Source: an uncultured virus (IMG/VR IMGVR_UViG_3300021093_000053)
Lineage: Duplodnaviria > Heunggongvirae > Uroviricota > Caudoviricetes
Length of the DNA: 64,000 nucleotides
Reading direction: 5' to 3' (one strand)
Virus record (IMG/VR): IMGVR_UViG_3300021093_000053
The notes below the pieces were generated by a model. It was not told where the DNA came from, made no database searches, and saw only the letters and a program-made list of their open reading frames with translations. Below are positions 1 through 64,000 of the stretch, piece by piece. The number at the start of each line of letters is the position of its first letter. Positions within the stretch are counted from its first letter, which is position 1. The position numbers and the translations under genes are program-made.

Positions 1-171
1 TGTAAAGAATGTCCCCATCTTATTCGTAATCGTCATAATGATATGATTGTGGAGTTCGGAAAAAGAACTGGAAAAAAACACAACTGTCATATGACGGAAG
101 GAAAAAAAGATTTGTGGAATGTAACGGATAAAAAACATGAATGTTATGGAAGTAGAAATGACAACAGATAA
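1..171 (+). CDS. Partial (5'-truncated) small Cys/His-rich hypothetical protein
   Basis: Frame 1 reads CKECPHLIRNRHND...KHNCHM...HECYGSRNDNR* to TAA at 169-171; not in the ORF track because the start is outside the window. Confidence 0.6.
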   Translation, partial: CKECPHLIRNRHNDMIVEFGKRTGKKHNCHMTEGKKDLWNVTDKKHECYGSRNDNR

Positions 172-355
172 AAACGGAAGAGACATCAAAGTAGGTGACT
201 ATGTTAAGGTGGTTAATAGAATTACTGGCTCTGTAGAAGATTCTGGTGTGATTACCAAAATTGAAGGTAATTATCTTCATCTTGGTAATGGTAAGAATAT
301 TGACGGAATGGTAATTAGTGATGTTTATTTTAGAGACGAAGTAATTAAATGGTGA
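158..355 (+). CDS. Small hypothetical protein (possible SH3/KOW-like fold)
   Basis: ORF 137..355; ATG158 preferred because it reduces overlap with the upstream ORF; DKNGRDIKVGDYVKV pattern. Confidence 0.6.
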   Translation: MTTDKNGRDIKVGDYVKVVNRITGSVEDSGVITKIEGNYLHLGNGKNIDGMVISDVYFRDEVIKW

Positions 356-660
356 TGGGAGAAGTAAAAACTAAATTTGGAATATATACAATGGAAACAA
401 AAAGTAACACACAAATAAGTACAGATAAACTCGGAGTGTTTATTGAACGACTTAAAAAAATAGGAATAGATGTAAAACTATCAGGAAACTTTCCTTGGGT
501 TTATCTTGATGAAATCTGTGGTATAAGAGTTAAAGAAAATTTTCAAGCAAACCACGGATTTACTGTGATGTTTCTTCCAGGAAGAAATGACTCACCACCA
601 TCCGACTTTACAGACATTAAGGAAATTTTTAATTTAATAAAAAAATATACAAAAAAATAA
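349..660 (+). CDS. Hypothetical phage protein
   Basis: 103-aa ORF packed between co-directional neighbours. Confidence 0.65.
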   Translation: MVMGEVKTKFGIYTMETKSNTQISTDKLGVFIERLKKIGIDVKLSGNFPWVYLDEICGIRVKENFQANHGFTVMFLPGRNDSPPSDFTDIKEIFNLIKKYTKK

Positions 661-663
661 ATT

Positions 664-921
664 ATGAAAACATATCGTCAAAATCTCAATATATGGTTAG
701 AACAAAAAAAGAATAATACATCAAATGATGAAATCAAAGATGTATTATCTGAAATCCAAAAACATATTAAAAATATGGAAAAAGATGAAGAAGATATGGT
801 AAACTTAGCATATGATTCTGGATACCACGATAAAGAACTCAAAAGAACCAAAAAGGGTAACTACTACCAAAATTATTATAAATTACACGATAAACTCAAA
901 CAATTTGTAAAATTTAATTGA
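664..921 (+). CDS. Hypothetical phage protein
   Basis: 85-aa ORF starting 3 nt after the previous stop. Confidence 0.7.
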   Translation: MKTYRQNLNIWLEQKKNNTSNDEIKDVLSEIQKHIKNMEKDEEDMVNLAYDSGYHDKELKRTKKGNYYQNYYKLHDKLKQFVKFN

Positions 922-957
922 AATAAAAATTAAAACAAATCAATAATTAAATATAAT

Positions 958-1485
958 ATGGACTTATCAAAACTAACAATGAAGGAACTTATTTCTTTAA
1001 GAAATAAAATTGAAGGACTTATTCATTCATATGAAGATGGGTATATCTACATTTGCTCTGTTCGTCAGTTTGGTAGTGTTTGGGAAGAAAGACCTAAAAG
1101 TTTACATTCATTAAGGGAGCTTTGTAGCGAATATAATGGAGATAATGGTATTGTTGATGTATATACTAACAACCCAAATTTGAGGTTTCCTGAAATGGAA
1201 TTTTATAACTATGGGGATGTTATGTATATTCGTTCAGAAGGTGATTACAGACAATGGATTGAGTATACTAAAAGAAAAAACCTAATTGAGGATGTAACGA
1301 AACGACTTGATGAATGGGATGAGAGTAAAAATTTACCATTTAAATACCGTCCATCTTTTGCCCCAATATGGACAAGAGAAGATGTTAGTGAATGGGTTAC
1401 AGAATTTGAGAATGCAAATTGGGATTTTACCCCACCAAACTCAATGAAGTCGGATGATTTTAATGAAGATAATATAGAATCATAA
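958..1485 (+). CDS. Hypothetical phage protein
   Basis: 175-aa ORF with A-rich upstream region, abutting the next gene. Confidence 0.75.
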   Translation: MDLSKLTMKELISLRNKIEGLIHSYEDGYIYICSVRQFGSVWEERPKSLHSLRELCSEYNGDNGIVDVYTNNPNLRFPEMEFYNYGDVMYIRSEGDYRQWIEYTKRKNLIEDVTKRLDEWDESKNLPFKYRPSFAPIWTREDVSEWVTEFENANWDFTPPNSMKSDDFNEDNIES

Positions 1486-1486
1486 T

Positions 1487-2572
1487 ATGGAAAGAAAATT
1501 AGCAAGTGTTAGAGTTATCGGGGATATCCAAAGAATCCCTGATGCTGATATGATTGAATTGGCCATCGTTGATGGTTGGAAAGTTGTTGTTGCTAAGAAT
1601 GTTGGTCATAAGGTAGGTGATAAAGTTGTTTACTGTGAAATTGATTCATTCTTACCAATCAGAGACGAGTTTGAATTCTTAAGAAAGAGTTCACACAAAA
1701 AGATGGGTGACCAAGAAGGTTTCCGTTTAAAAACTATTAAACTTCGTGGTCAAGTATCACAAGGTTTAATTTTACCTTTATCTGTTTTAAAAACTACTGA
1801 TATTCCTATGATGACAACATCAAAACAAGAATGGGGTATTCAGTATGAAATGTTTGCAGAAGATGGTTTTCCTATGGTTGGAATTGGTGATGATGTTACT
1901 GAAATATTAGGTATTGTTAAATACGAACCACCAATCCCTGCAGAACTTACAGGAAAAGTAAAAGGATTGTTTCCATCTTTCTTACGTAAAACCGATGAAG
2001 AGAGAGTCCAAAACTTGGCTAAAGAATACCAAGGATACAGATTCACCTCCGCTCATAAATTCTACGTAACTGAAAAGTTGGACGGTTCTTCAGCAACATT
2101 TTACTTTAAAGATGGTGTATTTGGAGTGTGTTCTCGTAATTTAGAATTAACTGAAAGTGAAGGAAATACTTTTTGGAAAGTTGCTCGCGAATTAAAGTTA
2201 GAGGAATTATTAGGTGAATTAGATAACAATATCTGTTTGCAAGGTGAGTTAATTGGGGAAGGTATTCAAGGAAATCCGTACAAAATTAAAGGTCAAACAG
2301 TTCGATTCTTTAATGGTTTTAATATAGACACTCAAGAGAATATTCCATTTTTAGAGTTTGTTGAGTTAGTTCAAAAAATGAAATTAAAAACGGTTCCAAT
2401 ATTAGACTTTGAATTTAATTTACCTGACACGATTGATGATATGTTAGAATATGCCAACCAAAAGTCCGAATTAAATTCTAACTTTGATAGAGAAGGTGTG
2501 GTTGTTCGTTCTTACGATAGAAGAATTAGCTTTAAAGCAATTAGTAATAAATTTTTATTAAACGAAAAATAA
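1487..2572 (+). CDS. ATP-dependent RNA ligase, DRB0094/Rnl5 family
   Basis: N-terminal RKLASV..I..IPDAD.IE...VDGW.VV OB-type signature; motif I TEKLDGSS; QGELIGEGIQGN; REGVVVR; FKAISNKFLL. Confidence 0.9.
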   Translation: MERKLASVRVIGDIQRIPDADMIELAIVDGWKVVVAKNVGHKVGDKVVYCEIDSFLPIRDEFEFLRKSSHKKMGDQEGFRLKTIKLRGQVSQGLILPLSVLKTTDIPMMTTSKQEWGIQYEMFAEDGFPMVGIGDDVTEILGIVKYEPPIPAELTGKVKGLFPSFLRKTDEERVQNLAKEYQGYRFTSAHKFYVTEKLDGSSATFYFKDGVFGVCSRNLELTESEGNTFWKVARELKLEELLGELDNNICLQGELIGEGIQGNPYKIKGQTVRFFNGFNIDTQENIPFLEFVELVQKMKLKTVPILDFEFNLPDTIDDMLEYANQKSELNSNFDREGVVVRSYDRRISFKAISNKFLLNEK

Positions 2573-2575
2573 TAC

Positions 2576-2583
2576 TATATTTG
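2576..2583 (+). promoter_or_regulatory. Bacteroidota -7 promoter element (TATATTTG), 4 nt before the ATG at 2588
   Basis: Exact TAnnTTTG match directly upstream of the start codon. Confidence 0.5.
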
Positions 2584-2587
2584 CAAC

Positions 2588-3640
2588 ATGTTAGAATTGT
2601 TGAACAAATATTACGAGGATGGGTTGGTGACAAAACAAGTTCATCCAACTCTTCCTTTGTCTATATGGAACTACACCCCAAAAGTACAATATGGTCTTTT
2701 ATATAATCAATACGCTTTATGGGATGAGGTAACTACTCAAGCAAGAGGTTTAGTTGTTGATGAAAATAGTAACGTTGTTGCAAGACCATTTAAAAAATTT
2801 TTTAATATAGAAGAAAAAAGATTCACACCAACTAAAGAATTTGATGTGTATGAAAAAATGGATGGTTCTTTAGGTATATTATTTAACTATGAAGGTGAAT
2901 GGATATTTGCATCTAAAGGTTCTTTTACTTCAGACCAATCAGCCGAATTCAAAAAAATATTTGATGAAAAATATTCGACTAATTTATTAGACTTTTCTTG
3001 TACTTATTTGTTTGAAATATTATATCCTGAAAATAGAATAGTGGTTAACTATGGTGATTTAAGAGATGTGGTATTATTAGGTAAAATAGTAACTGAGTCT
3101 GGTGAAGAACTTGACGTGGAATCATATCGGAATAACTTTAATGTTGTTAAAAAATATGATGGAATAACTGATTACACTTTTTTGAAAAAAATGGTTGCCG
3201 ATAACCATGAAGGTTTTATAGTAAAATTTTTTAATGGAAATAGAATAAAAGTGAAAGGAGAAGAATATCTTCGATTACATAAAATAATGACTAACATATC
3301 AACTACTTCTGTTTGGGAAGTTTTAAGTAATCAAGGAGATATAGGTGAATTATTAAATGATGTTCCTGATGAATTTTATGATAAGATAAAATCTTATGAA
3401 AAGGATTTAAAATACCATTTTCATCAAATAAATGAGTATTGTGGTAAACTACATGATGGTTTTAGATATGGTAAGTATGGTGATGTTGACCCTGAACCAA
3501 CTAAAAAAGAATTTGCAGAATTTGTTATGAGAAATGTAACAAAAACTGGTTTACGTCCTGTACTATTTGCTATGTGGGATAAAAAACCATATGACTACAT
3601 AATATGGAGATTATTAAAACCTGAGTTTAGAAAACTATAA
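2588..3640 (+). CDS. T4 Rnl1 (RnlA)-like RNA ligase
   Basis: ARGLV...VARPFKKFFN; motif I YEKMDGSLG; ASKGSFTS; FEILYPENRIVV; EGFIV; KVKGEEY. Confidence 0.88.
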   Translation: MLELLNKYYEDGLVTKQVHPTLPLSIWNYTPKVQYGLLYNQYALWDEVTTQARGLVVDENSNVVARPFKKFFNIEEKRFTPTKEFDVYEKMDGSLGILFNYEGEWIFASKGSFTSDQSAEFKKIFDEKYSTNLLDFSCTYLFEILYPENRIVVNYGDLRDVVLLGKIVTESGEELDVESYRNNFNVVKKYDGITDYTFLKKMVADNHEGFIVKFFNGNRIKVKGEEYLRLHKIMTNISTTSVWEVLSNQGDIGELLNDVPDEFYDKIKSYEKDLKYHFHQINEYCGKLHDGFRYGKYGDVDPEPTKKEFAEFVMRNVTKTGLRPVLFAMWDKKPYDYIIWRLLKPEFRKL

Positions 3641-3672
3641 AAGTATGACGAAAAGTCATACTTTTTTTTTTT
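3641..3672 (+). terminator. Rho-independent terminator
   Basis: AAGTATGAC-gaaaa-GTCATACTT stem followed by a long T run. Confidence 0.85.
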
Positions 3673-3702
3673 ATAAAGTATTTATTAAGTAAAATTACTT
3701 AA

Positions 3703-4311
3703 ATGGTTAGTATAGAAATTATTGTTGCCTTTATTACAGGTATATTTGGACCTTTAACGGTTATATTTATAAGACATTTATTAGAAAAAAATAAGAAAAA
3801 ACCTGACATGGTTCATGATACACTTAGAGTCAGTGAATTAATAAATCAAAAAATAGAACACATTAGAGAAGAGTTTAATGCCGATAGAGTATGGGTTACA
3901 CAATTTCATAATGGAGGTAATTTCTACCCGACAGGAAAATCTATGGCTAAGTTTTCAGTTATGTATGAATCTGTAGGTTCAGGAGCGTCATCCGTACAGT
4001 CAAATTTTCATAACATACCCGTTAATCTATTTTCAAAATCAATAAATCAGTTATTACATAACGATGTTATAGAAATTCCTGATTATAAAGACGAATCAAT
4101 TGCAACATATGGTTTAAAATATATTGCGGAAGATACGGGATGTAAATCAGGTTATCTATTAGCAATAAAAACAATTGATGACAAATTTATTGGTACATTA
4201 GGTTTAGACTTTATCAAGAAAAAAACTAAGCTTGATATAGAATCTATAAATCATTTAGAAGTTCACGCATCTCAAATAGGAGGCGTTTTAATGACCCATT
4301 TAGAACAATAA
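3703..4311 (+). CDS. Single-TM GAF-like domain protein, possible T4 T-type holin
   Basis: N-terminal hydrophobic helix, then ADRVWVTQFHNGG...IGTLGLDF GAF-like pattern; lies upstream of a muralytic peptidase gene. Confidence 0.5.
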   Translation: MVSIEIIVAFITGIFGPLTVIFIRHLLEKNKKKPDMVHDTLRVSELINQKIEHIREEFNADRVWVTQFHNGGNFYPTGKSMAKFSVMYESVGSGASSVQSNFHNIPVNLFSKSINQLLHNDVIEIPDYKDESIATYGLKYIAEDTGCKSGYLLAIKTIDDKFIGTLGLDFIKKKTKLDIESINHLEVHASQIGGVLMTHLEQ

Positions 4312-4335
4312 AATAAATCTCTATATTTATTAGAG

Positions 4336-5544
4336 ATGATAATTTATATTTTAGAAGGACCACAATTAGTAGATACTTCAAAGTACACAGGTATTAATTT
4401 TAAAGATAGAGTAGTTGGTAGTAGTACACCATCTAAAGACAAAATTAATCCATCTTTATTAGCTGATGTTGACAAAGCTGCAATAATCGCGGGCACCAAA
4501 GCAAGTGTTACAACTGCGGTTACAGGGCACAGACCTGGGTCAAGACACAATCCTGGAGGTTTGGCGGTTGATTTGGCGATGTTTGATGGTAAGGGTTATG
4601 GTAGTAAAGAGGATGCTAAAAAGAAAGGTATATATGATAAAATAGAAAAATTTGTCAAAGCCTTAGAAAGTATGGGTTATAAGGTAAATTCAGAAAGGGG
4701 GAATGACAAGGCTGTTTTATGGTTTGGTTTTCCTAATCACCATCATCATGTTCATGTCTCAAGACTATCGGATGATGGAACCTCAACTTCATCTTCATCC
4801 TCATCAGAAGATTCTGATAACAATTCCGATGATAGTAGTGAAACTACAAAAACAACAACCTCACCACCTCCAACAGACAGTAAACCAAAGGGTTTGGATT
4901 TCAACACCCTTGGGTTGATTAGTGCTTTAGGTAGATTATCCGAAAACAAAAAAAATAAAAACATGGGTAGATTATTAAATGAAATAGAAAAAATTAATAG
5001 GATTAATAAAGTAGTTATTTCCGAAGGTGCTTTACAAGTTTCTTATCCTAAGATTGTTTTTACACCGTCTGAATCAAATTTCCAAAATACAAATAAAAAT
5101 CTTTTAACTGATTTAAATTCAATTGGGTCTGAAAAAAATATTACGGTAAATATAACTGGCAGTACTCCCGATTCTGTATATGTAATTTTAAATGATGTTA
5201 TAAAAAGTAAATTAACTGAAAAAGGATACGGAGGCGGTAAAACTCAAAACCCTAATAAATATTATATGGATTATAATGGGTCAATTTACGTGTTTAATAA
5301 CACAGTTACTTCACAAACTACGGATTCGGCAACAACCACAACAACAACTAAATCATCAACGAGCTCAACAACTAATACAACAACTTTAAAAATAGATACT
5401 AGTAGTGCTCAAACGGCTGCCGATTCATTAATTGATTCTGTATTAAGTGGTTTTGTGGCACCATTCGCAACTTCTGAAAGTGTTGGTAATAAAAAAGAAA
5501 AACTTCTAAATGAGATTAATCGTATTAAAAAAAATATGATATAA
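4336..5544 (+). CDS. M15-type Zn peptidase domain protein with Ser/Thr-rich linkers
   Basis: SRHNPGGLAVDL and HHHHVHVS match the SxH..G.A.D / HxH signature of M15-like peptidases. Confidence 0.7.
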   Translation: MIIYILEGPQLVDTSKYTGINFKDRVVGSSTPSKDKINPSLLADVDKAAIIAGTKASVTTAVTGHRPGSRHNPGGLAVDLAMFDGKGYGSKEDAKKKGIYDKIEKFVKALESMGYKVNSERGNDKAVLWFGFPNHHHHVHVSRLSDDGTSTSSSSSSEDSDNNSDDSSETTKTTTSPPPTDSKPKGLDFNTLGLISALGRLSENKKNKNMGRLLNEIEKINRINKVVISEGALQVSYPKIVFTPSESNFQNTNKNLLTDLNSIGSEKNITVNITGSTPDSVYVILNDVIKSKLTEKGYGGGKTQNPNKYYMDYNGSIYVFNNTVTSQTTDSATTTTTTKSSTSSTTNTTTLKIDTSSAQTAADSLIDSVLSGFVAPFATSESVGNKKEKLLNEINRIKKNMI

Positions 5545-5575
5545 AAAACCCCACCTTTCGATGGGGATAACCAAA

Positions 5576-5734
5576 TTACTTAGTTTTTACCGTGTCTACT
5601 TTGTTTGTAGCAGTTGAGTCAACAACTTCACTTGTTGTACTTACACTGTCAGTTGCAGGAACTTCGTTTGAAGTTGCTCCACCTCCGCATGATGCTAACA
5701 AAACAATAAGACCACCAAAAATTAACTTTTTCAT
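5576..5734 (-). CDS. Small lipoprotein (52 aa), not in the ORF track
   Basis: Reads MKKLIFGGLIVLLASCGGGATSNEVPATDSVSTTSEVVDSTATNKVDTVKTK*; signal peptide II with lipobox LASC. Confidence 0.85.
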   Translation of the reverse strand: MKKLIFGGLIVLLASCGGGATSNEVPATDSVSTTSEVVDSTATNKVDTVKTK

Positions 5735-5880
5735 ATTATTTATTGTTTTAGATACAATAAATATAGGTTTAATGTTTATAAATCAATAACCAATTAATTA
5801 ATTTTTATTAAATTAATATAGAAACCAATATTTCCGAAATGACTGTTTCGGAACTTTTTTATTTTTTTTTTCTTAAAGTA

Positions 5881-5946
5881 CTTGTCAGAAAGAAAAAAAT
5901 GTTTAACTTTGTAAAACAAATCAGAAATAACTGATAACGTTCTTTT
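5881..5946 (+). promoter_or_regulatory. Host-type promoter P1 with hairpin and boxA-like leader
   Basis: TTG (5882-5884), 19 nt, TAACTTTG (5904-5911); ATCAG-aaataa-CTGAT hairpin; then AACGTTCTTTT. Confidence 0.75.
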
Positions 5947-5981
5947 AAATAATTTAGTATTAACTTTTAAAAACTCGAAAA

Positions 5982-6146
5982 ATGAGTGAAGGGACACAAG
6001 TTCTTGATAACTTGATTTTTTCCTACATTGGAAAAAACGGTGTTAGGTACCACACCCCAAATCCAAATTTAGCACAGGCACGTGCTAATTTTTACGAGAC
6101 ATACACTGTCTACGTAACTAAAGTGGAAGAGGTAGAGGGAAAATGA
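5982..6146 (+). CDS. Small hypothetical protein (54 aa), not in the ORF track
   Basis: MSEGTQVLDNLIFSYIGKNGVRYHTPNPNLAQARANFYETYTVYVTKVEEVEGK*; A-rich start context; fills the gap between P1 and P2. Confidence 0.65.
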   Translation: MSEGTQVLDNLIFSYIGKNGVRYHTPNPNLAQARANFYETYTVYVTKVEEVEGK

Positions 6147-6163
6147 AAAAAGTTAACAAAGTA

Positions 6164-6194
6164 CTTGACAATTAAAAAAAATTGTTTAACTTTG
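6164..6194 (+). promoter_or_regulatory. Host-type promoter P2
   Basis: TTG (6165-6167), 19 nt, TAACTTTG (6187-6194). Confidence 0.75.
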
Positions 6195-6270
6195 TAAAAC
6201 CTTTCAGATAAAGGTTGGAATTACCGTAAAACAAAGGTCTCCTAAATCTGAAAAAAAAAGTAGAGAAAAA

Positions 6271-6340
6271 TTTGGAAGTTTAAAAAATTGTTCTTAACTT
6301 TGTAAAACAAATCGGAAACGTCCGATAACGTTCTTTGAAA
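6271..6340 (+). promoter_or_regulatory. Host-type promoter P3 with hairpin and boxA-like leader
   Basis: TTTG (6271-6274), 20 nt, TAACTTTG (6295-6302); ATCGGA-aacg-TCCGAT hairpin; GTTCTTTGAAA (6330-6340). Confidence 0.8.
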
Positions 6341-6399
6341 TTTTAGATATCCATTCAGGAGTAGATTAAAATCTTAGGATTTGAAACTGAAACTGATAA

Positions 6400-7216
6400 A
6401 GATATTGGGCCGTATATAGTCCATAAAATAAACCTCGAAAGGGGGATAAAGTGGAACCATCAGTGTTAGTGGTTCTGCGGTTTGGGAAACCGAACTCGAG
6501 TATACAAGTGGGATATCAGTGAGCCTGTAGTACCGAGGATAACTTCGTAGGGAAATGGAAAACTGAATAGGCAATGTGGATTGTCTGTTTGAGGTGGGAA
6601 CACCAATAAGAATAACCCATAGGAATCAAGTGAGAAATGTATTTCCAAATACATGATTGCGGGTTCCAATATGAGAGGTGACTTAAAACCGAAGGGGTAA
6701 TACCTGAAGGTAAGATAGAGAACGAGTGGTGTCGCTACTATCCTTACCACAGACCCACCAAGGTCTTGGTACGAAGTAATCTTAAAATATGGAGGTAGGG
6801 ATATCTCACGGAGTAGTATAGTATTCTGTTTCTCAAAAGGAAATGGAGCTTAAGGTGGACCACTACTTCGATTCATCCACGACACAAAAACTTTACTATT
6901 ATTGAAGTAACATTTAAGAACATAAAGGAAAAGTGTCCATCAGGTTTTGGTGAAAGGTGACTACATAGTAATGAGCCGTTCATTGCACACAAGGACCCCA
7001 AGTCTGAGTGTAGTTTTACCAAAGACCTCTAGTCCCGCAAGGATTTATTGGGGAGGCATCCTCGAAGAGAGTTGAGTAATAAGAGAGTAACCAAAATCTC
7101 AAGGAGTGGTAAACCTAAAAGACCGTCACTGAGGAATACTTCTTAAAAGGAAGTGGATAAGAGTAGAAACAATAATGACTCTAAAGGTTCTCAATTAACA
7201 GGTGTAATCTCAGCCT
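6400..7216 (+). ncRNA. Large (~820 nt) structured ncRNA, probably GOLLD RNA; 5' end approximate
   Basis: GC-richer than the genome with no credible ORF; many hairpins (CCTC-GAAA-GGGG 6433-6444, ATGTATTT/AAATACAT 6637-6654, GGTAAGATAG/CTATCCTTACC 6709-6748); terminal hairpin whose CTCAG can pair with CTGAG near 7129; T run at the end; size and phage tRNA-adjacent context fit GOLLD. Confidence 0.7.
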
Positions 7217-7284
7217 TTTTTTAGCTATACATTGTTAAACGTAAAAAGGTAGTTCGTTAGTTTAAAAATGATATATTTATATAT

Positions 7285-7821
7285 ATGAAATATACAATTT
7301 ACAAAATTACAAATACGTTAAATAACAAAATTTACATAGGTAAGCACCAAACAGAAAATATTAATGATAGTTATTTTGGTTCTGGTGTTTTATTAGAGAA
7401 AGCAATAAAGAAATACGGTAAAAAATTTTTCACTAAAGAAATTTTGTTCATATTCAATACCGAGAATGAAATGGATTTAAAAGAACGAGAGATAGTTACC
7501 GAAGAATTCATTAAAAGGAAAGATACATATAATAAATCCTTGGGGGGTGAAGGAGGTTCTAATTTCAAAGGAAAAAAACATACTAATGAAACTAAACAAA
7601 AATTATCAGATATTAGTAAAGGTAGAATTTTTTCTGAAGAAACAAGAAATAAAATTTCTGAAGGAAATAGAAAAAGAGTTCTTAGTGAAAGTACAAAACT
7701 AAAACTTTCCGAAAAGGCGAAATTAAGATTTCAAAATGAAGAAACGAGAAAAAAACATTCTGAAATAATGAAACAGTATTATACAAAAAATATCGTGGTG
7801 GTTTCCAGCTCGGTCTCATAA
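7285..7821 (+). CDS. GIY-YIG homing endonuclease (Seg-like) with NUMOD3-type repeats
   Basis: TIYKITNTLNNKIYIGKH...YFGSG..L..AIKKYG; YN...GG; KGKKHTNETKQKLS / SEETRNKIS repeats. Confidence 0.9.
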   Translation: MKYTIYKITNTLNNKIYIGKHQTENINDSYFGSGVLLEKAIKKYGKKFFTKEILFIFNTENEMDLKEREIVTEEFIKRKDTYNKSLGGEGGSNFKGKKHTNETKQKLSDISKGRIFSEETRNKISEGNRKRVLSESTKLKLSEKAKLRFQNEETRKKHSEIMKQYYTKNIVVVSSSVS

Positions 7822-7855
7822 GCCGAATACGGGGGTTCGAGTCCCTCACCCGCTA
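7795..7855 (+). pseudogene. 5'-truncated tRNA-Met(CAT) remnant
   Basis: Anticodon arm TCGGT-CTCATAA-GCCGA (CAT 7817-7819), T arm GGGGG-TTCGAGT-CCCTC and 3' acceptor strand ACCCGCT-A are present; the complementary 5' acceptor strand is absent. Confidence 0.75.
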
Positions 7856-8231
7856 CTAAGTGACTCCAAACAAATGATAGGTCGGTAATTAACGATATCC
7901 CGTGAAGTTATGAGTATAAACTAACCTTCAAAATTCTCGTAAAGGTTTTTGGTGATTGTTCTGTAGTTGATAACGACCAATTTTAATCCTTAAAAATTAA
8001 TAAAAAATGAATTCTACCTTGAGGTGTCAATCCAAAGACTGAAGAAGTTTGAGAAAAAAATTGGTAAGGGACCTCTTTTTAGATGTGGGTACTATGATAA
8101 CCACAGTGTTTAGGTCTTAAAACGGAAAACACATAAAACAAATAGTCGTGAATACTAGTCACCACCCAACGTCACAGGGTTCTGTAGTTGTCTCACTAAC
8201 AACTCGGTAGGTTTAGATTCCTAGGACAAAC

Positions 8232-8277
8232 AAGAGGGAAGAACTAACGTAATGTTAAATTCTTCCCTCTTTTTTTT
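8232..8277 (+). terminator. Rho-independent terminator
   Basis: AAGAGGGAAGAA ... TTCTTCCCTCTT stem plus T run. Confidence 0.85.
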
Positions 8278-8362
8278 ATTTTATATTAATTCATAAGGTA
8301 GACTTGCTCATTCAAAACATTATTGTGACAACTTTTAAATCTTAGTTTTTGTATTTATTATT

Positions 8363-10576
8363 ATGAGAAATATTTTAGCACTTTTAACCTACCTAATTAG
8401 TTTTGTCGGTTTCGGACAATACTGTCCATATTTAGGTCCTGACCAATTATTACCTTGCGGGTCCAACTCAACAACACTTACCGCGGACTTAACCCAATGT
8501 GGAGTTGGGGGTATTAATCCAAATCAAACAACAAATTATAATGTAACAAATATACCTTACGTTGCTCAAGTAAATAACGGTACTAATTTAACAATGACCG
8601 ATGATTCCCAACAGGGTCCGTTTAATATAGGTTTTAATTTTTGTTTTTTTGGTACGACGTATACTCAATTTTGGATAGGGTCTAACGGATGGATATCTTT
8701 TTCGCCAAACCAACCAACAACATTTACTTCTCAATCAATACCAACAACTAATGGCTTAGTACCAAAAAATTGTATAATGGGTCCTTGGCAAGATTGGCAC
8801 CCTGGAATTGGTGGTCAAATAAAATACCAAGTTCAAGGAGTTGCACCTTGTCGTAAATTAATTGTTAGTTGGGTTAATATGCCAATGTATTCATGTACTT
8901 CTAATCTTGGTACGTTTCACATTATAATTTATGAAACAACTAATATCATAGAAAATCACATTCAAAGTAAACCTGCATGTCTACAATGGCAAAATGGAAC
9001 TTCTGTTGAGGGTATCCATAATTTAGCAGGTACAATTGGGATAACAGTACCAGGAAGAAACTCAACCGCTTGGGTTGCACAAAATGATTCTTGGAGATGG
9101 ACACCTTCAGGACCTGTAGTGACTCCGACATTAACTTGGTATCAGGTTGGTAATCCTATACCAATAGGGACGGGTCCATCAATAACGGTTAACCCACCTG
9201 CCGCGGGAGCGAGTTACACCTGTCATTTTGTATATCCGACATGTAATGCAGGATGGGTAACATGTAATGGTTCACTTGGTTTAGGTCCTGATACTGTATT
9301 AGTTGTTCCTGGTCCACCTAATTTACCTTTACCAACCATAATATCTAATGAACCAACTTGTAACGGGTATTGTGATGGTAGTCTTATAATAACTCCGAAT
9401 GGAGGTAATGGAGCTCAAACAATTTCATGGAATGGACCCCAATCTGGATTCAATCCAAACAACCTATGTTCAGGGAATTATGTTTTTACTTTAACAGATG
9501 CTTTAGGGTGTACAATAACAAGTAACGTTACATTAATGGACCCTCCACCACTAATTATAAACCCTATTGTTGGTGAGGATACTATATGTATTAATTCTAT
9601 TAGTGATTTTTATAACACAACAAATTTAATTACGGGTTTAAATTATGTTTGGTCAACAACCAACGGAATTATTAATAACGGACAAGGAACAAATCAGATT
9701 ACTGTTGACGTTAATGGTACCCAATCAGGTTTTTACAATAACATGATAACTGTATACGGTATTGACGGAAACGGATGTCAGTCTCAAACAGAACTAATCG
9801 ATATAACTATTTTTAATCTTACACCTTTTATAAATCCTGTCGGTCCATTCTGTTCTTATGACGAATTTGTTACTTTAGAATCATCACCTATTGGTGGTTA
9901 TTATACAGGAAATGGTGTTATAAATAATGATTTTTTTCCCATAAATGCGGTTGGTAATAATCTTATAACGTATACTTACACACAAAGTGGATGTTTGTTT
10001 ACAACAACCGAGACAATTATTGTTTACCCACAACCGATAATTGAAACCTTAACACCGTCAAACCCATTTTTTGAAGTTTGTATGGGAGATTCGGTTAACA
10101 TCAATTTTGAATTGACATCAAATCCTCAAGGAATTAATCAATGGTCATTTATTGATAGTATTTATAATACCCAAGCATACAATCAAACTTTTAGTAGTGA
10201 AGGAACTTATATAATTTCAGTTACCACAACAACAAACGGATGTATTTCTAACCCAGAACAAACTACAGTTATTATTGACGAATGCCCTGAAGAGTTGATA
10301 TATATACCAAACTCATTCACACCTGATGGAGATGAACATAACAATATATGGAAACCTGTATTTACATCAGGACTTGACCCATATGATTTTAGAATGGAAA
10401 TCTATAATAGATGGGGAGAATTAATATGGGTTAGTGAAAACCCTTTAGTTGGGTGGGACGGTACTTTTAATGGTAACTACTGTCAAGACGGTGTCTACTT
10501 ATGGAAGTTAGAATTTGGTATACCCGAAAATGACGGAAGAAAAAAAATGTTTGGACATTTAACAACTTTTAGATAA
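8363..10576 (+). CDS. Secreted T9SS cargo protein with gliding-motility-associated (type B) C-terminal domain
   Basis: Signal peptide ending FG|Q; Ig/PKD/SprB-like repeats; C-terminal YIPNSFTPDGD..N..W...YNRWGE...GWDGT...GVY...GHLTTFR. Confidence 0.9.
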   Translation: MRNILALLTYLISFVGFGQYCPYLGPDQLLPCGSNSTTLTADLTQCGVGGINPNQTTNYNVTNIPYVAQVNNGTNLTMTDDSQQGPFNIGFNFCFFGTTYTQFWIGSNGWISFSPNQPTTFTSQSIPTTNGLVPKNCIMGPWQDWHPGIGGQIKYQVQGVAPCRKLIVSWVNMPMYSCTSNLGTFHIIIYETTNIIENHIQSKPACLQWQNGTSVEGIHNLAGTIGITVPGRNSTAWVAQNDSWRWTPSGPVVTPTLTWYQVGNPIPIGTGPSITVNPPAAGASYTCHFVYPTCNAGWVTCNGSLGLGPDTVLVVPGPPNLPLPTIISNEPTCNGYCDGSLIITPNGGNGAQTISWNGPQSGFNPNNLCSGNYVFTLTDALGCTITSNVTLMDPPPLIINPIVGEDTICINSISDFYNTTNLITGLNYVWSTTNGIINNGQGTNQITVDVNGTQSGFYNNMITVYGIDGNGCQSQTELIDITIFNLTPFINPVGPFCSYDEFVTLESSPIGGYYTGNGVINNDFFPINAVGNNLITYTYTQSGCLFTTTETIIVYPQPIIETLTPSNPFFEVCMGDSVNINFELTSNPQGINQWSFIDSIYNTQAYNQTFSSEGTYIISVTTTTNGCISNPEQTTVIIDECPEELIYIPNSFTPDGDEHNNIWKPVFTSGLDPYDFRMEIYNRWGELIWVSENPLVGWDGTFNGNYCQDGVYLWKLEFGIPENDGRKKMFGHLTTFR

Positions 10577-10582
10577 AACAAT

Positions 10583-10612
10583 AAACCCCATCCTGAAAAG
10601 GTGGGGTTTTTT
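10583..10612. terminator. Bidirectional terminator between the T9SS cargo gene and tmRNA
   Basis: AAACCCCA...TGGGGTTT inverted repeat with A/T flanks between convergent genes. Confidence 0.7.
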
Positions 10613-10615
10613 AAT

Positions 10616-11013
10616 TGGTGGAGGTATGCGGAGTCGAACCGCGTCCTGCTCACATTACCTACTAAGGACTACACGCTTAGGTCAACATTTGAGCTAATGT
10701 TCCGAAATTTCACAATTCCCTTATTTTTAAAGTGGTTCGGTTTACTGAGAACTAATCCTCCACTTGTTCCTTTTCGGGTAGAAACCACACCTTTGTAAAG
10801 ACTTCTGTTCCTGGGTTATATGTCCACCGACCCGAAGGTTTCGCTTAATCTGATTAAGCTACCGCCACTTCCTCAGTACGAACAAGTCCTACTGCAGAAA
10901 GTTTGTTGATAACGTTGCCGTTTATCGATTTTGAACCATTTTAACAAGGTTAGATTCATCCTTGACGTGCCCCGAGTAACTAACTATGACAGTCAATTTC
11001 CAAGGTTACCCCC
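10616..11013 (-). ncRNA. ssrA: tmRNA
   Basis: 5' GGGGGTA pairs with 3' TACCTCC-A-CCA with a G3:U wobble; T arm GCGG-TTCGACT-CCGC; tag ORF 10919-10854 GNVINKLSAVGLVRTEEVAVA* after ATAAAC; upstream TTTG...TATATTTG promoter on the minus strand. Confidence 0.95.
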
Positions 11014-11093
11014 ATATGTTAAAGAACTTTTGTTTTACAAATATACAAAAAAAATCCTTATTATCAAATTTTTCAATATTTATTTGTATAAAT

Positions 11094-12479
11094 ATGTCAG
11101 AACAGGAAGAACTAAAAAATGATGCCTATAAAGGTAGTAAAATCTTATATGAAGATGATAATATTATCTTCCTGAAATGTCTTTCCTATGAATCCGCAAA
11201 ATATTTTGGACCTCCATTCTTATGGAAAAAATGGAACACTCATAAATACGGTGACACTTTTATAGTTGTTGATAAAAAAGGTAACGATTGGTCCCCGACA
11301 AAATCTTATGTTATTAGTGTTAGTGATTATGGTACACATTATTTAGATGATGAAGACCAAGAAATTAAAACATCAACTTTTTTTCATTGGTTCCCACAAA
11401 TAGAAAACCTTGTTTATAAAACAATTCCAGCACAAAATATTTACCAAATTTTAAAAAAAATAAAAAATGGTGAAGAATACTCAAGTCACACATTAAATAG
11501 GTATGATGATTTAATTAGTGGTTTTCGTTTTAATAAAAATTCACCTGGTAAAAGTATGGTACAATTAACATTTGACTATAATGAAGATTATTTTAAATTA
11601 TTTGACTTGGGTGAAGGTGATATTTGGTTTTTAAGAAATTTGTTTTCTTATTATGATAGTGATATGGGATTTTACCAATCTGATTATGCCTACGAAGATT
11701 GGGGGAATGGTTATTTATTGTATGAATTTAACGAAGAAAATAGACGTAAAGTTTTGGAGATAATGTCATTTTTTAACCCAAATTTAAATAAAATGGAGGA
11801 CTCAACAAACCCTCAAATTGCCAAATTACTAATTGGTACATTCCAAAGACAAACTGAAAATATTGTTGATGATTACCAATCAGAAAAAGAATCGTGTATG
11901 TCAAGAACCGCTCAAAAAGAAATAACTGATGACTTAAAAGATAAGTTTACTAATTATGGTATTTTTGAAAAAAATATGTTTAATAAATATGTGACAACGG
12001 TCAATGTTTTATTATCTCTTTATAAGAAATATGGAGACCACGATTTAACAATACAGGAATTAATGAGTAAATTAGCTCATGAGTTTAGTGTTGGTCCTTA
12101 TGAAGAATATATGTACGAGTATGGTTGTGATGATTTTGATAGTGAATCATTTAATAATTACGTATCAGGTCAACTAGATAAAATATTAGAAGAAATTGAG
12201 GAGAGCGACAGATTTAGTAATTTAGAAGAATTTAAAAAGGTTAGTAGCGAAGTCCGTAAAAATTACGACTTTGATAAATGGTACTCAACCCCAAAAGATA
12301 AATCCTTAAAATTCAATATTAGGTTTATAGACCCATTCACAAATAAAATTACAATAGTCACTCAAAGACAATTCGAATCCACTCAAAACAGGAATCTAAC
12401 TCTTGATGAGTTTAATTCTTTTTTATATAATTTGGAATTATTTGAAAGAAAATTTTTGAAATCCCGAAAAAAGTTGTAA
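11094..12479 (+). CDS. Hypothetical protein (acidic, Tyr/Phe-rich)
   Basis: Long ORF; ATG11094 chosen because the 10986 start overlaps the tmRNA. Confidence 0.8.
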   Translation: MSEQEELKNDAYKGSKILYEDDNIIFLKCLSYESAKYFGPPFLWKKWNTHKYGDTFIVVDKKGNDWSPTKSYVISVSDYGTHYLDDEDQEIKTSTFFHWFPQIENLVYKTIPAQNIYQILKKIKNGEEYSSHTLNRYDDLISGFRFNKNSPGKSMVQLTFDYNEDYFKLFDLGEGDIWFLRNLFSYYDSDMGFYQSDYAYEDWGNGYLLYEFNEENRRKVLEIMSFFNPNLNKMEDSTNPQIAKLLIGTFQRQTENIVDDYQSEKESCMSRTAQKEITDDLKDKFTNYGIFEKNMFNKYVTTVNVLLSLYKKYGDHDLTIQELMSKLAHEFSVGPYEEYMYEYGCDDFDSESFNNYVSGQLDKILEEIEESDRFSNLEEFKKVSSEVRKNYDFDKWYSTPKDKSLKFNIRFIDPFTNKITIVTQRQFESTQNRNLTLDEFNSFLYNLELFERKFLKSRKKL

Positions 12480-12488
12480 CTTTGTAAT

Positions 12489-13316
12489 ATGCAAAGAGAT
12501 TACGAATTATTAAAGAGTGTTTTGTCCGTTCCATCTAAAACGTATCAAGAAGAACGTATGATTAAATTCCTAACCGAATGGTTAACGGAAAACAACTTCC
12601 CATTTTTTGTTGATAAAATGAACAACATCTATGTTACAAAACAAACAGATGAAAATATTGAGTATTTTCCTTGTGTAGTTGCACATACGGATACCGTTCA
12701 TAATATTGACACGATTAATATACGTGAAGGTAATTTACCAAACGCTCAGAATGTTTTAAAACCCGCATTAAAGGCTTATAACAATGAAGGATTACCAACA
12801 GGTATTGGTGGTGATGACAAATGTGGTATATACGCTTGTTTAGAATTGTTAAAAGAAATACCGAATCTAAAAGCGGCTTTCTTTGTGTCTGAAGAAACAG
12901 GTTGCCATGGCTCAAGAAATGCCGATAAAGAATTCTTTGGTAATGTTGGTTACGTTATTGAATTTGATGCTCCTGGTAATTGGATGGTTAGCGAATATTG
13001 TATGGGAGTCCAATTATTTGAACGTGGTACCGAATTTTTTAAATCTTGTAATGAGGCTTTAACTGAGGGGTTCGAAAATCGACAAAAATACCAAGCACAC
13101 CCGTATACTGATGTTTACGCTTTAAAACAGTTATTTGATTTTGCTTGTATCAATTTCTCTATTGGTTATTACAATTATCACACCCCTAATGAATATGTTG
13201 TTATTGAGGATGTTTACAGTGGTATCGAAACGGGTAAAAAAATGATTGAGAGGTTAGGTAACACTAAACACACTTTCATTCCGAAACGAAAACAACAACA
13301 AACATTGTTTGGATAA
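12489..13316 (+). CDS. M20/M28-family metallopeptidase
   Basis: AHTDTV, GGDDKCG, EETG, EFD and YHT Zn-ligand motifs; TAACTTTG (12477-12484) just upstream. Confidence 0.85.
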   Translation: MQRDYELLKSVLSVPSKTYQEERMIKFLTEWLTENNFPFFVDKMNNIYVTKQTDENIEYFPCVVAHTDTVHNIDTINIREGNLPNAQNVLKPALKAYNNEGLPTGIGGDDKCGIYACLELLKEIPNLKAAFFVSEETGCHGSRNADKEFFGNVGYVIEFDAPGNWMVSEYCMGVQLFERGTEFFKSCNEALTEGFENRQKYQAHPYTDVYALKQLFDFACINFSIGYYNYHTPNEYVVIEDVYSGIETGKKMIERLGNTKHTFIPKRKQQQTLFG

Positions 13317-13328
13317 AAAAAAGGGGGA

Positions 13329-15371
13329 TTATTCATCCCCTTTTTTCTTTCTACCCTTTTTAACAGGTACTGTCTTTATTTTGATTTCTTTTTCTTCTAC
13401 GTATAGAATATATTTTGTTTGTTCATTTATATTACCTTTTAATACTTCTTCGGAAATAAAGTCCTCAATCTTATCTTGTATTGCTCTTTTAATAGGTCTT
13501 GCCCCGTAAGTTTCATCAAACCCAACTTCAGAGATTAAATCTAAAATAGTATCATCATAAGTAATCTGATATTTCAGATTAACCAACCTTTCAAATAATT
13601 TATCAAGTTCCAATTTAACTATCGATTTAACTTCATCCTTTTTAAGAGAATTAAAGATAACTATTTCATCAATCCTGTTTAAGAATTCAGGTGCAAAAAA
13701 CTTCTGTAATTCCTTCTTCAACAAGTCTCGTTTATATTCCTCCTCAATATATGTATTGTTATTACTTTTAAATCCGACACCAGAACCAAAATCCTGTAAT
13801 TTTTTAACTCCCAAATTAGATGTCATAATGATGACACAATTTTTAAAATTAATCTTTCTACCAAGACCATCAGTAATATGACCATCATCTAAAACTTGTA
13901 ATAGTGATGAAAAAATATCTTTATTCGCCTTTTCAATCTCATCAAATAAAATAACAGAGTACGGTTTATTTTTAACTTGTTCAGTTAGTTGTCCACCTTC
14001 ATCATAACCTACATATCCTGGAGGTGCCCCGATTAATCTTGAAATCGTATGTTTCTCTTGAAACTCCGACATGTCAACTCGAATTAAATTTTCTTCACTA
14101 CCAAATATTTCTTTTGCTAATTGTTTTGCCAAATATGTTTTACCAACACCTGTGGACCCTAAGAAAATAAAAGAACCTATCGGTTTATTAGGGTCTTTAA
14201 TACCTAATCTATTTCTTCTGATTGATTTTGCAATTTTAGAAACCGCTTCAGATTGACCAATAACTTTATTACCTAAACTCTCTTCTAATTTAGTCAATGA
14301 TTGAGTCTCATCAGAATTTAATTTTGAAATCGGAATTTTAGTCATGTTTGAAACTACTTCATAAACTAATTCGAGACTAACTTCTCGTTTTTGGTTTTGT
14401 AATTCAGATTCAAATTTTTTCTTTTCGGAGTCTAATTTATCTAAAATTCGTCTTTCTTTATCTCTTAAATTTGCAGCCTCTTCGTAGTTTTGTTTTTTTA
14501 CAACTTCAATTTTTTCTAATTTAATATCCTGAGCTTGTAATTTTAATTTTTCAATAATTTCAGGCATTTTTATATCAACTTGACTTCTTGCGCCAACCTC
14601 ATCTATAATATCAAACGCTTTATCTGGAAATTCCCTATCTGTGATATACCGTTCAGCCAAATCAACACATAAGTTAAGTATTTCATCAGTATATGAGACT
14701 TTATGGTATGTCTCGTACTTGTCTTTTGCATGTTTTAAAATCTCTAAAGTTTCTTGTTTTGTTGCAGAATCAACAATTACTTTTTGAAATCTCCTTTCTA
14801 ATGCTCCGTCCTTCTCGAAATTTTTTCGATATTCATCAAGTGTTGTGGCACCAATACATTGTATTTCACCTCTCGCTAATGCGGGTTTAAATATATTTGA
14901 CGCATCCAAGGAACCTGAAGAATTACCAGCACCAACTATTGTATGAATTTCATCTATGAATACAATAATATTTGAATTGTTTTGAAGTTCATCAATTATT
15001 ACTTTCATTCTTTCCTCAAACTGACCTCGGTATTTTGTACCTGCAACAATTGAGGTCATATCTAATGATACAATTCTTTTATCAGTTAAGTTTCTTGGAC
15101 ATTCCCCATTGAATATCTTAATAGCTAATCCTTCGGCAATTGCAGTTTTACCACAACCTGGTTCGCCAATAATGATTGGGTTATTCTTTTTTCTTCTTGA
15201 AAGAATTTGTGCAATTCTTGTTATCTCACGTTCTCTACCAATTACAGGGTCTAATTTACCTTCTTCCGCTAACTTTATTAAATCTCTACTAAAATTGTCC
15301 AAAACAGGTGTCGGGGAATTCTCGTTACCTTTACCTTTGTTTTGGTTACTACCATCCTTAGATTCTATCAT
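13329..15371 (-). CDS. clpC: ClpC-type AAA+ protease ATPase subunit lacking the N-terminal Clp repeat domain
   Basis: LDPVIGR, Walker A GEPGCGKT and GSTGVGKT, FIDEIH, UVR-type coiled coil (YEEAANLRD), GAPPGYVGY, GVGF ClpP-docking loop, GARP. Confidence 0.92.
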   Translation of the reverse strand: MIESKDGSNQNKGKGNENSPTPVLDNFSRDLIKLAEEGKLDPVIGREREITRIAQILSRRKKNNPIIIGEPGCGKTAIAEGLAIKIFNGECPRNLTDKRIVSLDMTSIVAGTKYRGQFEERMKVIIDELQNNSNIIVFIDEIHTIVGAGNSSGSLDASNIFKPALARGEIQCIGATTLDEYRKNFEKDGALERRFQKVIVDSATKQETLEILKHAKDKYETYHKVSYTDEILNLCVDLAERYITDREFPDKAFDIIDEVGARSQVDIKMPEIIEKLKLQAQDIKLEKIEVVKKQNYEEAANLRDKERRILDKLDSEKKKFESELQNQKREVSLELVYEVVSNMTKIPISKLNSDETQSLTKLEESLGNKVIGQSEAVSKIAKSIRRNRLGIKDPNKPIGSFIFLGSTGVGKTYLAKQLAKEIFGSEENLIRVDMSEFQEKHTISRLIGAPPGYVGYDEGGQLTEQVKNKPYSVILFDEIEKANKDIFSSLLQVLDDGHITDGLGRKINFKNCVIIMTSNLGVKKLQDFGSGVGFKSNNNTYIEEEYKRDLLKKELQKFFAPEFLNRIDEIVIFNSLKKDEVKSIVKLELDKLFERLVNLKYQITYDDTILDLISEVGFDETYGARPIKRAIQDKIEDFISEEVLKGNINEQTKYILYVEEKEIKIKTVPVKKGRKKKGDE

Positions 15372-15435
15372 ACTAATACGTTTTCAAAAAATATAATATT
15401 TAATTTACTATTTTCAACTCAATTAAAATATATTT

Positions 15436-15780
15436 ATGAATATGAGTATAAGGAAACATTATAGTAAATACGTTGAAACTTTAAAAGCCGATAATGACTT
15501 ATTGGAGACTTATAGAGATTTAAGAAGAGCGTTTCAAAGAGAAGGGTGGACAGAGAAAGATTTACAAAATCCTCCTTATTATCCAAACGATATCATGAGA
15601 AATTTTCAAAATTTTAGTATCCTAAGAGATAAATTATTTTCTGAGTTAAGAAGTTTCTTTGATATTGACCATAATGAATTTGTAGATTATCTTCAAGATA
15701 AACTTAAAATAATAAATTTAGAAATACCATTAGAAGATGGCAATATTGAAAGAGGAAATCAAGGGGACGAAGATTATTAA
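15436..15780 (+). CDS. Hypothetical protein
   Basis: 114-aa ORF; the true start may be ATG15442. Confidence 0.7.
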   Translation: MNMSIRKHYSKYVETLKADNDLLETYRDLRRAFQREGWTEKDLQNPPYYPNDIMRNFQNFSILRDKLFSELRSFFDIDHNEFVDYLQDKLKIINLEIPLEDGNIERGNQGDEDY

Positions 15781-15979
15781 TGAAGTCCAATCATCAAATT
15801 TAGTTAAGACTGAATATGATACCGAAACAAAAAAATTGGTTGTTGAATTTAAAAACGGCTCTAAATACGAGTATGATGAAGTACCTCATCAAATTTATAC
15901 TCAATTTAGATTATCCGAGTCACAAGGTAAATTTTTTACAAGCAAAATTTCAAAAACCTTTAAATACAAAAAATTATGA
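15737..15979 (+). CDS. KTSC domain protein
   Basis: VQSSNL...YD......L.VEFKNG..YEY..VP...Y..F..SESQGKFF...I signature. Confidence 0.9.
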   Translation: MAILKEEIKGTKIINEVQSSNLVKTEYDTETKKLVVEFKNGSKYEYDEVPHQIYTQFRLSESQGKFFTSKISKTFKYKKL

Positions 15980-15991
15980 TATTTATGGGTA

Positions 15992-18331
15992 ATGAGCAAT
16001 TTACAATCTATCTTAAAAAGTTTTAATTTAAAAGACAATCTTAACCCAAAGATATGGGTTAATCCAAAATCTTCAAATACAAAAATGGTCCCTAAAGTTA
16101 GAGAGACCCTGTTAGAGATTGCTAATGATTTTATAGAATTTTTAGATGTTGATATTATAGTGTCTGATGTTGTAATGACAGGTTCATTGGCCAATTATAA
16201 TTGGTCTAACTATTCTGATGTCGACATCCACATAATTGTTGATTTTAGTCAATTTCCTGAAAATGTAAAAACTTTATACGAAGAGTTGTTCTACTTAAAA
16301 AAAGCAATTTACGGTAATAAACAAAATATTAAAATTTTTGGGTATGACGTTGAGCTTTATGTTGAGGATGAGAATATTGAAAAGGATGTAAAGAACATTG
16401 CAATCTACTCAATATTATATGATGAATGGAAAAGTTCACCTAAAAAAGATTTAGTTAATATTAATAAAACCAATGTAACTGAAAAAGCTAAACAATGGAT
16501 GAGAATAATCGATGGTGTTGCGGAAAACATACAAGACGAGGATATTGACACCGCAAAATCATTAATCAAAAAATACGTTAATAAAATCAGAAAATATAGA
16601 GAATGTGGTTTAGAGTCTGGTGGGGAATATTCTGATGAAAATCTTGTATTTAAAATATTGAGAAGAAATGGTTACCTTGAGAAAATTAAAAGTATGAAAA
16701 ATAAATTGGTCGATAAAAGATTATCCTTAAAAGAAGCGACGACAACCATCGGTGGTAAATTTAAAGTAGACATTGAAAATGGTCCATCTAACCATGGTAA
16801 ACGAGCCTTTGGTAATTGGCAATCGGATAATGCTTGGGATATATTCGCCCCTGCAGGTACTGTGGTTAATTCATATACTGAAGGTACCGTAATAAAAATA
16901 AGGGACACAGGTAAAAATTCAGGTAAAGTATTTGGTACACAAGTCTCAATAACAGGGACTAATGGATATCCTGATATTTTTTATACTCACCTGAAGAATG
17001 TAAAATTACAAAAGGGCGATAAAGTTAAAGTGGGTGATGTTATTGGGCTTATATCTGAATGGGTCGGTCATGATAATATGACTCACGTTCATATTGGATT
17101 ACCAAGAGGAAAACATTTAAGAGATTTATTAAAGAATTCAGATAAAATATTTGTTGGTTCTGCAGGTGGAAGTGGAAAAACTGTTCCACCACCATCAGAC
17201 GATTCTTTACCATTAAAAAGAGATAGTGAGATAGATAAAAAAATAGTAGATTCTGCAAATGAATTGATTAAAGATAATTCTGAGTTTGCTAATACTAAAA
17301 AAGAAAATGTTATCACAACTTTAGAAAATGCCGAAGAAGGAAAAAATAAAATTTTAAGTGAGTTTTATAAATTAGTACAATCTAAAAAAGAACTCAAAAA
17401 TCTTAAAGGTGTTGAATCAACAATCCCTGTTGACAGAGGAGTTGAATTACTTCAAATAGCACTACAGTTTTTAGGGTTCCTATTACCTAAATGGGGTGTT
17501 GATGGTAAATTTGGAAATGAAACTGAAATAGCGGTTAAAGACTTCCAAAAGAAATACAAATTGGATGGGGATGGAACTATGTCAAGTGAAGACTTAACAA
17601 AATTATTTTCCATTTTAGTTTTAAAAGATTTTAACGATTCTAATATGTCATCAATTGAAAAAGATGAAGACCCAAATTTAACAAATGATTCTAAAGTGAT
17701 GGGGAATGTTAAAATAGTTGGTAGTTATAATAGTTCACAAAAAAATATTATTTCATCATTAATTGATGAAATGAAAAGAGTGGGTATTACTGATTCTTAC
17801 GCTCAAATAGGTATTTTATCGGTTATTGACAAAGAGAGTAATTTTAAAAGTTTTAAAGAAGTTGGTTATTGTGGGACTTCAGATAGTAGAATTGTTAGTA
17901 TCTTTGGTAACAAAAGAGGTAACATGTGTAAATCTCTTAAATGTAATGACGCGAAATTTTTTGATTGTCTTTACGGATATAAATCAGGTTTAAGTTTAGG
18001 AAACGACCAACCTGGTGATGGATGGAAATATGTTGGTAGAGGTCTTAATGGTCTTACAGGTAAAGCAAATTATCGTAAATACGGTGGAATGGTTGGAGTG
18101 GATTTAGTATCTAATCCTGAGTTAATGGAAGACCCTAAAATTGCTGCTAAAGTTGCAATTACATATTTTACTAAAGGTAAATCAGCAAGTTCTCTCCCTA
18201 AATTTAAATCAAAAGAAGATTCAGTTAACTACTTTGCGGATTTAAATGCTGGTAGGAGGAACTCTTCATTTGGTAGAGGTGCTGCAATTGTGTCATCTAA
18301 AAAATTTGACGTAGATAATAATATCACCTAA
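15992..18331 (+). CDS. Fusion protein: Pol-beta-like nucleotidyltransferase + M23 peptidase-like + peptidoglycan-binding domain + GH19-like lysozyme
   Basis: TGSLANYNWSNYSDVDIH (GS..DxD); AWDIFAPAGT..YTHL..HVHIG; LQIALQFLG..VDGKFG.ET..AVKDFQ; DGWKYVGRG...LTGKANY...PEL. Confidence 0.85.
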   Translation: MSNLQSILKSFNLKDNLNPKIWVNPKSSNTKMVPKVRETLLEIANDFIEFLDVDIIVSDVVMTGSLANYNWSNYSDVDIHIIVDFSQFPENVKTLYEELFYLKKAIYGNKQNIKIFGYDVELYVEDENIEKDVKNIAIYSILYDEWKSSPKKDLVNINKTNVTEKAKQWMRIIDGVAENIQDEDIDTAKSLIKKYVNKIRKYRECGLESGGEYSDENLVFKILRRNGYLEKIKSMKNKLVDKRLSLKEATTTIGGKFKVDIENGPSNHGKRAFGNWQSDNAWDIFAPAGTVVNSYTEGTVIKIRDTGKNSGKVFGTQVSITGTNGYPDIFYTHLKNVKLQKGDKVKVGDVIGLISEWVGHDNMTHVHIGLPRGKHLRDLLKNSDKIFVGSAGGSGKTVPPPSDDSLPLKRDSEIDKKIVDSANELIKDNSEFANTKKENVITTLENAEEGKNKILSEFYKLVQSKKELKNLKGVESTIPVDRGVELLQIALQFLGFLLPKWGVDGKFGNETEIAVKDFQKKYKLDGDGTMSSEDLTKLFSILVLKDFNDSNMSSIEKDEDPNLTNDSKVMGNVKIVGSYNSSQKNIISSLIDEMKRVGITDSYAQIGILSVIDKESNFKSFKEVGYCGTSDSRIVSIFGNKRGNMCKSLKCNDAKFFDCLYGYKSGLSLGNDQPGDGWKYVGRGLNGLTGKANYRKYGGMVGVDLVSNPELMEDPKIAAKVAITYFTKGKSASSLPKFKSKEDSVNYFADLNAGRRNSSFGRGAAIVSSKKFDVDNNIT

Positions 18332-18398
18332 ATAAATCGATAATTAAGTTAAACGATATATTTATAAATAAAATAATTTAAACAAAAACAAAAATAAA

Positions 18399-19754
18399 AT
18401 GGGAAATTTGAGACCAATTGGTAGTGAAAAACTACAAGGAATGGACAAAATAAATCGTATTTTACAAATAGCGAAATATAATGAGCATATCCCAACTCCA
18501 ATCAATGAGAATAAATCTTTGGAGTATCAAAAAACATTATCAGATGGTAATACATATGTTATTGTAAAGGAGAATAATGGTTACATAATTAAAAAGGGGT
18601 TGAATGAATCGGTTGCTGATTATATGGAATCAATGAAAGATAGAAAATACTACCCATCATATTCTCAAGCTCTTAAGAGATTAAACATTATGGCCAAGGA
18701 AATTAATTCTTCTGAAGGTTATATTAAAAATATTTCTTTATTTGAAAGTGAGGATGATGTGGAAGAAAAATATTTTCTTAAGTTAGATGGTGGTGAAACT
18801 AATGAACAGGATGTTCCCGCTCCTGCTCCTGCACCCGCACCCGCTCCTGCACCCGCTCCTGCACCCGCTCCTGAAGCACCTGTAGATGCTGATATGGGAG
18901 GTGCTGATATGCCAGATGAAGAACCTGAAGATGACATGGATATGCCAGATGAAGAACCTGAAGATGATGAAGATGTTACGTTTAAAATGATTCAAAAACT
19001 AACAGGTAAATTGGCTCAAAAAATTAGAACTTTTATGGAAGACGAAGAAAATGAAATGTCTTCTAAAGATATTAAATATGTAATTAACTCCGTAGTTTCC
19101 GCAATTGATTTAGATTCATTAGAAGATGACGATTTAGATGAAATTATTTCTAAATTAGAAGGTGAAGAAGAAGGTGAAGAAGAAGGTGAAGAAGAAGGTG
19201 AAGAAGGTGGTGAACCAATGCCGTCACCTGAAATGCCGTCACCTGAAGTGGCTCCCGCACCTCCAGCGGCACCTGCGACGGGTGAAGTTGCCGAGTATGA
19301 TGACTTAGACGATGGTAAAGAATTTGTTGATGATATTTTTAGTGAAGAGGAAGATTATGAAAATTACGGTAAAAATCGTGGTTATAGAGGTAAGAAACAC
19401 AGGTTTACAGAACTTGGAGAAGATGAGTCAGGTGCGGTAGAAGGAATGATTGAAGGTTTATTTAGTGAGTCTAAAGTCGACAACATTTTGAAAAAATATT
19501 TTAGAGTTGATGAAAAGGAGAGAGTTATCTTAGAAGAAAAGAAAAAACAAAAAAGTGTTTTAGCTGAAAAAACAAATAAAAATATTGTTAGGATTAAAAA
19601 TTTATCTGAGACAGTTGCTCAAGAGATATCATCAAGTAAGTTAATTAAAAAATACCCAAATTTAAAGTTTGTTGGAAAGTCACAACAAAATAATTTAATA
19701 TTTGAGAATAATAGTAGAAGAATTAAAGTAACTCCTAAAGGAAGTATTTTATGA
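18399..19754 (+). CDS. Acidic low-complexity protein, possible prohead core/internal head protein
   Basis: 451-aa ORF with PA, DMPDEEPEDD and EGEE repeats, upstream of the head module. Confidence 0.6.
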   Translation: MGNLRPIGSEKLQGMDKINRILQIAKYNEHIPTPINENKSLEYQKTLSDGNTYVIVKENNGYIIKKGLNESVADYMESMKDRKYYPSYSQALKRLNIMAKEINSSEGYIKNISLFESEDDVEEKYFLKLDGGETNEQDVPAPAPAPAPAPAPAPAPAPEAPVDADMGGADMPDEEPEDDMDMPDEEPEDDEDVTFKMIQKLTGKLAQKIRTFMEDEENEMSSKDIKYVINSVVSAIDLDSLEDDDLDEIISKLEGEEEGEEEGEEEGEEGGEPMPSPEMPSPEVAPAPPAAPATGEVAEYDDLDDGKEFVDDIFSEEEDYENYGKNRGYRGKKHRFTELGEDESGAVEGMIEGLFSESKVDNILKKYFRVDEKERVILEEKKKQKSVLAEKTNKNIVRIKNLSETVAQEISSSKLIKKYPNLKFVGKSQQNNLIFENNSRRIKVTPKGSIL

Positions 19755-20161
19755 GTTATTTAATTTATGTAAATGAATTAGGTGCAAATTATAAAGGGGA
19801 AACAACTTATGAATTCATTTTCTCCGATAATTTGGAAAATGTATGGGGAGATTCTTGGGAATCAAAACCATCGAATGGTTACCCATCTCCACCCGATTTA
19901 GATTACATAGAAAAAGTTGGAGTTTTGAAGACAGATAAGACAACATTATCAGTTATTCAAAACTCTGATTACTTTTCAATGGTTGACGCAATTGATAGAG
20001 TTATAGCGTTGGCGTGGGAAGATGAAAACGAAACAACCAATTTTGACTTAGTTAAAAGATTGGTATTTAGTTTTGGTCAAACTGAAGACTCCGTAAAAGA
20101 TAAATTATATGAACGAGATTTCGTTCTTGAATTTGAGAAGAAAGTGGTTTATGAAAAATAA
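19751..20161 (+). CDS. Hypothetical protein
   Basis: 136-aa ORF with ATGA overlap with the previous gene. Confidence 0.8.
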   Translation: MSYLIYVNELGANYKGETTYEFIFSDNLENVWGDSWESKPSNGYPSPPDLDYIEKVGVLKTDKTTLSVIQNSDYFSMVDAIDRVIALAWEDENETTNFDLVKRLVFSFGQTEDSVKDKLYERDFVLEFEKKVVYEK

Positions 20162-21137
20162 TAAAAAAATACTATCTTTGTTAAACCATGGGTTTAAAGG
20201 TTCGTTACTTAATACGCTAAACGAAGCTCAAATCAATTCAATGTATAGTAGATTAGTTGAAAATAAAAAAGAAACTAAAGAACAACAAATTGTAAACACT
20301 CAAACAATGGTTTTTGATTCTTCTAAAGAAGACCAAAAGGCTAAATTAAATCAAATGTTAAAAGACCCTTCTAAATTACAAGGTCAAAACATAGAAGTTA
20401 AAGAAGATGAAGAATCAGATATTAATTGGGGATTAACAGGTCATGACCAAGAACCAATTCAAAAAGGACCTACAGGTGACGGGGACCCAAATTCAATCCA
20501 AGAGAAAGAATTAATGGAAAAATTCGTATCTAAAAAACAACAAAAATATTTTTTTGCGAAATGTGGTGATGGAAAAACAAAAGAAGAAAAAAAATGGTGT
20601 AAAATGGCTGAAGAATTTGCGGAAAAAACAAATTTTAAAAAACTACCTAAAACTAAAAAGAAAGAAACCAAAGAAGAATTCACCATGAAAAATTATTTGG
20701 ATAAAGTGGGTAGTGCTTATGCAAATAACATGAAAGGACAATTAAGTAAAATGGCAAAAGAAAGTATCAATAAAAAAGAGTTAGAAAAAGGTATTATGTC
20801 TTTGGTTGAAAAACATATTACACCTAAAATGAGTAAAAGGGATTTACTAAATTTGGTTTTTGAACAAGGAACTAAAGAAAAGGAGAGAACTAAGGAAAAA
20901 GAAAAAACTAAAAGCCCTGAACGTGATAATCCGTATGCTCCTAAACCTGGACCAAAGAAAAGTCCAAAAGCGGGAGATACCAAGATTGCACCTCCAATAC
21001 CTAAAACACCTACAAAACCTGGTAAACCTGATACAAATACCCCATATAACCCTAAAGTTAAACCCGCACCAAAAGCTGACAAGGGAAAACTACCTAATTG
21101 GTTGACATTTGATGCTATTGGAATTAATCTAAAATAA
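20151..21137 (+). CDS. Hypothetical Lys/Pro-rich protein
   Basis: ORF 20109..21137; ATG20151 (MKNNKK) preferred for the short overlap. Confidence 0.75.
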   Translation: MKNNKKILSLLNHGFKGSLLNTLNEAQINSMYSRLVENKKETKEQQIVNTQTMVFDSSKEDQKAKLNQMLKDPSKLQGQNIEVKEDEESDINWGLTGHDQEPIQKGPTGDGDPNSIQEKELMEKFVSKKQQKYFFAKCGDGKTKEEKKWCKMAEEFAEKTNFKKLPKTKKKETKEEFTMKNYLDKVGSAYANNMKGQLSKMAKESINKKELEKGIMSLVEKHITPKMSKRDLLNLVFEQGTKEKERTKEKEKTKSPERDNPYAPKPGPKKSPKAGDTKIAPPIPKTPTKPGKPDTNTPYNPKVKPAPKADKGKLPNWLTFDAIGINLK

Positions 21138-21138
21138 G

Positions 21139-22482
21139 ATGAGTGTTAATTATAAAATGGAAAAAATATTAAGAGCAAAAACTAATTTAGAAAAAAAATT
21201 AGTTAGAGAAGGTTTAACTTATAATGAGAAATCATTATTAAATGAAATCAAAAAAAGTTTAACTGAGGCACCCATAGATTATGAAGGTCCTGAAAGAATG
21301 GGTCAGGATGTTGAGAGAAAAATAACACAGAGAGAGACTCCATTTCATGGTCACCCCGCAATACCTCAAGAACAAAGAGATTTTATCGAGGTGATTGCAT
21401 CAAAAAGATTTAAAGACTCAGTTGATAAAGTAAGAAGATTTTTAGGTAATACCCAACCTCTACAAGGACCAAACTCTTTTATGAACTTGATGATGATGGG
21501 TATGCAATCATTACAACAAATTTCATCTATTGAATCAAGAAATAAACAAAGACTTGAAGAATTAGCGGTTGAGTTGGTTAAAAAAGAAATGGGGATTCCT
21601 GAAGGAGCTTTACAATTCGACGCCGAATTAGTTAGTGGACCTATGAGTGCCGCTCAAGGGATGCAAACCCAATCACAAAATCCTTCTGAAGATGAGATTA
21701 AAGATGCTTTTAAAGAAGGTGAAGAACATACCGAAGATTTATTAAACTTTGTAGATGAGTTCGAAAAATTCAATTTAGAGAAAGCAAAAAGACGATTTAT
21801 AAATTCTTTAATACAAGGTGCGGCGTTCAAGGGTGGACACATGTATGTCTTGGCGGCTGATGAAATAAACAATATTGACCCAAGATTATTACAGATGTAT
21901 GGTGTTAACCAATCATTAATGGAACATCTATATTGGGTTTTCCCTGATATGGAAAATATGGCGGGTTCGGGAGGTGGACAATTAGGTCAAAGTGAAATTG
22001 ATGATGAGACCGACCCACCAACAGTAAAGGCTAGGGCAGGTACTTTTCCGTTATTAATTCATGAATTGGTAAAAGGTGTTTATGAAGTATTTGGTACTCA
22101 CGGATTACCTGATGACCCAAGACAACAAGAAATGGTTATGGGTTCTGAAGATACATTACCTGCTGAGATTTGGGATTCAAGATTAGGACCTATTTTTTGG
22201 GAAAAATTTGTTGCGACATACCCGATAGAATTATTCGAGGATGATATGAAACACATCCAACATTATCTATTTATGAGATTTTCTAAATTAGATGCGAATG
22301 AATTCTTTAGAGTTGCCAAACTTATATTACAAGGAGACCCTAAAGGACAACAATTCATTCAAAGGATGGTTGATGAAATAGTTTCAGAATTAAAAAAACA
22401 AGAATATGAAAGAAGTATGAATCAATATGACGATGACGATGATGATTATGACGATATCGACCTTTCACAATTAGGATTATAA
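21139..22482 (+). CDS. Hypothetical protein upstream of terminase
   Basis: 447-aa ORF followed by a terminator-like inverted repeat at 22502-22534. Confidence 0.8.
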   Translation: MSVNYKMEKILRAKTNLEKKLVREGLTYNEKSLLNEIKKSLTEAPIDYEGPERMGQDVERKITQRETPFHGHPAIPQEQRDFIEVIASKRFKDSVDKVRRFLGNTQPLQGPNSFMNLMMMGMQSLQQISSIESRNKQRLEELAVELVKKEMGIPEGALQFDAELVSGPMSAAQGMQTQSQNPSEDEIKDAFKEGEEHTEDLLNFVDEFEKFNLEKAKRRFINSLIQGAAFKGGHMYVLAADEINNIDPRLLQMYGVNQSLMEHLYWVFPDMENMAGSGGGQLGQSEIDDETDPPTVKARAGTFPLLIHELVKGVYEVFGTHGLPDDPRQQEMVMGSEDTLPAEIWDSRLGPIFWEKFVATYPIELFEDDMKHIQHYLFMRFSKLDANEFFRVAKLILQGDPKGQQFIQRMVDEIVSELKKQEYERSMNQYDDDDDDYDDIDLSQLGL

Positions 22483-22557
22483 AATACAAAACAACAAAAA
22501 TAAACCCTCATTTATTAAATTAAGTGAGGGTTTTAATATTTATAGTAAAATAGTTTT

Positions 22558-24333
22558 ATGAGTTTAACAAAAGAACAACTTCTTTTAGAGTATGTTAAGT
22601 GTATGAGAGATACTCCATACGCATTAAGAACCTATTTGCAAACATATGACAATACAGTATCAAAATATGTACCGTTAGAATTATTTCCAGACCAAGTAAC
22701 ATTACTTGAAGACTATGAGCAGTATAACGAAAATATCGCATTAAAGTACAGACAGGCAGGTGTATCAACAGTTACAGGTGCTTGGATTTCTAAAAAATTA
22801 GTTTTTGCTAAAAAAGAAAAACCTGAAAAGATTCTTATTATCGCTAACAAATTGGACACTTCTATTGAAATGGCAAATAAAATTAGAATGTTCGTTAGCC
22901 AATGGCCGTCTTGGACGGGTGTTGACATTGACCCTAATAAAAAATCAACTAAACATTACAAATTAACCAATGGGTGTGAGGTTAAGGCGGTTGCAACATC
23001 TAAAGACGCCTTACGAGGATTTACACCTACTGTACTTGTATTTGATGAGGCGGCTTTTATCGAAGCGGACAGTGATTTTTGGGCGGCTTGTATGGCCTCA
23101 TTATCTACGGGAGGTAAAGTAATCGTAGTTTCCACACCTAACGGATACGACCCAATCTATTATGAAATTTATGACCAATCATTACGTAACATGAACGATT
23201 TTAAGATTACTGAAATGTATTGGTTTAGAGACCCAAGATATACCAAAGATTTATTCTTTATTAAAACTGAAAGTATAATACACTACTTATTAAATAAAGA
23301 AGAATATAATGAATCTGATTTTATAAAGTGGGAAGAAAAACCTTTTGAGAATAGGGATTATAAAGAAGTAAAAGAGTTAATGAATCAAGGTTATAAACCA
23401 TGTTCTACTTGGTTTGAGAACATGGTCAAAAAACTTAAGTATGATAAGAGAAAAGTATCTCAAGAGTTAGAATGTAACTTTTTAGGTTCGGGTGATAACG
23501 TATTCGATTCTTTAATGTTACAAAAAATTAAAGAGAATTCTATTAAACCCCCGACAAACAAAATGATGGGTAATGCTTTATGGATATGGAAAGAACCCAT
23601 TGTAGGTCACAAATATGTTATGGGAGTTGATGTATCAAGAGGAGATAGTGAAGATTTTAGTTGTTTCCAAATCATTGATTTTGATAATAGAGAACAAGTT
23701 GCAGAATACGTTGGTAAATTACCTCCTGACACAATGGCTGAGATATGTTATAAATGGGCCAACATGTATTCTTGTTTTGTGGTGATTGATATTACAGGTG
23801 GTATGGGTGTTTCTACCGCAAGGAAAATGCAAGAAATGGGTTATAAAAATTTATACGTTGATGGTATTGATGTTTCTAATAAATGGAAGTATGACCCTAA
23901 AGCATTAGAAAAAATCCCTGGAATAAATTTTAATAATAAACGTGTACAGATAATTGCTTCATTTGAGGAGGTAATGAGACATGAGTTTAAAATATACAGT
24001 TCCCGTTTATTTAACGAGATGAATACATTTGTATATATTAACGGAAGACCTGACCACCAAAAAGGTCATCACGATGACCTTATTATGGGTATTGCCATGG
24101 CAACCTATGTTGCTGAATCGTCATTTAGTAATTTAACAAAAGTAACTGAACATACTAAAGCAATGATTGATTCATGGTCGGTTAGTAATAATGAAAATGT
24201 ATCACAACAAATAGCGTTTAATCCCGTGATACCGCATTACAATGAAAGAATATCACAATTTAATTCAGGTCATATACCAAGAGAAGAATATATGAAACAC
24301 GCTTGGTTATTTGGTGGTAGACAATATTTATAA
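22558..24333 (+). CDS. Terminase large subunit (T4 gp17-like)
   Basis: LKYRQAGVST Walker A variant, VFDEAAF Walker B, VSTPNG motif III, QELEC, RNase H-like GVDVSRG and HDDLIM. Confidence 0.95.
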   Translation: MSLTKEQLLLEYVKCMRDTPYALRTYLQTYDNTVSKYVPLELFPDQVTLLEDYEQYNENIALKYRQAGVSTVTGAWISKKLVFAKKEKPEKILIIANKLDTSIEMANKIRMFVSQWPSWTGVDIDPNKKSTKHYKLTNGCEVKAVATSKDALRGFTPTVLVFDEAAFIEADSDFWAACMASLSTGGKVIVVSTPNGYDPIYYEIYDQSLRNMNDFKITEMYWFRDPRYTKDLFFIKTESIIHYLLNKEEYNESDFIKWEEKPFENRDYKEVKELMNQGYKPCSTWFENMVKKLKYDKRKVSQELECNFLGSGDNVFDSLMLQKIKENSIKPPTNKMMGNALWIWKEPIVGHKYVMGVDVSRGDSEDFSCFQIIDFDNREQVAEYVGKLPPDTMAEICYKWANMYSCFVVIDITGGMGVSTARKMQEMGYKNLYVDGIDVSNKWKYDPKALEKIPGINFNNKRVQIIASFEEVMRHEFKIYSSRLFNEMNTFVYINGRPDHQKGHHDDLIMGIAMATYVAESSFSNLTKVTEHTKAMIDSWSVSNNENVSQQIAFNPVIPHYNERISQFNSGHIPREEYMKHAWLFGGRQYL

Positions 24334-24345
24334 TAAAATAAAACT

Positions 24346-24495
24346 ATGGGTCTAACAAGTAGAAAAAGGTCGGGTAAAAAATTTAATGGAAGTAAGCTAA
24401 ATGTTCCTGGTCAAGGAATTAGTTCTGTTAAACCTGGCGGTGATAATAAAATAAATCAACAAAAAGGTAGTGATAGTAAAGGTAATAATCAATAA
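24346..24495 (+). CDS. Small basic protein (49 aa), not in the ORF track
   Basis: MGLTSRKRSGKKFNGSKLNVPGQGISSVKPGGDNKINQQKGSDSKGNNQ*; fills the terminase-portal gap; preceded by TATTTAT. Confidence 0.7.
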   Translation: MGLTSRKRSGKKFNGSKLNVPGQGISSVKPGGDNKINQQKGSDSKGNNQ

Positions 24496-24533
24496 CTATT
24501 TATATTACTTCTGTTTGTGATTAAATTAATTAT

Positions 24534-26342
24534 ATGGAAAATAATAACAATAATCTAACGGTTTGGCAAAGGTTGTCCCATGCACTCGGACCCAATGCCT
24601 TATTGAATCAAGATTACCCAACGTACAAATTTGATAAAAAAGATTTATTAAAAACTACTTCAAAACAAGAATACGATAGAGAGTTATTACAAGCTCAACA
24701 AACTATGTATTTGTCGGGTCAATGGACCAAGATTGAAAGTAACTTATATACTCAGGCGGTCTATTACGAACCAACAAGGTTAGCATCATTTTATGATTAT
24801 GAATCTATGGAATACACTCCTGAGATTTCAGCCGCGTTAGATATATACGGTGAAGAATCAACAACTGTTGACCAAAATGGTTATATGTTACAAATTTATT
24901 CGGAATCTAAACGTATTAAAGGAATATTAGCCGATTTATTTAACAATGTGTTAGATATTAATACTAATTTACCAATGTGGACAAGAAACACATGTAAATA
25001 TGGTGATAATTTTGTTTACTTAAAATTAGATTCAGAAAAAGGTGTGGTTGGTTGTATGCAATTACCAAATATCGAAATTGAAAGACTAGAGAGAGGTATG
25101 CCTGCACAAGCAACAAGACAGAATATTGAGGAGCCTGCAGAGAATAAAGGTCTTAGATTTAAATGGAAAATTAAAGACATGGAATTTAATGCTTGGGAGA
25201 TAGCACATTTTAGATTGTTAGGTGACGATAGAAAACTTCCATACGGAACATCTATGTTAGAAAAGGCAAGACGTATTTGGAAACAATTATTATTATCTGA
25301 AGACGCTATGTTAATTTATAGAACATCAAGAGCGCCTGAAAGAAGAGTATTTAAAGTTTTTGTCGGTAATATGGATGACAAAGACGTTGAGGCATACGTA
25401 CAAAGAGTTGCCAATAAATTTAAAAGAAATCAAATAGTAGATGACAAAACAGGTAATGTTGATTTAAGATTTAATCAGATGGCCGTAGACCAAGATTATT
25501 TTATTCCTGTTCGTGACCCTGCACAAGCATCACCTATTGACACTTTACCTGGGGCTCAAAATTTAGCTGAAATTGCTGATATTGAATATATTCAGAAAAA
25601 ATTATTAACCGCATTACGAGTACCTAAAGCGTTTTTAGGATTTGAAGAACCTGTTGGTGAAGGTAAAAATTTATCGTTACAAGATATTCGTTTTGCAAGA
25701 ACTATTAATAGAATACAAAAATGTATGATTGCAGAATTAAATAAAATTGCGATTATACATTTATTTCTGTTAGGTTTTGAAGATGAGTTAGGTAATTTTA
25801 CATTAGGATTAACTAACCCATCAACACAAGCTGATTTATTAAAAGTTGACGTTTGGAAAGAAAAAATATTATTATATAAAGACGCAGTAACCGCAATAGA
25901 AGGTATTGCTCCTGTATCAGTTTCATGGGCCAAAAAACATATTTTAGGTTTCTCAGATGAAGAAATAAAACTTGATTTACAACAACAAAGAATTGAAAAG
26001 GCCGTTGGTGCTGAATTAACTAATACTGCAACAATTATAAGTCACACAGGTTTATTTGATAATGTTGATAAACTTTATGGTTCCAAGTCAGGTGATACTG
26101 CGGGAGGAGGGGCCGCCCCACCACCTCCAGGCGGGGGGGATATGGGAGCACCTACACCACCTCCTGGACCTGAACCTGGCGGTGATGCGGGAGTAACCCC
26201 TGAATCATTAAATAGAGATAATTTAAAAATATTACTAGAATCTGATTCTTTAACTGACGATGGTTCCTACATAGATTTATCCAAAGCGAAAAATTCTTTG
26301 GGTGAAATTGAGGATAGATTGAATAAACTTTTAGGTGATTGA
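24534..26342 (+). CDS. Portal protein (T4 gp20-like)
   Basis: MEYTPEISAALD, EDAMLIYRTSRAPERRVF, DYFIP, IDTLPGAQN, ALRVPK. Confidence 0.95.
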   Translation: MENNNNNLTVWQRLSHALGPNALLNQDYPTYKFDKKDLLKTTSKQEYDRELLQAQQTMYLSGQWTKIESNLYTQAVYYEPTRLASFYDYESMEYTPEISAALDIYGEESTTVDQNGYMLQIYSESKRIKGILADLFNNVLDINTNLPMWTRNTCKYGDNFVYLKLDSEKGVVGCMQLPNIEIERLERGMPAQATRQNIEEPAENKGLRFKWKIKDMEFNAWEIAHFRLLGDDRKLPYGTSMLEKARRIWKQLLLSEDAMLIYRTSRAPERRVFKVFVGNMDDKDVEAYVQRVANKFKRNQIVDDKTGNVDLRFNQMAVDQDYFIPVRDPAQASPIDTLPGAQNLAEIADIEYIQKKLLTALRVPKAFLGFEEPVGEGKNLSLQDIRFARTINRIQKCMIAELNKIAIIHLFLLGFEDELGNFTLGLTNPSTQADLLKVDVWKEKILLYKDAVTAIEGIAPVSVSWAKKHILGFSDEEIKLDLQQQRIEKAVGAELTNTATIISHTGLFDNVDKLYGSKSGDTAGGGAAPPPPGGGDMGAPTPPPGPEPGGDAGVTPESLNRDNLKILLESDSLTDDGSYIDLSKAKNSLGEIEDRLNKLLGD

Positions 26343-26364
26343 TATTTATAATAAAAAATACAAG

Positions 26365-27081
26365 ATGGTTAAGTTTGGATTATTAAAATCAAAGATAGAA
26401 AAAGTATTAGTTGAGTCGTACTCAAATGATACTTTTAAAGAAGAATTGAAAAGATTTAAAGTATATGTTTTAGAGAATAAAAACATTAGTAAATTATTTT
26501 ATCTTTATGACGAATTAAATTATAAAAGAGGGTTAAATGATATCCTTGCAAATGATTATATAAATGAATGTATAACCATTTACGAAAACACAATTAATAA
26601 AGTTAAAGAAAAAGATATTTTAAGATTAAAAAATTGGGTAAGTAACGTCAATTCAAACAACGACTATCCTGAAATTGATAGTTTATTTTCCACTGATGTT
26701 TTAACAATTGAATCTAAAATAAAAAGTAAAAAAATAATTAAAGAATCGTTAACAAAACCAAAACCTATACAAAAAGAATATGTTCATCTACCATTAAGTA
26801 CTATGGTTGGAATAGCAAATAAAACAATTTCTAGTTACGTTGAAAGTTTAAATGAATCTGAAAAGAAAGAATTAATTGATTTTTTAAACACTGACGATTC
26901 ATCTCTAAATAATGATTTTAATGAGGTTAAAAATCAGGTAATTAATAAATTATCAAATCTTAAAAAAGGTTCCGATTCGGAAACATTATCCCGAATAAAC
27001 GAAACTATCGAGAGAGTATCATCAGAAAAATGTAACAAGTTTACACTATTCAAACTGAAAAAACTAAAAGAAAATCTTTAA
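26365..27081 (+). CDS. Hypothetical head-module protein
   Basis: ORF directly after portal; ATG26365 follows TATTTAT. Confidence 0.8.
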   Translation: MVKFGLLKSKIEKVLVESYSNDTFKEELKRFKVYVLENKNISKLFYLYDELNYKRGLNDILANDYINECITIYENTINKVKEKDILRLKNWVSNVNSNNDYPEIDSLFSTDVLTIESKIKSKKIIKESLTKPKPIQKEYVHLPLSTMVGIANKTISSYVESLNESEKKELIDFLNTDDSSLNNDFNEVKNQVINKLSNLKKGSDSETLSRINETIERVSSEKCNKFTLFKLKKLKENL

Positions 27082-27272
27082 TCTAAATTAGATTTAAATT
27101 TTTGTTGTACGTATTTAGCTTTTTGAAGTTCCTGTCTTTTTATAACTGATTTCTTTATAAAAGTTTTTCTATTATTTAATTCAGACATTTGTCTTATCTT
27201 AATAATTTTACTTTTGTATTGTTTTAGAGCTTTCTCTATTGAGTTTTTATTATCCACTTTAACTATTATCAT
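27078..27272 (-). CDS. rpsU: Ribosomal protein bS21
   Basis: MIIVKV....IEKALKQYKSK.......EL..RK.FIKKSV.KR....KAKY; Bacteroidota-type with Tyr54; TATATTTG on the minus strand at 27317-27324. Confidence 0.9.
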   Translation of the reverse strand: MIIVKVDNKNSIEKALKQYKSKIIKIRQMSELNNRKTFIKKSVIKRQELQKAKYVQQKFKSNLD

Positions 27273-27364
27273 ATACTACATATATCTTAAAAATTTTCTT
27301 TTTTTGACTATTGATACAAATATACTTATTTTTTTGAAAAATAAACTTAAAAATATGGAATTTA

Positions 27365-27811
27365 ATGAAAAAGGGGAAAACCTCAAAAATCGCAGGGTTC
27401 AGAACTGCCAAAGTTATTTATGGTACAGTGGACTCATTTAATCTAAGGTCACTGTATTTAAACATTCAAACATGGGTAGAACCAATTATAGACTCGGAAA
27501 ATTGGAGTCGAGTCGTACAAAATCTAAGTAGAACAATAAAACATGTTGTGTTAGATTCATTAGATAAATCAATCTTTGATGATAAATTTATTGTTGATTT
27601 AGATTTAAGGTCGAGTGGGTTAACATTAGGAAAAAAATCATTTCTTAACCTTGAAATAAATTTATACTTAAAGGAAGAAGGTATTGATTTTAAATCAAAT
27701 AGTTTAAGAGGTTCACTAAAAAAATTATCCCGAGACGTTTTCCAAAAAGGATTTTTAGAGAGTAGGTATTTCACCTATTATTTAAGCAAAAAAGATAAAG
27801 TAAAAGTATAA
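27365..27811 (+). CDS. Hypothetical head-module protein
   Basis: 148-aa ORF between bS21 and the prohead protease. Confidence 0.8.
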   Translation: MKKGKTSKIAGFRTAKVIYGTVDSFNLRSLYLNIQTWVEPIIDSENWSRVVQNLSRTIKHVVLDSLDKSIFDDKFIVDLDLRSSGLTLGKKSFLNLEINLYLKEEGIDFKSNSLRGSLKKLSRDVFQKGFLESRYFTYYLSKKDKVKV

Positions 27812-27847
27812 ACTCAAATACTTCAATATTTATAATTAAAATTGACA

Positions 27848-28573
27848 ATGAGTTTACAAATAATACAACCAGGCCAAGTAGGTAAAGGAATTCTTATCGA
27901 ATATGACGCAGGATTTATTAATCCTAAAGATAAGTATAATTCTGAACTAATCAGAGAATCCAAAAATTTCATGGACCATACAAAACCTTTTGAATTTTAT
28001 GCAGTATTACAAAAATATAATACACCAAATAGGAACGGTAGAATTTACCCTGAAAGGATTTTAAAAAGAGAAGCTGATAATTACAAAAAAATGATTGAAA
28101 AGGGGACATCATTATCTGAATTGAATCACCCTGAATCTTCTCTTATAGACTTAGATAGAGTATCTCATATTATAACTGATGTATGGTGGGATGGACCAAT
28201 ATTAATGGGTAAATTAAAATTACTTACAAGCCCAGGATTTCATGAAAGAGGTGTGTGTTCCACAAAAGGTGATTTAGCGGCAAACTATTTAAGACAAGGG
28301 GTAACTCTTGGTATTTCTTCTCGTGGGGTAGGTTCATTAAAAAAGGTTGGGGAACAAAATGAAGTGCAGGATGATTTTGAATTGATTTGTTTTGATTTAG
28401 TTTCGTCACCATCAACACCTGGGGCTTATTTATTTTTAAATCCTGAAGACAAAAATAATTTCGAGGAAAATCTTGATGAGGAGAAAAAAATGTCAATTGA
28501 AAGAAATGTTGGACAGTCAGGAAATAAATCACTTGACTTAATGAGAAAGTTATCCGATTATTTAGGATACTAA
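27848..28573 (+). CDS. Prohead core protease (T4 gp21-like)
   Basis: NRNGRIYP, ELNHP, LGISSRGVGS, DLVSSPSTPGA. Confidence 0.95.
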   Translation: MSLQIIQPGQVGKGILIEYDAGFINPKDKYNSELIRESKNFMDHTKPFEFYAVLQKYNTPNRNGRIYPERILKREADNYKKMIEKGTSLSELNHPESSLIDLDRVSHIITDVWWDGPILMGKLKLLTSPGFHERGVCSTKGDLAANYLRQGVTLGISSRGVGSLKKVGEQNEVQDDFELICFDLVSSPSTPGAYLFLNPEDKNNFEENLDEEKKMSIERNVGQSGNKSLDLMRKLSDYLGY

Positions 28574-28585
28574 AAAAATTTATTT

Positions 28586-28795
28586 ATGGACGAAAAATAT
28601 TTCATTGCCCGAGTTACCATTGATATGGTAGATTCAGAATCAGGTAAAGTAAAAAAACAAAAAGAAGAAAAGTTAGTTAAGGGTTATAACCCAACTGATG
28701 TTGAAGCTAAAATTACTAAGGTGTTTGAGCATTATACACAAGATTGGCGAATAACCGCTATTGTTGAAAGTAAAATAGATGAGGTGATAGAATAA
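28586..28795 (+). CDS. Small hypothetical protein
   Basis: 69-aa ORF followed by a terminator (28824-28850). Confidence 0.75.
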   Translation: MDEKYFIARVTIDMVDSESGKVKKQKEEKLVKGYNPTDVEAKITKVFEHYTQDWRITAIVESKIDEVIE

Positions 28796-28965
28796 TTAGA
28801 TTTCAATAGTTTAATTAACATAGAAAAGGGGGTCAATAGACCTCCTTTTTGTTTTTTGTCAAAAATAGAAATATTTATGGAATATAAAAACTAATTGTTG
28901 AAACAGTTAAAAATAAAACTTTTTTAACAATTGGTAATATTTATTATAAAAATAAAAAACGCAAA

Positions 28966-30699
28966 ATGGCAAAAGAAAAATCATTAGTAGAAGAAGCAAT
29001 CATCCAAATGAAGAATTTGGAAGAGGCGGTTGCCGAAAATGCAAAAGGAATACTTGCATCAACGATGAAGCAAGAAATCAAAGATTTAGTAAAAGAATCT
29101 CTATCTGAACAAGATGAAGATGAGGTTGAAACAGATGTTGACATTGAAGATGACGCAGACATTGATATGGATGCCGAAGATGATATGGATACAGATAACG
29201 ACTTAGGTGATGAAGACATTGACGTTGATGTAGATGCGGATTCTGAAGATGTAATTGACTTAACAGGTCAACCTAGTTCTGAAGTTCTTAAAGTGTTTCA
29301 ATTACTTGGACCTGAAGACCAAATAGTGGTTACTAAAGACCCTAATGGGAACATAAACTTAAAAGATAACGAAACAAACAAAGAATATATGATAGTAGGT
29401 GAAAACATTGAAGAAGAAGATTATCTGAACGAATACTCTGAATTAGGTGATATGAATGAAGAAGATTGGTCGACAGATGGAATGAATAATGAAGATATCG
29501 ATGCTCTTGTTGAAAGAGTTTTTGGTGTTGAAGATGAATATTCTGAAGATTCTGACTATGATGACACTTCTGACTTTGTTGGACTTGGTGGTATGGACGA
29601 AGGTGTTTACGCTGCCGTTCGCGAAGATTATGACGATGAAGCAAATATGGGTGCCTTAGATGAAGATGATTTCGATAGTATTGATATGAACAAAATGTAC
29701 GGAGACGAAGGTGCTGACCAATTAGGTGAGGATAACGATGATATCGTTTACGAAATTGAATTTGATGGAGAAGAACCTGAACTTTCTGAACGGGGCCACT
29801 CTAGATATCGTGATTTAAAATACCATTTTGGTAGACGTGGTGAAGATGAAGATGAATATGACACTACGGATGACTATAAAGATGGAGATTATGATGAACT
29901 TGAAGAATGGTCTTGGGGTGGTGCTTTAGCAGGAGGAATATCAGGAGGATTAGGTATTGATGAAGATATGGAAGAACCTGTAATGGAAAGTAAAAAAATG
30001 TCACGTAAAATACCTGGAGTCGGAATGGGTAAACCTAAATTTTCTTATGATGGCAAACCTAACCAAAACTTACGTGTGAAAAAACAAGGTTACGGTGGTA
30101 AAGGAATTGGATTTGGAAACGCTAAAAAAGCATCTAAGTTTGACGCTGACAAAGATAATGGTCAAATGGATGGAGAATTTAGAGTTAAACCTAAAAAGTT
30201 TGAAGCAAAAGAAGCGGCACGTACATATGGTAATGGTTCTAAATCAGGAAGAGGGCTTAGAAAAGGAATCACTCCTAATAGAAACCTTACGTTTGAAAAC
30301 GTTGACGCGAGAGAAATACAAATCCTTAGAGAAAAAAATGAAGAATACAGAAAAGCATTAAATATCTTCAGAAATAAATTGAATGAGGTTGCGGTGTTTA
30401 ACTCAAACTTGGCTTACGCTACACGTTTGTTTACAGAACACTCAACGTCTAAACAAGAAAAAATAAATATATTAAGAAGATTTGATTCTGTAGAAACTAT
30501 TAAAGAGTCTAAGAATTTATATCACCAAGTTAAGGATGAATTATCTGTGTCATCAAACCAATCACCAATCAACGAATCATTTGAAAGAGTAATTGAAAAA
30601 ACTCCTTCTACAGGTTCAGCGGTTAACTTGATTGAGTCTAAGACATATGAAAATCCACAATTCTTAAGAATGAAAGACTTAATGTCAAAATTAAGATAA
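28966..30699 (+). CDS. Prohead core scaffolding protein (gp22-like position)
   Basis: Very acidic with a coiled-coil C-terminus (LNEVAVFNSNLAY); directly upstream of the major capsid gene. Confidence 0.75.
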   Translation: MAKEKSLVEEAIIQMKNLEEAVAENAKGILASTMKQEIKDLVKESLSEQDEDEVETDVDIEDDADIDMDAEDDMDTDNDLGDEDIDVDVDADSEDVIDLTGQPSSEVLKVFQLLGPEDQIVVTKDPNGNINLKDNETNKEYMIVGENIEEEDYLNEYSELGDMNEEDWSTDGMNNEDIDALVERVFGVEDEYSEDSDYDDTSDFVGLGGMDEGVYAAVREDYDDEANMGALDEDDFDSIDMNKMYGDEGADQLGEDNDDIVYEIEFDGEEPELSERGHSRYRDLKYHFGRRGEDEDEYDTTDDYKDGDYDELEEWSWGGALAGGISGGLGIDEDMEEPVMESKKMSRKIPGVGMGKPKFSYDGKPNQNLRVKKQGYGGKGIGFGNAKKASKFDADKDNGQMDGEFRVKPKKFEAKEAARTYGNGSKSGRGLRKGITPNRNLTFENVDAREIQILREKNEEYRKALNIFRNKLNEVAVFNSNLAYATRLFTEHSTSKQEKINILRRFDSVETIKESKNLYHQVKDELSVSSNQSPINESFERVIEKTPSTGSAVNLIESKTYENPQFLRMKDLMSKLR

Positions 30700-30742
30700 T
30701 AAAAAATAAATAAACAAAAAAGCAAATAAAAAACCAAAAAAA

Positions 30743-32623
30743 ATGGGAGCATTATTAGAATCAGGTCTTGTTGGTAACATCGGTCTTAAGCACCTTAAAG
30801 TTATCAAAGAAGATACAATTAACAAATGGGATAGATTAGGATTCCTAGAAGGTCTAAGAGGACATTTAAAAGAGAACGTAGCTCAGTTATATGAGAACCA
30901 AGCGTCTCACCTAATTAATGAGGCAACTTCTGACGGTTCTTCAGGTTCATTTGAAACTGTTGTTTTCCCAATCGTTAGACGTGTATTCTCTAAATTATTA
31001 GCTAACGACATCGTGTCTGTACAAGCTATGAACTTACCTATCGGTAAATTATTCTACTTCGTACCTAAAATCCAAGGGTATAAAGATGGTAGTTATGATG
31101 CGGCGACTTATTCAGGTGGTTCAGGAGAACATTACGGTCCTGTTGGAGCAGTAAACGGTTTAACTGCTGACCAAGCTAAAGCTGGTCAAGGTTATACTAC
31201 AGGTACTGCGTCTAATTACAATCCTACTTACAAGAAAAATCTTTACGATTTATTCTATGAAGGTAATGAAGGTCAATTAGACCCTCCAGGATTATTTGAT
31301 TACTCTAAAGGTCAGTGGTCGGCGATTACTGCAACTACAGACGTACAAGTTTGGAATGGTTCTAACTTAGTTGACGCTGATGGTCAATACAATGGCGAAA
31401 ACGTAAGAAAAGTAATCGTTAAAATGTGTGGTTTTGCTAACACAGGTAATGGTAAATTAATCGGACCTGATGGAAATGAGTATGATACTGAATCATTCTT
31501 AGCAGACTTAAGAGTATTCGCTAACGAAAATTTCACAGATGATGATTCACCATGTAATGTTGTTTTTGCTGACGACGCTAAAACTATACCAAATTCTTTA
31601 TTGTTCCGTGTAGTTACACAACAATATGGACAAGGAATTGTTTCTAATTTATCAACAAGAGCACAAGCATCTTGGCCTACAGAAGGAAATGGTGGATACT
31701 TTAATGATATTTGTACTCCTGATGGATGTATCTTTTTAGAAGTTGACCTTTCTTGTCCTGTATGTGCTAACTGTAACGCAACATCTTTAGATGGTTACAC
31801 AGGTACTACAATCGATACATTAGGTCTTAATGACTTCACTGCAGTATTTAGACGTTACAAAGAACTTGAATTCGAAGACAAAATCGGTGAGGTTTCTTTC
31901 GACCTTGAGTCTGTAACAGTTTCTGTAACTGAAAGAAAATTAAGAGCACAATGGTCACCTGAATTGGCTCAAGACGTAGCGGCATTCCACAACATCGATG
32001 CTGAAGCTGAATTAACGGCTTTATTATCTGAACAAGTTGCGGCAGAAATCGACCGTGAAATCTTAAGAGACCTTAGAAAAGGTGCGGCTTGGAACTTACG
32101 TTGGGATTACAACGGATGGAGAAGAATCAACGCTACTACTGCGTATACACAAAAAGACTGGAACCAAACATTGATTACTGCAATCAACCAATTGTCAGCA
32201 CAAATCCACAAATCTACTTTAAGAGGTGGAGCTAACTGGATTGTTGTATCTTCTGAGGTTTCTGCGATTTTTGATGATTTAGAATACTTCCACGTATCTA
32301 ACGCGTCTCCTGAGCAAGACCAATACAACATGGGTATTGAAAGAGTTGGTACATTATCAGGTCGTTACCAAGTTTACCGTGACCCTTACTTCCCACCAAA
32401 CCAAATCTTAATTGGTCACAAGGGAACGTCATTGTTAGACACAGGTTACATCTACGCACCGTATGTACCTCTACAATTAACACCTACAATGTATAACCCA
32501 TTCAACTTTACACCTATCAAAGGTATTATGACAAGATACGCTAAGAAAATGGTTAACAACCGTTTCTATGGTAGAGTAACTGTTGATGGTATCCGTACAT
32601 TCGACTTAAGAGAATTGAGATAA
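30743..32623 (+). CDS. Major capsid protein (T4 gp23-like)
   Basis: IVSVQAMNLP.G..F, RKLRAQWSPELAQD..AFH.IDAEAEL, EIDREI, YAPYVPL, GIMTRY. Confidence 0.97.
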   Translation: MGALLESGLVGNIGLKHLKVIKEDTINKWDRLGFLEGLRGHLKENVAQLYENQASHLINEATSDGSSGSFETVVFPIVRRVFSKLLANDIVSVQAMNLPIGKLFYFVPKIQGYKDGSYDAATYSGGSGEHYGPVGAVNGLTADQAKAGQGYTTGTASNYNPTYKKNLYDLFYEGNEGQLDPPGLFDYSKGQWSAITATTDVQVWNGSNLVDADGQYNGENVRKVIVKMCGFANTGNGKLIGPDGNEYDTESFLADLRVFANENFTDDDSPCNVVFADDAKTIPNSLLFRVVTQQYGQGIVSNLSTRAQASWPTEGNGGYFNDICTPDGCIFLEVDLSCPVCANCNATSLDGYTGTTIDTLGLNDFTAVFRRYKELEFEDKIGEVSFDLESVTVSVTERKLRAQWSPELAQDVAAFHNIDAEAELTALLSEQVAAEIDREILRDLRKGAAWNLRWDYNGWRRINATTAYTQKDWNQTLITAINQLSAQIHKSTLRGGANWIVVSSEVSAIFDDLEYFHVSNASPEQDQYNMGIERVGTLSGRYQVYRDPYFPPNQILIGHKGTSLLDTGYIYAPYVPLQLTPTMYNPFNFTPIKGIMTRYAKKMVNNRFYGRVTVDGIRTFDLRELR

Positions 32624-32642
32624 TCAAAATCTTAAAAATAAG

Positions 32643-32674
32643 AAAAAGGTCAGATAAATCTGACCTTTTTTTTT
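32643..32674 (+). terminator. Rho-independent terminator after the capsid gene
   Basis: AAAAAGGTCAGA-taaa-TCTGACCTTTTT plus T run. Confidence 0.9.
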
Positions 32675-32801
32675 GTTTGATAATTTAAATTGATACTTTG
32701 CTCATTTAACTAAAAATTAATAAAACTTATTAAGTGTTTATACTTATTATTAATTTAATTTAGAATATTTATAAATTACAATAATCTTAAAAAAAATAAC
32801 T

Positions 32802-33084
32802 ATGAAGTTTATATTAATGATATTAGTTTTTTTAATGTCATTTGTAACTGTAGGACAAGTATCAGGTAGGTATTCTTTCTCATCATCAAGTGGAACATAT
32901 ACACCAATAACAGGTGGTGTTAATTATGATAATTTTACCAATTGGAATAATACCGCGTATTCAGGAACATTACCTAATAGTACCGCAGGTTTTTTAGATG
33001 ATAATGTATCATCCGCTTTATTACCTATAGGGTTTAATTTTTGAGGTGTATGAAGACGGGACAATGAAAAAAATAATTAGGTAA
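32802..33084 (+). pseudogene. Internally deleted secreted (T9SS-like) protein gene
   Basis: Signal peptide ending VG|Q, YSFSSSSGTYTPITGG..DD...LPIGFNF, then a stop; the next frame gives FEVYEDGTMKKIIR* followed by a terminator. Confidence 0.6.
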
Positions 33085-33172
33085 AGTGGGGAAACCCACT
33101 TTTCTTTTTAGATAATGAATTCTAAATGTTTTTTTTTAACTAATAAGATATTTATTTATAAACAATGTAATT

Positions 33173-34192
33173 ATGAAAAAATTGTATTTTCTAAATGAAG
33201 AAGAAAAAGAAAGAATTTTAAAACTTCATAAGAGTGCCACAAGAAAACAATACATAACCGAAGACATGGATAATAGAATGTGTGAGGGATGTGGTAAATC
33301 AGATATGTATGAATATTCTGAATTAGATGAAGCTGATGCGGGAGCGGTAGCGACAGGACTTGCTTTAGGTGGTGTTGTGGGAGCCGCTTTGGCTTATGTT
33401 AATTCATCTGCAGGGTCTTATAATGGTGTTAAAAAAATATTTGACGCTTGTAATGCTTCAGGTATGGGTAAATCAACAATGAACGGAGGAACTCTCGATA
33501 GTATCTCAAAACAAGTGAGAACCGCAATTGATGGATGGGGTACCGATGAAGATGCTATTAAATCGGCATTAGGACAAATCGCAACAATTCCTGATTTATG
33601 TGCGGTTAATAAAAGATATGCTGAAAATTACCCTGGTAGTACATTATTAGGTGATTTAGATGGTGATATCGATAGTGATAGTGAATGGAATAAATATGTA
33701 TACCAACCATTATTAGCAGCTAAAAGAAAATCAGAAGAACTTGGAGCAGGAAAATCTTCAGGAGGAGGTATGTTCGGAGCAATTTCAAGAAGTGCTAAAG
33801 CCGCGATGATTGCGTCTATGGTTAAATGGCAACCTTCGTGGGCTAAATATAAATGTATCCTTAACAATAAGGACGCTAAACCAGGTAAAATGTCTAATGG
33901 TAGTTATGCAATCACAATCGGTGGTTCTGTTTATTATGACAACGGAAGATATAAAGCTCCTGATGGTACTATGAAATCGTATACATGTCCTGGCTCAACA
34001 GTAACCCCAACAACCTCAAGTAAAACTTCTACATCAAGTAAAACCTCAACAACAGGTAAAACCGCAACTAAAACACCAAGTCCTGTGGCTCAATCCAATG
34101 TAAAACAAGTCCAAAAACTTGTTGGAGTTGCGGAAACAGGTGTGTTTGATGATGTGACTGCTAAGGCAGTTAGAACTAAATTAGGAATTTAA
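33173..34192 (+). CDS. Putative virion protein with Gly/Ala hydrophobic segment, annexin-like motif and C-terminal PG-binding-like domain
   Basis: AIDGWGTDEDAIKSAL; C-terminal VKQVQKLVGVAETGVFD..T. Confidence 0.6.
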   Translation: MKKLYFLNEEEKERILKLHKSATRKQYITEDMDNRMCEGCGKSDMYEYSELDEADAGAVATGLALGGVVGAALAYVNSSAGSYNGVKKIFDACNASGMGKSTMNGGTLDSISKQVRTAIDGWGTDEDAIKSALGQIATIPDLCAVNKRYAENYPGSTLLGDLDGDIDSDSEWNKYVYQPLLAAKRKSEELGAGKSSGGGMFGAISRSAKAAMIASMVKWQPSWAKYKCILNNKDAKPGKMSNGSYAITIGGSVYYDNGRYKAPDGTMKSYTCPGSTVTPTTSSKTSTSSKTSTTGKTATKTPSPVAQSNVKQVQKLVGVAETGVFDDVTAKAVRTKLGI

Positions 34193-34213
34193 TAAATTAA
34201 GAAAAATATAATC

Positions 34214-34669
34214 ATGAAAAGATTAATTATAACTGAAGAAGAAAAAAGAAGTATTCTTTTAAAACACGGTAGTAAATCATTTTTAAATGAGGCTGCTAAA
34301 GACGATATTATGGCAATACAAAAATCTTTAGGTTTAACTGCGGATGGTGTGGCAGGACCTAAAACAATCTCATCTATTATCGCAAAATTAGGTGGAGGTT
34401 CATCAGCGGCGGCGACCAATAAAACCGCAACACCTACGACACCTGCAACACCAACAACCCCTACTACACCTACTACACCAACAACCCCTACTACACCTAC
34501 TACACCAACAACCCCTACTACACCTACTACACCTGCCGCGGCTACCACTACAACATTCTCAGCGGCACCTGTTGCGGGGGCAACAACTTTAGAACAAGCT
34601 TGTGGTACAAGAAAAACTAATAAAGACTATAGACTTTGTAAAAAAGTATTTAACAAAACTACCAAATAA
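34214..34669 (+). CDS. Peptidoglycan-binding domain protein with (TTP)n tract
   Basis: IQKSLGLTADGVAGPKT; 27-nt tandem repeats at about 34430-34535. Confidence 0.75.
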   Translation: MKRLIITEEEKRSILLKHGSKSFLNEAAKDDIMAIQKSLGLTADGVAGPKTISSIIAKLGGGSSAAATNKTATPTTPATPTTPTTPTTPTTPTTPTTPTTPTTPTTPAAATTTTFSAAPVAGATTLEQACGTRKTNKDYRLCKKVFNKTTK

Positions 34670-34671
34670 TT

Positions 34672-35175
34672 ATGAAAAATACTAATATACTTAAAGAAAT
34701 AAATGAAATGAAATATCTCTTTGACTATAGGAGAGGTAAAGTTATTTCTGAACAAGAAAGTTCTGATGTGACAGATTTTGTGGTTGGTGGTAAACAAGAA
34801 GTTAGTGTTGGACCTAAAACTGTTGCTCCGACCGTATCAAGCACTCCTTCAACAACTACTAAAACAACTAGAAAAGCCACAGGTTTAGAAGTTCAAAAAT
34901 TACTCAATACAAAATTTAGTGCTGGTTTAAAAGAGGATGGTAGAGTTGGTCCTTTAACTCTTGGTGCAATTATGAACGCTCTCGAGGGTTCATCAGGTTC
35001 ATCTGCAGGAACCTCAACAGGAGTATCCACAACACCTACTACTACAGTAGCGGGTGGTTCAGTAACTTCAACAACTACGGTTGCTGGCTCAACAACACAA
35101 ACTTCAACCGACGCAGCATCAGGAGGTGGTGGTATAGACCCTAATGTGGTGGGACAAGAATTTAATTTTGGTTAA
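34672..35175 (+). CDS. Peptidoglycan-binding domain protein, Ser/Thr-rich
   Basis: VQKLLN....GLKEDGRVGPLT. Confidence 0.7.
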   Translation: MKNTNILKEINEMKYLFDYRRGKVISEQESSDVTDFVVGGKQEVSVGPKTVAPTVSSTPSTTTKTTRKATGLEVQKLLNTKFSAGLKEDGRVGPLTLGAIMNALEGSSGSSAGTSTGVSTTPTTTVAGGSVTSTTTVAGSTTQTSTDAASGGGGIDPNVVGQEFNFG

Positions 35176-35195
35176 AAAATAAAATATAGTATAAT

Positions 35196-35225
35196 AAAAA
35201 GACCGACTACAAATCGGTCTTTTTT
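35196..35225. terminator. Bidirectional terminator
   Basis: AAAAAGACCGA...TCGGTCTTTTT between convergent genes. Confidence 0.8.
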
Positions 35226-35226
35226 A

Positions 35227-35463
35227 TTATATGTCATCTTCAGTTCCCTTCCCAACTTGTTCCCTACTTAATACTCTAATACATTTAGAAATAACTTCAG
35301 ACTCACCAAGAGTAAAGGCACTCATATTATGACAATATTTAATCGCTTCAACCAAAAGATAAATTGCTCTGTCCTTATCCATAGTATCGAGTAATACCTC
35401 TAAATGATTTTCATCTTGTAGTTGTATATTATTAAATAATTTTCCGTATAATTTTTCTTCCAT
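35227..35463 (-). CDS. Hypothetical protein
   Basis: 78-aa ORF. Confidence 0.7.
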   Translation of the reverse strand: MEEKLYGKLFNNIQLQDENHLEVLLDTMDKDRAIYLLVEAIKYCHNMSAFTLGESEVISKCIRVLSREQVGKGTEDDI

Positions 35464-35467
35464 AATT

Positions 35468-35881
35468 TTAATTTAATGAACCGTTAACCTTTTCCAAAAT
35501 TGTATGTAAGGAATAGTTTATTTGAGACTTAATTTGATTTTCTAAATCAATTCTTATTTTTTCTGTTTTATTATCATACATATTTGTTAATCTATCCCAA
35601 TCCCTCTGTACTAATCTAACATCATAATGATATACATGATTAGTCATACTTACTCGTCTATCATCTAAAATAACAAATAAATCAAGAGTTGTATTTCTGA
35701 TATAACGTTTACCTGATAGAGGAGCGATTAAAAACTTAGAATCGTCATGTCTAATTAAACCTCTACAAATACTAACACAAGTCCTTTCATTTTCCGACAA
35801 TTCATCATCCTCAGACTTCATGAATTTATATTTTAATAATAATGACCACTTAACGTACAACCTTTTAAAAATTCTCCTCAT
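35468..35881 (-). CDS. Hypothetical protein
   Basis: ORF 35468..35902; first ATG at 35881. Confidence 0.7.
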   Translation of the reverse strand: MRRIFKRLYVKWSLLLKYKFMKSEDDELSENERTCVSICRGLIRHDDSKFLIAPLSGKRYIRNTTLDLFVILDDRRVSMTNHVYHYDVRLVQRDWDRLTNMYDNKTEKIRIDLENQIKSQINYSLHTILEKVNGSLN

Positions 35882-35975
35882 AATTTTATTTTTTATATTC
35901 AATTAAGTATAGGATAAAATATTGATAAAAACAGGTCTTGTTAAAAGTTTTTACATTATTAAAATATTTATAGAT

Positions 35976-36599
35976 ATGGATGAATGGATTGACGTTAATA
36001 AATTACCAATAAATGAAGCAACGATGACTTCATTAACTGCAGGTGTTTATAACGGTCCACAAGAATTAGGTATAAAAAAATGGAAAAAATCCGAAATGGG
36101 TCCATTTTACGTAAGTTTAAAAAATGAACTTAATAAACTTAGTAAACAAAAAACTCTAAAGAATAATAAAGCTCGTGTAGTAGGAATGTGGGAAAAAGGT
36201 ACTGATGGTACTTACGATGTTCCGACACATGATGTACACACTATTAATGAAGATTTAGCGGTTTGGTTTGGTACTAAAAAGAAACCAAAAGGTTCTTCAC
36301 AACCAAAAGGTCCTTGGGTTAACATATGTCGTAAAGATAAGGACGGTAAACATCCTCCATGTGGAAGGCCTAATACTGATAAAGGTGCGTACCCTAAGTG
36401 TAGAGCGGCGGGTGTTGCGGGTAAAATGTCTGATTCACAAAAGAAAGCGGCGTGTCAACAAAAAAGAGCGGCTGAGAAAAAAGATACACAAAGTGGTAAA
36501 GGTCAAAAACCTGTGATGACATCATACAAACCAAAAAAGAAAAAGACTCTTGAGGAGTCTTTATCTAAAATTATTAATAGAGTTTTAAATAGTCTTTAA
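35976..36599 (+). CDS. Hypothetical protein with basic Cys-containing module (WVNICR..PCGR..YPKCR)
   Basis: ATG35976 follows TATTTAT; modules separated by INE sites. Confidence 0.75.
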   Translation: MDEWIDVNKLPINEATMTSLTAGVYNGPQELGIKKWKKSEMGPFYVSLKNELNKLSKQKTLKNNKARVVGMWEKGTDGTYDVPTHDVHTINEDLAVWFGTKKKPKGSSQPKGPWVNICRKDKDGKHPPCGRPNTDKGAYPKCRAAGVAGKMSDSQKKAACQQKRAAEKKDTQSGKGQKPVMTSYKPKKKKTLEESLSKIINRVLNSL

Positions 36600-37067
36600 C
36601 AAGTTAATAAAATTAGTCCACGTATTTAAATCGTTCTCATTTCTACCTATATTGGCGGAATAACAACATAATACAACATTTTCTTTAGTGTAACCTTTAT
36701 TTCTATCTAACCTATCTAAAGAAGGTTGTTGGGGATGTTTCTTATAGTTTGATGGTATTAAAGGGACTTTAAACCAATAACACAAACCGTTTTGTTTTTC
36801 AAACATCTCATTAATATCACTAACCGTTAAAGTATTTTCTAAGTTACGATGTTTTGAATCATTTATTAAGGTATTTTGCCAAAGTCTTACTCTTCTTTCT
36901 TTTTGTTTAATACTCTCCTTGATTCTATGTTTAGGTTCTAATCTTTTTTTTCGTTTATATTCTCTTGTATCAATTAAAATACATTCTTTACATTTACTAC
37001 CTCTTTGTGTTTTATAAAAATCATTTTCTGACTTTATTTTACCACATTTACTACATTGTTTATCCAT
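36585..37067 (-). CDS. HNH-type (His-Me finger) homing endonuclease
   Basis: N-terminal CSKC..CKEC; QNGLCY...PSLDRLD..KGYTKENVVLCC..AN. Confidence 0.8.
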   Translation of the reverse strand: MDKQCSKCGKIKSENDFYKTQRGSKCKECILIDTREYKRKKRLEPKHRIKESIKQKERRVRLWQNTLINDSKHRNLENTLTVSDINEMFEKQNGLCYWFKVPLIPSNYKKHPQQPSLDRLDRNKGYTKENVVLCCYSANIGRNENDLNTWTNFINLLKTI

Positions 37068-37132
37068 ACTAATAAATGTATGGGTAAACATTAAAATACA
37101 AAAAAAAAGAGACGTTTAGTCTCTTTTATTTT

Positions 37133-37597
37133 TTAACAATAAGGTGGTGAACATCTCTTTTTACCATCGAGACCTTTTATCTTTCCTTTACAAACTTGTA
37201 CTCCATGTCCATTACTATATGCACTGGGAAATACGTCGTACCTCGCCTTGGCGGCCGCTTTACCACGAGCACATAATTTAGTACCCGTTTTCTTTCTACC
37301 TTCCATCATAACCATATCTTTATCATCTATATTCATAGATAATTCCATACCATCTTTTTTTGACTGATTCATTATAAAATCAAAAACTTGGTCTAAAGTA
37401 TTTTTAGATTCTGCAATATGGTCTTGTGCCCAATCGTGACCATTCTCTAAAATAGATTCTACCATGTTACGGTCTAAATCTAATAGTAAATCACATTGTC
37501 TTCTCATTTGTTCTAAATTAGAAAAGAACATATATCTACTACTTTCGTACGCCTCTTCCCTTAAAACTTTTTTTATAAGTGTATTTAAATTTTTCAT
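37133..37597 (-). CDS. Hypothetical two-module protein with basic LCARGK..YDVFPSAY module
   Basis: 154-aa ORF with leader MKNLNTLIKKVLREE; terminator at 37101-37126. Confidence 0.75.
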   Translation of the reverse strand: MKNLNTLIKKVLREEAYESSRYMFFSNLEQMRRQCDLLLDLDRNMVESILENGHDWAQDHIAESKNTLDQVFDFIMNQSKKDGMELSMNIDDKDMVMMEGRKKTGTKLCARGKAAAKARYDVFPSAYSNGHGVQVCKGKIKGLDGKKRCSPPYC

Positions 37598-37905
37598 ATA
37601 TTAAGATATTTCACATATGCTTTATCTGCATATTTTATGAACTTTTCACCATATATTTTGGCTAATCTATCCATAATTAATTGGGGATTTTTTCTCATGT
37701 ATCTTAAAATGTCAGCAGGGATTTGCTCATCATATTTACCAAATAAAGATTCAATCTCCTTTTCTCTTGGTTGCATTCTAACATTAGGTTCGACACTAAA
37801 TTTAGAATTACCAATCTCGTCATCAAATTCTTCGTCAGATTCATTAATAACTCTTTTAATGATTCGATTTAAATCTGATTCCGTTAATCTTACTGTCTTT
37901 TTCAT
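37594..37905 (-). CDS. Hypothetical protein with RLTESDL..IIKRVINE leader
   Basis: 103-aa ORF with ATGA overlap. Confidence 0.8.
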   Translation of the reverse strand: MKKTVRLTESDLNRIIKRVINESDEEFDDEIGNSKFSVEPNVRMQPREKEIESLFGKYDEQIPADILRYMRKNPQLIMDRLAKIYGEKFIKYADKAYVKYLNI

Positions 37906-37911
37906 TGTTTA

Positions 37912-38145
37912 TTAATTTGAACCTGAATGGTGTCTACGACCTTCCATCTTTTCATAATAACCCTCTTTAGAACCTTTCCAATCCCAAGGTAAGTCATTTT
38001 TAATATTATAATCTAATTGTTTGTCATCAACACCTTTAAGTTTTCTCATCAATTTTTTTATTAATGTTTCTTTTTCTTCTTCTTTGATGATTCTCTTAAC
38101 AATATTATGTAAATCGTTTTCAGTTAATCTTATTATCTTTTTCAT
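37912..38145 (-). CDS. Hypothetical protein with RLTENDL..IVKRIIKE leader
   Basis: 77-aa ORF. Confidence 0.8.
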   Translation of the reverse strand: MKKIIRLTENDLHNIVKRIIKEEEKETLIKKLMRKLKGVDDKQLDYNIKNDLPWDWKGSKEGYYEKMEGRRHHSGSN

Positions 38146-38146
38146 A

Positions 38147-38335
38147 TTAATTATAATATCCGTTTATCCCCCCTAATTGTACGGCATCTAATTGCATTAC
38201 AGTTCTTGTGTTACCAGACGCATCTATACCATCAGTCCATATTGGGTGTGGAGGAAAGACAGTTAAAGTATTCCCACTACAATCAAGTATACATAGAGGT
38301 TGTTCAGTGTTAGCGCTAAAAATTTCTTCGGCCAT
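38147..38335 (-). CDS. Small hypothetical protein
   Basis: 62-aa ORF abutting both neighbours with 1-nt gaps. Confidence 0.7.
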   Translation of the reverse strand: MAEEIFSANTEQPLCILDCSGNTLTVFPPHPIWTDGIDASGNTRTVMQLDAVQLGGINGYYN

Positions 38336-38336
38336 T

Positions 38337-39800
38337 TTATTTTTCGTTTACTATTTGAAACTTTATTTGTCTTTTATAGGTGTTCACCTCACCCGAACTC
38401 TCAACTTTTAAATCGATGAAATATTCGTTTGGTATTTTATCTCGAGTATCAAAAATAAAAAAGTACTCATTAGGTGTTCTGTTAACCATAGTCCATTGTT
38501 GTACCTCTACTTCAGTTTGACCTTCTCGAACATATACTCTATAATAAATATCAACTTTTTGTAATAATTTTTGAGTTGTAAAGGATTGTTTTACAATAAC
38601 CCCAACTTTTCTGACATCACTATTTAAAATTTTCTCATCTTGTTTGATACCATAATAGTCAAACCCGTATAATTTAGGCTCTACCGAACTTGTTCCAATT
38701 TGTATTGAGTTTTTAAATGGATATAGAGTGAAGTCATTTAGTATTGGTGAAATAAAAAAACCGTTTAATTCTAAGTTGTACCATTTATCTGAAAAAGTAC
38801 AAGGTGTTTTATAACCAACTAATGGAGGTACCACAACTTCATAGACACCATTGGTTCTTCTACATGTCGGTAGTCCCGTTAAAATTGGTGTTCCCGAATT
38901 ATCTAATATATCTACTAATGGATTTGAGTCTAAGTTAATCGGATTACCATTTTCATAGAGGTATAGATATAATTTATTTACTTTACCTAAAGTGAAAAGA
39001 TTCCTATCGTCATCAATTGAGTCATCATAATTAGTTTCTAAATGAGGTTCGTAAAACGTTTGAGTGTGTCTTGTAAAAAATTGTACTTCATAAGCATCTG
39101 ATAAACCTGTTAAATTTTCTAATTCAGGTTTAAATGCGATTCCCCATCCCGCAACATTAATTAATGAACCATCGATTATAGAATTGATTTCGTTAGTCAT
39201 ATCAAAGGCAATATTTTCATTACCAAATTCAAAATGTTGGACATCAATAATGGTTAATGCACTAAAAGGTACATTCCCTAAATTTTTATTATTATAAATT
39301 CCTGGTTCTGACCAATCATCTATTGTTGTTCTTTGGTAAAAATTTGATGGTCTATTAGAATAATTTCTATCATAATCAATCTCGTATTGTAAGTCGGCAA
39401 AATCATACCCAACCCCTTCGTCCCATAATTGAGGTGTCGATGGGTCGTCATTAATATATGGTATTCTAAATAAAATTAAGTCAAATGAGGTAGCTCTTTG
39501 TCTTGATTGTGATGTTGTGGTATTTAATAACTCAGGGTTAAAAGTTGAGGTGTTTACCATTCGTAATGTATGTTTAACACCGTCACCTACACAATTTGTG
39601 TTTATTGTACCTTCATTTATTTTTTCTAAAAGAAGAGATAAATCCAAATCAAATATAAAACGACTATATCCATTTGGAAATGTTGAGCTTGCTAGTTCAC
39701 CAAAGAATATTTCAGTAACAGGGTTTCTACCTGTATTGGTGTAACTATTGGAAATTATAGTATTGTTCCTGCTAAAATATGAATTATTTATTGACATCAA
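38337..39800 (-). CDS. Putative virion structural protein
   Basis: 487-aa beta-rich ORF downstream of a baseplate-hub-like gene. Confidence 0.55.
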   Translation of the reverse strand: MMSINNSYFSRNNTIISNSYTNTGRNPVTEIFFGELASSTFPNGYSRFIFDLDLSLLLEKINEGTINTNCVGDGVKHTLRMVNTSTFNPELLNTTTSQSRQRATSFDLILFRIPYINDDPSTPQLWDEGVGYDFADLQYEIDYDRNYSNRPSNFYQRTTIDDWSEPGIYNNKNLGNVPFSALTIIDVQHFEFGNENIAFDMTNEINSIIDGSLINVAGWGIAFKPELENLTGLSDAYEVQFFTRHTQTFYEPHLETNYDDSIDDDRNLFTLGKVNKLYLYLYENGNPINLDSNPLVDILDNSGTPILTGLPTCRRTNGVYEVVVPPLVGYKTPCTFSDKWYNLELNGFFISPILNDFTLYPFKNSIQIGTSSVEPKLYGFDYYGIKQDEKILNSDVRKVGVIVKQSFTTQKLLQKVDIYYRVYVREGQTEVEVQQWTMVNRTPNEYFFIFDTRDKIPNEYFIDLKVESSGEVNTYKRQIKFQIVNEK

Positions 39801-39819
39801 TTACTTTATTAAATAAATA

Positions 39820-41397
39820 TCAATTAATTCTGATATTTTGATTTAATATAGTATTTTCAGCATCTGCTAATAATTGGTCAATCTCAGTTGTACTCTGTAG
39901 ATTACCCGCAGCTACGGGTACAGGTGGCATTGTTGCAATAGGATGTACGTGACCTTTTATAAATAACATTATTTTTCTTAACAATGTTATTAATTCATCT
40001 CCTCTAACTGTTGGGTAAGTTTGGTTTAATATAGTTTTGGTACCTTGACCGATAAAACTATCTTGCTCTACCCCGTATAACGAATTTAATAATTTGGTAC
40101 TTTCATTACCTCTTGGTCCTTCAGAGTCTTGAGATATTAAATATAATCTTTGTGCCCCTAAAACCCCATAAGTAATAGCCGAACCCTCAAAATCAAATGG
40201 AGTAACTGTTGATGTAACAACTTCACTTTGTGGACCTAATAAGGCGTTACCATTTTTATTTTCTGAAACTAAAAAGAAACCGCTCGATACTTTACCAGGA
40301 CTTAATTTTATTTTAGTGTAAAATTTAATATAGTTATTTAATTCTGCAATATCATTATTGGTTTCCGTCGGTGAAAATTTATTTCCTTTTTGAAAAGTTG
40401 CGATTGATGGGGTTGTAATAAATGGAAATTGGTCTGTAACAACATACGTTGGGTATGGGGATACATTGACGTTAGAGGTAAAAACACCATCAATATATTT
40501 GTTTATAATAAAGACTACCTCATCAAAACTTTTATTTGTAAAACGAATTTCATTTAACAATGTATAATCGGACCCTGGACTTAATTGAGTTATTGTTTTC
40601 GCTTTGAAGTTTTTAGTGTTAACCATATCAGAATTAGGTGTCACATTGTATACACCGACACTACCGTTAAAAACATTTTGAGTATTCTCAAGATTTTCAA
40701 TATCCCAGATAACCATTTTTTTAACCACTTTAACAACCTCTTTTAAATTAACTCTAACTTCAGGTTCTAAATTTTTCTTAGTTCGACCAAAAATAGATAA
40801 TTGTAAAAATGCTCTATTAGAATTACCTACAGGTGGAAAAGTACTTTTACTTAAAGGTTCAATTACCTTACCCGCCCTAATTAGTACTGTATCTTTTTTT
40901 ACAATAACATCTGCACTACCTCTACCTAATAAACCGTTGTCTAAAGGTTCAGGAAAAATTCCATATGTTTTTGGTTTATCTCTATATGTACCATCAGGAT
41001 TTCTTAAACTACGACCCTCTTTAATTTGGTCACCAGCCGCTAAATATTTCTTCGCACCCTCATTATACTCAAACGGGCTAGTTAGTGGTGATGAAAATGG
41101 TCCTTGTATGTAGAATTGATTTTCATATAAGAATTTTTTGTTCTGATAAATAATGTGAACATATTCTTTATTTTCAGGGACTTGGCTAATATAAAAAGGT
41201 AATAAAGGTAAGAACACAAAAGGGTCTTTTGATGTCCATTCATCACCTTCTTTAAATTCTACTGCTTTTTTAGCTGATTCGTAATCAACATATGGTGCAG
41301 GTATAACTCTAAGTCTACCCAGCATCATAGGGTCCTTGTTATCATAAACAGTCCCCTCAAAAATTATTTGATACTTATTTTGTTCGGTTATTTTCAT
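39820..41397 (-). CDS. Baseplate hub/central spike-like protein (gp5-type N-terminal OB fold)
   Basis: GTVYDNKDPMMLGRLRV N-terminal motif; C-terminal VRGDEL...HVHP spike-tip motif. Confidence 0.7.
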   Translation of the reverse strand: MKITEQNKYQIIFEGTVYDNKDPMMLGRLRVIPAPYVDYESAKKAVEFKEGDEWTSKDPFVFLPLLPFYISQVPENKEYVHIIYQNKKFLYENQFYIQGPFSSPLTSPFEYNEGAKKYLAAGDQIKEGRSLRNPDGTYRDKPKTYGIFPEPLDNGLLGRGSADVIVKKDTVLIRAGKVIEPLSKSTFPPVGNSNRAFLQLSIFGRTKKNLEPEVRVNLKEVVKVVKKMVIWDIENLENTQNVFNGSVGVYNVTPNSDMVNTKNFKAKTITQLSPGSDYTLLNEIRFTNKSFDEVVFIINKYIDGVFTSNVNVSPYPTYVVTDQFPFITTPSIATFQKGNKFSPTETNNDIAELNNYIKFYTKIKLSPGKVSSGFFLVSENKNGNALLGPQSEVVTSTVTPFDFEGSAITYGVLGAQRLYLISQDSEGPRGNESTKLLNSLYGVEQDSFIGQGTKTILNQTYPTVRGDELITLLRKIMLFIKGHVHPIATMPPVPVAAGNLQSTTEIDQLLADAENTILNQNIRIN

Positions 41398-41606
41398 TTT
41401 TTAATTCTTGAGTCGTATTCTTTTTTAACCGTATTATATGTTAATTCTAACTTATCTAAATGTTGTGTTAATTTAATAACCGTTTCTTTAGTAAGATTAA
41501 AATCTTCATTAATAAAGTCCATAACAAATTGTAAATCTTTATTTGAATGTGATTTAAAATCTTTAATTATCTTTAATACCTTTTCAGCGTCTTGTTTTTT
41601 ACTCAT
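41394..41606 (-). CDS. Small coiled-coil hypothetical protein
   Basis: ORF 41394..41624; ATG41606 avoids overlap with the upstream gene. Confidence 0.7.
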   Translation of the reverse strand: MSKKQDAEKVLKIIKDFKSHSNKDLQFVMDFINEDFNLTKETVIKLTQHLDKLELTYNTVKKEYDSRIKK

Positions 41607-41607
41607 A

Positions 41608-43515
41608 TTACATTTTTTTACCAAATGAGGATGCAGGTACTGTGAGACCTGCAGGTGTTATTGCTAAGGCTCCAATCGCAACTTGTACTTTACCATTTTC
41701 AGATTCTTCTTTCGCCATGGCCTTCATTTGTGAAAATTTAGACAAAATATCTAAGTTAGGACTTCCATCAGGCATTGCACCTGTAGGAACACCTATTTTT
41801 TGTAGTTCTTCTATAGCCCCAATAAAGGCTCTAGATTCGGAATAACCATCTAATATTTGAGATGCAAATAGTAAAGGTAATGGTATTTGAATTCCCCATC
41901 CTGTACCCGCAATTTTTAACAACCATAAGATTTCATCGATGACACTCTTACACCTTCTCCAATCACTAATAAATTGAGCAACAGTTAACAATAACTGTAT
42001 TAATTTTAAAATCATTGTAATTCTTTTATCACTTTGTTCTCTGGCAATATCAGTAATTACTTGTTGAATTAAATTTCTAATGTCCCGTTTAATTAATTCA
42101 AATAACTCTTTTACGAAAATGGCACCTACTTTAGAAACTAAATTGATGACGAATTCCTTGAATAGTTTTGCAAACTCTATGTAGCTTTTTACAAGGTCCA
42201 CAATTTGATTACCAATCGATTTTAACATTATAAAAATCGGTAATAAAATTTTAGGTGATAAAAGTGAATACACAATCCCTTGAGCCATTAATTTTACAAA
42301 ATTAAGGTCTAACGCCGCATCTATATTACCTTCGATGGCTAATCCTTGCCATTGAGGGTTATTACTAATTGATTGGGTAATTGCGTCTGCGGCATTAACT
42401 AAATCACTATCAGGAACAAATTGTAAATTTTCTAACGAATCAATAATGGCGTCAGCATCTATAGGAAGTTTTACATTACCACAATCCTGATACTCAACAA
42501 CCCCATTTTTTAAATTATCAACTCTAAGGTCAATATTTCTTAAATCTATTTCAGTAAACTCGAAGAAGGAGTCATCAACTCCATCTAATTCAGCAATTTT
42601 AGCAATTCCACTAACATCAATTTCTTTTGTATTGTCAAAACAAAGACCTAAGATTCTTTGTAATATTAAAGCAAATTTACTAGCGTCGCCCGCTTGGTTA
42701 ATTCCGATATTCGCTTTAATAGATATCGCCCCCGTTAAAGATTCTATGATGTAGGCAATCATAGTTGTGAAATCAACTATTTTTATTGTTTTATAATAAT
42801 CGGCCAGAAACTCCCCAACTTTGTTAACATTATTAATTCTGTTATATAATGTTACCTTGAACCAAGGTCCTGTTTGTCCTAAATTATCCTGTTCTACATA
42901 TTGTATATCAAATAAATCTTGACCTGATTTACCAACATAATTTTGTCCGTTATCAATTGAATATGGTTGTCCACTTTGTATTCTTAGATACAATTCTTTG
43001 TTCATTGAAAATGGGTAAGTTTGTATTTGAACAGGATTTTTTTCATACATAACTTTACCAGGAGATTCAACAGGGTCTTTAATTAATAACCCTCCAATAT
43101 CTACTGAAGGTACTTTAATATATAAAACTTGAGCATCAAACGTTTGTTGTTGGTCACACCCAACCGCGGTTAAACACTCCTCTAATAAAATTTCTTGTAT
43201 CTTGGGTTCGATGTTCTTTAACGTTTTTAGTAATAAGTTTTTAATATATTTAATAGAATTACTACCTTTACCCCCTGTTAAATTGTTAATATCTAAAAGT
43301 TGCTCAAGCTGATTCTTAACTTGTTTTTCAAAACTTTTGGTTTTTTTCTTTACATCATTTAATGATGAAGTAATATCAGATTTGGTTTTTTCAAACGACT
43401 CACCTGCCTTTTTTTTCGCCTTTTTATAATCAGACTTAAGTTCTGTATACGCCTTAGTCGCAGTGATTTTGTCCTGTGCTTTCTTATAATCAGCATTTAA
43501 ATCTAATGACGCCAT
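41608..43515 (-). CDS. Hypothetical protein, possibly structural
   Basis: 635-aa ORF in a tight operon. Confidence 0.75.
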   Translation of the reverse strand: MASLDLNADYKKAQDKITATKAYTELKSDYKKAKKKAGESFEKTKSDITSSLNDVKKKTKSFEKQVKNQLEQLLDINNLTGGKGSNSIKYIKNLLLKTLKNIEPKIQEILLEECLTAVGCDQQQTFDAQVLYIKVPSVDIGGLLIKDPVESPGKVMYEKNPVQIQTYPFSMNKELYLRIQSGQPYSIDNGQNYVGKSGQDLFDIQYVEQDNLGQTGPWFKVTLYNRINNVNKVGEFLADYYKTIKIVDFTTMIAYIIESLTGAISIKANIGINQAGDASKFALILQRILGLCFDNTKEIDVSGIAKIAELDGVDDSFFEFTEIDLRNIDLRVDNLKNGVVEYQDCGNVKLPIDADAIIDSLENLQFVPDSDLVNAADAITQSISNNPQWQGLAIEGNIDAALDLNFVKLMAQGIVYSLLSPKILLPIFIMLKSIGNQIVDLVKSYIEFAKLFKEFVINLVSKVGAIFVKELFELIKRDIRNLIQQVITDIAREQSDKRITMILKLIQLLLTVAQFISDWRRCKSVIDEILWLLKIAGTGWGIQIPLPLLFASQILDGYSESRAFIGAIEELQKIGVPTGAMPDGSPNLDILSKFSQMKAMAKEESENGKVQVAIGALAITPAGLTVPASSFGKKM

Positions 43516-43516
43516 T

Positions 43517-43891
43517 TTATTTATTCATTTTATATGTGTCGTTTGGTTTAGAAATATCTTTCTCTAACAAGTTTTGTATTATATCACCATCGACATCTAA
43601 ATCGGATATTGAGAACGATTCTTTATTAGAATTACTTTTTTCCCATATACTTGCTTGTAACTTAGAGAGTGAAAGTTTTTTCTCAACACAATCGTTTATT
43701 ATTTTTTGTTGTTTTTCAATCACAGGACCAATAAGAGTCATGTCTTCAGGTTCCTTCATCATTGACAACATTTTATTCTGAATTCTAATAGCAGTGTTTC
43801 TTTGCTCAACTAATTCATTGTATATTTCTTGCATCAATGAAAGTATAGATTCTTTACTTAAATTAATTTCTTTTTTTTGAGGTCTTCCCAT
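43517..43891 (-). CDS. Hypothetical coiled-coil protein
   Basis: 124-aa ORF with TATTTAT 5 nt upstream. Confidence 0.75.
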   Translation of the reverse strand: MGRPQKKEINLSKESILSLMQEIYNELVEQRNTAIRIQNKMLSMMKEPEDMTLIGPVIEKQQKIINDCVEKKLSLSKLQASIWEKSNSNKESFSISDLDVDGDIIQNLLEKDISKPNDTYKMNK

Positions 43892-43919
43892 GTTTAATAA
43901 ATATTTTTATTTACATTTT

Positions 43920-44669
43920 TTATTTAACCATTTTCTCAACTAAATCAAGATAAATTATTTTGTATTTTTTCATTGAACTTCTAATCTCTTTTGTTGTTAG
44001 ATTAGTCATTTCTCTCAGTGAGAGTAAGATTATATTTTTATTGAATTTGTTGTTAGACGCACCTACAAAAATGTTTTCGTAATTATCGAAAATTTCGTAA
44101 AGTGCGTGACCTAGTTTAATCTCATTTTCATTTAAATTTTCTTCTTTTAAAAAAGTATCTAACTCGACTAAGAAATTTTGGATTACTTGGGCTGAATCGG
44201 GAGTGTCGTTTTCTATACTATACGAAAAATCTTCATTGTTTTCTAAATCAAAAGAAATGTCTTCATATGAAATTTTACGATTTATCTCTTTTTGGTCTTT
44301 TATTATCTGACCCATCAAATAATTCTTACAAATCGTCCCAAAATATGAGTAAGCCTTCTTTTCTTTAGAAGGTTTAAACTTATCAATTTTAGTCATTAAG
44401 AAAGAATGAGTGTCAATATGAATTTCATAAAAATCCATATCTTTACGGTATAATTTATATCTCCTAATAATAGAAGATATCATCTTATCCAAAGGTTTCC
44501 TTAAAAAGTCATTGTATATTTTATTTTTTTCTTCAAATGTCTCGGCTTGTAAAAATTCAATTACCGCCAACTCTTCACGTACATCAAAATAATTAGACTG
44601 TTTAGGTTTTCTACCTTTTCTTTTTAATTCTACATCAGTATTTCCCGATATATTTAAAGATTCAGTCAT
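43920..44669 (-). CDS. Phage sigma factor (T4 gp55-like late sigma)
   Basis: Region-2-like IDKFKPSKEKKAYSYFGTICKNYL, resembling gp55 FDP.K...FAYFT.I..N. Confidence 0.7.
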   Translation of the reverse strand: MTESLNISGNTDVELKRKGRKPKQSNYFDVREELAVIEFLQAETFEEKNKIYNDFLRKPLDKMISSIIRRYKLYRKDMDFYEIHIDTHSFLMTKIDKFKPSKEKKAYSYFGTICKNYLMGQIIKDQKEINRKISYEDISFDLENNEDFSYSIENDTPDSAQVIQNFLVELDTFLKEENLNENEIKLGHALYEIFDNYENIFVGASNNKFNKNIILLSLREMTNLTTKEIRSSMKKYKIIYLDLVEKMVK

Positions 44670-45473
44670 TTAAACTTCTTGAGCATCATATTTTATGGCT
44701 CTGTCATTGATAAAGAAATATTCTTTTTTGGCCGAATCAATCCAAAATCTAACTTCTTCTTCACTAAGTACGTTATCACCATTCTTATAATTCCAGAAAA
44801 TAGACCCTTCTCTTAAATTTGTGTGTTTATAACCTATCTTAGGAATTGACATAATTCTTATAGAATTGTGAGTCATCCTTAAAAAGAATTCATACCCAAA
44901 AGTTAATTTGAATGATGGTTTTAATAACCCAAAATTTAAAAAAGAATCCTTTTTAATAACCATTCCTGAAATTTGAAAATTTTGATAAGTTTGTAATGTG
45001 TCATTAGTTAACACACCCATTTCAGAACTAATATTTAAAGCGAATGTTGCCTCATTAGTGAACCCTGCAAATTGACCTTTTTCATCTGTATCAACCACTA
45101 TTGGTAGAAAAGACTCAACATCAGGGTACGATTCTGAATATTTTTTAACATTATTAAACCATATTTTTGAATACTCATCGTCAAATTCAAAAATTGAAAT
45201 CCATTTTGAGTTAGCATTTCTAACCCCATAATTTACCTGTTCTGAAAAATTAGGTTCTTTTGTCCATAAAACTTTATTCACTTTTAAATCTGAAAAATCA
45301 AAAGAGTCCAAATATTCAACTAATTGAGTTTCATTAGTATGTACTATAACTAATTCATTTATTTTGGTTTTTTGTATTTTTAATGATTCGATTGCTTTTG
45401 TAAAGTATTCGTCAAAACCTCTAGCACCTGAAGATTTGATAGGTAATATTACTGATACGTCAAATTTTTCCAT
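44670..45473 (-). CDS. Glycosyltransferase, GT2/GT-A fold
   Basis: VSVILPI, VNYGV...SKWISIFEFDDEY. Confidence 0.8.
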   Translation of the reverse strand: MEKFDVSVILPIKSSGARGFDEYFTKAIESLKIQKTKINELVIVHTNETQLVEYLDSFDFSDLKVNKVLWTKEPNFSEQVNYGVRNANSKWISIFEFDDEYSKIWFNNVKKYSESYPDVESFLPIVVDTDEKGQFAGFTNEATFALNISSEMGVLTNDTLQTYQNFQISGMVIKKDSFLNFGLLKPSFKLTFGYEFFLRMTHNSIRIMSIPKIGYKHTNLREGSIFWNYKNGDNVLSEEEVRFWIDSAKKEYFFINDRAIKYDAQEV

Positions 45474-45494
45474 ATTGTTTTTAATTTTAATTTT

Positions 45495-46556
45495 TTATTC
45501 TGCTGGTTGTAATTTAGATAATTGCTCTTCAAACGATATTTGACGAGATTTAAGATAGTAGTCAAATAATTTTACAGTATTCTTATTGAAATTTTCTTTA
45601 ATCTGTAATTCCCCGACAGTTTTTTTCATACCATCAAATAGAGTTTCATTTAAATTATCCTCTAACCAATTTTGTAATACATCTGCAATAAAATCTACAA
45701 TTTGGTTTTTATTGTTAATCCAAATACCATTATCTTCATTTAACCAATGAGGTAATAAATTAGGAACTAATCCTAAAACAGGTATACCTGATTTCATAGA
45801 TTCGAGAGGGAATGTCCCATAGGAACTTGTCTCATCAATCCAAACAGAAAGGAAACAATCGTTAAGTGAATTTGCAAATTCTTTTTCACTCAATCCTCTC
45901 ATATCTTTAAATGTAATCCATCTATACTGAGGAAATTTAATATAAAAAGTTTTAATTATATTTGCAGTGTCTCTTGGTTCTCTTGTATGAATAGCAATAA
46001 TTGGTTTTGGTGGTAATGTTTGATTTTTAAAATTATCAGAAATAAAAGGTTCTAACACATCAATAGATAACCCTCTCATTACGTTTGTAATATATTCTTT
46101 TTGGAATTCTGAAGTAGTAATACATTTAAAAAATCCTAATTGGTTCCATGTCTGACCTGGTTGTAAAGTCTCTAACATATGGTCATACGCTTGACAAAGA
46201 ACTATTTTACCACAAGGTAATTTAGTAATCTGACTCATTACAAATCCGTAAAGTTCAGGAATAACAATAAAGTCTTCAGGTGCGACTTGTAGATTCTGAC
46301 CCTCAATAGGTTGATGAGGTAATCTATCCATATAATCCTGACCTAACCAATTAGCAACACCTGCGTAGTCAGACTTTTCATGTAGAATTATTGGGTTGTA
46401 CCCATTATCTAATAAGGCAATACCCAAGTTATATATGTAGGATATAGATGCCTTTGCATTACCCTTAGTATCTTGTACTAATAGATAAATTTTAGATTTT
46501 TTGTTTTTTAAGTTCTCAATCGACTTTTCTAATTTTGTAATTTGTTCCTGATTCAT
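45495..46556 (-). CDS. Glycosyltransferase, GT-B-like
   Basis: DFIVIPE; YGTFPLESMKSGIPVLG donor-binding motif. Confidence 0.75.
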   Translation of the reverse strand: MNQEQITKLEKSIENLKNKKSKIYLLVQDTKGNAKASISYIYNLGIALLDNGYNPIILHEKSDYAGVANWLGQDYMDRLPHQPIEGQNLQVAPEDFIVIPELYGFVMSQITKLPCGKIVLCQAYDHMLETLQPGQTWNQLGFFKCITTSEFQKEYITNVMRGLSIDVLEPFISDNFKNQTLPPKPIIAIHTREPRDTANIIKTFYIKFPQYRWITFKDMRGLSEKEFANSLNDCFLSVWIDETSSYGTFPLESMKSGIPVLGLVPNLLPHWLNEDNGIWINNKNQIVDFIADVLQNWLEDNLNETLFDGMKKTVGELQIKENFNKNTVKLFDYYLKSRQISFEEQLSKLQPAE

Positions 46557-46557
46557 A

Positions 46558-46827
46558 TTAATATTTATTTAATAATTTTTTATTTAAAAGACTATTAAAA
46601 GCGATTTTAAACGGTATAGATAACTCATTATTTTTAATACCTAACGTTTCATCGACTTCCTCAATTTCGGTTAATAACACATCTGTTAATAATTTAACCA
46701 TATCGTATTTAACAACACTAATATGGTTTTCTGCAGAACCCGAATAATCTTTCCGGGGTTTTGCGTTTGTATACTTCTCAATAGCATCTAAATCAAGATA
46801 GTAGTGTTCATTTAAAATTTTTAACAT
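46558..46827 (-). CDS. Hypothetical protein
   Basis: 89-aa ORF within the operon. Confidence 0.75.
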   Translation of the reverse strand: MLKILNEHYYLDLDAIEKYTNAKPRKDYSGSAENHISVVKYDMVKLLTDVLLTEIEEVDETLGIKNNELSIPFKIAFNSLLNKKLLNKY

Positions 46828-47423
46828 TATAAAAACTTTTTTAGTTCATCTTCCAATTCCTTTATAGTACTAATTGTGTTAGGATGGTCGATATGTTTAT
46901 TATATTCAGTTTCGAATTTTATTAAAATTTTGTCTGAAGGATATTCTAATAATAATGATGGGTTGGATGTAAGTAAAATGTCTATTTGTTCCCACATTGA
47001 TTTTATTGTATAATTACTATAAAAAAATACTCTTTCTAATTGACATCCGAATTTTGAAAGGAAGAATAGTGAAGCTGGCTTAGACCTACCGATTTCGTCT
47101 GAAACAACTATAAAATCATGGTTATCTCTAAGATTAACATACACATCGTTTAAATCATTAAAAGTTGTATATTCAGTAGACTGAGAGTGACCAAAAATCT
47201 CCATTGGGAATTCCTCATATAAAAATGAAAATAAATCATCAGGTTCTTTAAATTTAAAGTGTTCTCCTAAATTTAATGAAGTTACAGGTAGAATCATTTC
47301 ATATTTAAAGTCTGACTCATCTTCTATCCCTTCTGTTTTTTGAATTAAGAATTTATCGTAGGTTTGTTCTATTTTACCAATCGTATTTCTTAATACACCA
47401 TTAATTTCAATCCCTATTCTCAT
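46827..47423 (-). CDS. HAD/NT5C-like fold protein with degenerate motif I
   Basis: MRIGIEINGVLRN in place of the usual RIGIDIDGVL. Confidence 0.55.
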   Translation of the reverse strand: MRIGIEINGVLRNTIGKIEQTYDKFLIQKTEGIEDESDFKYEMILPVTSLNLGEHFKFKEPDDLFSFLYEEFPMEIFGHSQSTEYTTFNDLNDVYVNLRDNHDFIVVSDEIGRSKPASLFFLSKFGCQLERVFFYSNYTIKSMWEQIDILLTSNPSLLLEYPSDKILIKFETEYNKHIDHPNTISTIKELEDELKKFL

Positions 47424-48147
47424 CTTCGTATTTTTCTAATATTTTAGCAATTAAAGGGTTTCGCACATTTTTAGCGTTTCTAAAATCGTAAACCCCGATA
47501 TCATTAATATTTTGAAATTTCTGTAATGCGTCATATAAACCTGATTGTTTTTTATCTTTGTATCTATCTGTCTGTTCCAAATCCCCAGAAATAAAGAATT
47601 TACTATTAAAACCAATCCTTGTCATTAATAATTTAATTTGGTTAGGTGTTGCGTTTTGAGCTTCCTCAAAAACTAAGATTGAGTTGTCTATATTCATACC
47701 TCTCATGTAAGCGAGTGCAAACACTTCGATAATTTCAGCCTCTTTTAATTTTTCTCTAGCGTCTTTACCAATAATTTTATTTAATAAGTAATATGAAGGG
47801 AAAATATAAGGGTCTAACTTTTCTTCTAAATTTCCTGGTAACGAACCAAGTTTTTCTTCCGCTTCTACCGCAGGTCTAACAATTATTAGTTTTTCATATG
47901 AGTTATTCGGGTCAATTAATAAATCTACCGCCGCTTTCATTGCTATATAAGATTTACCAACACCTGCAGGTCCCGAACAAATTGTAATTTGATTTTCTTT
48001 TAAAATTTTATAATACTCTTCTTGATTTGGTGATAAAAATTTATTTTTTTGTTTTTTCTTAACTACCGAATTAATGAATTCTTTTCTTGAGAATGGTTTA
48101 ACTTCAGAGTCCTCAGACAATGGAGGTTGTTTTTTTCTTTGAGTCAT
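47407..48147 (-). CDS. phoH: PhoH-family ATPase
   Basis: GPAGVGKS, RPAVEAEEKLGSLPG, LAYMRG, EEAQN, GDLEQTD, VRNPL; ATG48147 preferred. Confidence 0.95.
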   Translation of the reverse strand: MTQRKKQPPLSEDSEVKPFSRKEFINSVVKKKQKNKFLSPNQEEYYKILKENQITICSGPAGVGKSYIAMKAAVDLLIDPNNSYEKLIIVRPAVEAEEKLGSLPGNLEEKLDPYIFPSYYLLNKIIGKDAREKLKEAEIIEVFALAYMRGMNIDNSILVFEEAQNATPNQIKLLMTRIGFNSKFFISGDLEQTDRYKDKKQSGLYDALQKFQNINDIGVYDFRNAKNVRNPLIAKILEKYEDENRD

Positions 48148-48219
48148 ATTTTTAATTATATTTATAAAAATATATTTTATTTTTAACAAATGTGAATACG
48201 AAAATTATTTACGTATATA

Positions 48220-49728
48220 TTACATAACAATTATGTGTTTCTTTATCTTTTCTAAATTATTAATAACAAAAGGTTGTAAGGATTGAAAATAGTCTGTTTG
48301 TACTTTTAAAAGGTTGTCACTGTCCTCATTTCTGGTTTGACTTTCTAAGTGATACGCAACTAAAGAACCGTCATAATAATTATCAAATCCTAATGTTACA
48401 CATTTTAAATTCAACTCTACGTCCTCAAAACAACTAATATAATTTTCATTAAAATAACCACATTTCTCAAAAACATTTTTACGTATCATCAATAATGCCG
48501 CAGTAGAACCCACAACTTTTTTTACATTGGTTGTAAAATTGTAATACGATTTTAAATTAGAGTGTGTCACTTGGAAAGCTCTTTTTTTATCAATGAATGT
48601 GACAATACCATCATGTTGTATTGTGTTATCTTCATAATGAAGTCTTGCACCAACAGTACCAACCTTTTTATTGTCATTAAAAATTTTTAACATTCCGTAT
48701 ACAACGTTATTTAATAATTTAATATCGTTGTTTGAAAATAACAAATATTCATAATCACTTGAAATGTGATTTTTAACTATATCGTTATTTATCTGTGCAA
48801 AATTATAATAGTCATACTCGATTAGTTTTATATTACCCATTGGTAATATATTATTTTTAATCCATTCTTTTTCTTCTTTAGAAGACCCTGTATCACCAAT
48901 AAAAATATCAAATAAATCACTATTACAGTTTTTATAAAATGATTCTACACAATTAAATAAAAGATTAGTTTTACCTTTAGTGACAATAACGATTCCCACT
49001 TTACCAATATTCTTGATTGTTTTTTCAGTTATTTCAGGTATATAAACATCATTAGGTTTTAAATCTATTGGTAAATTTTTACCCCACTTTTCTAAAAATT
49101 TATCTTTAGACTCAAAAAATTCTTGATTAGGTTGACCTATTGATTCGTGAGTAATTTCAAATGACGAAGTTACTCCTAGTTTAACGTTATCTAAATAATT
49201 TGGGATGCAAAAACCGTGGTCATAAAAATGAAATTTACCAAAGGATTGGTCAAATAAATGTTTTATTTTTGTTTTATCAAATGAAATAAATAATCCATCA
49301 ACACTTACAACAGGAATTAAAAAAGGTAATTTGGGTGAATACTTACTTAAAAATTTTTTACCTCCTTTTGGATGGTGGTATACTTGACCAACCATTGTCT
49401 GTTGCATCCTTTCCCAATAAACACCTGATGAAGGGAAATAACAAGTACCTGCTTTTCCAATTATACCGAATTCGGGATTATTAGAAAAATCCTCAAGTAA
49501 TTTAACGCCCCATCCTTTTTCTAATTTAATATCGTTATGACAACAAACAATAATGTCATACTTAGCTTCTTTGATTCCTTGATTGTAAACTTCAGATAGT
49601 GAATATTCATTATGATTTACATAAGGTAATACTTGTACCCACTGAAGTCCTGATGTTAGTATAAGATGGTCATTAAATTTATCATTATACTCTTTGTCTT
49701 TATGTGTTGAATAGATTATTGTTATCAT
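48220..49728 (-). CDS. Two-domain glycosyltransferase (GT2-like x2)
   Basis: CCHNDI and FHFYD in the N-domain; FSNNDI, VGARL, FEDVELNL in the C-domain. Confidence 0.85.
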   Translation of the reverse strand: MITIIYSTHKDKEYNDKFNDHLILTSGLQWVQVLPYVNHNEYSLSEVYNQGIKEAKYDIIVCCHNDIKLEKGWGVKLLEDFSNNPEFGIIGKAGTCYFPSSGVYWERMQQTMVGQVYHHPKGGKKFLSKYSPKLPFLIPVVSVDGLFISFDKTKIKHLFDQSFGKFHFYDHGFCIPNYLDNVKLGVTSSFEITHESIGQPNQEFFESKDKFLEKWGKNLPIDLKPNDVYIPEITEKTIKNIGKVGIVIVTKGKTNLLFNCVESFYKNCNSDLFDIFIGDTGSSKEEKEWIKNNILPMGNIKLIEYDYYNFAQINNDIVKNHISSDYEYLLFSNNDIKLLNNVVYGMLKIFNDNKKVGTVGARLHYEDNTIQHDGIVTFIDKKRAFQVTHSNLKSYYNFTTNVKKVVGSTAALLMIRKNVFEKCGYFNENYISCFEDVELNLKCVTLGFDNYYDGSLVAYHLESQTRNEDSDNLLKVQTDYFQSLQPFVINNLEKIKKHIIVM

Positions 49729-51046
49729 AAATTTCGTCGAATTTATCTTTCATTTCATGAAAGAATGGTGTTATTAAAGTTTGATGTGGAAAATCAATAT
49801 AGTTATCATCATTAAAAGTTGGTTTTGGTCCATGAAAATGTAAAATTTTAATGCCATTAAACGGACCCCAATAAGGTTTATAATTAAACCTATAGTTTAA
49901 TCTTTCAATTGATTCATTATAAAACATTTTGTACGCGTCTTGGTCGTACACATTAAATTTACTTAAATTTAATTTAATAAATTCAACGAACTCATTATAG
50001 GTATCTTTTAAATACCTCCAATTAATCCACATTACGCCGCTATTCATATCCCAATGTTTACCAACTTTTGTAAATTCCCCAGCACACATAAATGTATTAG
50101 GTTTGTTATCTAAAATGTCAGAAATATCTGACATAAACATAACATCATTATCGGTATACAAAACATAATCATCTTTAATATCAAGAGATTCACACACAAT
50201 TGGTATATCAACTCTTAAAAAGGCTCCATAAGCAATTGTGTCATCACCGTAGTGTTTTTTTAAATCATCATAAAATGTTATCCTATGGTTTATTACTGTA
50301 ACACCAAGTTTAGTTAATTCCTCGATATGGGAATCTTCTTCACCATCAAGTATTAAGATAGGTGTTAAAAACGGATTTGTTTTTTTTGCGGTTATCACCG
50401 CAACTTTATACATCTTTATATAGTTTAAATAACTATTTTGATTATGAGTGTTTAATCCAGTAAACCAATAAACATTCTTTGTTTGGTTATCTTTATTAGA
50501 AATTAATTTATACCAAGAACCGTCACCATAACTATTATCAGGTTTACCTAACATTTCGTTGACCGCAACTCTAACACCCGCAATATGTCTATGAACATTA
50601 ACAAACTCATCAGTTTGATAATCATGACCTGAAATAACTTTTTTAACCAACGGACTCCAATGAACGATGTCATTTTTAACACATTCATATTTATGACAGG
50701 CATCAATATAAACCATATCACATTCTATAGAATAATCTGTAGTATAACCTTTAATTTTTCTAATATTTCCGTATAAAGAAGCTCTCAAATCAAATTGTTC
50801 CTCAACATCAACGTAATCGGCATAACTAGCGGAATCCGCATCATCAAATCCACCTTCCCAAGAGTCAATACATATTATAATTCCGTTTGGGAATTCTTGA
50901 GCGAAGATTGCACTACTCTCACCCATATAGGAACCTAACTCAACAATTGTAGGAGATTCCCCTAATATGGGTTTTAAATCTTGACATAATTTTCTTAACT
51001 CTAACTCAAAATCATGAGTTCTCATTACAGTCTTCAATTCTTTCAT
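49700..51046 (-). CDS. Class I SAM methyltransferase fused to GT8-like glycosyltransferase
   Basis: VELGSYMGES, YIDACH, GHDY; then FLRVDIP, YTDNDV, NSGVM, DQDA, HFHGPKP. Confidence 0.85.
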   Translation of the reverse strand: MKELKTVMRTHDFELELRKLCQDLKPILGESPTIVELGSYMGESSAIFAQEFPNGIIICIDSWEGGFDDADSASYADYVDVEEQFDLRASLYGNIRKIKGYTTDYSIECDMVYIDACHKYECVKNDIVHWSPLVKKVISGHDYQTDEFVNVHRHIAGVRVAVNEMLGKPDNSYGDGSWYKLISNKDNQTKNVYWFTGLNTHNQNSYLNYIKMYKVAVITAKKTNPFLTPILILDGEEDSHIEELTKLGVTVINHRITFYDDLKKHYGDDTIAYGAFLRVDIPIVCESLDIKDDYVLYTDNDVMFMSDISDILDNKPNTFMCAGEFTKVGKHWDMNSGVMWINWRYLKDTYNEFVEFIKLNLSKFNVYDQDAYKMFYNESIERLNYRFNYKPYWGPFNGIKILHFHGPKPTFNDDNYIDFPHQTLITPFFHEMKDKFDEIYDNNNLFNT

Positions 51047-51642
51047 ATTCCTGTAGAACCAAATCCATTCTCCCCTCTATCTTTATTTTTTTGATTTTTA
51101 TTTTCGGTTAACTCTACCCATTTACCATTTACTACAGGACATAAAACCGCTTGAGCAACTTTCATTCCTTTTGGAATCATAACATTATAGTTGTTGGTGT
51201 TAAATATAATCACCTGTATCTCTCCTGTATAACCATTATCTACAGTACCTGGTGAATTTAATACCATTAAACCTTGTTTTAAAGATAACCCACTTTTAGA
51301 CCTTACCTGAATTTCATATCCGTCTTTAATGTCTAAAGAAATTCCTGTTGGTACCAAAACTCTACCAAATGGAGGGATATCAACGTCAATTACAGAATGT
51401 AAATCAAATCCTGAATCGCTTGGATAATTGTATTTTGGCTCAACGGAATCAGGGTGTAACTTTACAAATCCAAGAGGTAATTTAGGGTTGTAGTTGGATA
51501 AATCATCCTCGAGAGATTTCATATCTAACCCAAAGTCATTTAAAATCATATCATAATCCAACTCACCGTTCCCACTCTCATCAATCATTTTTTGGAGTTT
51601 TTTTGCATACTCACTTAAGTCTAAATCATCAAGTCCATTCAT
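51043..51642 (-). CDS. dut: Trimeric dUTPase with acidic N-terminal extension
   Basis: SGFDL, RSKSGL, GTVDNGYTGE, AQAV, RGENGFGSTG. Confidence 0.95.
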   Translation of the reverse strand: MNGLDDLDLSEYAKKLQKMIDESGNGELDYDMILNDFGLDMKSLEDDLSNYNPKLPLGFVKLHPDSVEPKYNYPSDSGFDLHSVIDVDIPPFGRVLVPTGISLDIKDGYEIQVRSKSGLSLKQGLMVLNSPGTVDNGYTGEIQVIIFNTNNYNVMIPKGMKVAQAVLCPVVNGKWVELTENKNQKNKDRGENGFGSTGI

Positions 51643-52352
51643 TATTGTAAATTTTTTAATTTTTTAATTGTGTCGACTAAAACAACAACATCTTTTTCAC
51701 AGTATTCTGAGATTGATTTTAAATCTTGTTTTTCCCAATAGGTTTCATGTACCTTATCACCTGTAACTTCACCATCTTTAGGTGTTGGGATTTCTAAACA
51801 ACTACACATTAAATCTAATGAACCAATTGAGGAGTACGCTCCGTATTGCCAAATTTCTTTAGTGTCAATTGCCTTTACTTCCCATGGTTTTGTATCATAA
51901 GATGGAAGAATTTTTGACGGCATAATACCATTGATAATCATTCTTTTAGCTAACATCGGGATATCAAAATTCTTAAGATTGTGACCACATAAATAAAAAT
52001 CTAATTTGTGACACCTATCAAGTAAATTTCTAACTTGGATTAATAATTCTTTTTCGTTATTACCTGAAAAAGTTTGTTTTTTAACATCTCCATTATCCAT
52101 AACAAACGCCATTGATACACAAACTATTTTTGCAAACTCAGGTACTAGAGCAGCTCTTCGTTTAAACATAAAATTTTTAGAGTCGATGTCAACCGTAGCA
52201 TCTTCAGGGAATCTTTTTTGGAACCAATCAAAATACTTTTCAAATTGACTAGCAATCTCAGGACTAAATTTTTGACAAGAATCATAGTCGGGACAACCCC
52301 CGACAGTTTCAATGTCTAAGAATAAAATTTTTGTAATTGGTATATTAATCAT
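51642..52352 (-). CDS. PolB-like 3'-5' exonuclease (DEDDy)
   Basis: FLDIET, GHNLKNFDIP, YCEKDV. Confidence 0.9.
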   Translation of the reverse strand: MINIPITKILFLDIETVGGCPDYDSCQKFSPEIASQFEKYFDWFQKRFPEDATVDIDSKNFMFKRRAALVPEFAKIVCVSMAFVMDNGDVKKQTFSGNNEKELLIQVRNLLDRCHKLDFYLCGHNLKNFDIPMLAKRMIINGIMPSKILPSYDTKPWEVKAIDTKEIWQYGAYSSIGSLDLMCSCLEIPTPKDGEVTGDKVHETYWEKQDLKSISEYCEKDVVVLVDTIKKLKNLQ

Positions 52353-52355
52353 AAC

Positions 52356-53573
52356 TTATTTAATTAGTGATTTGTAAAATTCTTTTCGCAAAGTAGTAAC
52401 ATTTTGCAAATTGTATTTGTCTTTAACAGTTTCATATAGTCTTTCACCCATATCTGTCATTAGGTTTGGATTTTGTAATAATTTTTTAATGAATTTATGC
52501 CAATCACTATGATTTCTATTTTCATTAACTAACATAGCATTACCATCAACAAACTCACCATTTTTTAGACAATGTTTAAGGTCTATAGTGTAAGGTCCTA
52601 TTTCGGAAGCGATTAATGCCTTTTTATAAAATCCCGCCTCAATCACTTTTAATTGAGATTTCATTCTATTGAATATGTGGTTTTTGATTGGAGCTAAAGA
52701 TATGTCAAACTTAGAGTAGTTAGAGGCATATTGTGTTACAGGTCTTGTCCATACTCTAACATAAGGTAATGACTTATCAGTCATATAATTTTTTTCCTCA
52801 TACAACGTTAGATATTTTTTATAGTCTTCATCGATAATACTATATTTATCTGTAAATATTTCTTCATAACGAGCCCAAACAGTTTCTTCAGGTCTAATTG
52901 GTCTTTGTTTTTTTTCTCCCGTTTGTTTGTTAATTTCTGTTATATGACCTCTAGTATCGAAACCACATAAAACATATTGTATGTTATTTTTTAATGAACT
53001 GTTTTTTGTTACAAATCCATCTAATAACTTTAAATCATGTAAGTGGGAAGAACCACCTAACCAACCAACTCTAATTCTATCAGATTCTAATGTTGGTTCT
53101 TTAAACTGAGGTTCATTTGGGTCCACTGCATTTGGTAAAACAATTACGTTTTTGTTAAATTTACGTATTTCATTTGCAAATATTTCAGTAGTTGTTGTAA
53201 CATAACTAGCTTCTTTTAGATTAGCAACAATTTTTTCATGTATTTTTTCTTGTAAAATAATACTATGGATAGGATGTTCTTTTGTCGGTAACCAATAATC
53301 ATCAATATCAACTACTACAACAATACCCATTGATTTTAAATTTCTAATTATCGCAGGACAGGAGTCGTAATTTTGACCAATGTTTCTATGTACATGGACT
53401 ATTTGGTACTTCTTCCAATAATTGGGGTCACTAATTCTTGGTTCATAATCGATATCGACATGAAAATCATCATTATACATGTTTTGTAACATTATATGGG
53501 GGTCAATCGACCTAAATTTACCAACACCTGTACGGTCTGATGGTAATACTAAAACTTTAATTTTTTCTGACAT
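52356..53573 (-). CDS. Glycosyltransferase, GT4/GT-B-like
   Basis: DIDDYW, VLPNA, GWLGGSSH..DL, DISLAP, KSQLKVIEAG; ATG53573 preferred. Confidence 0.85.
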   Translation of the reverse strand: MSEKIKVLVLPSDRTGVGKFRSIDPHIMLQNMYNDDFHVDIDYEPRISDPNYWKKYQIVHVHRNIGQNYDSCPAIIRNLKSMGIVVVVDIDDYWLPTKEHPIHSIILQEKIHEKIVANLKEASYVTTTTEIFANEIRKFNKNVIVLPNAVDPNEPQFKEPTLESDRIRVGWLGGSSHLHDLKLLDGFVTKNSSLKNNIQYVLCGFDTRGHITEINKQTGEKKQRPIRPEETVWARYEEIFTDKYSIIDEDYKKYLTLYEEKNYMTDKSLPYVRVWTRPVTQYASNYSKFDISLAPIKNHIFNRMKSQLKVIEAGFYKKALIASEIGPYTIDLKHCLKNGEFVDGNAMLVNENRNHSDWHKFIKKLLQNPNLMTDMGERLYETVKDKYNLQNVTTLRKEFYKSLIK

Positions 53574-53666
53574 ATTTTTATATATAACATAGAAAATATA
53601 GTCAGATAAACAGACATTATCAATATAATAATAAATAAAAAACCCCATCGATTGACGGGGTTCAAG

Positions 53667-54260
53667 TTATTGTACTTTTTTAATTTTGGTTACCTTACCT
53701 TCAAAAATGTGTTTTCCAACTTTAAATTGGAAAAGCTCATTTGATTTTTGGGTTGATTCGGTCAACAAACCGTTTTCAGATAAAACTTCTTCAACAGTTT
53801 CTCTCACAATATCTTTAATTTGTTTTGCGGTAAGTGAACTACTAATTTGATTTGGATTAGTTTGTTGTCTTTTAGGATTTGTCTCATTTATGACATTACC
53901 ATTAGAATTCATTAACCTCGTAGCTTTCTCAACTAACTCATTTGATAAAGTGGGACCTGACATACCATTAGGTTGTGCAATTGGATATTCTATCATAAGT
54001 TGTTTTATTTCATCTGGTAATTTAGACCCCATAATTCTATCTACCGTAGGTGTTTCGGTATTATAAATTGGTTTTGATTGTTCCATCATAAATTCTTGTG
54101 GAATGTTGTAATTAGCTTTAGGATTATCAAAATTTTCAGTATTGGGAATGTTGTAATTTGCCAATGGTACATTTTGACCACTTCTCGGCATTTGATTATG
54201 AATATCCATCATTTTTTTGGATATCATTAATTTTTGTAATAAATCATTTTCGTTTGTCAT
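53667..54260 (-). CDS. Hypothetical protein
   Basis: 197-aa ORF. Confidence 0.8.
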   Translation of the reverse strand: MTNENDLLQKLMISKKMMDIHNQMPRSGQNVPLANYNIPNTENFDNPKANYNIPQEFMMEQSKPIYNTETPTVDRIMGSKLPDEIKQLMIEYPIAQPNGMSGPTLSNELVEKATRLMNSNGNVINETNPKRQQTNPNQISSSLTAKQIKDIVRETVEEVLSENGLLTESTQKSNELFQFKVGKHIFEGKVTKIKKVQ

Positions 54261-54262
54261 AT

Positions 54263-54664
54263 TTAAATGTTTTCTTCTTCATTATTAAAGACCGCGTTAA
54301 TCACTACTCTTTTCATACTTCTATCACCTCTTGGATTATAACCAGGTTTTGGTGTGTTAAAATTTTCAGCGGTCGGTTTAAATGATAAAATTTTATCAAG
54401 TCTAAAAAGTCTCCACCCAGGTAATGGTTGTTCACCTTTATATCCTGTGTGTGAAGAACCTTCTTCATCCCAAGCTCTTAAAACAGGGTTATCCGCTTTA
54501 CTGTAACCAAAACAAACAGGTTCAATAACACGTAATCCCCTACCACCTGGCTCGTCACCATCATAATAAATTACTATTTTTTGTTTTTTCTTAATAGAAT
54601 CTATTATAGACTCGACAGAAGCTACTTCTAAAATAAGTGATTTAGTTATGTTGTAAAGTTTCAT
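54263..54664 (-). CDS. Stand-alone WYL-domain protein
   Basis: I.YY......R.IEP..FG......LRAW.....WRLFRLDKI. Confidence 0.8.
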   Translation of the reverse strand: MKLYNITKSLILEVASVESIIDSIKKKQKIVIYYDGDEPGGRGLRVIEPVCFGYSKADNPVLRAWDEEGSSHTGYKGEQPLPGWRLFRLDKILSFKPTAENFNTPKPGYNPRGDRSMKRVVINAVFNNEEENI

Positions 54665-54960
54665 TACGCGGATGGTGTTGTGTATGGTTTGTTAGGTTGA
54701 TATTCGTTAATAACTATTTCAGCTTTTCTTTCCAAAATATCTTGGATTGCTCCTGCTCCTTGGTTATAAACATCTAAAAATCCTCCCGTACCTTTACCTT
54801 GCTCATCACCATCGGCTAAAGCATCAGGATTAACACTTGAGTATTCATTTGCGGTCTTTTTAAAATCATTTTTAGGTAATAATTTAGCTCTTTCCGCCTC
54901 AGCTATTGAACTTAACTCATTTTTAGGTTGTTCAAAATTTAAAGGTTCATTTACTGCCAT
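54664..54960 (-). CDS. Hypothetical protein
   Basis: 98-aa ORF with TAATG coupling. Confidence 0.75.
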   Translation of the reverse strand: MAVNEPLNFEQPKNELSSIAEAERAKLLPKNDFKKTANEYSSVNPDALADGDEQGKGTGGFLDVYNQGAGAIQDILERKAEIVINEYQPNKPYTTPSA

Positions 54961-54962
54961 TT

Positions 54963-55433
54963 TTAAATTATTTTTTTAATTAAGTCGTTTATGCGTTTTA
55001 GGCTTTCGGTAACCTCCAAATTATAATATTCGGTGTTACTACTATGACTTTTTGATGGTCTATTTAAATTGTTTATTCCATTTTTTTCATGTGGGTCTAT
55101 AAATTGGTTAGGAAGAACTTCAGACCTATTTTGTTTTAAACTATGTACACCATCCCTCATTGATGTTAGGGTATTATCAACCCAATTTCTAACATAATGA
55201 CCTCCATTTAATATAAATGGTAAATCGTTTTCTCTTCCATTGAATGAATCAAACCAATTTTTCATTCTTTTTAGTTGTTGGTATGAAATTTCACCATTAT
55301 CTCTAAGTTCTTTATTTCTTCTAAAACCTTCGGTGTTTTCATCCGCACCTTGAGCTGCGTCATGACATTGTTTTAAATAGGTCATAACATCTTCAGGTAA
55401 TTGGACTTTATTTCCGTATAAATCTTTATTCAC
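54963..55433 (-). CDS. Hypothetical protein
   Basis: 156-aa ORF. Confidence 0.75.
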   Translation of the reverse strand: MNKDLYGNKVQLPEDVMTYLKQCHDAAQGADENTEGFRRNKELRDNGEISYQQLKRMKNWFDSFNGRENDLPFILNGGHYVRNWVDNTLTSMRDGVHSLKQNRSEVLPNQFIDPHEKNGINNLNRPSKSHSSNTEYYNLEVTESLKRINDLIKKII

Positions 55434-56259
55434 TGGTTTTTAAAATACTTATAAGTTTATTAATACTTATACCTTCTTTGTCGGCAATTTTTTTAATTGA
55501 TTGTAAGTTTTTAACTAATATTTTACTAACAGGGGAATCTTTTCTAACAACGTCAGAATAATCACTATCCTTTTTAGATAACATATCCTCAACCATTTTA
55601 ATCATTCTTTGTTTTTGTGCCTCTTCTAAAGAACCCTTCTCAACTAAACGTTGTTTAAGTTTACCCTTTTTTCTTTTTTGACCTTTTAATTTACCAAAGT
55701 CATTAGTCCTCTCAACAGGGTTATCAACACCCATATCTTTAAGAGTTTTTACTGATTCGATAAAATCCATATCTTTAGTTTCTTCATAACCAAAGGCATC
55801 TGAAAAATCAATCTCTTTAACAATATCTCCATCCTTTTCTTCACTTTCACCGTAATAAACTCTATAACCTCTAGTTACAGGGTCATTGGTTTGTCTTGTG
55901 GCAACAATAGTTTGGTCCATTGTCTTCTTTGGGTGTAAGTACATATTAATAAATGGAATACTTGAGTCTCTAAAGGTACCGTCAGAACCTATTAATTCAT
56001 TTATTTCTTTAGTATCACTAACATCATCAAGTTCTTTTTCAATATCCTTCTTTTTAACTTTTTCTTTCTTGGTTAAAAATTTTTGGACAATTGATTTAAC
56101 TTTTTTCTCATCTTTTTTATTGAAGTCTTTTTTGTTATCGGTTTTTCTAGATTCGGATAAAGTTTCCGCAACAGAATAATATAGGGAAATTTTATCACCT
56201 TTATCTTTAAGGAAAAAATAACAATTATTATTAAAGTATTCTTTATTAAAATTAATCAT
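55426..56259 (-). CDS. Hypothetical protein
   Basis: 277-aa ORF with TATTTAT upstream (56273-56279, minus strand). Confidence 0.75.
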   Translation of the reverse strand: MINFNKEYFNNNCYFFLKDKGDKISLYYSVAETLSESRKTDNKKDFNKKDEKKVKSIVQKFLTKKEKVKKKDIEKELDDVSDTKEINELIGSDGTFRDSSIPFINMYLHPKKTMDQTIVATRQTNDPVTRGYRVYYGESEEKDGDIVKEIDFSDAFGYEETKDMDFIESVKTLKDMGVDNPVERTNDFGKLKGQKRKKGKLKQRLVEKGSLEEAQKQRMIKMVEDMLSKKDSDYSDVVRKDSPVSKILVKNLQSIKKIADKEGISINKLISILKTSE

Positions 56260-56310
56260 GACTTTTTTATCAATAAATACTTCGTTTTAATGTATTTATC
56301 ATAAAAAAAG

Positions 56311-59160
56311 ATGTCGAGTCAAAATATAAATCAATATGTAAGGAACAACCTATACCCAAAACTTTATTTGGATAGTTATGATATGTCCCTAACATCTGAT
56401 GAAACAGATTTTAATCAGGAGGTTGTTTTCTCACCTTATTTAATCGCTCAAACATATGGTAATAAACTACCAATCAATATTGACATAAATAATATTGATA
56501 CCGTCCAAAATTTAAATTTAACATATAAAAATTATAACAATAACAATATTTTTGTTTCTCAAAATTATTACAACCCTGATAAATTAGATTTGAAATGTTT
56601 TACTGCAGAAACTTCATGTGATATAGGTTTAACAGGAATTGATAACGGTTTAGTAAATAAAATGACAGGTCAAACCATAACATTTACTAAAGGTTTATTT
56701 TCAGATTTTTTAAAATTTGATAGGTTAAGTTTTGATAGAAGATTCAAAATGTTCCAAGTAACGGGGTATACAAATACTCCAAATGTAAGATTTTCTGGTT
56801 TTAATAATACCGTATTATATGAAGTCGTTAGTAAAAACGACCCTGTAATCGGTAGATACCACGAATTATATGGAGGGTTTTATCAAGGGTTTTATAAACT
56901 TCATGGTTATGATTATGAAATTTTTCCTGAAAGGATGACCAAAGGGTGGTCGGTCGAAATGATTCTTAAACCGAGATTATTTAATGAATATGTACTAGGA
57001 CCTGGCGAGACAACATTAAATGGGATATACCCAAATAATAAAAATACATTTTTTTATTTTGGTACTAGAGCCGAGAATAAGTTTTATCATCATGCGGATG
57101 GTACTCCTGATTGTTTTACAGGTTATACTCGAGTAACAACTCCTTTAACGGGTTTAAGTACATGCGCATGTTGTGATTTAACAATAAAGAATAGTAGATG
57201 TATATATGTATACCCGCCAAGGTCTAAGGATGGTAAACATGACCCTAGAGTTAATTATGGTTGTGATACATGTGGTGGTTTAAAGACAAAACAGTTATCA
57301 TGCGGGTGTGGTTGCGACAAACCACAATGTGAGAATTGTGGGTGGGAATGTCAAACACACATTTGCCCAACAACACCCACCCCAACCCCAACTCAAAGTC
57401 CTACACCAACCCCAACAAGTAATAATTGTATTGTTACCCCTACTTGTACACCTACATGTACTAAGTGTGATACTTGCGATGACTGTTTAGATTGTAAACC
57501 TGAAGGTTTTTCTTCTATTGAGGACACTTGTGAAAAGGACCCATTATACGACTCAATGTCAAATGCTTTTTCATTAAGATTATGTGGAGACCCTAAAAAC
57601 CCAAAAATAGGTGTTAGATTTTTAAGATTTACAGGTGATTGTACAACTTCAGGAGAGTGTTCTACTAGTGGAATCACATACTCAACGGGATATACTATAA
57701 CTGATATATGTACACCACCAATATACCCAAGATGTGAAAAAGAAAATCCTGCTTGGTTAAATGAAGAACATTGGTTCCAAGTTAATGTTGTTTGGGAAAG
57801 ATATACTTGGTTCGATTACTGTGATTTAAAATATCGTGGTGGATTAGGTGATATAACTAAACAAGTTTATTTAGAATCTTTAGCAAATAATACAACCTCA
57901 TTAATTAGTACTCCTTACACAAAAGAAAATGGTAAAGTTGCTGAAAAAATGGATATCATCAATTTAAATGAAAAATGGTTAATTGAGGGTAAAATGAGAA
58001 AGGGTAGATTAAAAATCTACATTAATGGTAAGATATTTCACACTATCGAGGATTTTGAGGAAATTATACCAAGAGCTCTAAATACTGATAAAGAAAAACA
58101 GGTTGGTGTACCATTTAATATCTCATGGGGCGGAGGAACACAAGGGCTTAGAGAAAACTTAACCTTCTCCTCAACAACAATTCCTAATGGACCCTATATC
58201 CAAGACCCTGAGTGTTTTCCAACTAATGATTTAACGGCAACAACATTCAATGGGTTAACTACTAATATTTTAATCGAACAAAATTTTGCAGGTACTTTTG
58301 ATGGAGGAATCTCACAATTTAGAATGTATGTAGAACCATTATCGGCACCTGAAGTTAAACACAATTTTAAATTACTTGTAAGTAAATTTAATATGTTTAA
58401 TCCAGATTGTCCTAATTGTTCAACAACAATATGTAAACCTGACGACATTACTTATATACTTTCTGCAGATACTCCAACCACAACAACTGAAGACCCATTT
58501 GGTAACGAACCTTTAGGTAGATTATATATTGAGGATTTAAGAGATAAAAATTATTTGATTGAAAGGAAGTTAAAATTAACTCCTAATAAACCAACTACAA
58601 TGTATTGGGAGTCCGATGAATGGTGGGGAGACCAAGGAAAAACTTCTGAATGTGTTGGTTACGCTTGGGCTCATTGGGTCGAGGACGGGCCAATCAAACA
58701 TAGCGGTATCGCTCCAATAGTTCACCCAACAATTATTTATAAAGAAGCTCAAAAAATAGATGAGTGGCCTGGTGAAAATTATAAAGGAACTTCTGTTAGA
58801 GCGGGGGCCAAATATTTAAAGAGTATTGGTAGAATTGAGCAATATTTATGGACTTATGATATAAACGTTTTAATATCGACTGTATTAACTAAAGGACCTG
58901 TTGTTGTCGGTACTAATTGGTACTCATCGATGAATAGACCTAATATTAATGGTTTAATGAAAGTTTCGGGTTTCAAGATTGGAGGTCATGCCTATGTTAT
59001 CAATGGTGTTGATACAATTAAAAAACAATTTAGAATTAAAAATAGTTGGGGTCGTTCTTGGGGTAAACAAGGACATGCCTTTATTTCTTTTAATGATATG
59101 AATAAACTTATTAGACAAAACGGTGAAGTTTGTTTAGCTATAGAAAAAAGGTCTAACTAA
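56311..59160 (+). CDS. Large Cys-rich putative virion protein with C-terminal papain-like (C1) peptidase
   Basis: LamG-like LKIYING...[11 protein letters not shown]; Cys-rich/TP insert; [27 protein letters not shown] catalytic motifs. Confidence 0.8.
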
Positions 59161-59723
59161 TGAGTGAAATTATAGTAATAAAAAGTATAAATTACGATGG
59201 TGAATTGGCGAATGTGTTATTTAAACCATCGGGGTCTAACAAAGTCATTAATTTGGGTAATATTACATTACCTTTTGAATTCGACCCTTCTTTATTAGTT
59301 CCTCCTTTAAAACCATATGGTGATTACACTATTTTCCTTGTTGAGGAAAGTTGTACTTATTATTTAAACGTTCCTGCACCAACTCCAACTCCAACACCTA
59401 GTAACACAACTACAAAAACCCCCACACCAACACCAACTCCTACCCAAACACCAACTCAAACTATTGACCCTTGTAAATTTATTACACCAACACCAACTAA
59501 AAGTGTTACACCAACTAAAACACCTAAATCATCTCCAACACCTACACCAAGTTGGGACCCGTGTATAACACCATTCCCAACTAAAACTCCAACACCTACT
59601 AATACTCAAACGCCTACATTAACTCCAACACCAACACTTATTACTTATTATATCACGAGTGAATCGGGTAATCCTATAATTTCTGAAGATAATAATTATA
59701 TTATTCCTGAAGATTGTGAATAA
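59160..59723 (+). CDS. Thr/Pro-rich putative virion protein
   Basis: 187 aa with (PT)n tracts and a C-terminal [13 protein letters not shown] motif. Confidence 0.75.
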
Positions 59724-59743
59724 CGATAAATATATATTATTAA

Positions 59744-62700
59744 ATGATTCAATCAATAGAAATAACTGGTGCGTCAGGTACAGGTCCTTACGACATTGAG
59801 GTATGTGATATCACATTATCATTGTGTGTACCAATTGCGTCATCAGTTCCTATACCACCAACCTATCAATTTACATTACCTAACGTTTTAAGTGGTGCAA
59901 CTGAAGTTGTTGTAAGATTAATTGATTCTGAGGGATGTCCTTGTTTACAGGTATGCCCATGTATTTTACCTAGCCAAACGCCAACATTAACCCCTACAAT
60001 AACACCAACAATGACAGTTAATTGTAATTGTCTTGAGTTTAATAATGAGGATGTTATTGAACATACAATTTCTTTTATTGATTGTAGTGGTAATAATATA
60101 GACACTGTTATTTCACCTGAAACGGTATTAACTTTTTGTGGTAAAAGTCCTTCAGTTAGTAGCCCTTCAGTTATTGTTACAATAGGGGATTTTTGTGTTG
60201 GAGGAGTGTGTCCTCCCCCACCACCGACATTAACTCCTACACAAACACCGACTAACACCTCAACACCAACAATTACACCAACAAAAACATTGGTACCTTT
60301 AGTGGGATATTTCCAATATTGTTGTGACCCGTCAAATATTGTTATTATCTCAACAATTCCTCTTAGTTATTATCCATTGAGTGGAGTTTATTATGTTGAA
60401 AGTGCAGGTTTTAATGGTTGTGTTACTTCAATACCTCCAACATTTTCACCTAATGCGTATGTTTACATCGATGCAATATCGTTTACTTCATGTTCTGATT
60501 GTGAATCAACTTATCCATGTCCTTCACCAACCCCTACTGTAACACCTACCATCACCCCAACGGAAACCGTTACACCCACTGTAACATCGACCCCAACTAC
60601 AACGCCAACAGTTACACCAACGGAAACCGTTACACCCACTGTAACATCGACCCCAACTACAACGCCAACAGTTACACCAACCGAAACTGTCACTCCAACA
60701 GTTACTATAACACCTACTAATACCGTCACTCCAACAGTTACTAAAACATCAACTCCTACTATTACTCCCACTAAAACTTCAACTGTTACCCCAACTGTAA
60801 CTAGAACCCAAACGATTACACCAACTAATACGGTAAGACCAACTAATACTCCTACCAATACTATAACTCCAACAAAAACTCAAACACCAACTATTACACC
60901 AACACACACAATTACTCAGACTAATACGGTAACGCCAACTAACACTGTTACCCCAACTAATACCATTACCCCAACAATTACAAGAACTCCAACTAATACC
61001 ATAACACCAACTAATACACCTACTAATACTGTAACTCCGACTAATACTATAACTCCAACTAATACTGTAACTCCGACTATAACACCTACTAATACCATTA
61101 CCCCAACAATTACAAGAACTCCAACTAATACCATAACACCAACTAATACACCTACTAATACTGTAACTCCGACTAATACTATAACTCCAACTAATACTGT
61201 AACTCCGACTATAACACCTACTAATACTGTAACTCCAACTAATACTATAACTCCAACTAATACTGTAACTCCATCTATCACGCCTACTAAAACTGTAACA
61301 CCTACTAATACTATTACTCCAACTATTTCATTAACACCAACAAGAACTCAAACTCCAACTATAACACCTACTAATACTGTAACTCCAACTAATACTGTAA
61401 CTCCATCTAATACTGTAACTCCGACTATAACACCTACTAATACTATTACTCCAACTATTTCATTAACACCAACAAGAACTCAAACTCCGACTATAACACC
61501 TACTAATACTATTACTCCAACTAATACTATAACTCCAACTAATACTGTAACTCCGACTATAACACCTACTAATACTATTACTCCAACTAATACTGTAACA
61601 CCTACTAATACTGTAACTCCAACTAATACTGTAACTCCAACTAATACACCTACTAATACTGTAACTCCGACTATAACACAAACACCAACTAATACTGTCA
61701 CCCCTACAGTTACTCCAACTATTTCATTAACACCAACAAGAACTCAAACTCCAACTATAACACCTACTAACACTGTAACTCCAACTAATACTGTAACTCC
61801 GACTATAACACCTACTAATACTGTAACTCCAACTAATACTGTAACTCCGACTATAACACCTACTAATACTGTAACTCCGACTAATACTGTAACTCCAACT
61901 AATACTGTAACTCCGACTATAACACCTACTAATACTATTACTCCAACTAATACTGTAACTCCAACTATAACACCTACTAATACTATTACTCCAACTAATA
62001 CTGTAACTCCATCTATCACGCCTACTAAAACTGTAACACCTACTAACACTGTAACTCCAACTAATACTGTAACTCCAACTAATACTATAACTCCAACTAA
62101 TACTCAAACTCCATCTATCACACCTACTAAAACTGTAACTCCAACTAATACCATAACACCAACTAATACTGTAACTCCGACTAATACTCAAACTCCATCT
62201 ATCACGCCTACTAAAACTGTAACTCCAACTATAACACAAACACCAAGTAATACTGTAACTCCGACTATAACACCTACTAATACCATAACACCAACAAGAA
62301 CTCAAACTCCAACTATAACACCTACTAATACTATTACTCCAACTATTTCATTAACACCAACAAGAACTCAAACTCCAACTATAACACAAACACCAACTAA
62401 TACACCTACTAATACTGTAACTCCGACTAATACTGTAACTCCGACTAATACTATAACTCCATCTATCACGCCTACTAAAACTGTAACACCTACTAATACT
62501 ATTACTCCAACTAATACACCTACTAATACTGTAACTCCAACTAATACTGTAACTCCATCTATCACGCCTACTAAAACTGTAACACCTACTAATACTATTA
62601 CTCCAACTAATACACCTACTAATACTGTAACTCCAACTAATACTGTAACTCCATCTATCACGCCTACTAAAACTGTAACACCTACTAATACTATTACTCC

Positions 62701-64000
62701 AACTAATACTGTAACTCCAACTAATACACCTACTAATACTGTAACTCCAACTAATACTGTAACTCCATCTATCACGCCTACTAAAACTGTAACACCTACT
62801 AATACTATTACTCCAACTAATACTGTAACTCCGACTATAACACCTACTAATACCATAACACCAACTAATACTCAAACTCCATCTATCACGCCTACTAAAA
62901 CTGTAACACCTACTAATACTATTACTCCAACTAATACTGTAACTCCGACTATAACACCTACTAATACCATAACACCAACTAATACTCAAACTCCATCTAT
63001 CACGCCTACTAAAACTGTAACACCTACTAATACTATTACTCCAACTAATACTGTAACTCCGACTATAACACCTACTAATACTGTAACTCCAACTAATACT
63101 GTAACTCCAACTATAACACCTACTAATACTGTAACTCCAACTAATACTATAACTCCAACTAATACTCAAACTCCATCTATCACACCTACTAAAACTGTAA
63201 CTCCAACTATTTCATTAACACCAACAAGAACTCAAACTCCGACTATAACACCTACTAATACTATTACTCCAACTAATACTATTACTCCAACTAATACCAT
63301 AACACCAACTATAACACAAACACCAACTAATACAGTTACTCCAACTATTTCATTAACACCAACAAGAACTCAAACTCCAACTATAACACCTACTAATACT
63401 ATTACTCCAACTATTTCATTAACGCCAACAAGAACAGTTACACCATCTATAACTCCAACTAATACTATAACGCCAACAAGAACAGTTACACCATCTATAA
63501 CGCCAACAAGAACAGTTACACCATCTATTACACCTACAGTTACACCAACAACACCATATAGGTTTTATTTAATGAGTGATTGTTGTACAAATACTAAAAC
63601 TAATGTAATGAGTTTACCGACCGCATTTGCATCTGTAGGAAATACTTTTGTTTCTACAGGAGGAGTTTGTTATTCGGTATCGGCAATCGTTGAGGGACCT
63701 GCAAATGTTACTTGGAATGGGGGTACTATATATAGTGGGGGTACTCCATCTGAAAATTGTACTAGATGTACCGCGGCCAATATTTGCCCTTCACCTACCC
63801 CAACGACTACAAAAACACCGACACCTACCCCAACAATTACAAGAACACCAACAGTAACACCAACAAGAACTCAAACTCCAACTATTTCATTAACACCAAC
63901 AAGAACTCAAACTCCGACTATAACACCTACTAATACTATAACTCCAACTAATACTGTAACTCCAAGTAATACTGTAACTCCGACTATAACACCTACTAAT
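59744..64000 (+). CDS. Giant Thr/Pro-rich mucin-like protein with Cys-rich domains (3' partial), not in the ORF track
   Basis: ATG59744 MIQSIEITGASGTGPYDIEVC...; the same frame still reads TPYRFYLMSDCC near 63550 and appears open to the window end (>1400 aa). Confidence 0.85.
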   Translation, partial: MIQSIEITGASGTGPYDIEVCDITLSLCVPIASSVPIPPTYQFTLPNVLSGATEVVVRLIDSEGCPCLQVCPCILPSQTPTLTPTITPTMTVNCNCLEFNNEDVIEHTISFIDCSGNNIDTVISPETVLTFCGKSPSVSSPSVIVTIGDFCVGGVCPPPPPTLTPTQTPTNTSTPTITPTKTLVPLVGYFQYCCDPSNIVIISTIPLSYYPLSGVYYVESAGFNGCVTSIPPTFSPNAYVYIDAISFTSCSDCESTYPCPSPTPTVTPTITPTETVTPTVTSTPTTTPTVTPTETVTPTVTSTPTTTPTVTPTETVTPTVTITPTNTVTPTVTKTSTPTITPTKTSTVTPTVTRTQTITPTNTVRPTNTPTNTITPTKTQTPTITPTHTITQTNTVTPTNTVTPTNTITPTITRTPTNTITPTNTPTNTVTPTNTITPTNTVTPTITPTNTITPTITRTPTNTITPTNTPTNTVTPTNTITPTNTVTPTITPTNTVTPTNTITPTNTVTPSITPTKTVTPTNTITPTISLTPTRTQTPTITPTNTVTPTNTVTPSNTVTPTITPTNTITPTISLTPTRTQTPTITPTNTITPTNTITPTNTVTPTITPTNTITPTNTVTPTNTVTPTNTVTPTNTPTNTVTPTITQTPTNTVTPTVTPTISLTPTRTQTPTITPTNTVTPTNTVTPTITPTNTVTPTNTVTPTITPTNTVTPTNTVTPTNTVTPTITPTNTITPTNTVTPTITPTNTITPTNTVTPSITPTKTVTPTNTVTPTNTVTPTNTITPTNTQTPSITPTKTVTPTNTITPTNTVTPTNTQTPSITPTKTVTPTITQTPSNTVTPTITPTNTITPTRTQTPTITPTNTITPTISLTPTRTQTPTITQTPTNTPTNTVTPTNTVTPTNTITPSITPTKTVTPTNTITPTNTPTNTVTPTNTVTPSITPTKTVTPTNTITPTNTPTNTVTPTNTVTPSITPTKTVTPTNTITPTNTVTPTNTPTNTVTPTNTVTPSITPTKTVTPTNTITPTNTVTPTITPTNTITPTNTQTPSITPTKTVTPTNTITPTNTVTPTITPTNTITPTNTQTPSITPTKTVTPTNTITPTNTVTPTITPTNTVTPTNTVTPTITPTNTVTPTNTITPTNTQTPSITPTKTVTPTISLTPTRTQTPTITPTNTITPTNTITPTNTITPTITQTPTNTVTPTISLTPTRTQTPTITPTNTITPTISLTPTRTVTPSITPTNTITPTRTVTPSITPTRTVTPSITPTVTPTTPYRFYLMSDCCTNTKTNVMSLPTAFASVGNTFVSTGGVCYSVSAIVEGPANVTWNGGTIYSGGTPSENCTRCTAANICPSPTPTTTKTPTPTPTITRTPTVTPTRTQTPTISLTPTRTQTPTITPTNTITPTNTVTPSNTVTPTITPTN
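60525..63555 (+). repeat. Coding tandem-repeat array built from 12- and 18-nt units (TITP, TNTVTP) with higher-order duplications
   Basis: ACTAATACTGTAACTCCA and ACTATAACACCT recur many times; 60-nt period at about 60555-60680; 132-nt duplication at 60956/61088. Confidence 0.95.

What the first reader, a model, noticed from the sequence alone, without database searches (positions are those of the whole stretch)
5881..7222. Giant structured ncRNA (GOLLD-like) downstream of an rRNA-operon-style leader: three tandem promoters and hairpin+boxA elements
Seen: three copies of (T)TTG-N19-20-TAACTTTG-TAAAAC. Copies 1 and 3 are followed by hairpins that differ in sequence but keep pairing (ATCAG/CTGAT vs ATCGGA/TCCGAT), then by AACGTTCTTT. 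An ~820-nt hairpin-rich region without a credible ORF follows and ends in a possible pseudoknot plus T run. Known: TAnnTTTG is the Bacteroidota housekeeping -7 element; GTTCTTTG-type boxA recruits Nus antitermination factors in rrn leaders; GOLLD is an ~800-nt phage- and tRNA-associated RNA of unknown function. Inference: the phage mimics an rRNA operon to mass-produce and co-transcriptionally fold this RNA.
Basis: partly seen in the sequence, partly recalled or inferred. Interest (0 to 1): 0.85.

Follow-up and report, generated by a model that had tools for sequence, protein, structure and literature searches.

The report
Phage GOLLD RNA behind rRNA-style leader
A large phage of Bacteroidota carries a known giant cage-forming RNA (GOLLD) that starts with the same short signal its hosts place before their ribosomal RNA, so the phage probably borrows the host's keep-transcribing machinery to make it, and a small unknown protein gene travels with it.

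Summary
Rfam places a full-length GOLLD 3' domain at 6809-7216 (314 bits, cut-off 150). The 5' domain (about 6348-6808) is conserved and covaries in 34 relatives.

The three promoter copies, the two hairpins and AACGTTCTTT are exactly where stated. GTTCTTTGA sits at the same place before GOLLD in 77 of 78 loci of one sample. In a second sample it is in 43 of 44 low-GC loci but only 3 of 32 higher-GC loci.

The same word lies 79-158 nt before 16S rRNA in 22 of 27 Bacteroidota rrn loci, and again after 16S in 29 of 30. So it is the host-type boxA, not part of the GOLLD fold.

Nus-factor loading for Rho-resistant transcription and chaperoned folding is the best reading, but it is inferred and not shown.

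That gene is linked to boxA-type GOLLD (47 of 80 loci) and belongs to no named family.

I found no paper in the held library linking GOLLD and boxA. This scan has noted boxA-led phage RNA units on other DNA before. GOLLD itself is known; the leader and the partner gene are the new parts.

The parts
5832..5870 (.). Terminator-like hairpin (TTCCGAAATGACTGTTTCGGAA) with T run, reads as a terminator on both strands. It closes the upstream genes just before promoter 1.
   Evidence: 9-pair stem, T run; sequence
5882..5917 (+). Promoter 1, Bacteroidota housekeeping type: TTG (5882-5884), 19 nt, TAACTTTG (5904-5911), TAAAAC
   Evidence: The TAnnTTTG -7 / TTTG -33 consensus is recalled from the literature, not from a call.
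5920..5935 (+). Leader hairpin 1 (ATCAG / CTGAT, 6-nt loop)
   Evidence: it is a row of alignment A1, which shows compensatory change
5939..5949 (+). boxA-like element 1, GTTCTTTTAAA, 33 nt before the ATG of the small gene
5982..6146 (+). Gene for a 54-aa protein of an unnamed family (47-55 aa) that is linked to boxA-type GOLLD loci
   Evidence: No Pfam or PHROG match. AlphaFold2 gives a beta-beta-alpha-beta model, pLDDT 77.7.
6165..6200 (+). Promoter 2: TTGACA, 16 further nt, TAACTTTG (6187-6194), TAAAAC
6202..6260 (+). 52-nt hairpin (6202-6253, -11.2 kcal/mol) followed by an A run. There is no boxA. The A run lies directly upstream of promoter 3.
   Evidence: Similar promoter-hairpin-A-run units occur in L009 and L034.
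6271..6308 (+). Promoter 3, the GOLLD-proximal one: TTTG (6271-6274), 20 nt, TAACTTTG (6295-6302), TAAAAC
   Evidence: 36 of 42 unique homologous leaders have TAnnTTTG within 80 nt upstream of boxA.
6311..6326 (+). Leader hairpin 3 (ATCGGA AACG TCCGAT), boxB-like position
   Evidence: 95% of cells paired, 5 of 6 pairs with changes on both sides, 0 of 500 shuffles as high. The rows were pre-selected by folding energy.
6330..6340 (+). boxA, GTTCTTTGAAA, identical to the boxA core of Bacteroidota rrn leaders and of the region after 16S
   Evidence: phage loci; host rrn
6348..6808 (+). GOLLD 5' domain, which the Rfam model does not cover
   Evidence: aligned with 34 relatives, many helices with compensatory changes. 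Also matched at about 70% identity in huge phages LR745206 and LR756502.
6809..7216 (+). GOLLD 3' domain
   Evidence: RF02032, 314.4 bits (gathering 150), E 3.8e-89, model positions 1-416 of 416
7217..7223 (+). T run after the last GOLLD hairpin; likely the transcript end
   Evidence: the last stem covaries: GC 16, CG 11, AU 8. In some relatives a tRNA-Met follows instead.
10616..11045 (-). Phage tmRNA gene (10616-11013) with the same promoter type (TATATTTG TAAAAC, 11045-11032) and a boxA-like GTTCTTTAA (11027-11019), without a hairpin

Best explanation
The region is a stable-RNA transcription unit of a T4-like jumbo phage that infects a Bacteroidota host.

Shown: its product is a bona fide GOLLD RNA of about 870 nt of folded body (6348-7216). 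GOLLD is the known phage RNA that assembles into RNA-only cages.

Inferred: it is transcribed by host RNA polymerase from host housekeeping-type promoters. The proximal promoter (6271-6308) is followed by a short hairpin and then by GTTCTTTGAAA.

Shown: GTTCTTTGA is the word that Bacteroidota place 79-158 nt before 16S rRNA and again after 16S, that is, their boxA. The element is single-stranded leader sequence, not part of the GOLLD fold.

Inferred mechanism: the nascent boxA binds host NusB-S10. With NusA, NusG and SuhB this converts the polymerase into the rRNA-type antitermination complex. That makes the long untranslated transcript resistant to Rho and may help it fold as it is made.

Inferred: upstream promoters feed the same unit. 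Promoter 1, with its own hairpin and boxA, drives a conserved 54-aa protein gene and probably reads through into GOLLD, since no terminator lies between. Promoter 2 adds a short hairpin unit.

Inferred: transcription ends at the last GOLLD hairpin plus U run.
For: GOLLD identity: RF02032 at 314.4 bits against a cut-off of 150, over the full model. RNAalifold on 35 full-length homologues gives 192 pairs, 119 of them with compensatory changes, in both halves.

Leader conservation, sample 1: GTTCTTT lies 680-800 nt upstream of a GOLLD 3' motif in 77 of 78 loci that have enough upstream DNA. This count includes the window and near-identical copies; there are 42 unique leaders. The background rate is 0.24 per kb per strand.

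Leader conservation, sample 2 (drawn with a different 3' motif): 43 of 44 low-GC loci have it (27 unique leaders), against 3 of 32 higher-GC loci.

Hairpin: 5 of 6 pairs show changes on both sides.

Host rrn: of 121 Bacteroidota genomes, 67 gave a 16S match and 30 loci were fetched. GTTCTTT[GA]A is found at -79 to -158 in 22 of the 27 loci with 1.5 kb upstream, and nowhere else in that 1.5 kb. It is found again within about 600 nt after 16S in 29 of 30. Some rrn copies read GTTCTTTGAAAGATTGAA, like phage leaders.

Not tied to GOLLD or to a promoter:
- The same element precedes the phage tmRNA.
- It precedes a tRNA-Met or a roughly 190-nt RNA in relatives.
- In L002 it follows a tRNA and a hairpin.
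- 6 of 42 unique leaders have no TAnnTTTG within 80 nt.
- AM24 GOLLD lacks it.

Host machinery: NusB domain genes are in 4 of 4 Bacteroidota genomes tested.

Promoter class: the strict host-type promoter pattern occurs only 6 times in 64 kb, and 3 of those are at these RNA units.

Sequence match: the element fits 10 of 11 positions of the gamma-proteobacterial boxA consensus GYTCTTTAANA. The tmRNA copy fits 11 of 11 (passages of PMC5725501).
Against: No binding, antitermination or transcript evidence exists.

boxA function has not, to my knowledge, been tested in any Bacteroidota (recalled). A search for boxA, antitermination and Bacteroidetes found 3 papers, and by their titles and abstracts as listed none is on this.

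The leader is not universal:
- L023 and huge phage LR756502 (L003) lack it.
- L299 has a degenerate GTTCTTAC.
- GOLLDs of higher-GC phages do without it.

In 4 of 7 distinct tmRNA leaders the element reads GTTATTTGAC. That changes the C whose change to A was used as the boxA mutant in E. coli (passages of PMC5725501).

A hairpin upstream of boxA in host rrn leaders is only marginally above background (Mann-Whitney p = 0.05). So 'boxB' is well supported only on the phage side.

RNAalifold pairs CUUU of boxA with an invariant GGAG 570 nt downstream. Those 4 pairs have no compensatory change, which neither supports nor excludes a long-range contact.

The 9-mer GTTCTTTDA alone is not enriched in the window: 9 found against 5.5 expected.
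Confidence: 0.6

Rival explanations
1. The hairpin plus GTTCTTTGA is a processing or stability signal rather than a Nus site. It would mark where a nuclease trims the precursor, or it would protect the 5' end, so that a defined mature GOLLD is released from longer read-through transcripts.
For: The element lies 6-10 nt upstream of the first GOLLD helix. It lies 6-7 nt upstream of the mature tmRNA 5' end, where RNase P must cut. In L002 it sits between a tRNA and GOLLD. A hairpin right at the transcript start is a common 5' stabiliser (general knowledge).
Against: The invariant word is the same as the rrn leader and post-16S word of the host phylum, where boxA is the established reading in other phyla. 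Processing sites of tRNA, tmRNA, GOLLD and a protein gene would not be expected to share one 9-mer. The two roles are not exclusive.
Confidence: 0.12
2. GTTCTTTGAAA is a functional 5' tail of this clade's GOLLD RNA, for example a long-range contact or cage-assembly element. Its likeness to boxA would then be coincidental or secondary.
For: It is nearly invariant before GOLLD (77 of 78 and 43 of 44). It is less well kept before tmRNA and before the small gene. RNAalifold proposes 4 pairs between CUUU and an invariant GGAG junction.
Against: Those 4 pairs show no compensatory change. GOLLDs of other clades lack the element. The element also heads unrelated RNAs and host rRNA.
Confidence: 0.08
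3. The leader is the binding site of a phage protein. The conserved 54-aa protein encoded just upstream could be that protein, which would make this an autoregulated or protein-loaded RNA unit.
For: The small gene co-occurs only with boxA-type GOLLD: 22 of 46 boxA-positive against 0 of 30 boxA-negative loci, and 47 of 80. It has its own boxA-type leader in the window.
Against: About half of the boxA-type loci lack the gene within the DNA examined, yet they keep boxA. Host rrn operons use the same word without this protein. The protein has no recognisable RNA-binding family or fold match.
Confidence: 0.07
4. The word acts at the DNA level as part of a strong-promoter module, such as the initial transcribed region or a pause site, that was copied together with the promoter.
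For: 36 of 42 unique leaders have the promoter within 80 nt. Promoter, TAAAAC, hairpin and boxA recur as one block. The hairpin plus T-rich tail was flagged as terminator-like by the simple scan.
Against: The distance from promoter to boxA varies with hairpins of 16 to about 60 nt. boxA occurs without a nearby promoter in 6 of 42 leaders and after a tRNA in L002. In rrn operons it recurs after 16S, far from any promoter.
Confidence: 0.05

Closest known systems
GOLLD RNA (Rfam RF02032). Cage structures are described in bioRxiv 10.1101/2024.12.08.627333 and reviewed in PMC12990946; I saw passages only of both.
   Same: Full match to the 3' domain model. It has a large 5' domain and a total size near 870 nt, lies in a phage, and relatives have tRNA-Met next to it.
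   Different: There is no tRNA in the 64-kb window. This clade carries a promoter-hairpin-boxA leader and often a small protein gene. Neither is mentioned in the passages I searched: 0 occurrences of boxA in both papers.
Bacterial rrn operon leader and spacer antitermination signal (boxB hairpin, boxA, boxC; NusB, S10, NusA, NusG and SuhB complex). Listings and abstracts of PMC4807359, PMC6614797 and PMC10250234 were seen.
   Same: The order is promoter, then hairpin, then boxA, then a long structured untranslated RNA. The boxA core is identical to the host phylum's rrn boxA. Several promoters stand in tandem upstream.
   Different: It is encoded by a phage and heads a single roughly 0.9-kb RNA of unknown function. 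No leader-trailer helix was found. boxC was not assessed. Nus binding is untested.
Lambda nut sites, lambdoid N-dependent antitermination (recalled)
   Same: A phage uses boxA and host Nus factors.
   Different: In nut the order is boxA then boxB, and a phage N protein binds boxB. Here the hairpin precedes boxA as in rrn. No N-like protein was identified among the 54 window ORFs scanned against Pfam, though N proteins are small and divergent, so this is weak.
[quoted passage not shown]
   Same: boxA 1 lies 33 nt before the start codon of the small gene. That is within the 50-nt range used in that study to call regulatory boxA elements.
   Different: There, Nus factors repress translation and promote Rho termination. 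Whether boxA 1 represses the small gene or arms polymerase for read-through into GOLLD is unknown.

Membership tests
GOLLD RNA (RF02032) | Covariance-model score above the curated gathering score | tested here: met
   314.4 bits against 150, model positions 1-416 of 416, E 3.8e-89
GOLLD RNA (RF02032) | Conserved 3' domain joined to a larger, more variable structured 5' domain; total 700-900 nt | tested here: met
   Body at 6348-7216. Of 192 consensus pairs, 119 have compensatory changes, spread over both halves in 35 sequences.
GOLLD RNA (RF02032) | Phage or prophage location, often beside tRNA genes | tested here: met
   T4-type portal, capsid, terminase and prohead protease genes are in the window. 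No tRNA is in the window, but tRNA-Met is adjacent in 12 of the 16 related loci scanned.
GOLLD RNA (RF02032) | Self-assembly into 12- or 14-mer RNA cages | not testable with these tools
   Known for env-38 and S. agalactiae GOLLD (passages of PMC12990946). Not examined for this sequence.
rrn-type boxA antitermination leader | boxA word equal to that of the host's own rrn leader and spacer | tested here: met
   GTTCTTT[GA]A in 22 of 27 Bacteroidota rrn leaders and after 16S in 29 of 30. The same word is at 6330. The host phylum is inferred from the promoter type and a CHU_C domain protein.
rrn-type boxA antitermination leader | Located in the transcribed leader, single-stranded, upstream of a long untranslated RNA | tested here: met
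   It lies 22 nt after TAAAAC and 8 nt before the first GOLLD helix. It is unpaired in the consensus fold except for 4 non-covarying pairs. The transcription start itself is not mapped.
rrn-type boxA antitermination leader | boxB-like hairpin just upstream of boxA | tested here: met
   Phage side: 5 of 6 pairs with changes on both sides in 27 leaders (rows were pre-selected for folding). Host side: only marginal (p = 0.05).
rrn-type boxA antitermination leader | boxC element and leader-trailer helix | not tested
   A shared ATTGAA-like stretch follows boxA in some rrn copies and phage leaders. No formal test was made.
rrn-type boxA antitermination leader | Binding of NusB-S10 and Rho-resistant elongation | not testable with these tools
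   Only the presence of NusB-domain genes in 4 of 4 Bacteroidota genomes was checked.
Lambda-type nut site | boxA followed by a boxB hairpin that is bound by a phage N protein | tested here: not met
   The order here is hairpin then boxA. No N-like family was found in the Pfam scan.

The most novel reading that the evidence does not exclude
In Bacteroidota phages GOLLD is made like an rRNA, by Nus-modified host polymerase. It belongs to a conserved translation-directed module made of a small 50-aa protein, GOLLD, tmRNA and tRNA-Met. The unnamed small protein would be the first dedicated protein partner of the GOLLD cage, acting as cargo, cap or assembly factor.
Probability: 0.15. Interest if true: 0.8.

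Novelty: new variant of a known kind. Interest (0 to 1): 0.55.

Why it matters
GOLLD is one of the largest bacterial non-coding RNAs. Its cage structure is solved but its function and biogenesis are unknown. This work adds two concrete handles.

First, a whole clade of GOLLD genes is wired to the host's rRNA antitermination signal. That predicts how an 0.9-kb untranslated RNA escapes Rho. It also suggests that the cage is folded on a Nus-modified polymerase, as 16S rRNA is. This is directly testable with boxA mutants and NusB-S10 binding.

Second, a conserved 47-55 aa protein is encoded immediately upstream in about half of these loci and in none of the boxA-less ones. It is a candidate partner for pull-downs and for cryo-EM.

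The work also gives an empirical boxA for Bacteroidota (GTTCTTTGA, before and after 16S). I did not find this stated in the papers searched.

Tried and rejected
Transcript evidence. The look-up of sequencing runs listed 24 runs, 20 on record as RNA, from 11 studies, each holding 25-46% of the sampled words. These shares are therefore no evidence of expression.

Host promoter plus boxA scan. Pattern TTTGTAAAAC-N(3-30)-GTTCTTTGA over genome contigs gave 120 stretches, 80 of them fetched. They were mostly chance matches in many phyla, and none had a 16S start within 2.5 kb. It served only to obtain Bacteroidota genome handles.

Small protein:
- No Pfam match and no PHROG match.
- No Foldseek PDB match at E <= 0.001.
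- Atlas hits all below 0.9.
- The earlier-findings look-up by sequence was empty.
- The search for related loci with the alignment was not possible. A single member was used instead.

GOLLD in Lactobacillales genomes, to test the leader in another phylum: the server gave no answer twice. It was replaced by a second IMG/VR sample.

Weinberg 2009 (doi 10.1038/nature08586) is not held. Whether that paper or its supplements mention the leader could not be checked.

The Barley yellow dwarf virus 5' UTR match on the minus strand (18 bits against 75, E 0.29) is chance.

The sigma-70 consensus scan found no more promoter-like sites than shuffles did (7 against 6.3). It does not model Bacteroidota promoters.
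Full report
WHAT IS THERE

The window is part of a 72.5-kb IMG/VR viral contig that CheckV rates about 25% complete. It carries T4-type portal, major capsid, large terminase and prohead protease genes, so it comes from a large T4-like phage.

Three things point to a Bacteroidota host:
- a protein with a CHU_C type IX secretion sorting domain at 8363-10576;
- promoters of the TTG-N19/20-TAnnTTTG kind (the consensus itself is recalled);
- low G+C.

Rfam finds two RNA genes in the 64 kb. GOLLD (RF02032) is at 6809-7216 on the + strand with 314.4 bits (gathering 150, model 1-416 of 416). A tmRNA is at 10616-11013 on the - strand. ARAGORN finds no tRNA and misses the tmRNA.

THE OBSERVATION

The three copies of TAACTTTGTAAAAC are exact, at 5904, 6187 and 6295. 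TTG or TTTG lies 19-20 nt upstream of each.

Copies 1 and 3 are followed by hairpins at 5920-5935 and 6311-6326, and then by an exact AACGTTCTTT. The hairpins differ by a compensatory A-T to G-C change.

A terminator-like hairpin with a T run (5832-5870) sits just before copy 1 and closes the preceding genes. The long ORF-poor stretch ends in the last GOLLD hairpin and TTTTTTT at 7217-7223.

IS THE RNA GOLLD?

Yes. The Rfam model covers only the 3' domain. To test the rest I took a conserved GOLLD 3' motif from the cmscan alignment and scanned IMG/VR, which gave 83 stretches with 80 loci fetched.

I aligned 34 non-redundant full-length homologues with the window. RNAalifold gives 192 consensus pairs, 119 with at least one compensatory change, spread over both halves.

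Two huge uncultured phages, LR745206 and LR756502, match window 6401-7223 at about 70% identity. The folded body begins near 6348 (TATCC...), 8 nt after the boxA-like element.

THE LEADER IS CONSERVED BEFORE GOLLD IN ONE CLADE

Sample 1. GTTCTTT lies 680-800 nt upstream of the 3' motif in 77 of the 78 sequences that have at least 800 nt upstream. This count includes the window and several near-identical contigs; the one miss is L023. These collapse to 42 unique 120-nt leaders:
- 35 read GTTCTTTGAAA, 5 read GTTCTTTGAAT, 1 reads GTTCTTTAAAA and 1 reads GTTCTTTGATT;
- 36 of 42 have TAnnTTTG within 80 nt upstream.
Elsewhere in the same loci the 7-mer occurs 0.24 times per kb per strand (117 in 484,136 strand-bases).

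Sample 2, drawn with a different motif (the GOLLD 3' end), gave 76 loci with at least 1 kb upstream. Of the 44 with G+C at or below 0.37, 43 have GTTCTTT[GA]A at the expected place (27 unique leaders, 38 with the promoter). The miss, L299, has a hairpin and GTTCTTAC. Of the 32 with higher G+C, 3 have it; two of those sit at the 0.37 rounding boundary and the third looks to lie in coding sequence.

Acinetobacter phage AM24 has GOLLD inside a tRNA array with no such element in 4.2 kb. LR756502 has none either.

So the element is not part of the GOLLD fold. It is a leader used by the low-GC clade with Bacteroidota-type promoters.

THE HAIRPIN

For 27 distinct leaders with a short hairpin I counted pairs. 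I pre-selected these rows by folding energy of -5 kcal/mol or lower, so the percentage paired is biased upward.
- 95.1% of cells are paired.
- 5 of 6 pairs have changes on both sides.
- 0 of 500 shuffles reach the observed covariation.
- Every slid register is far lower.
The other leaders carry longer or different hairpins.

THE WORD IS THE HOST PHYLUM'S rrn boxA

I reached Bacteroidota genomes through loci (for example Flavobacterium alvei and Odoribacter laneus, as titled there). I then searched 16S rRNA in 121 genomes of the phylum. 67 had a match and 30 loci were returned.

In the 27 loci with 1.5 kb upstream, GTTCTTT[GA]A occurs in 22. Each time it is at -79 to -158 from the 16S start and nowhere else in the 1.5 kb. 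In 29 of 30 loci it occurs again 54-600 nt after the 16S end. The misses partly carry variants such as GTTCCTTGAAAA and GTTCTTAAA.

Leader plus spacer is the classical distribution of boxA in rrn operons (general knowledge). The word fits 10 of 11 positions of the gamma-proteobacterial consensus GYTCTTTAANA (passages of PMC5725501).

Some rrn copies read GTTCTTTGAAAGATTGAAAGAG, close to phage leaders such as GTTCTTTGAAAGATTGAATTATCC. One rrn leader (L225) has the full phage-like layout: -7 box, hairpin, TTTA, GTTCTTTGAAA.

A hairpin upstream of rrn boxA is only marginally more stable than background (p = 0.05). NusB-domain genes are present in 4 of 4 genomes checked.

THE ELEMENT IS MODULAR

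In the same phage the tmRNA gene has TATATTTG-TAAAAC-AAA-AGTTCTTTAACATAT directly before its 5' GGGGG. That boxA copy matches GYTCTTTAANA at all 11 positions.

Of the 7 distinct tmRNA leaders (window included), 2 relatives also read GTTCTTTGAAT. The other 4 read GTTATTTGAC, so this copy is less well kept.

In relatives, upstream promoter-hairpin-boxA units precede a tRNA-Met, a conserved roughly 190-nt non-coding element, or the small gene. In LR745206 the order is tRNA, hairpin, boxA, GOLLD.

In the window itself the loose 9-mer GTTCTTTDA is not enriched (9 against 5.5 expected). Only the three leader copies lie in intergenic DNA behind a host-type promoter.

CORRECTION: PROMOTER 1 HEADS A PROTEIN GENE

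The ORF at 5982-6146 (54 aa) has relatives at 33-58% identity at the same place in other GOLLD loci.
- A profile finds it, always on the GOLLD strand and 200-550 nt upstream of the GOLLD boxA, in 47 of 80 loci of the first sample.
- In the second sample it is in 22 of 46 boxA-positive loci and 0 of 30 boxA-negative loci.
- Starting from the protein, 10 of 13 loci have GOLLD downstream on the same strand, and 9 of them have a convergent tmRNA right after it. Of the 3 misses, 2 loci are cut short and 1 is a weak match. These are close relatives of one another.
- The large protein collection holds 148 clusters at E <= 0.001, all 46-83 aa and nearly all unnamed.
- There is no Pfam or PHROG match.
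- AlphaFold2 gives a beta-beta-alpha-beta model (pLDDT 77.7) with no Foldseek match in the PDB at E <= 0.001.

The leader of this gene is variable in relatives: hairpin only, GTTCATTAA, or a full boxA. Promoter 2 is followed by a 52-nt hairpin and an A run that abuts promoter 3. Relatives have one to four such upstream units.

MECHANISM

Shown:
- GOLLD identity;
- conservation and position of promoter, hairpin and boxA;
- identity of the word with host rrn boxA;
- independence of the word from the GOLLD fold.

Inferred:
- host sigma-A polymerase starts at about 6305-6310;
- the nascent boxA loads NusB-S10 and the rest of the rrn antitermination complex;
- this protects the untranslated 0.9-kb transcript from Rho and may chaperone folding;
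- upstream units read through, since there is no terminator between 5917 and 7216 on the + strand other than the leader hairpins flagged by the crude scan.

The rivals are a processing or stability signal, a GOLLD 5' tail, the site of a phage protein, and a DNA-level promoter module. They are listed separately with their tests.

WHAT IS KNOWN

The cage papers and a 2026 review describe structure, the tRNA association and the unknown function. In their text, boxA occurs 0 times.

A search for papers holding both GOLLD and boxA returned 4 plant papers only. A wider search listed none of its top 15 with GOLLD. Weinberg 2009 is not held, so its text and supplements remain unchecked.

Within this scan, GOLLD has been noted very often. 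boxA-led phage RNA or tRNA units have been noted on other DNA. None of those notes was tested here, and none concerns this genome.

VERDICT

This is a genuine GOLLD gene, which is ordinary in itself. It carries a well-supported rRNA-type leader specific to a Bacteroidota-phage clade, and it has a previously unnamed small-protein neighbour.

The antitermination mechanism is the most likely reading (about 0.6) but is untested.

Noticed in passing
window 10616-11045 (-): Phage-encoded tmRNA (Rfam 81.7 bits) that ARAGORN does not call. It has a host-type promoter and a boxA-like GTTCTTTAACA 6 nt before its 5' end. In close relatives tmRNA lies convergent and directly after GOLLD.
   Followed up: partly
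window 7285-7821 (+) and 8363-10576 (+): A GIY-YIG/NUMOD3 homing-endonuclease-like gene and a PKD/CHU_C (type IX secretion signal) protein gene lie between GOLLD and tmRNA. In relatives such as L246 these two RNAs are only about 100-350 nt apart, so this looks like an insertion.
   Followed up: partly
window 1487-2572 and 2588-3640 (+): Two RNA ligase genes lie a few kb upstream of GOLLD and tmRNA. One has the PHA02142 OB-fold plus an RNA_ligase domain; the other is the T4 Rnl1 type. This makes an RNA-repair and translation-related neighbourhood.
   Followed up: no
L016, L009, L036, L053 (about 200 nt between the distal boxA and the GOLLD promoter); 3' part also in L061: A conserved roughly 190-nt non-coding element (TTGGTTATAGAAACAGTCTAGGTCCGTAGGGC ... 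CAGTTATAATAACC) led by its own promoter, hairpin and boxA. Its end helix appears to covary (GGTTACAG/...GTAACC in L053). It is absent from the window.
   Followed up: no
L004, L014, L016, L034, L036, L038, L039, L048, L063, L064, L079, L002: tRNA-Met (CAT) lies directly before or after GOLLD in 12 of 16 related loci scanned, matching the published note that env-38 GOLLD is downstream of a Met-tRNA. The window has no tRNA at all.
   Followed up: partly
window 13329-15371 (-): ClpB/Hsp104-like double AAA+ ATPase gene in a phage genome, 2.3 kb from the tmRNA gene.
   Followed up: no
Bacteroidota rrn loci L214-L243: GTTCTTTGACAT..TGAAAGAGT is a strongly conserved word after 16S rRNA across the phylum (31 distinct copies). 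Tandem promoters, each followed by a boxA-like word, were seen in the Odoribacter rrn leader (L213).
   Followed up: partly

Follow-up and report, generated by a model that had tools for sequence, protein, structure and literature searches.

A phage nucleotidyltransferase with exchangeable wall-degrading modules, possibly packaged in the head and cut by a T4-type prohead protease

Introduction

In a 64,000-nucleotide stretch of DNA (hereafter the window) from an uncultured freshwater T4-like jumbo phage with a genome of about 300 kb, one open reading frame joins a predicted nucleotidyltransferase (NTase) to three modules directed against the bacterial cell wall. What might such a protein do, and does it act as one chain or as two? 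The NTase needs NTPs and must therefore act in the cytoplasm. An earlier note on this DNA argued that a cytoplasmic NTase and periplasm-acting hydrolases make little sense as one chain unless the chain is processed, an argument that is wrong, as canonical endolysins stay in the cytoplasm until the holin acts. A Pol-beta NTase joined to M23 or GH19 lysin modules was not described in any paper that our literature searches returned.

Results

A real fusion of four modules

Pfam, PDB matches, alignment and structure modelling bear out the order of domains proposed in the earlier note, a Pol-beta-fold NTase followed by M23-like, peptidoglycan-binding and GH19-like domains.

15992..18331, + strand: whole ORF, 779 aa, 87 kDa, ATG start; NTase, M23-like part, spacer plus PG_binding_1, GH19-like part

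The fusion is real and recurrent, and the reading that a sequencing or assembly error merged two genes, to which we give practically no credence, is refuted. The gene is found 100% identical on 3 IMG/VR contigs, hundreds of homologous proteins are fused likewise, and at least 22 lake-water runs contain 97-100% of the sampled words. Contigs of 4/4 lake-metagenome runs, two of which are possibly the window's own source, cross the boundary between NTase and M23 unchanged (0 differences) and free of indels and joints. A tail-less variant was not seen in the contigs of these four runs, which says nothing on its absence because contigs lose rare variants. The protein has no signal peptide or transmembrane segment (top 19-residue hydropathy 1.36), and its full-length model (pTM 0.37) contains disordered linkers and predicts no fixed packing between the domains.

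The nucleotidyltransferase module

15992..16723, + strand: Pol-beta-superfamily nucleotidyltransferase module, aa 1-244, with a core at ~aa 22-153 and a helical bundle at aa 154-244 (phrog_36119, E 5.9e-38; alignment; model)
16181..16225, + strand: catalytic motifs G64-S65 and D76-x-D78 (alignment of 241 homologues)
16352..16354, + strand: third carboxylate E121 (241/241; on strand 118-126 of the model)

The motif given in the earlier note as GS..DVD corresponds to G64-S65 and D76-V77-D78. G64, S65, D76 and E121 are present in 241/241 homologues and D78 in 240/241, while an AlphaFold2 model of aa 1-260 (pLDDT 91.1, pTM 0.81) shows an alpha/beta NTase core with a helical bundle. The N-domain therefore has both the catalytic aspartates and the NTase fold, the two features whose absence would have spoken against the initial reading. 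At the level of Pfam the match is marginal (NTP_transf_2, PF01909, aa 53-136, 21.3 bits versus a cut-off of 21), and in a check for RlaP (PMC7824862) Pfam at E<=1 listed no NTase family besides NTP_transf_2 and Polbeta.

Structural matches to the core are all NTases, namely CdnE, AAD(9) and TENT5 (Foldseek, VIA), and all those from Foldseek are weak (TM 0.2-0.27). CdnE 6wt9 ranks first (E 5.4e-5), though with a TM of 0.23 and an rmsd of 18 Å. Aminoglycoside adenylyltransferases are among the best Foldseek matches (AAD(9) 6sxj at E 1.5e-3, ANT(6), AadA), and one GenBank homologue bears the annotation "aminoglycoside nucleotidyltransferase". Comparison with the DrrA/GlnE type gave 3nku at E 0.0038 over ~80 residues (profile versus PDB) and 6yx5 at E 0.039 (Foldseek). 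A wide VIA-align search with the N-domain returned mostly generic helical-bundle matches to aa 154-251, only the core matches to TENT5 and 1ylq being informative; matches in the ESM Atlas (at 0.87) were confined to unnamed clusters of viral NTases, and those in BFVD to uncharacterised members of the family. This family comprises 3936 cluster representatives and is phage-only among the matches seen. Collectively, these comparisons suggest that the NTase is an intact-looking, predicted active enzyme of a large phage-only family.

The wall-degrading modules

16742..17152, + strand: divergent M23 metallopeptidase, aa 251-387 (Pfam, PDB match, alignment)
17225..17383, + strand: helical spacer, aa 412-464 (model)
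17426..17653, + strand: PG_binding_1 peptidoglycan-binding module, about aa 479-554 (Pfam, model)
17708..18319, + strand: GH19-type lysozyme/endolysin module, aa 573-776, with GRG..LTG..NY (Pfam, PDB matches, alignment, model)

Peptidase_M23 (aa 280-371, 43.9 bits versus a cut-off of 28.7) and PG_binding_1 (aa 483-533, 41.1 bits versus 23) are above their Pfam cut-offs. D283, H333, H365 and H367 of the M23 part are present in 55/55 sequences; the histidine of the first motif is replaced by D279 in 49/55 and kept in 5, which points to a variant first ligand. The best match of this domain among solved sequences is gp28 of cyanopodophage A4 (PDB 9K2V, E 1.5e-6), with staphylococcal M23 lysins (6yj1, LytM, lysostaphin) scoring nearly equally. 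Glyco_hydro_19 (aa 676-728) falls just under its cut-off (24.7 versus 25.5 bits), and the GH19 call is backed by PDB matches to the SPN1S endolysin 4ok7 (E 3.4e-12) and to 8p8e (2.2e-11), plant GH19 chitinases matching at 1e-4 to 1e-3. We take E593 and E615 to be the GH19 catalytic pair. Among phage protein families, phrog_181 "endolysin" matches the fusion protein at E 1.3e-30 and phrog_3201 "tail fiber protein" matches aa 561-738.

A candidate protease site at the joint

The boundary that the earlier note had placed at RLSLKE/ATT comprises residues 243-251, and the cut proposed there was that of a T4 gp21-type protease. The premise that the phage has such an enzyme holds: a gp21-type (Peptidase_S77) prohead protease is encoded in the window, as part of a T4-type head machinery (Pfam/PHROG annotation), ~10 kb downstream of the fusion ORF.

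16727..16735, + strand: L246-K247-E248, then A249; candidate prohead-protease site in a low-confidence linker, aa 245-250 (sequence, model)
27842..28573, + strand: prohead serine protease of the gp21 type (Peptidase_S77), proposed to do the processing (phrog_207, E 1.4e-42; PF03420, E 9.7e-23)

In the available text of PMC9026906, gp21 is described as cleaving after L/I-X-E, the earliest such site described being a Glu-Ala bond; in T4, an Asp in the P1 position prevents processing. Of the 7 [LI]xE sites in the full-length model, LKE246-248 alone sits in a linker with pLDDT <50, and among fused forms [LI]xE occurs at the joint in 120/121, followed by S, A or G in 116/121. The ending hS[LI]xE is also kept in 100/120 stand-alone close homologues and in distant subfamilies. 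The motif is thus ancestral to the last helix of the NTase domain, so no protease is needed to explain its presence at the joint. The term polyprotein used in the earlier note was an overstatement, as there is one plausible cut only and the three wall modules would remain one chain.

There is no [LI]xE N-terminal to residue 40; the first, at aa 40-42, lies inside helix 34-51 of the fold. Since the N-terminus itself is part of the fold, a targeting propeptide of the T4 Alt/IP type is absent. The ORFs between the NTase gene and TerL have conserved N-proximal [LI]xE motifs, at residues 68-70 of ORF 18399 (40/43), 37-39 of ORF 20109 (17/18) and 41-43 of ORF 21139 (33/38). As they fall within generally conserved stretches, these motifs are compatible with processing, not diagnostic of it.

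Exchange of the C-terminal cargo among relatives

The variable cargo after the LxE site, which the earlier note had suggested looking for in homologous NTases, was found by a cluster survey and a Pfam scan. An NTase with C-terminal cargo occurs in 416 protein clusters and the stand-alone protein of ~250 aa in 2650. Wall-directed Pfam domains, of seven kinds, are present in 31/85 representatives scanned and in 28/33 among the closest; they include Phage_lysozyme2 ("tail lysozyme") cargo in relatives P0250, P0256, P0260 and P0264. In other lineages the NTase carries cargo unrelated to the wall (NUDIX, 2H, ankyrin), and distant relatives are fused to GNAT acetyltransferases.

The gene order around the NTase (KTSC, NTase, four ORFs, TerL, portal) is conserved and traceable down to 25-40% identity. 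Wall modules occupy the same syntenic slot in 15/80 IMG/VR loci, and there are sister phages without cargo there. On a tree of 379 sequences we counted at least 54 switches between stand-alone and cargo-bearing forms, versus a shuffled mean of 120. Identity is mosaic: in L007 the N-domain is 81% and the GH19 part 46% identical, in L017 59 and 72%, respectively. Judging from these comparisons, the cargo is often gained, lost and swapped, and is accessory and modular.

In GenBank the N-domain is found in only 45 phage records, always as a stand-alone protein and at less than 42% identity. Cultured cyanophages encode this stand-alone NTase among their replication genes, a location that fits a cytoplasmic, non-virion enzyme.

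Short leaders on related cargo

Besides their occurrence behind the NTase, the same M23 module and a second type of cargo are also found behind leaders of 7-26 residues ending in [LI]xE. An M23 subtype without NTase has a leader of 13-19 residues, with [LI]xE 0-2 residues ahead of (S/T)NIGG in 17/23 sequences listed. In contig L144, from a sister lineage, an uncharacterised protein of 503 aa and an M23 lysin of 526 aa share only a leader of 23 residues, ending LKE before A and LIE before S, respectively. The T4 capsid-targeting sequences described in the available text of PMC9026906 are N-terminal propeptides of 7-19 residues ending in L/I-x-E, and by analogy the L144 leader, common to unrelated proteins, matches this pattern.

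The second type of cargo is represented in the phage itself.

4336..5544, + strand: second cargo-type protein of the same phage, 402 aa, with the 7-residue leader MIIYILE (alignment with the P0095 cargo)

From MIIYILE/GPQ onwards, this protein aligns with the cargo of the NTase fusion P0095 from IKE/APQ onwards (55%, E 4e-56). Neither a Pfam family explaining its domain at E<=0.01 nor a PDB match was found; by motif, it may be a LAS/M15-type zinc peptidase.

The leaders of the NTase-less lysins could be deletion remnants of the last helix of the NTase and are not fully independent evidence. A profile made of the six sister-lineage leaders recovered no sequences other than these seeds (next hit at E 0.075) and matched nothing in the window. 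A loose N-terminal pattern (M, 1-9 residues, hydrophobic pair, x, E) matched 12/57 window ORFs versus a background of 5-7%; it was dropped, as TerL matches too.

Discussion

Packaging in the head and the competing explanations

The explanation we prefer, at a confidence that stops a little short of even, is that the protein is packaged in the head and cut at its joint. It may be described as a two-part "polyvalent" protein consisting of a constant NTase and a swappable peptidoglycan-degrading tail. The fusion protein would be incorporated in the prohead, and the gp21-type prohead protease would make a single cut after L246-K247-E248 in the flexible joint, giving products of 29 and 58 kDa. The products would exit with the DNA at the next infection, when the wall modules would aid a local breach of the peptidoglycan and the NTase would modify host or phage RNA, protein or a small molecule as soon as infection begins. 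Two further considerations count against packaging. In a contractile-tailed phage head proteins pass via the tail tube, and access of the hydrolases to the peptidoglycan is a problem; furthermore, by its domain content the combination of GH19 and PG_binding_1 looks equally typical of endolysins.

The main rival, possible in our view but doubtful, takes up this latter point. The protein would be an endolysin that is never packaged or cut: the NTase would work in the cytoplasm, the same chain would later exit via holin lesions for lysis, and the fusion would only couple expression. The protein resembles holin-dependent endolysins in having neither a signal peptide nor a transmembrane segment, its GH19 part is nearest to the SPN1S endolysin 4ok7 and it matches phrog_181, modular endolysins of Gram-negative hosts often pair PG_binding_1 with a catalytic domain, and the LxE is explicable without a protease. 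The T4 lysozyme family (PF00959) is present in 0/5 related contigs and no other Pfam or PHROG lysin was found in the 64-kb window; however, these contigs are 31-68% complete, and the fusion is not established as the sole lysin of the phage. No holin-like small membrane protein was found adjoining the fusion gene, and the lysis genes of T4-like phages are not clustered. Frequent gain and loss of cargo, with sister phages lacking it at this slot, would be odd for an essential endolysin, which moreover offers no rationale for the repeated attachment of hydrolases to an NTase and would not need the [LI]xE-terminated leaders shared by the same modules elsewhere. A layout of peptidase plus glycosidase is also more typical of virion-associated hydrolases.

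Virion association could instead mean an entry lysin of the tail or baseplate, outside the head and unseen by the prohead protease, with the NTase as attachment domain or passenger. We consider this unlikely, although it resolves the topology problem of a contractile-tailed phage and has several matches on its side: in Synechococcus phage BUCT-ZZ01 a protein annotated as a T4 gp5-like baseplate hub has a region homologous to aa 508-763 (30%, E 6e-15), relatives carry the "tail lysozyme" cargo, and phrog_3201 "tail fiber protein" is among the profile matches. Tail or baseplate genes were not found next to the fusion gene, the neighbours being TerL, portal and head genes; the NTase is mostly stand-alone with fully conserved catalytic residues, as expected of an enzyme and not of a structural adaptor; and the leaders ending in [LI]xE are left unexplained. 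It is less probable still that the domains form one unit, with the NTase either acting on a small molecule or precursor related to the wall (amino sugar adenylylation, as aminoglycoside NTases perform) or regulating the hydrolases. Such coupling would be in line with the aminoglycoside adenylyltransferases found among the best Foldseek matches, with the GenBank homologue annotated accordingly and with the GNAT fusions of distant relatives. However, the structural matches are weak (TM 0.2-0.27), no fixed packing between domains is predicted (pTM 0.37), the NTase is usually alone and elsewhere carries non-wall cargo (NUDIX, 2H, ankyrin), and the periplasm is without NTPs.

Comparison with known systems

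Under the preferred explanation, that of packaging and a single cut, the closest known counterparts are T4 Alt and IPI-III, with which the protein has several features in common: the phage encodes a T4-type head module that includes an S77/gp21-family protease, the enzyme fold is of a host-acting kind, an L/I-x-E is exposed, and related cargo proteins have [LI]xE leaders, one of which is common to unrelated proteins (compare the available text of PMC9026906). Unlike Alt, which is an ADP-ribosyltransferase, the enzyme here is a Pol-beta NTase. The fusion protein also differs from Alt and IPI-III in having no N-terminal propeptide, its candidate cut being internal, between two folded parts, and the T4 internal proteins are without wall hydrolases.

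Polyvalent proteins (Iyer et al. 2017, PMC5512222) are described in the available text as combining disparate domains, peptidoglycan-attacking ones included, with entry together with the DNA predicted and processing proposed. The combination of NTase, peptidase and glycosidase on one phage polypeptide is alike. MuF, zincin-like peptidase and ART domains, however, were not found in the fusion protein by Pfam at E<=1, and the prohead protease, in place of a built-in peptidase, would do the processing. In that available text "M23" has 0 occurrences and "nucleotidyltransferase" 2, the section on NTases covering the RelA/SpoT and GGDEF classes.

A4 gp28 is, in the available text of PMC12002296, part of a capsid-internal pre-ejectosome with a lytic transglycosylase and an M23 domain, proposed to digest host peptidoglycan on infection; unlike the fusion protein, it belongs to a podovirus and has no NTase, and only ~85 residues align. 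GH19 endolysins such as that of Salmonella phage SPN1S (4ok7) have the GRG..(L/I)TG..NY stretch and PG_binding_1 upstream, but are about 200-260 aa long, with one catalytic domain and neither NTase nor M23. The stand-alone phage NTases (phrog_36119; S-CRM01 g125, Maribacter phage Molly gp26, Lak megaphages) share the fold family and the catalytic residues; they are about 240-265 aa long, carry no cargo and lie among early or replication genes, those of cyanophages ending in LSL without the Glu.

Implications and gene surroundings

If the protein is packaged and cut, the paradigm of T4 Alt and the internal proteins extends to a Pol-beta NTase and wall hydrolases inside a myovirus-type head, and an [LI]xE-terminated leader or carrier would constitute a portable rule for targeting and release. 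More generally, we can imagine, with considerable reservation, that lake T4-like jumbo phages package this NTase both as an injected effector of the first minute and as a carrier for swapped hydrolases and effectors; the protease would free the cargo at the [LI]xE joint, and the same joint would end the shareable capsid-targeting leaders of NTase-less cargo, so that ejected proteins would be packaged by a modular "leader-or-carrier" code. Such a rule, if true, could help to predict which proteins uncultured jumbo phages eject, and foreign proteins could be loaded into capsids with it. Whichever step of infection this NTase family serves, Lak megaphages, cyanomyoviruses and flavobacterial phages probably share it. 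Even on a mundane reading, the locus is a natural case of an enzymatic scaffold that stays the same while lysin modules are rapidly shuffled on it.

The window also encodes two RNA ligases, 12-14 kb upstream of the fusion gene and not adjacent to it. The T4 late promoter TATAAATA is not enriched (18 matches versus 15.5 expected), and none of the window's ORFs carries the C-terminal tag RDxxIxxIL. A short motif immediately precedes the fusion gene.

15980..15987, + strand: TATTTATG, 12 nt 5′ of the ATG of the NTase fusion ORF (putative promoter- or initiation-like motif)

In the form TATTTAT(A/T), this apparently promoter- or initiation-like motif is also found 11-40 nt 5′ of the TerL, portal, protease, 18399 and 33173 genes.

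Domain architecture and reality of the fusion

The fusion protein is encoded by an ORF at 15992-18331 (plus strand, 779 aa, 87 kDa), exactly where the earlier note had placed it, and we found four Pfam domains in one chain in the order proposed there, namely a nucleotidyltransferase (NTase) followed by M23-like, peptidoglycan-binding and GH19-like modules, the last just under its cut-off.

Domain matches in the fusion protein
aa 11-246: phrog_36119, unknown function (PHROGs, E 5.9e-38)
aa 53-136: NTP_transf_2 (Pfam, 21.3 bits, cut-off 21)
aa 280-371: Peptidase_M23 (Pfam, 43.9 bits, cut-off 28.7)
aa 434-729: phrog_181, endolysin (PHROGs, E 1.3e-30)
aa 483-533: PG_binding_1 (Pfam, 41.1 bits, cut-off 23)
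aa 676-728: Glyco_hydro_19 (Pfam, 24.7 bits, under the cut-off of 25.5)

The motifs initially read as GS..DVD and RLSLKE|ATT correspond to G64-S65 with D76-V-D78 and to residues 243-251, respectively. No hydrophobic segment was found in the 779 aa. The full-length model (62 sequences, pLDDT 79.7, pTM 0.37) shows domains strung like beads, with linkers of pLDDT <50 at aa 245-250, 388-397, 473-476 and 559-571.

The fusion of NTase and wall modules is real. The gene is 100% identical on three IMG/VR contigs, and contigs of all four runs compared span the NTase/M23 joint free of differences, indels and joints; two of these runs may be where the window itself came from. Furthermore, the N-domain is matched at E<=0.001 by 416 protein clusters of 428-1364 aa. 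Our literature search found no description of this NTase family or of its fusion to M23/GH19 modules. 'M23' has 0 occurrences in the accessible part of the polyvalent-protein paper (PMC5512222), and the family is absent from the available passages of a jumbo-phage survey that treats RlaP and CCA-adding NTases (PMC7824862).

The N-domain has a nucleotidyltransferase fold

An alignment of 241 homologues shows no variation at G64, S65, D76 and E121, while D78 is retained in 240. The AlphaFold2 model of the N-domain (45 sequences, pLDDT 91.1, pTM 0.81) has its alpha/beta NTase core at about aa 22-153, followed by a helical bundle at aa 154-244. Its structural neighbours are all NTases, every match being weak: CdnE (6wt9, E 5.4e-5, TM 0.23), AAD(9) (6sxj, E 1.5e-3), TENT5/FAM46 (Z 6.9 over 120 residues) and DrrA (E 0.039), whose AMPylation domain is also matched by the sequence profile (E 0.0038). 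Collectively, the conserved motifs, the model and these neighbours establish the fold and the catalytic apparatus, short of subfamily and substrate.

The family counts 3936 cluster representatives at E<=0.001 and 1087 at E<=1e-30. Within the phage collection the N-domain occurs in 45 records only (Lak megaphages, Synechococcus myoviruses, Maribacter phages Molly/Colly and Caulobacter phage Cr30), always stand-alone and at less than 42% identity, as genes of 240-265 aa among early or replication genes. Two distant architectures were observed: a 754-aa relative (L081:6456-8717) carries the NTase module C-terminally, downstream of a sub-threshold Tpt1/KptA RNA 2'-phosphotransferase match (E 5e-4), and in P0339 the NTase is fused to a 2H phosphoesterase. 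Both hint that distant branches may act on RNA ends.

The tail is an accessory cassette

Stand-alone NTases are far commoner (2650 matches of 30-427 aa versus 416 longer). In 80 IMG/VR loci we found a conserved block, held down to 25-40% identity, in the order M20 peptidase, ClpB (minus strand), small ORF, KTSC, NTase, four unknown ORFs, TerL and portal. Of the 80 NTases in this slot, 15 have wall modules (L004-L017, L020) and 65 have none; most of these 65 stand alone, and a few bear Pfam-unassigned cargo. At least 54 switches between stand-alone and C-terminal cargo were counted on a 379-sequence N-domain tree, versus a mean of 120 and a minimum of 105 in 200 shuffles; a few of its singleton "stand-alone" entries may stem from truncated gene calls.

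Of the best 150 representatives, 110 have >=340 aa, and 85 of these were scanned with Pfam. Wall-directed domains (M23, PG_binding_1, GH19, Phage_lysozyme2, VanY, Amidase_2, Glucosaminidase) occur in 31 of the 85, including 28 of the 33 closest, while distant representatives carry GNAT (3), NUDIX (1), ankyrin (1), MORN (1), 2H-phosphoesterase (1) or a second NTase (2), and about 45 have no recognisable cargo domain. Judged by sequence identity, the modules form a mosaic: 81% for the NTase and 46% for GH19 in locus L007, 59% and 72% in L017. Slot variation, frequent switches and mosaic identities therefore indicate that the NTase is constant and the tail an accessory, recombining cassette.

Candidate cleavage at the LKE joint and leaders on the same cargo

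Among the seven [LI]xE sites of the fusion protein, LKE (residues 246-248) is the only one modelled in a disordered linker. Of 121 fused forms, 120 retain [LI]xE, and in 116 it precedes S, A or G. Cleavage by gp21 is described as following L/I-X-E, the first case being a Glu-Ala bond (PMC9026906, passages of section 2.5). Linker position, retention in fused forms and gp21 specificity thus favour LKE as a protease site. It is disfavoured because the motif is native to stand-alone NTases, where it is the natural end of the last helix: it occurs in 100/120 close stand-alone forms, whose chain ends 0-8 residues later, in most of the distant subfamilies the domain ends in a related 'hS[LI]xE', and cultured cyanophage homologues end at '...LSL', before the Glu. 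The lack of an N-terminal propeptide also speaks against it. T4 internal proteins and Alt are described as targeted by 7-19-residue N-terminal propeptides, themselves removed (PMC9026906, passages of section 2.6); in the fusion protein no [LI]xE lies before residue 40, and the modelled N-terminus is part of the NTase fold.

Searching with the M23-like domain alone returned 52 further proteins, 29 of them without NTase. In IMG/VR, the NTase is absent from 14 of 64 M23-bearing ORFs. Of 23 inspected among the 29 NTase-less proteins, four are truncated calls from an internal Met of the NTase's last helix and 17 are genuine proteins of 252-413 aa with their own 13-19-residue leader, in which [LI]xE stands 0-2 residues ahead of a conserved '(S/T)NIGG' start, as in 'MNRNQIVENLVRQILNEKE|TNIGG' and 'MGSKRMNENNSKKIISE|GSTNIGG'. 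Loci L140, L142 and L144 have a stand-alone NTase in the usual slot and a separate M23 lysin gene about five genes upstream.

In the window, that upstream slot is occupied by this ORF:

4336-5544, plus strand, 402 aa

Its residues 5-178 align with the NTase-fusion cargo of P0095 (55% identity, E 4e-56), beginning at 'ILE|GPQ', after a 7-residue leader, versus 'IKE|APQ'; P0051 and P0057 share the P0095 arrangement. After the leader the domain reads 'SRHNPGGLAVD ... HHHHVHV', followed by Ser/Thr-rich low complexity. It has no Pfam or PDB match, and from its motif we take it to resemble an LAS/M15-type zinc peptidase.

In L144, the only likeness between a 503-aa protein with no assigned family and a 526-aa M23 lysin is a 23-residue N-terminal leader (11/23 identical, 20/23 similar, E 3e-4), with the ends LKE|A and LIE|S. 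The former (L144:1011-2519) and relatives in L140, L141 and L143 form a family of 419-503 aa sharing the leader 'M.KEIL.EINR.REI.GL..L.E' with the M23 lysins of the same phages. Like the T4 capsid-targeting sequence, this is a short, L/I-x-E-ended N-terminal leader common to unrelated proteins. The comparison is one of sequences, and cleavage at the leader ends is putative; a leader profile search matched its six seeds only, and the leaders could in part be left over from the NTase helix.

Virion delivery or lysis

In the M23-like domain, D283, H333, H365 and H367 are present in 55/55 sequences; the first zinc-motif His is replaced by Asp (D279) in 49/55 and kept in 5/55. Among solved structures, this domain best matches the M23 domain of cyanopodophage A4 gp28 (9k2v_E, E 1.5e-6), with staphylococcal M23 lysins scoring close behind; gp28 is described as a capsid-internal pre-ejectosome protein (PMC12002296). 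The GH19-like domain is nearest to the SPN1S endolysin (4ok7, E 3.4e-12), and a protein of Synechococcus phage BUCT-ZZ01 annotated as a gp5-like baseplate hub contains a homologue of the PGB+GH19 stretch; these modules therefore serve endolysins and virion proteins alike.

A virion-delivered, protease-processed protein would be, tentatively, the single most likely reading. It is favoured by the accessory, often-lost tail, its make-up of peptidase plus glycosidase, the [LI]xE-ended leaders that this cargo bears elsewhere and the conserved association with head genes, and weakened by the absence of an N-terminal targeting peptide, by the topology problem in a contractile-tailed phage and by distant homologues lying among replication genes. 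In concept the fusion protein resembles polyvalent proteins (PMC5512222, in part) and the T4 Alt/IP system (PMC9026906, in part). The main rival, which we consider less likely, has the NTase working in the cytoplasm as part of an endolysin fusion that exits through holin lesions; against such an exit, the argument that an unprocessed chain "makes little sense" fails.

Phage and genomic setting

The window (G+C about 30%, AT-rich) is from a T4-like phage with the following head genes:

22558-24333, large terminase (TerL)
24534-26342, gp20-type portal
27842-28573, Peptidase_S77/gp21-type prohead protease
30743-32623, plus strand, gp23-type capsid protein

A ClpB-like ATPase gene lies on the opposite strand just upstream of the fusion gene. 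A Bacteroidota host is suggested by the protein encoded at 8363-10576, which bears a CHU_C type-IX-secretion sorting domain. CheckV completeness of 31-68% for identical or related contigs of 97-203 kb indicates a jumbo genome of roughly 300 kb. At least 22 metagenome runs from lake water contain 97-100% of the words sampled from the window.

The capsid protein (626 aa) is long against the 376-position gp23 profile and has an N-terminal region ahead of the better of its two Pfam stretches, which covers only aa 365-611. Three small plus-strand ORFs directly follow its gene (33173-34192, 34214-34669, 34672-35175), share N-termini of the type 'MKxL(I/Y)(I/F)(T/L)(N)EEEKxxILxLH' and may be further wall-binding virion proteins; the second has a sub-threshold PG_binding_1 match (E 0.0011). 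Between the fusion gene and TerL lie four conserved plus-strand ORFs (18399-22482): ORF 18399 has runs of (PA)n and (EEG)n, ORF 20109 is rich in Lys/Pro, and ORF 21139 keeps '(L/I)xE(A/M)P(I/M)D(Y/F)' down to 24% identity.

TATTTAT(A/T/G) stands 11-40 nt 5' of TerL, portal, protease and several other plus-strand genes (e.g. 22537-22544, 24497-24504, 27827-27834, 33153-33160, 18359-18366, 15980-15987), with 37 copies on the plus versus 21 on the minus strand; it may serve this lineage as its own promoter or initiation signal. No enrichment was observed in the window for the T4 late promoter TATAAATA. At 1487-3640 and 7285-7821 (plus strand) we observed a tandem RNA ligase pair, one with PHA02142 OB plus RNA_ligase domains and the other of T4 Rnl1 type, and a GIY-YIG/NUMOD3 homing endonuclease. 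An ORF of >1419 aa (59744-64000, plus strand) continues past the window end; it encodes Pro/Thr/Asn repeats ('PTNTITPTNTVTPSNTV'), and the GC skew of its region is extreme (-0.56 to -0.64).
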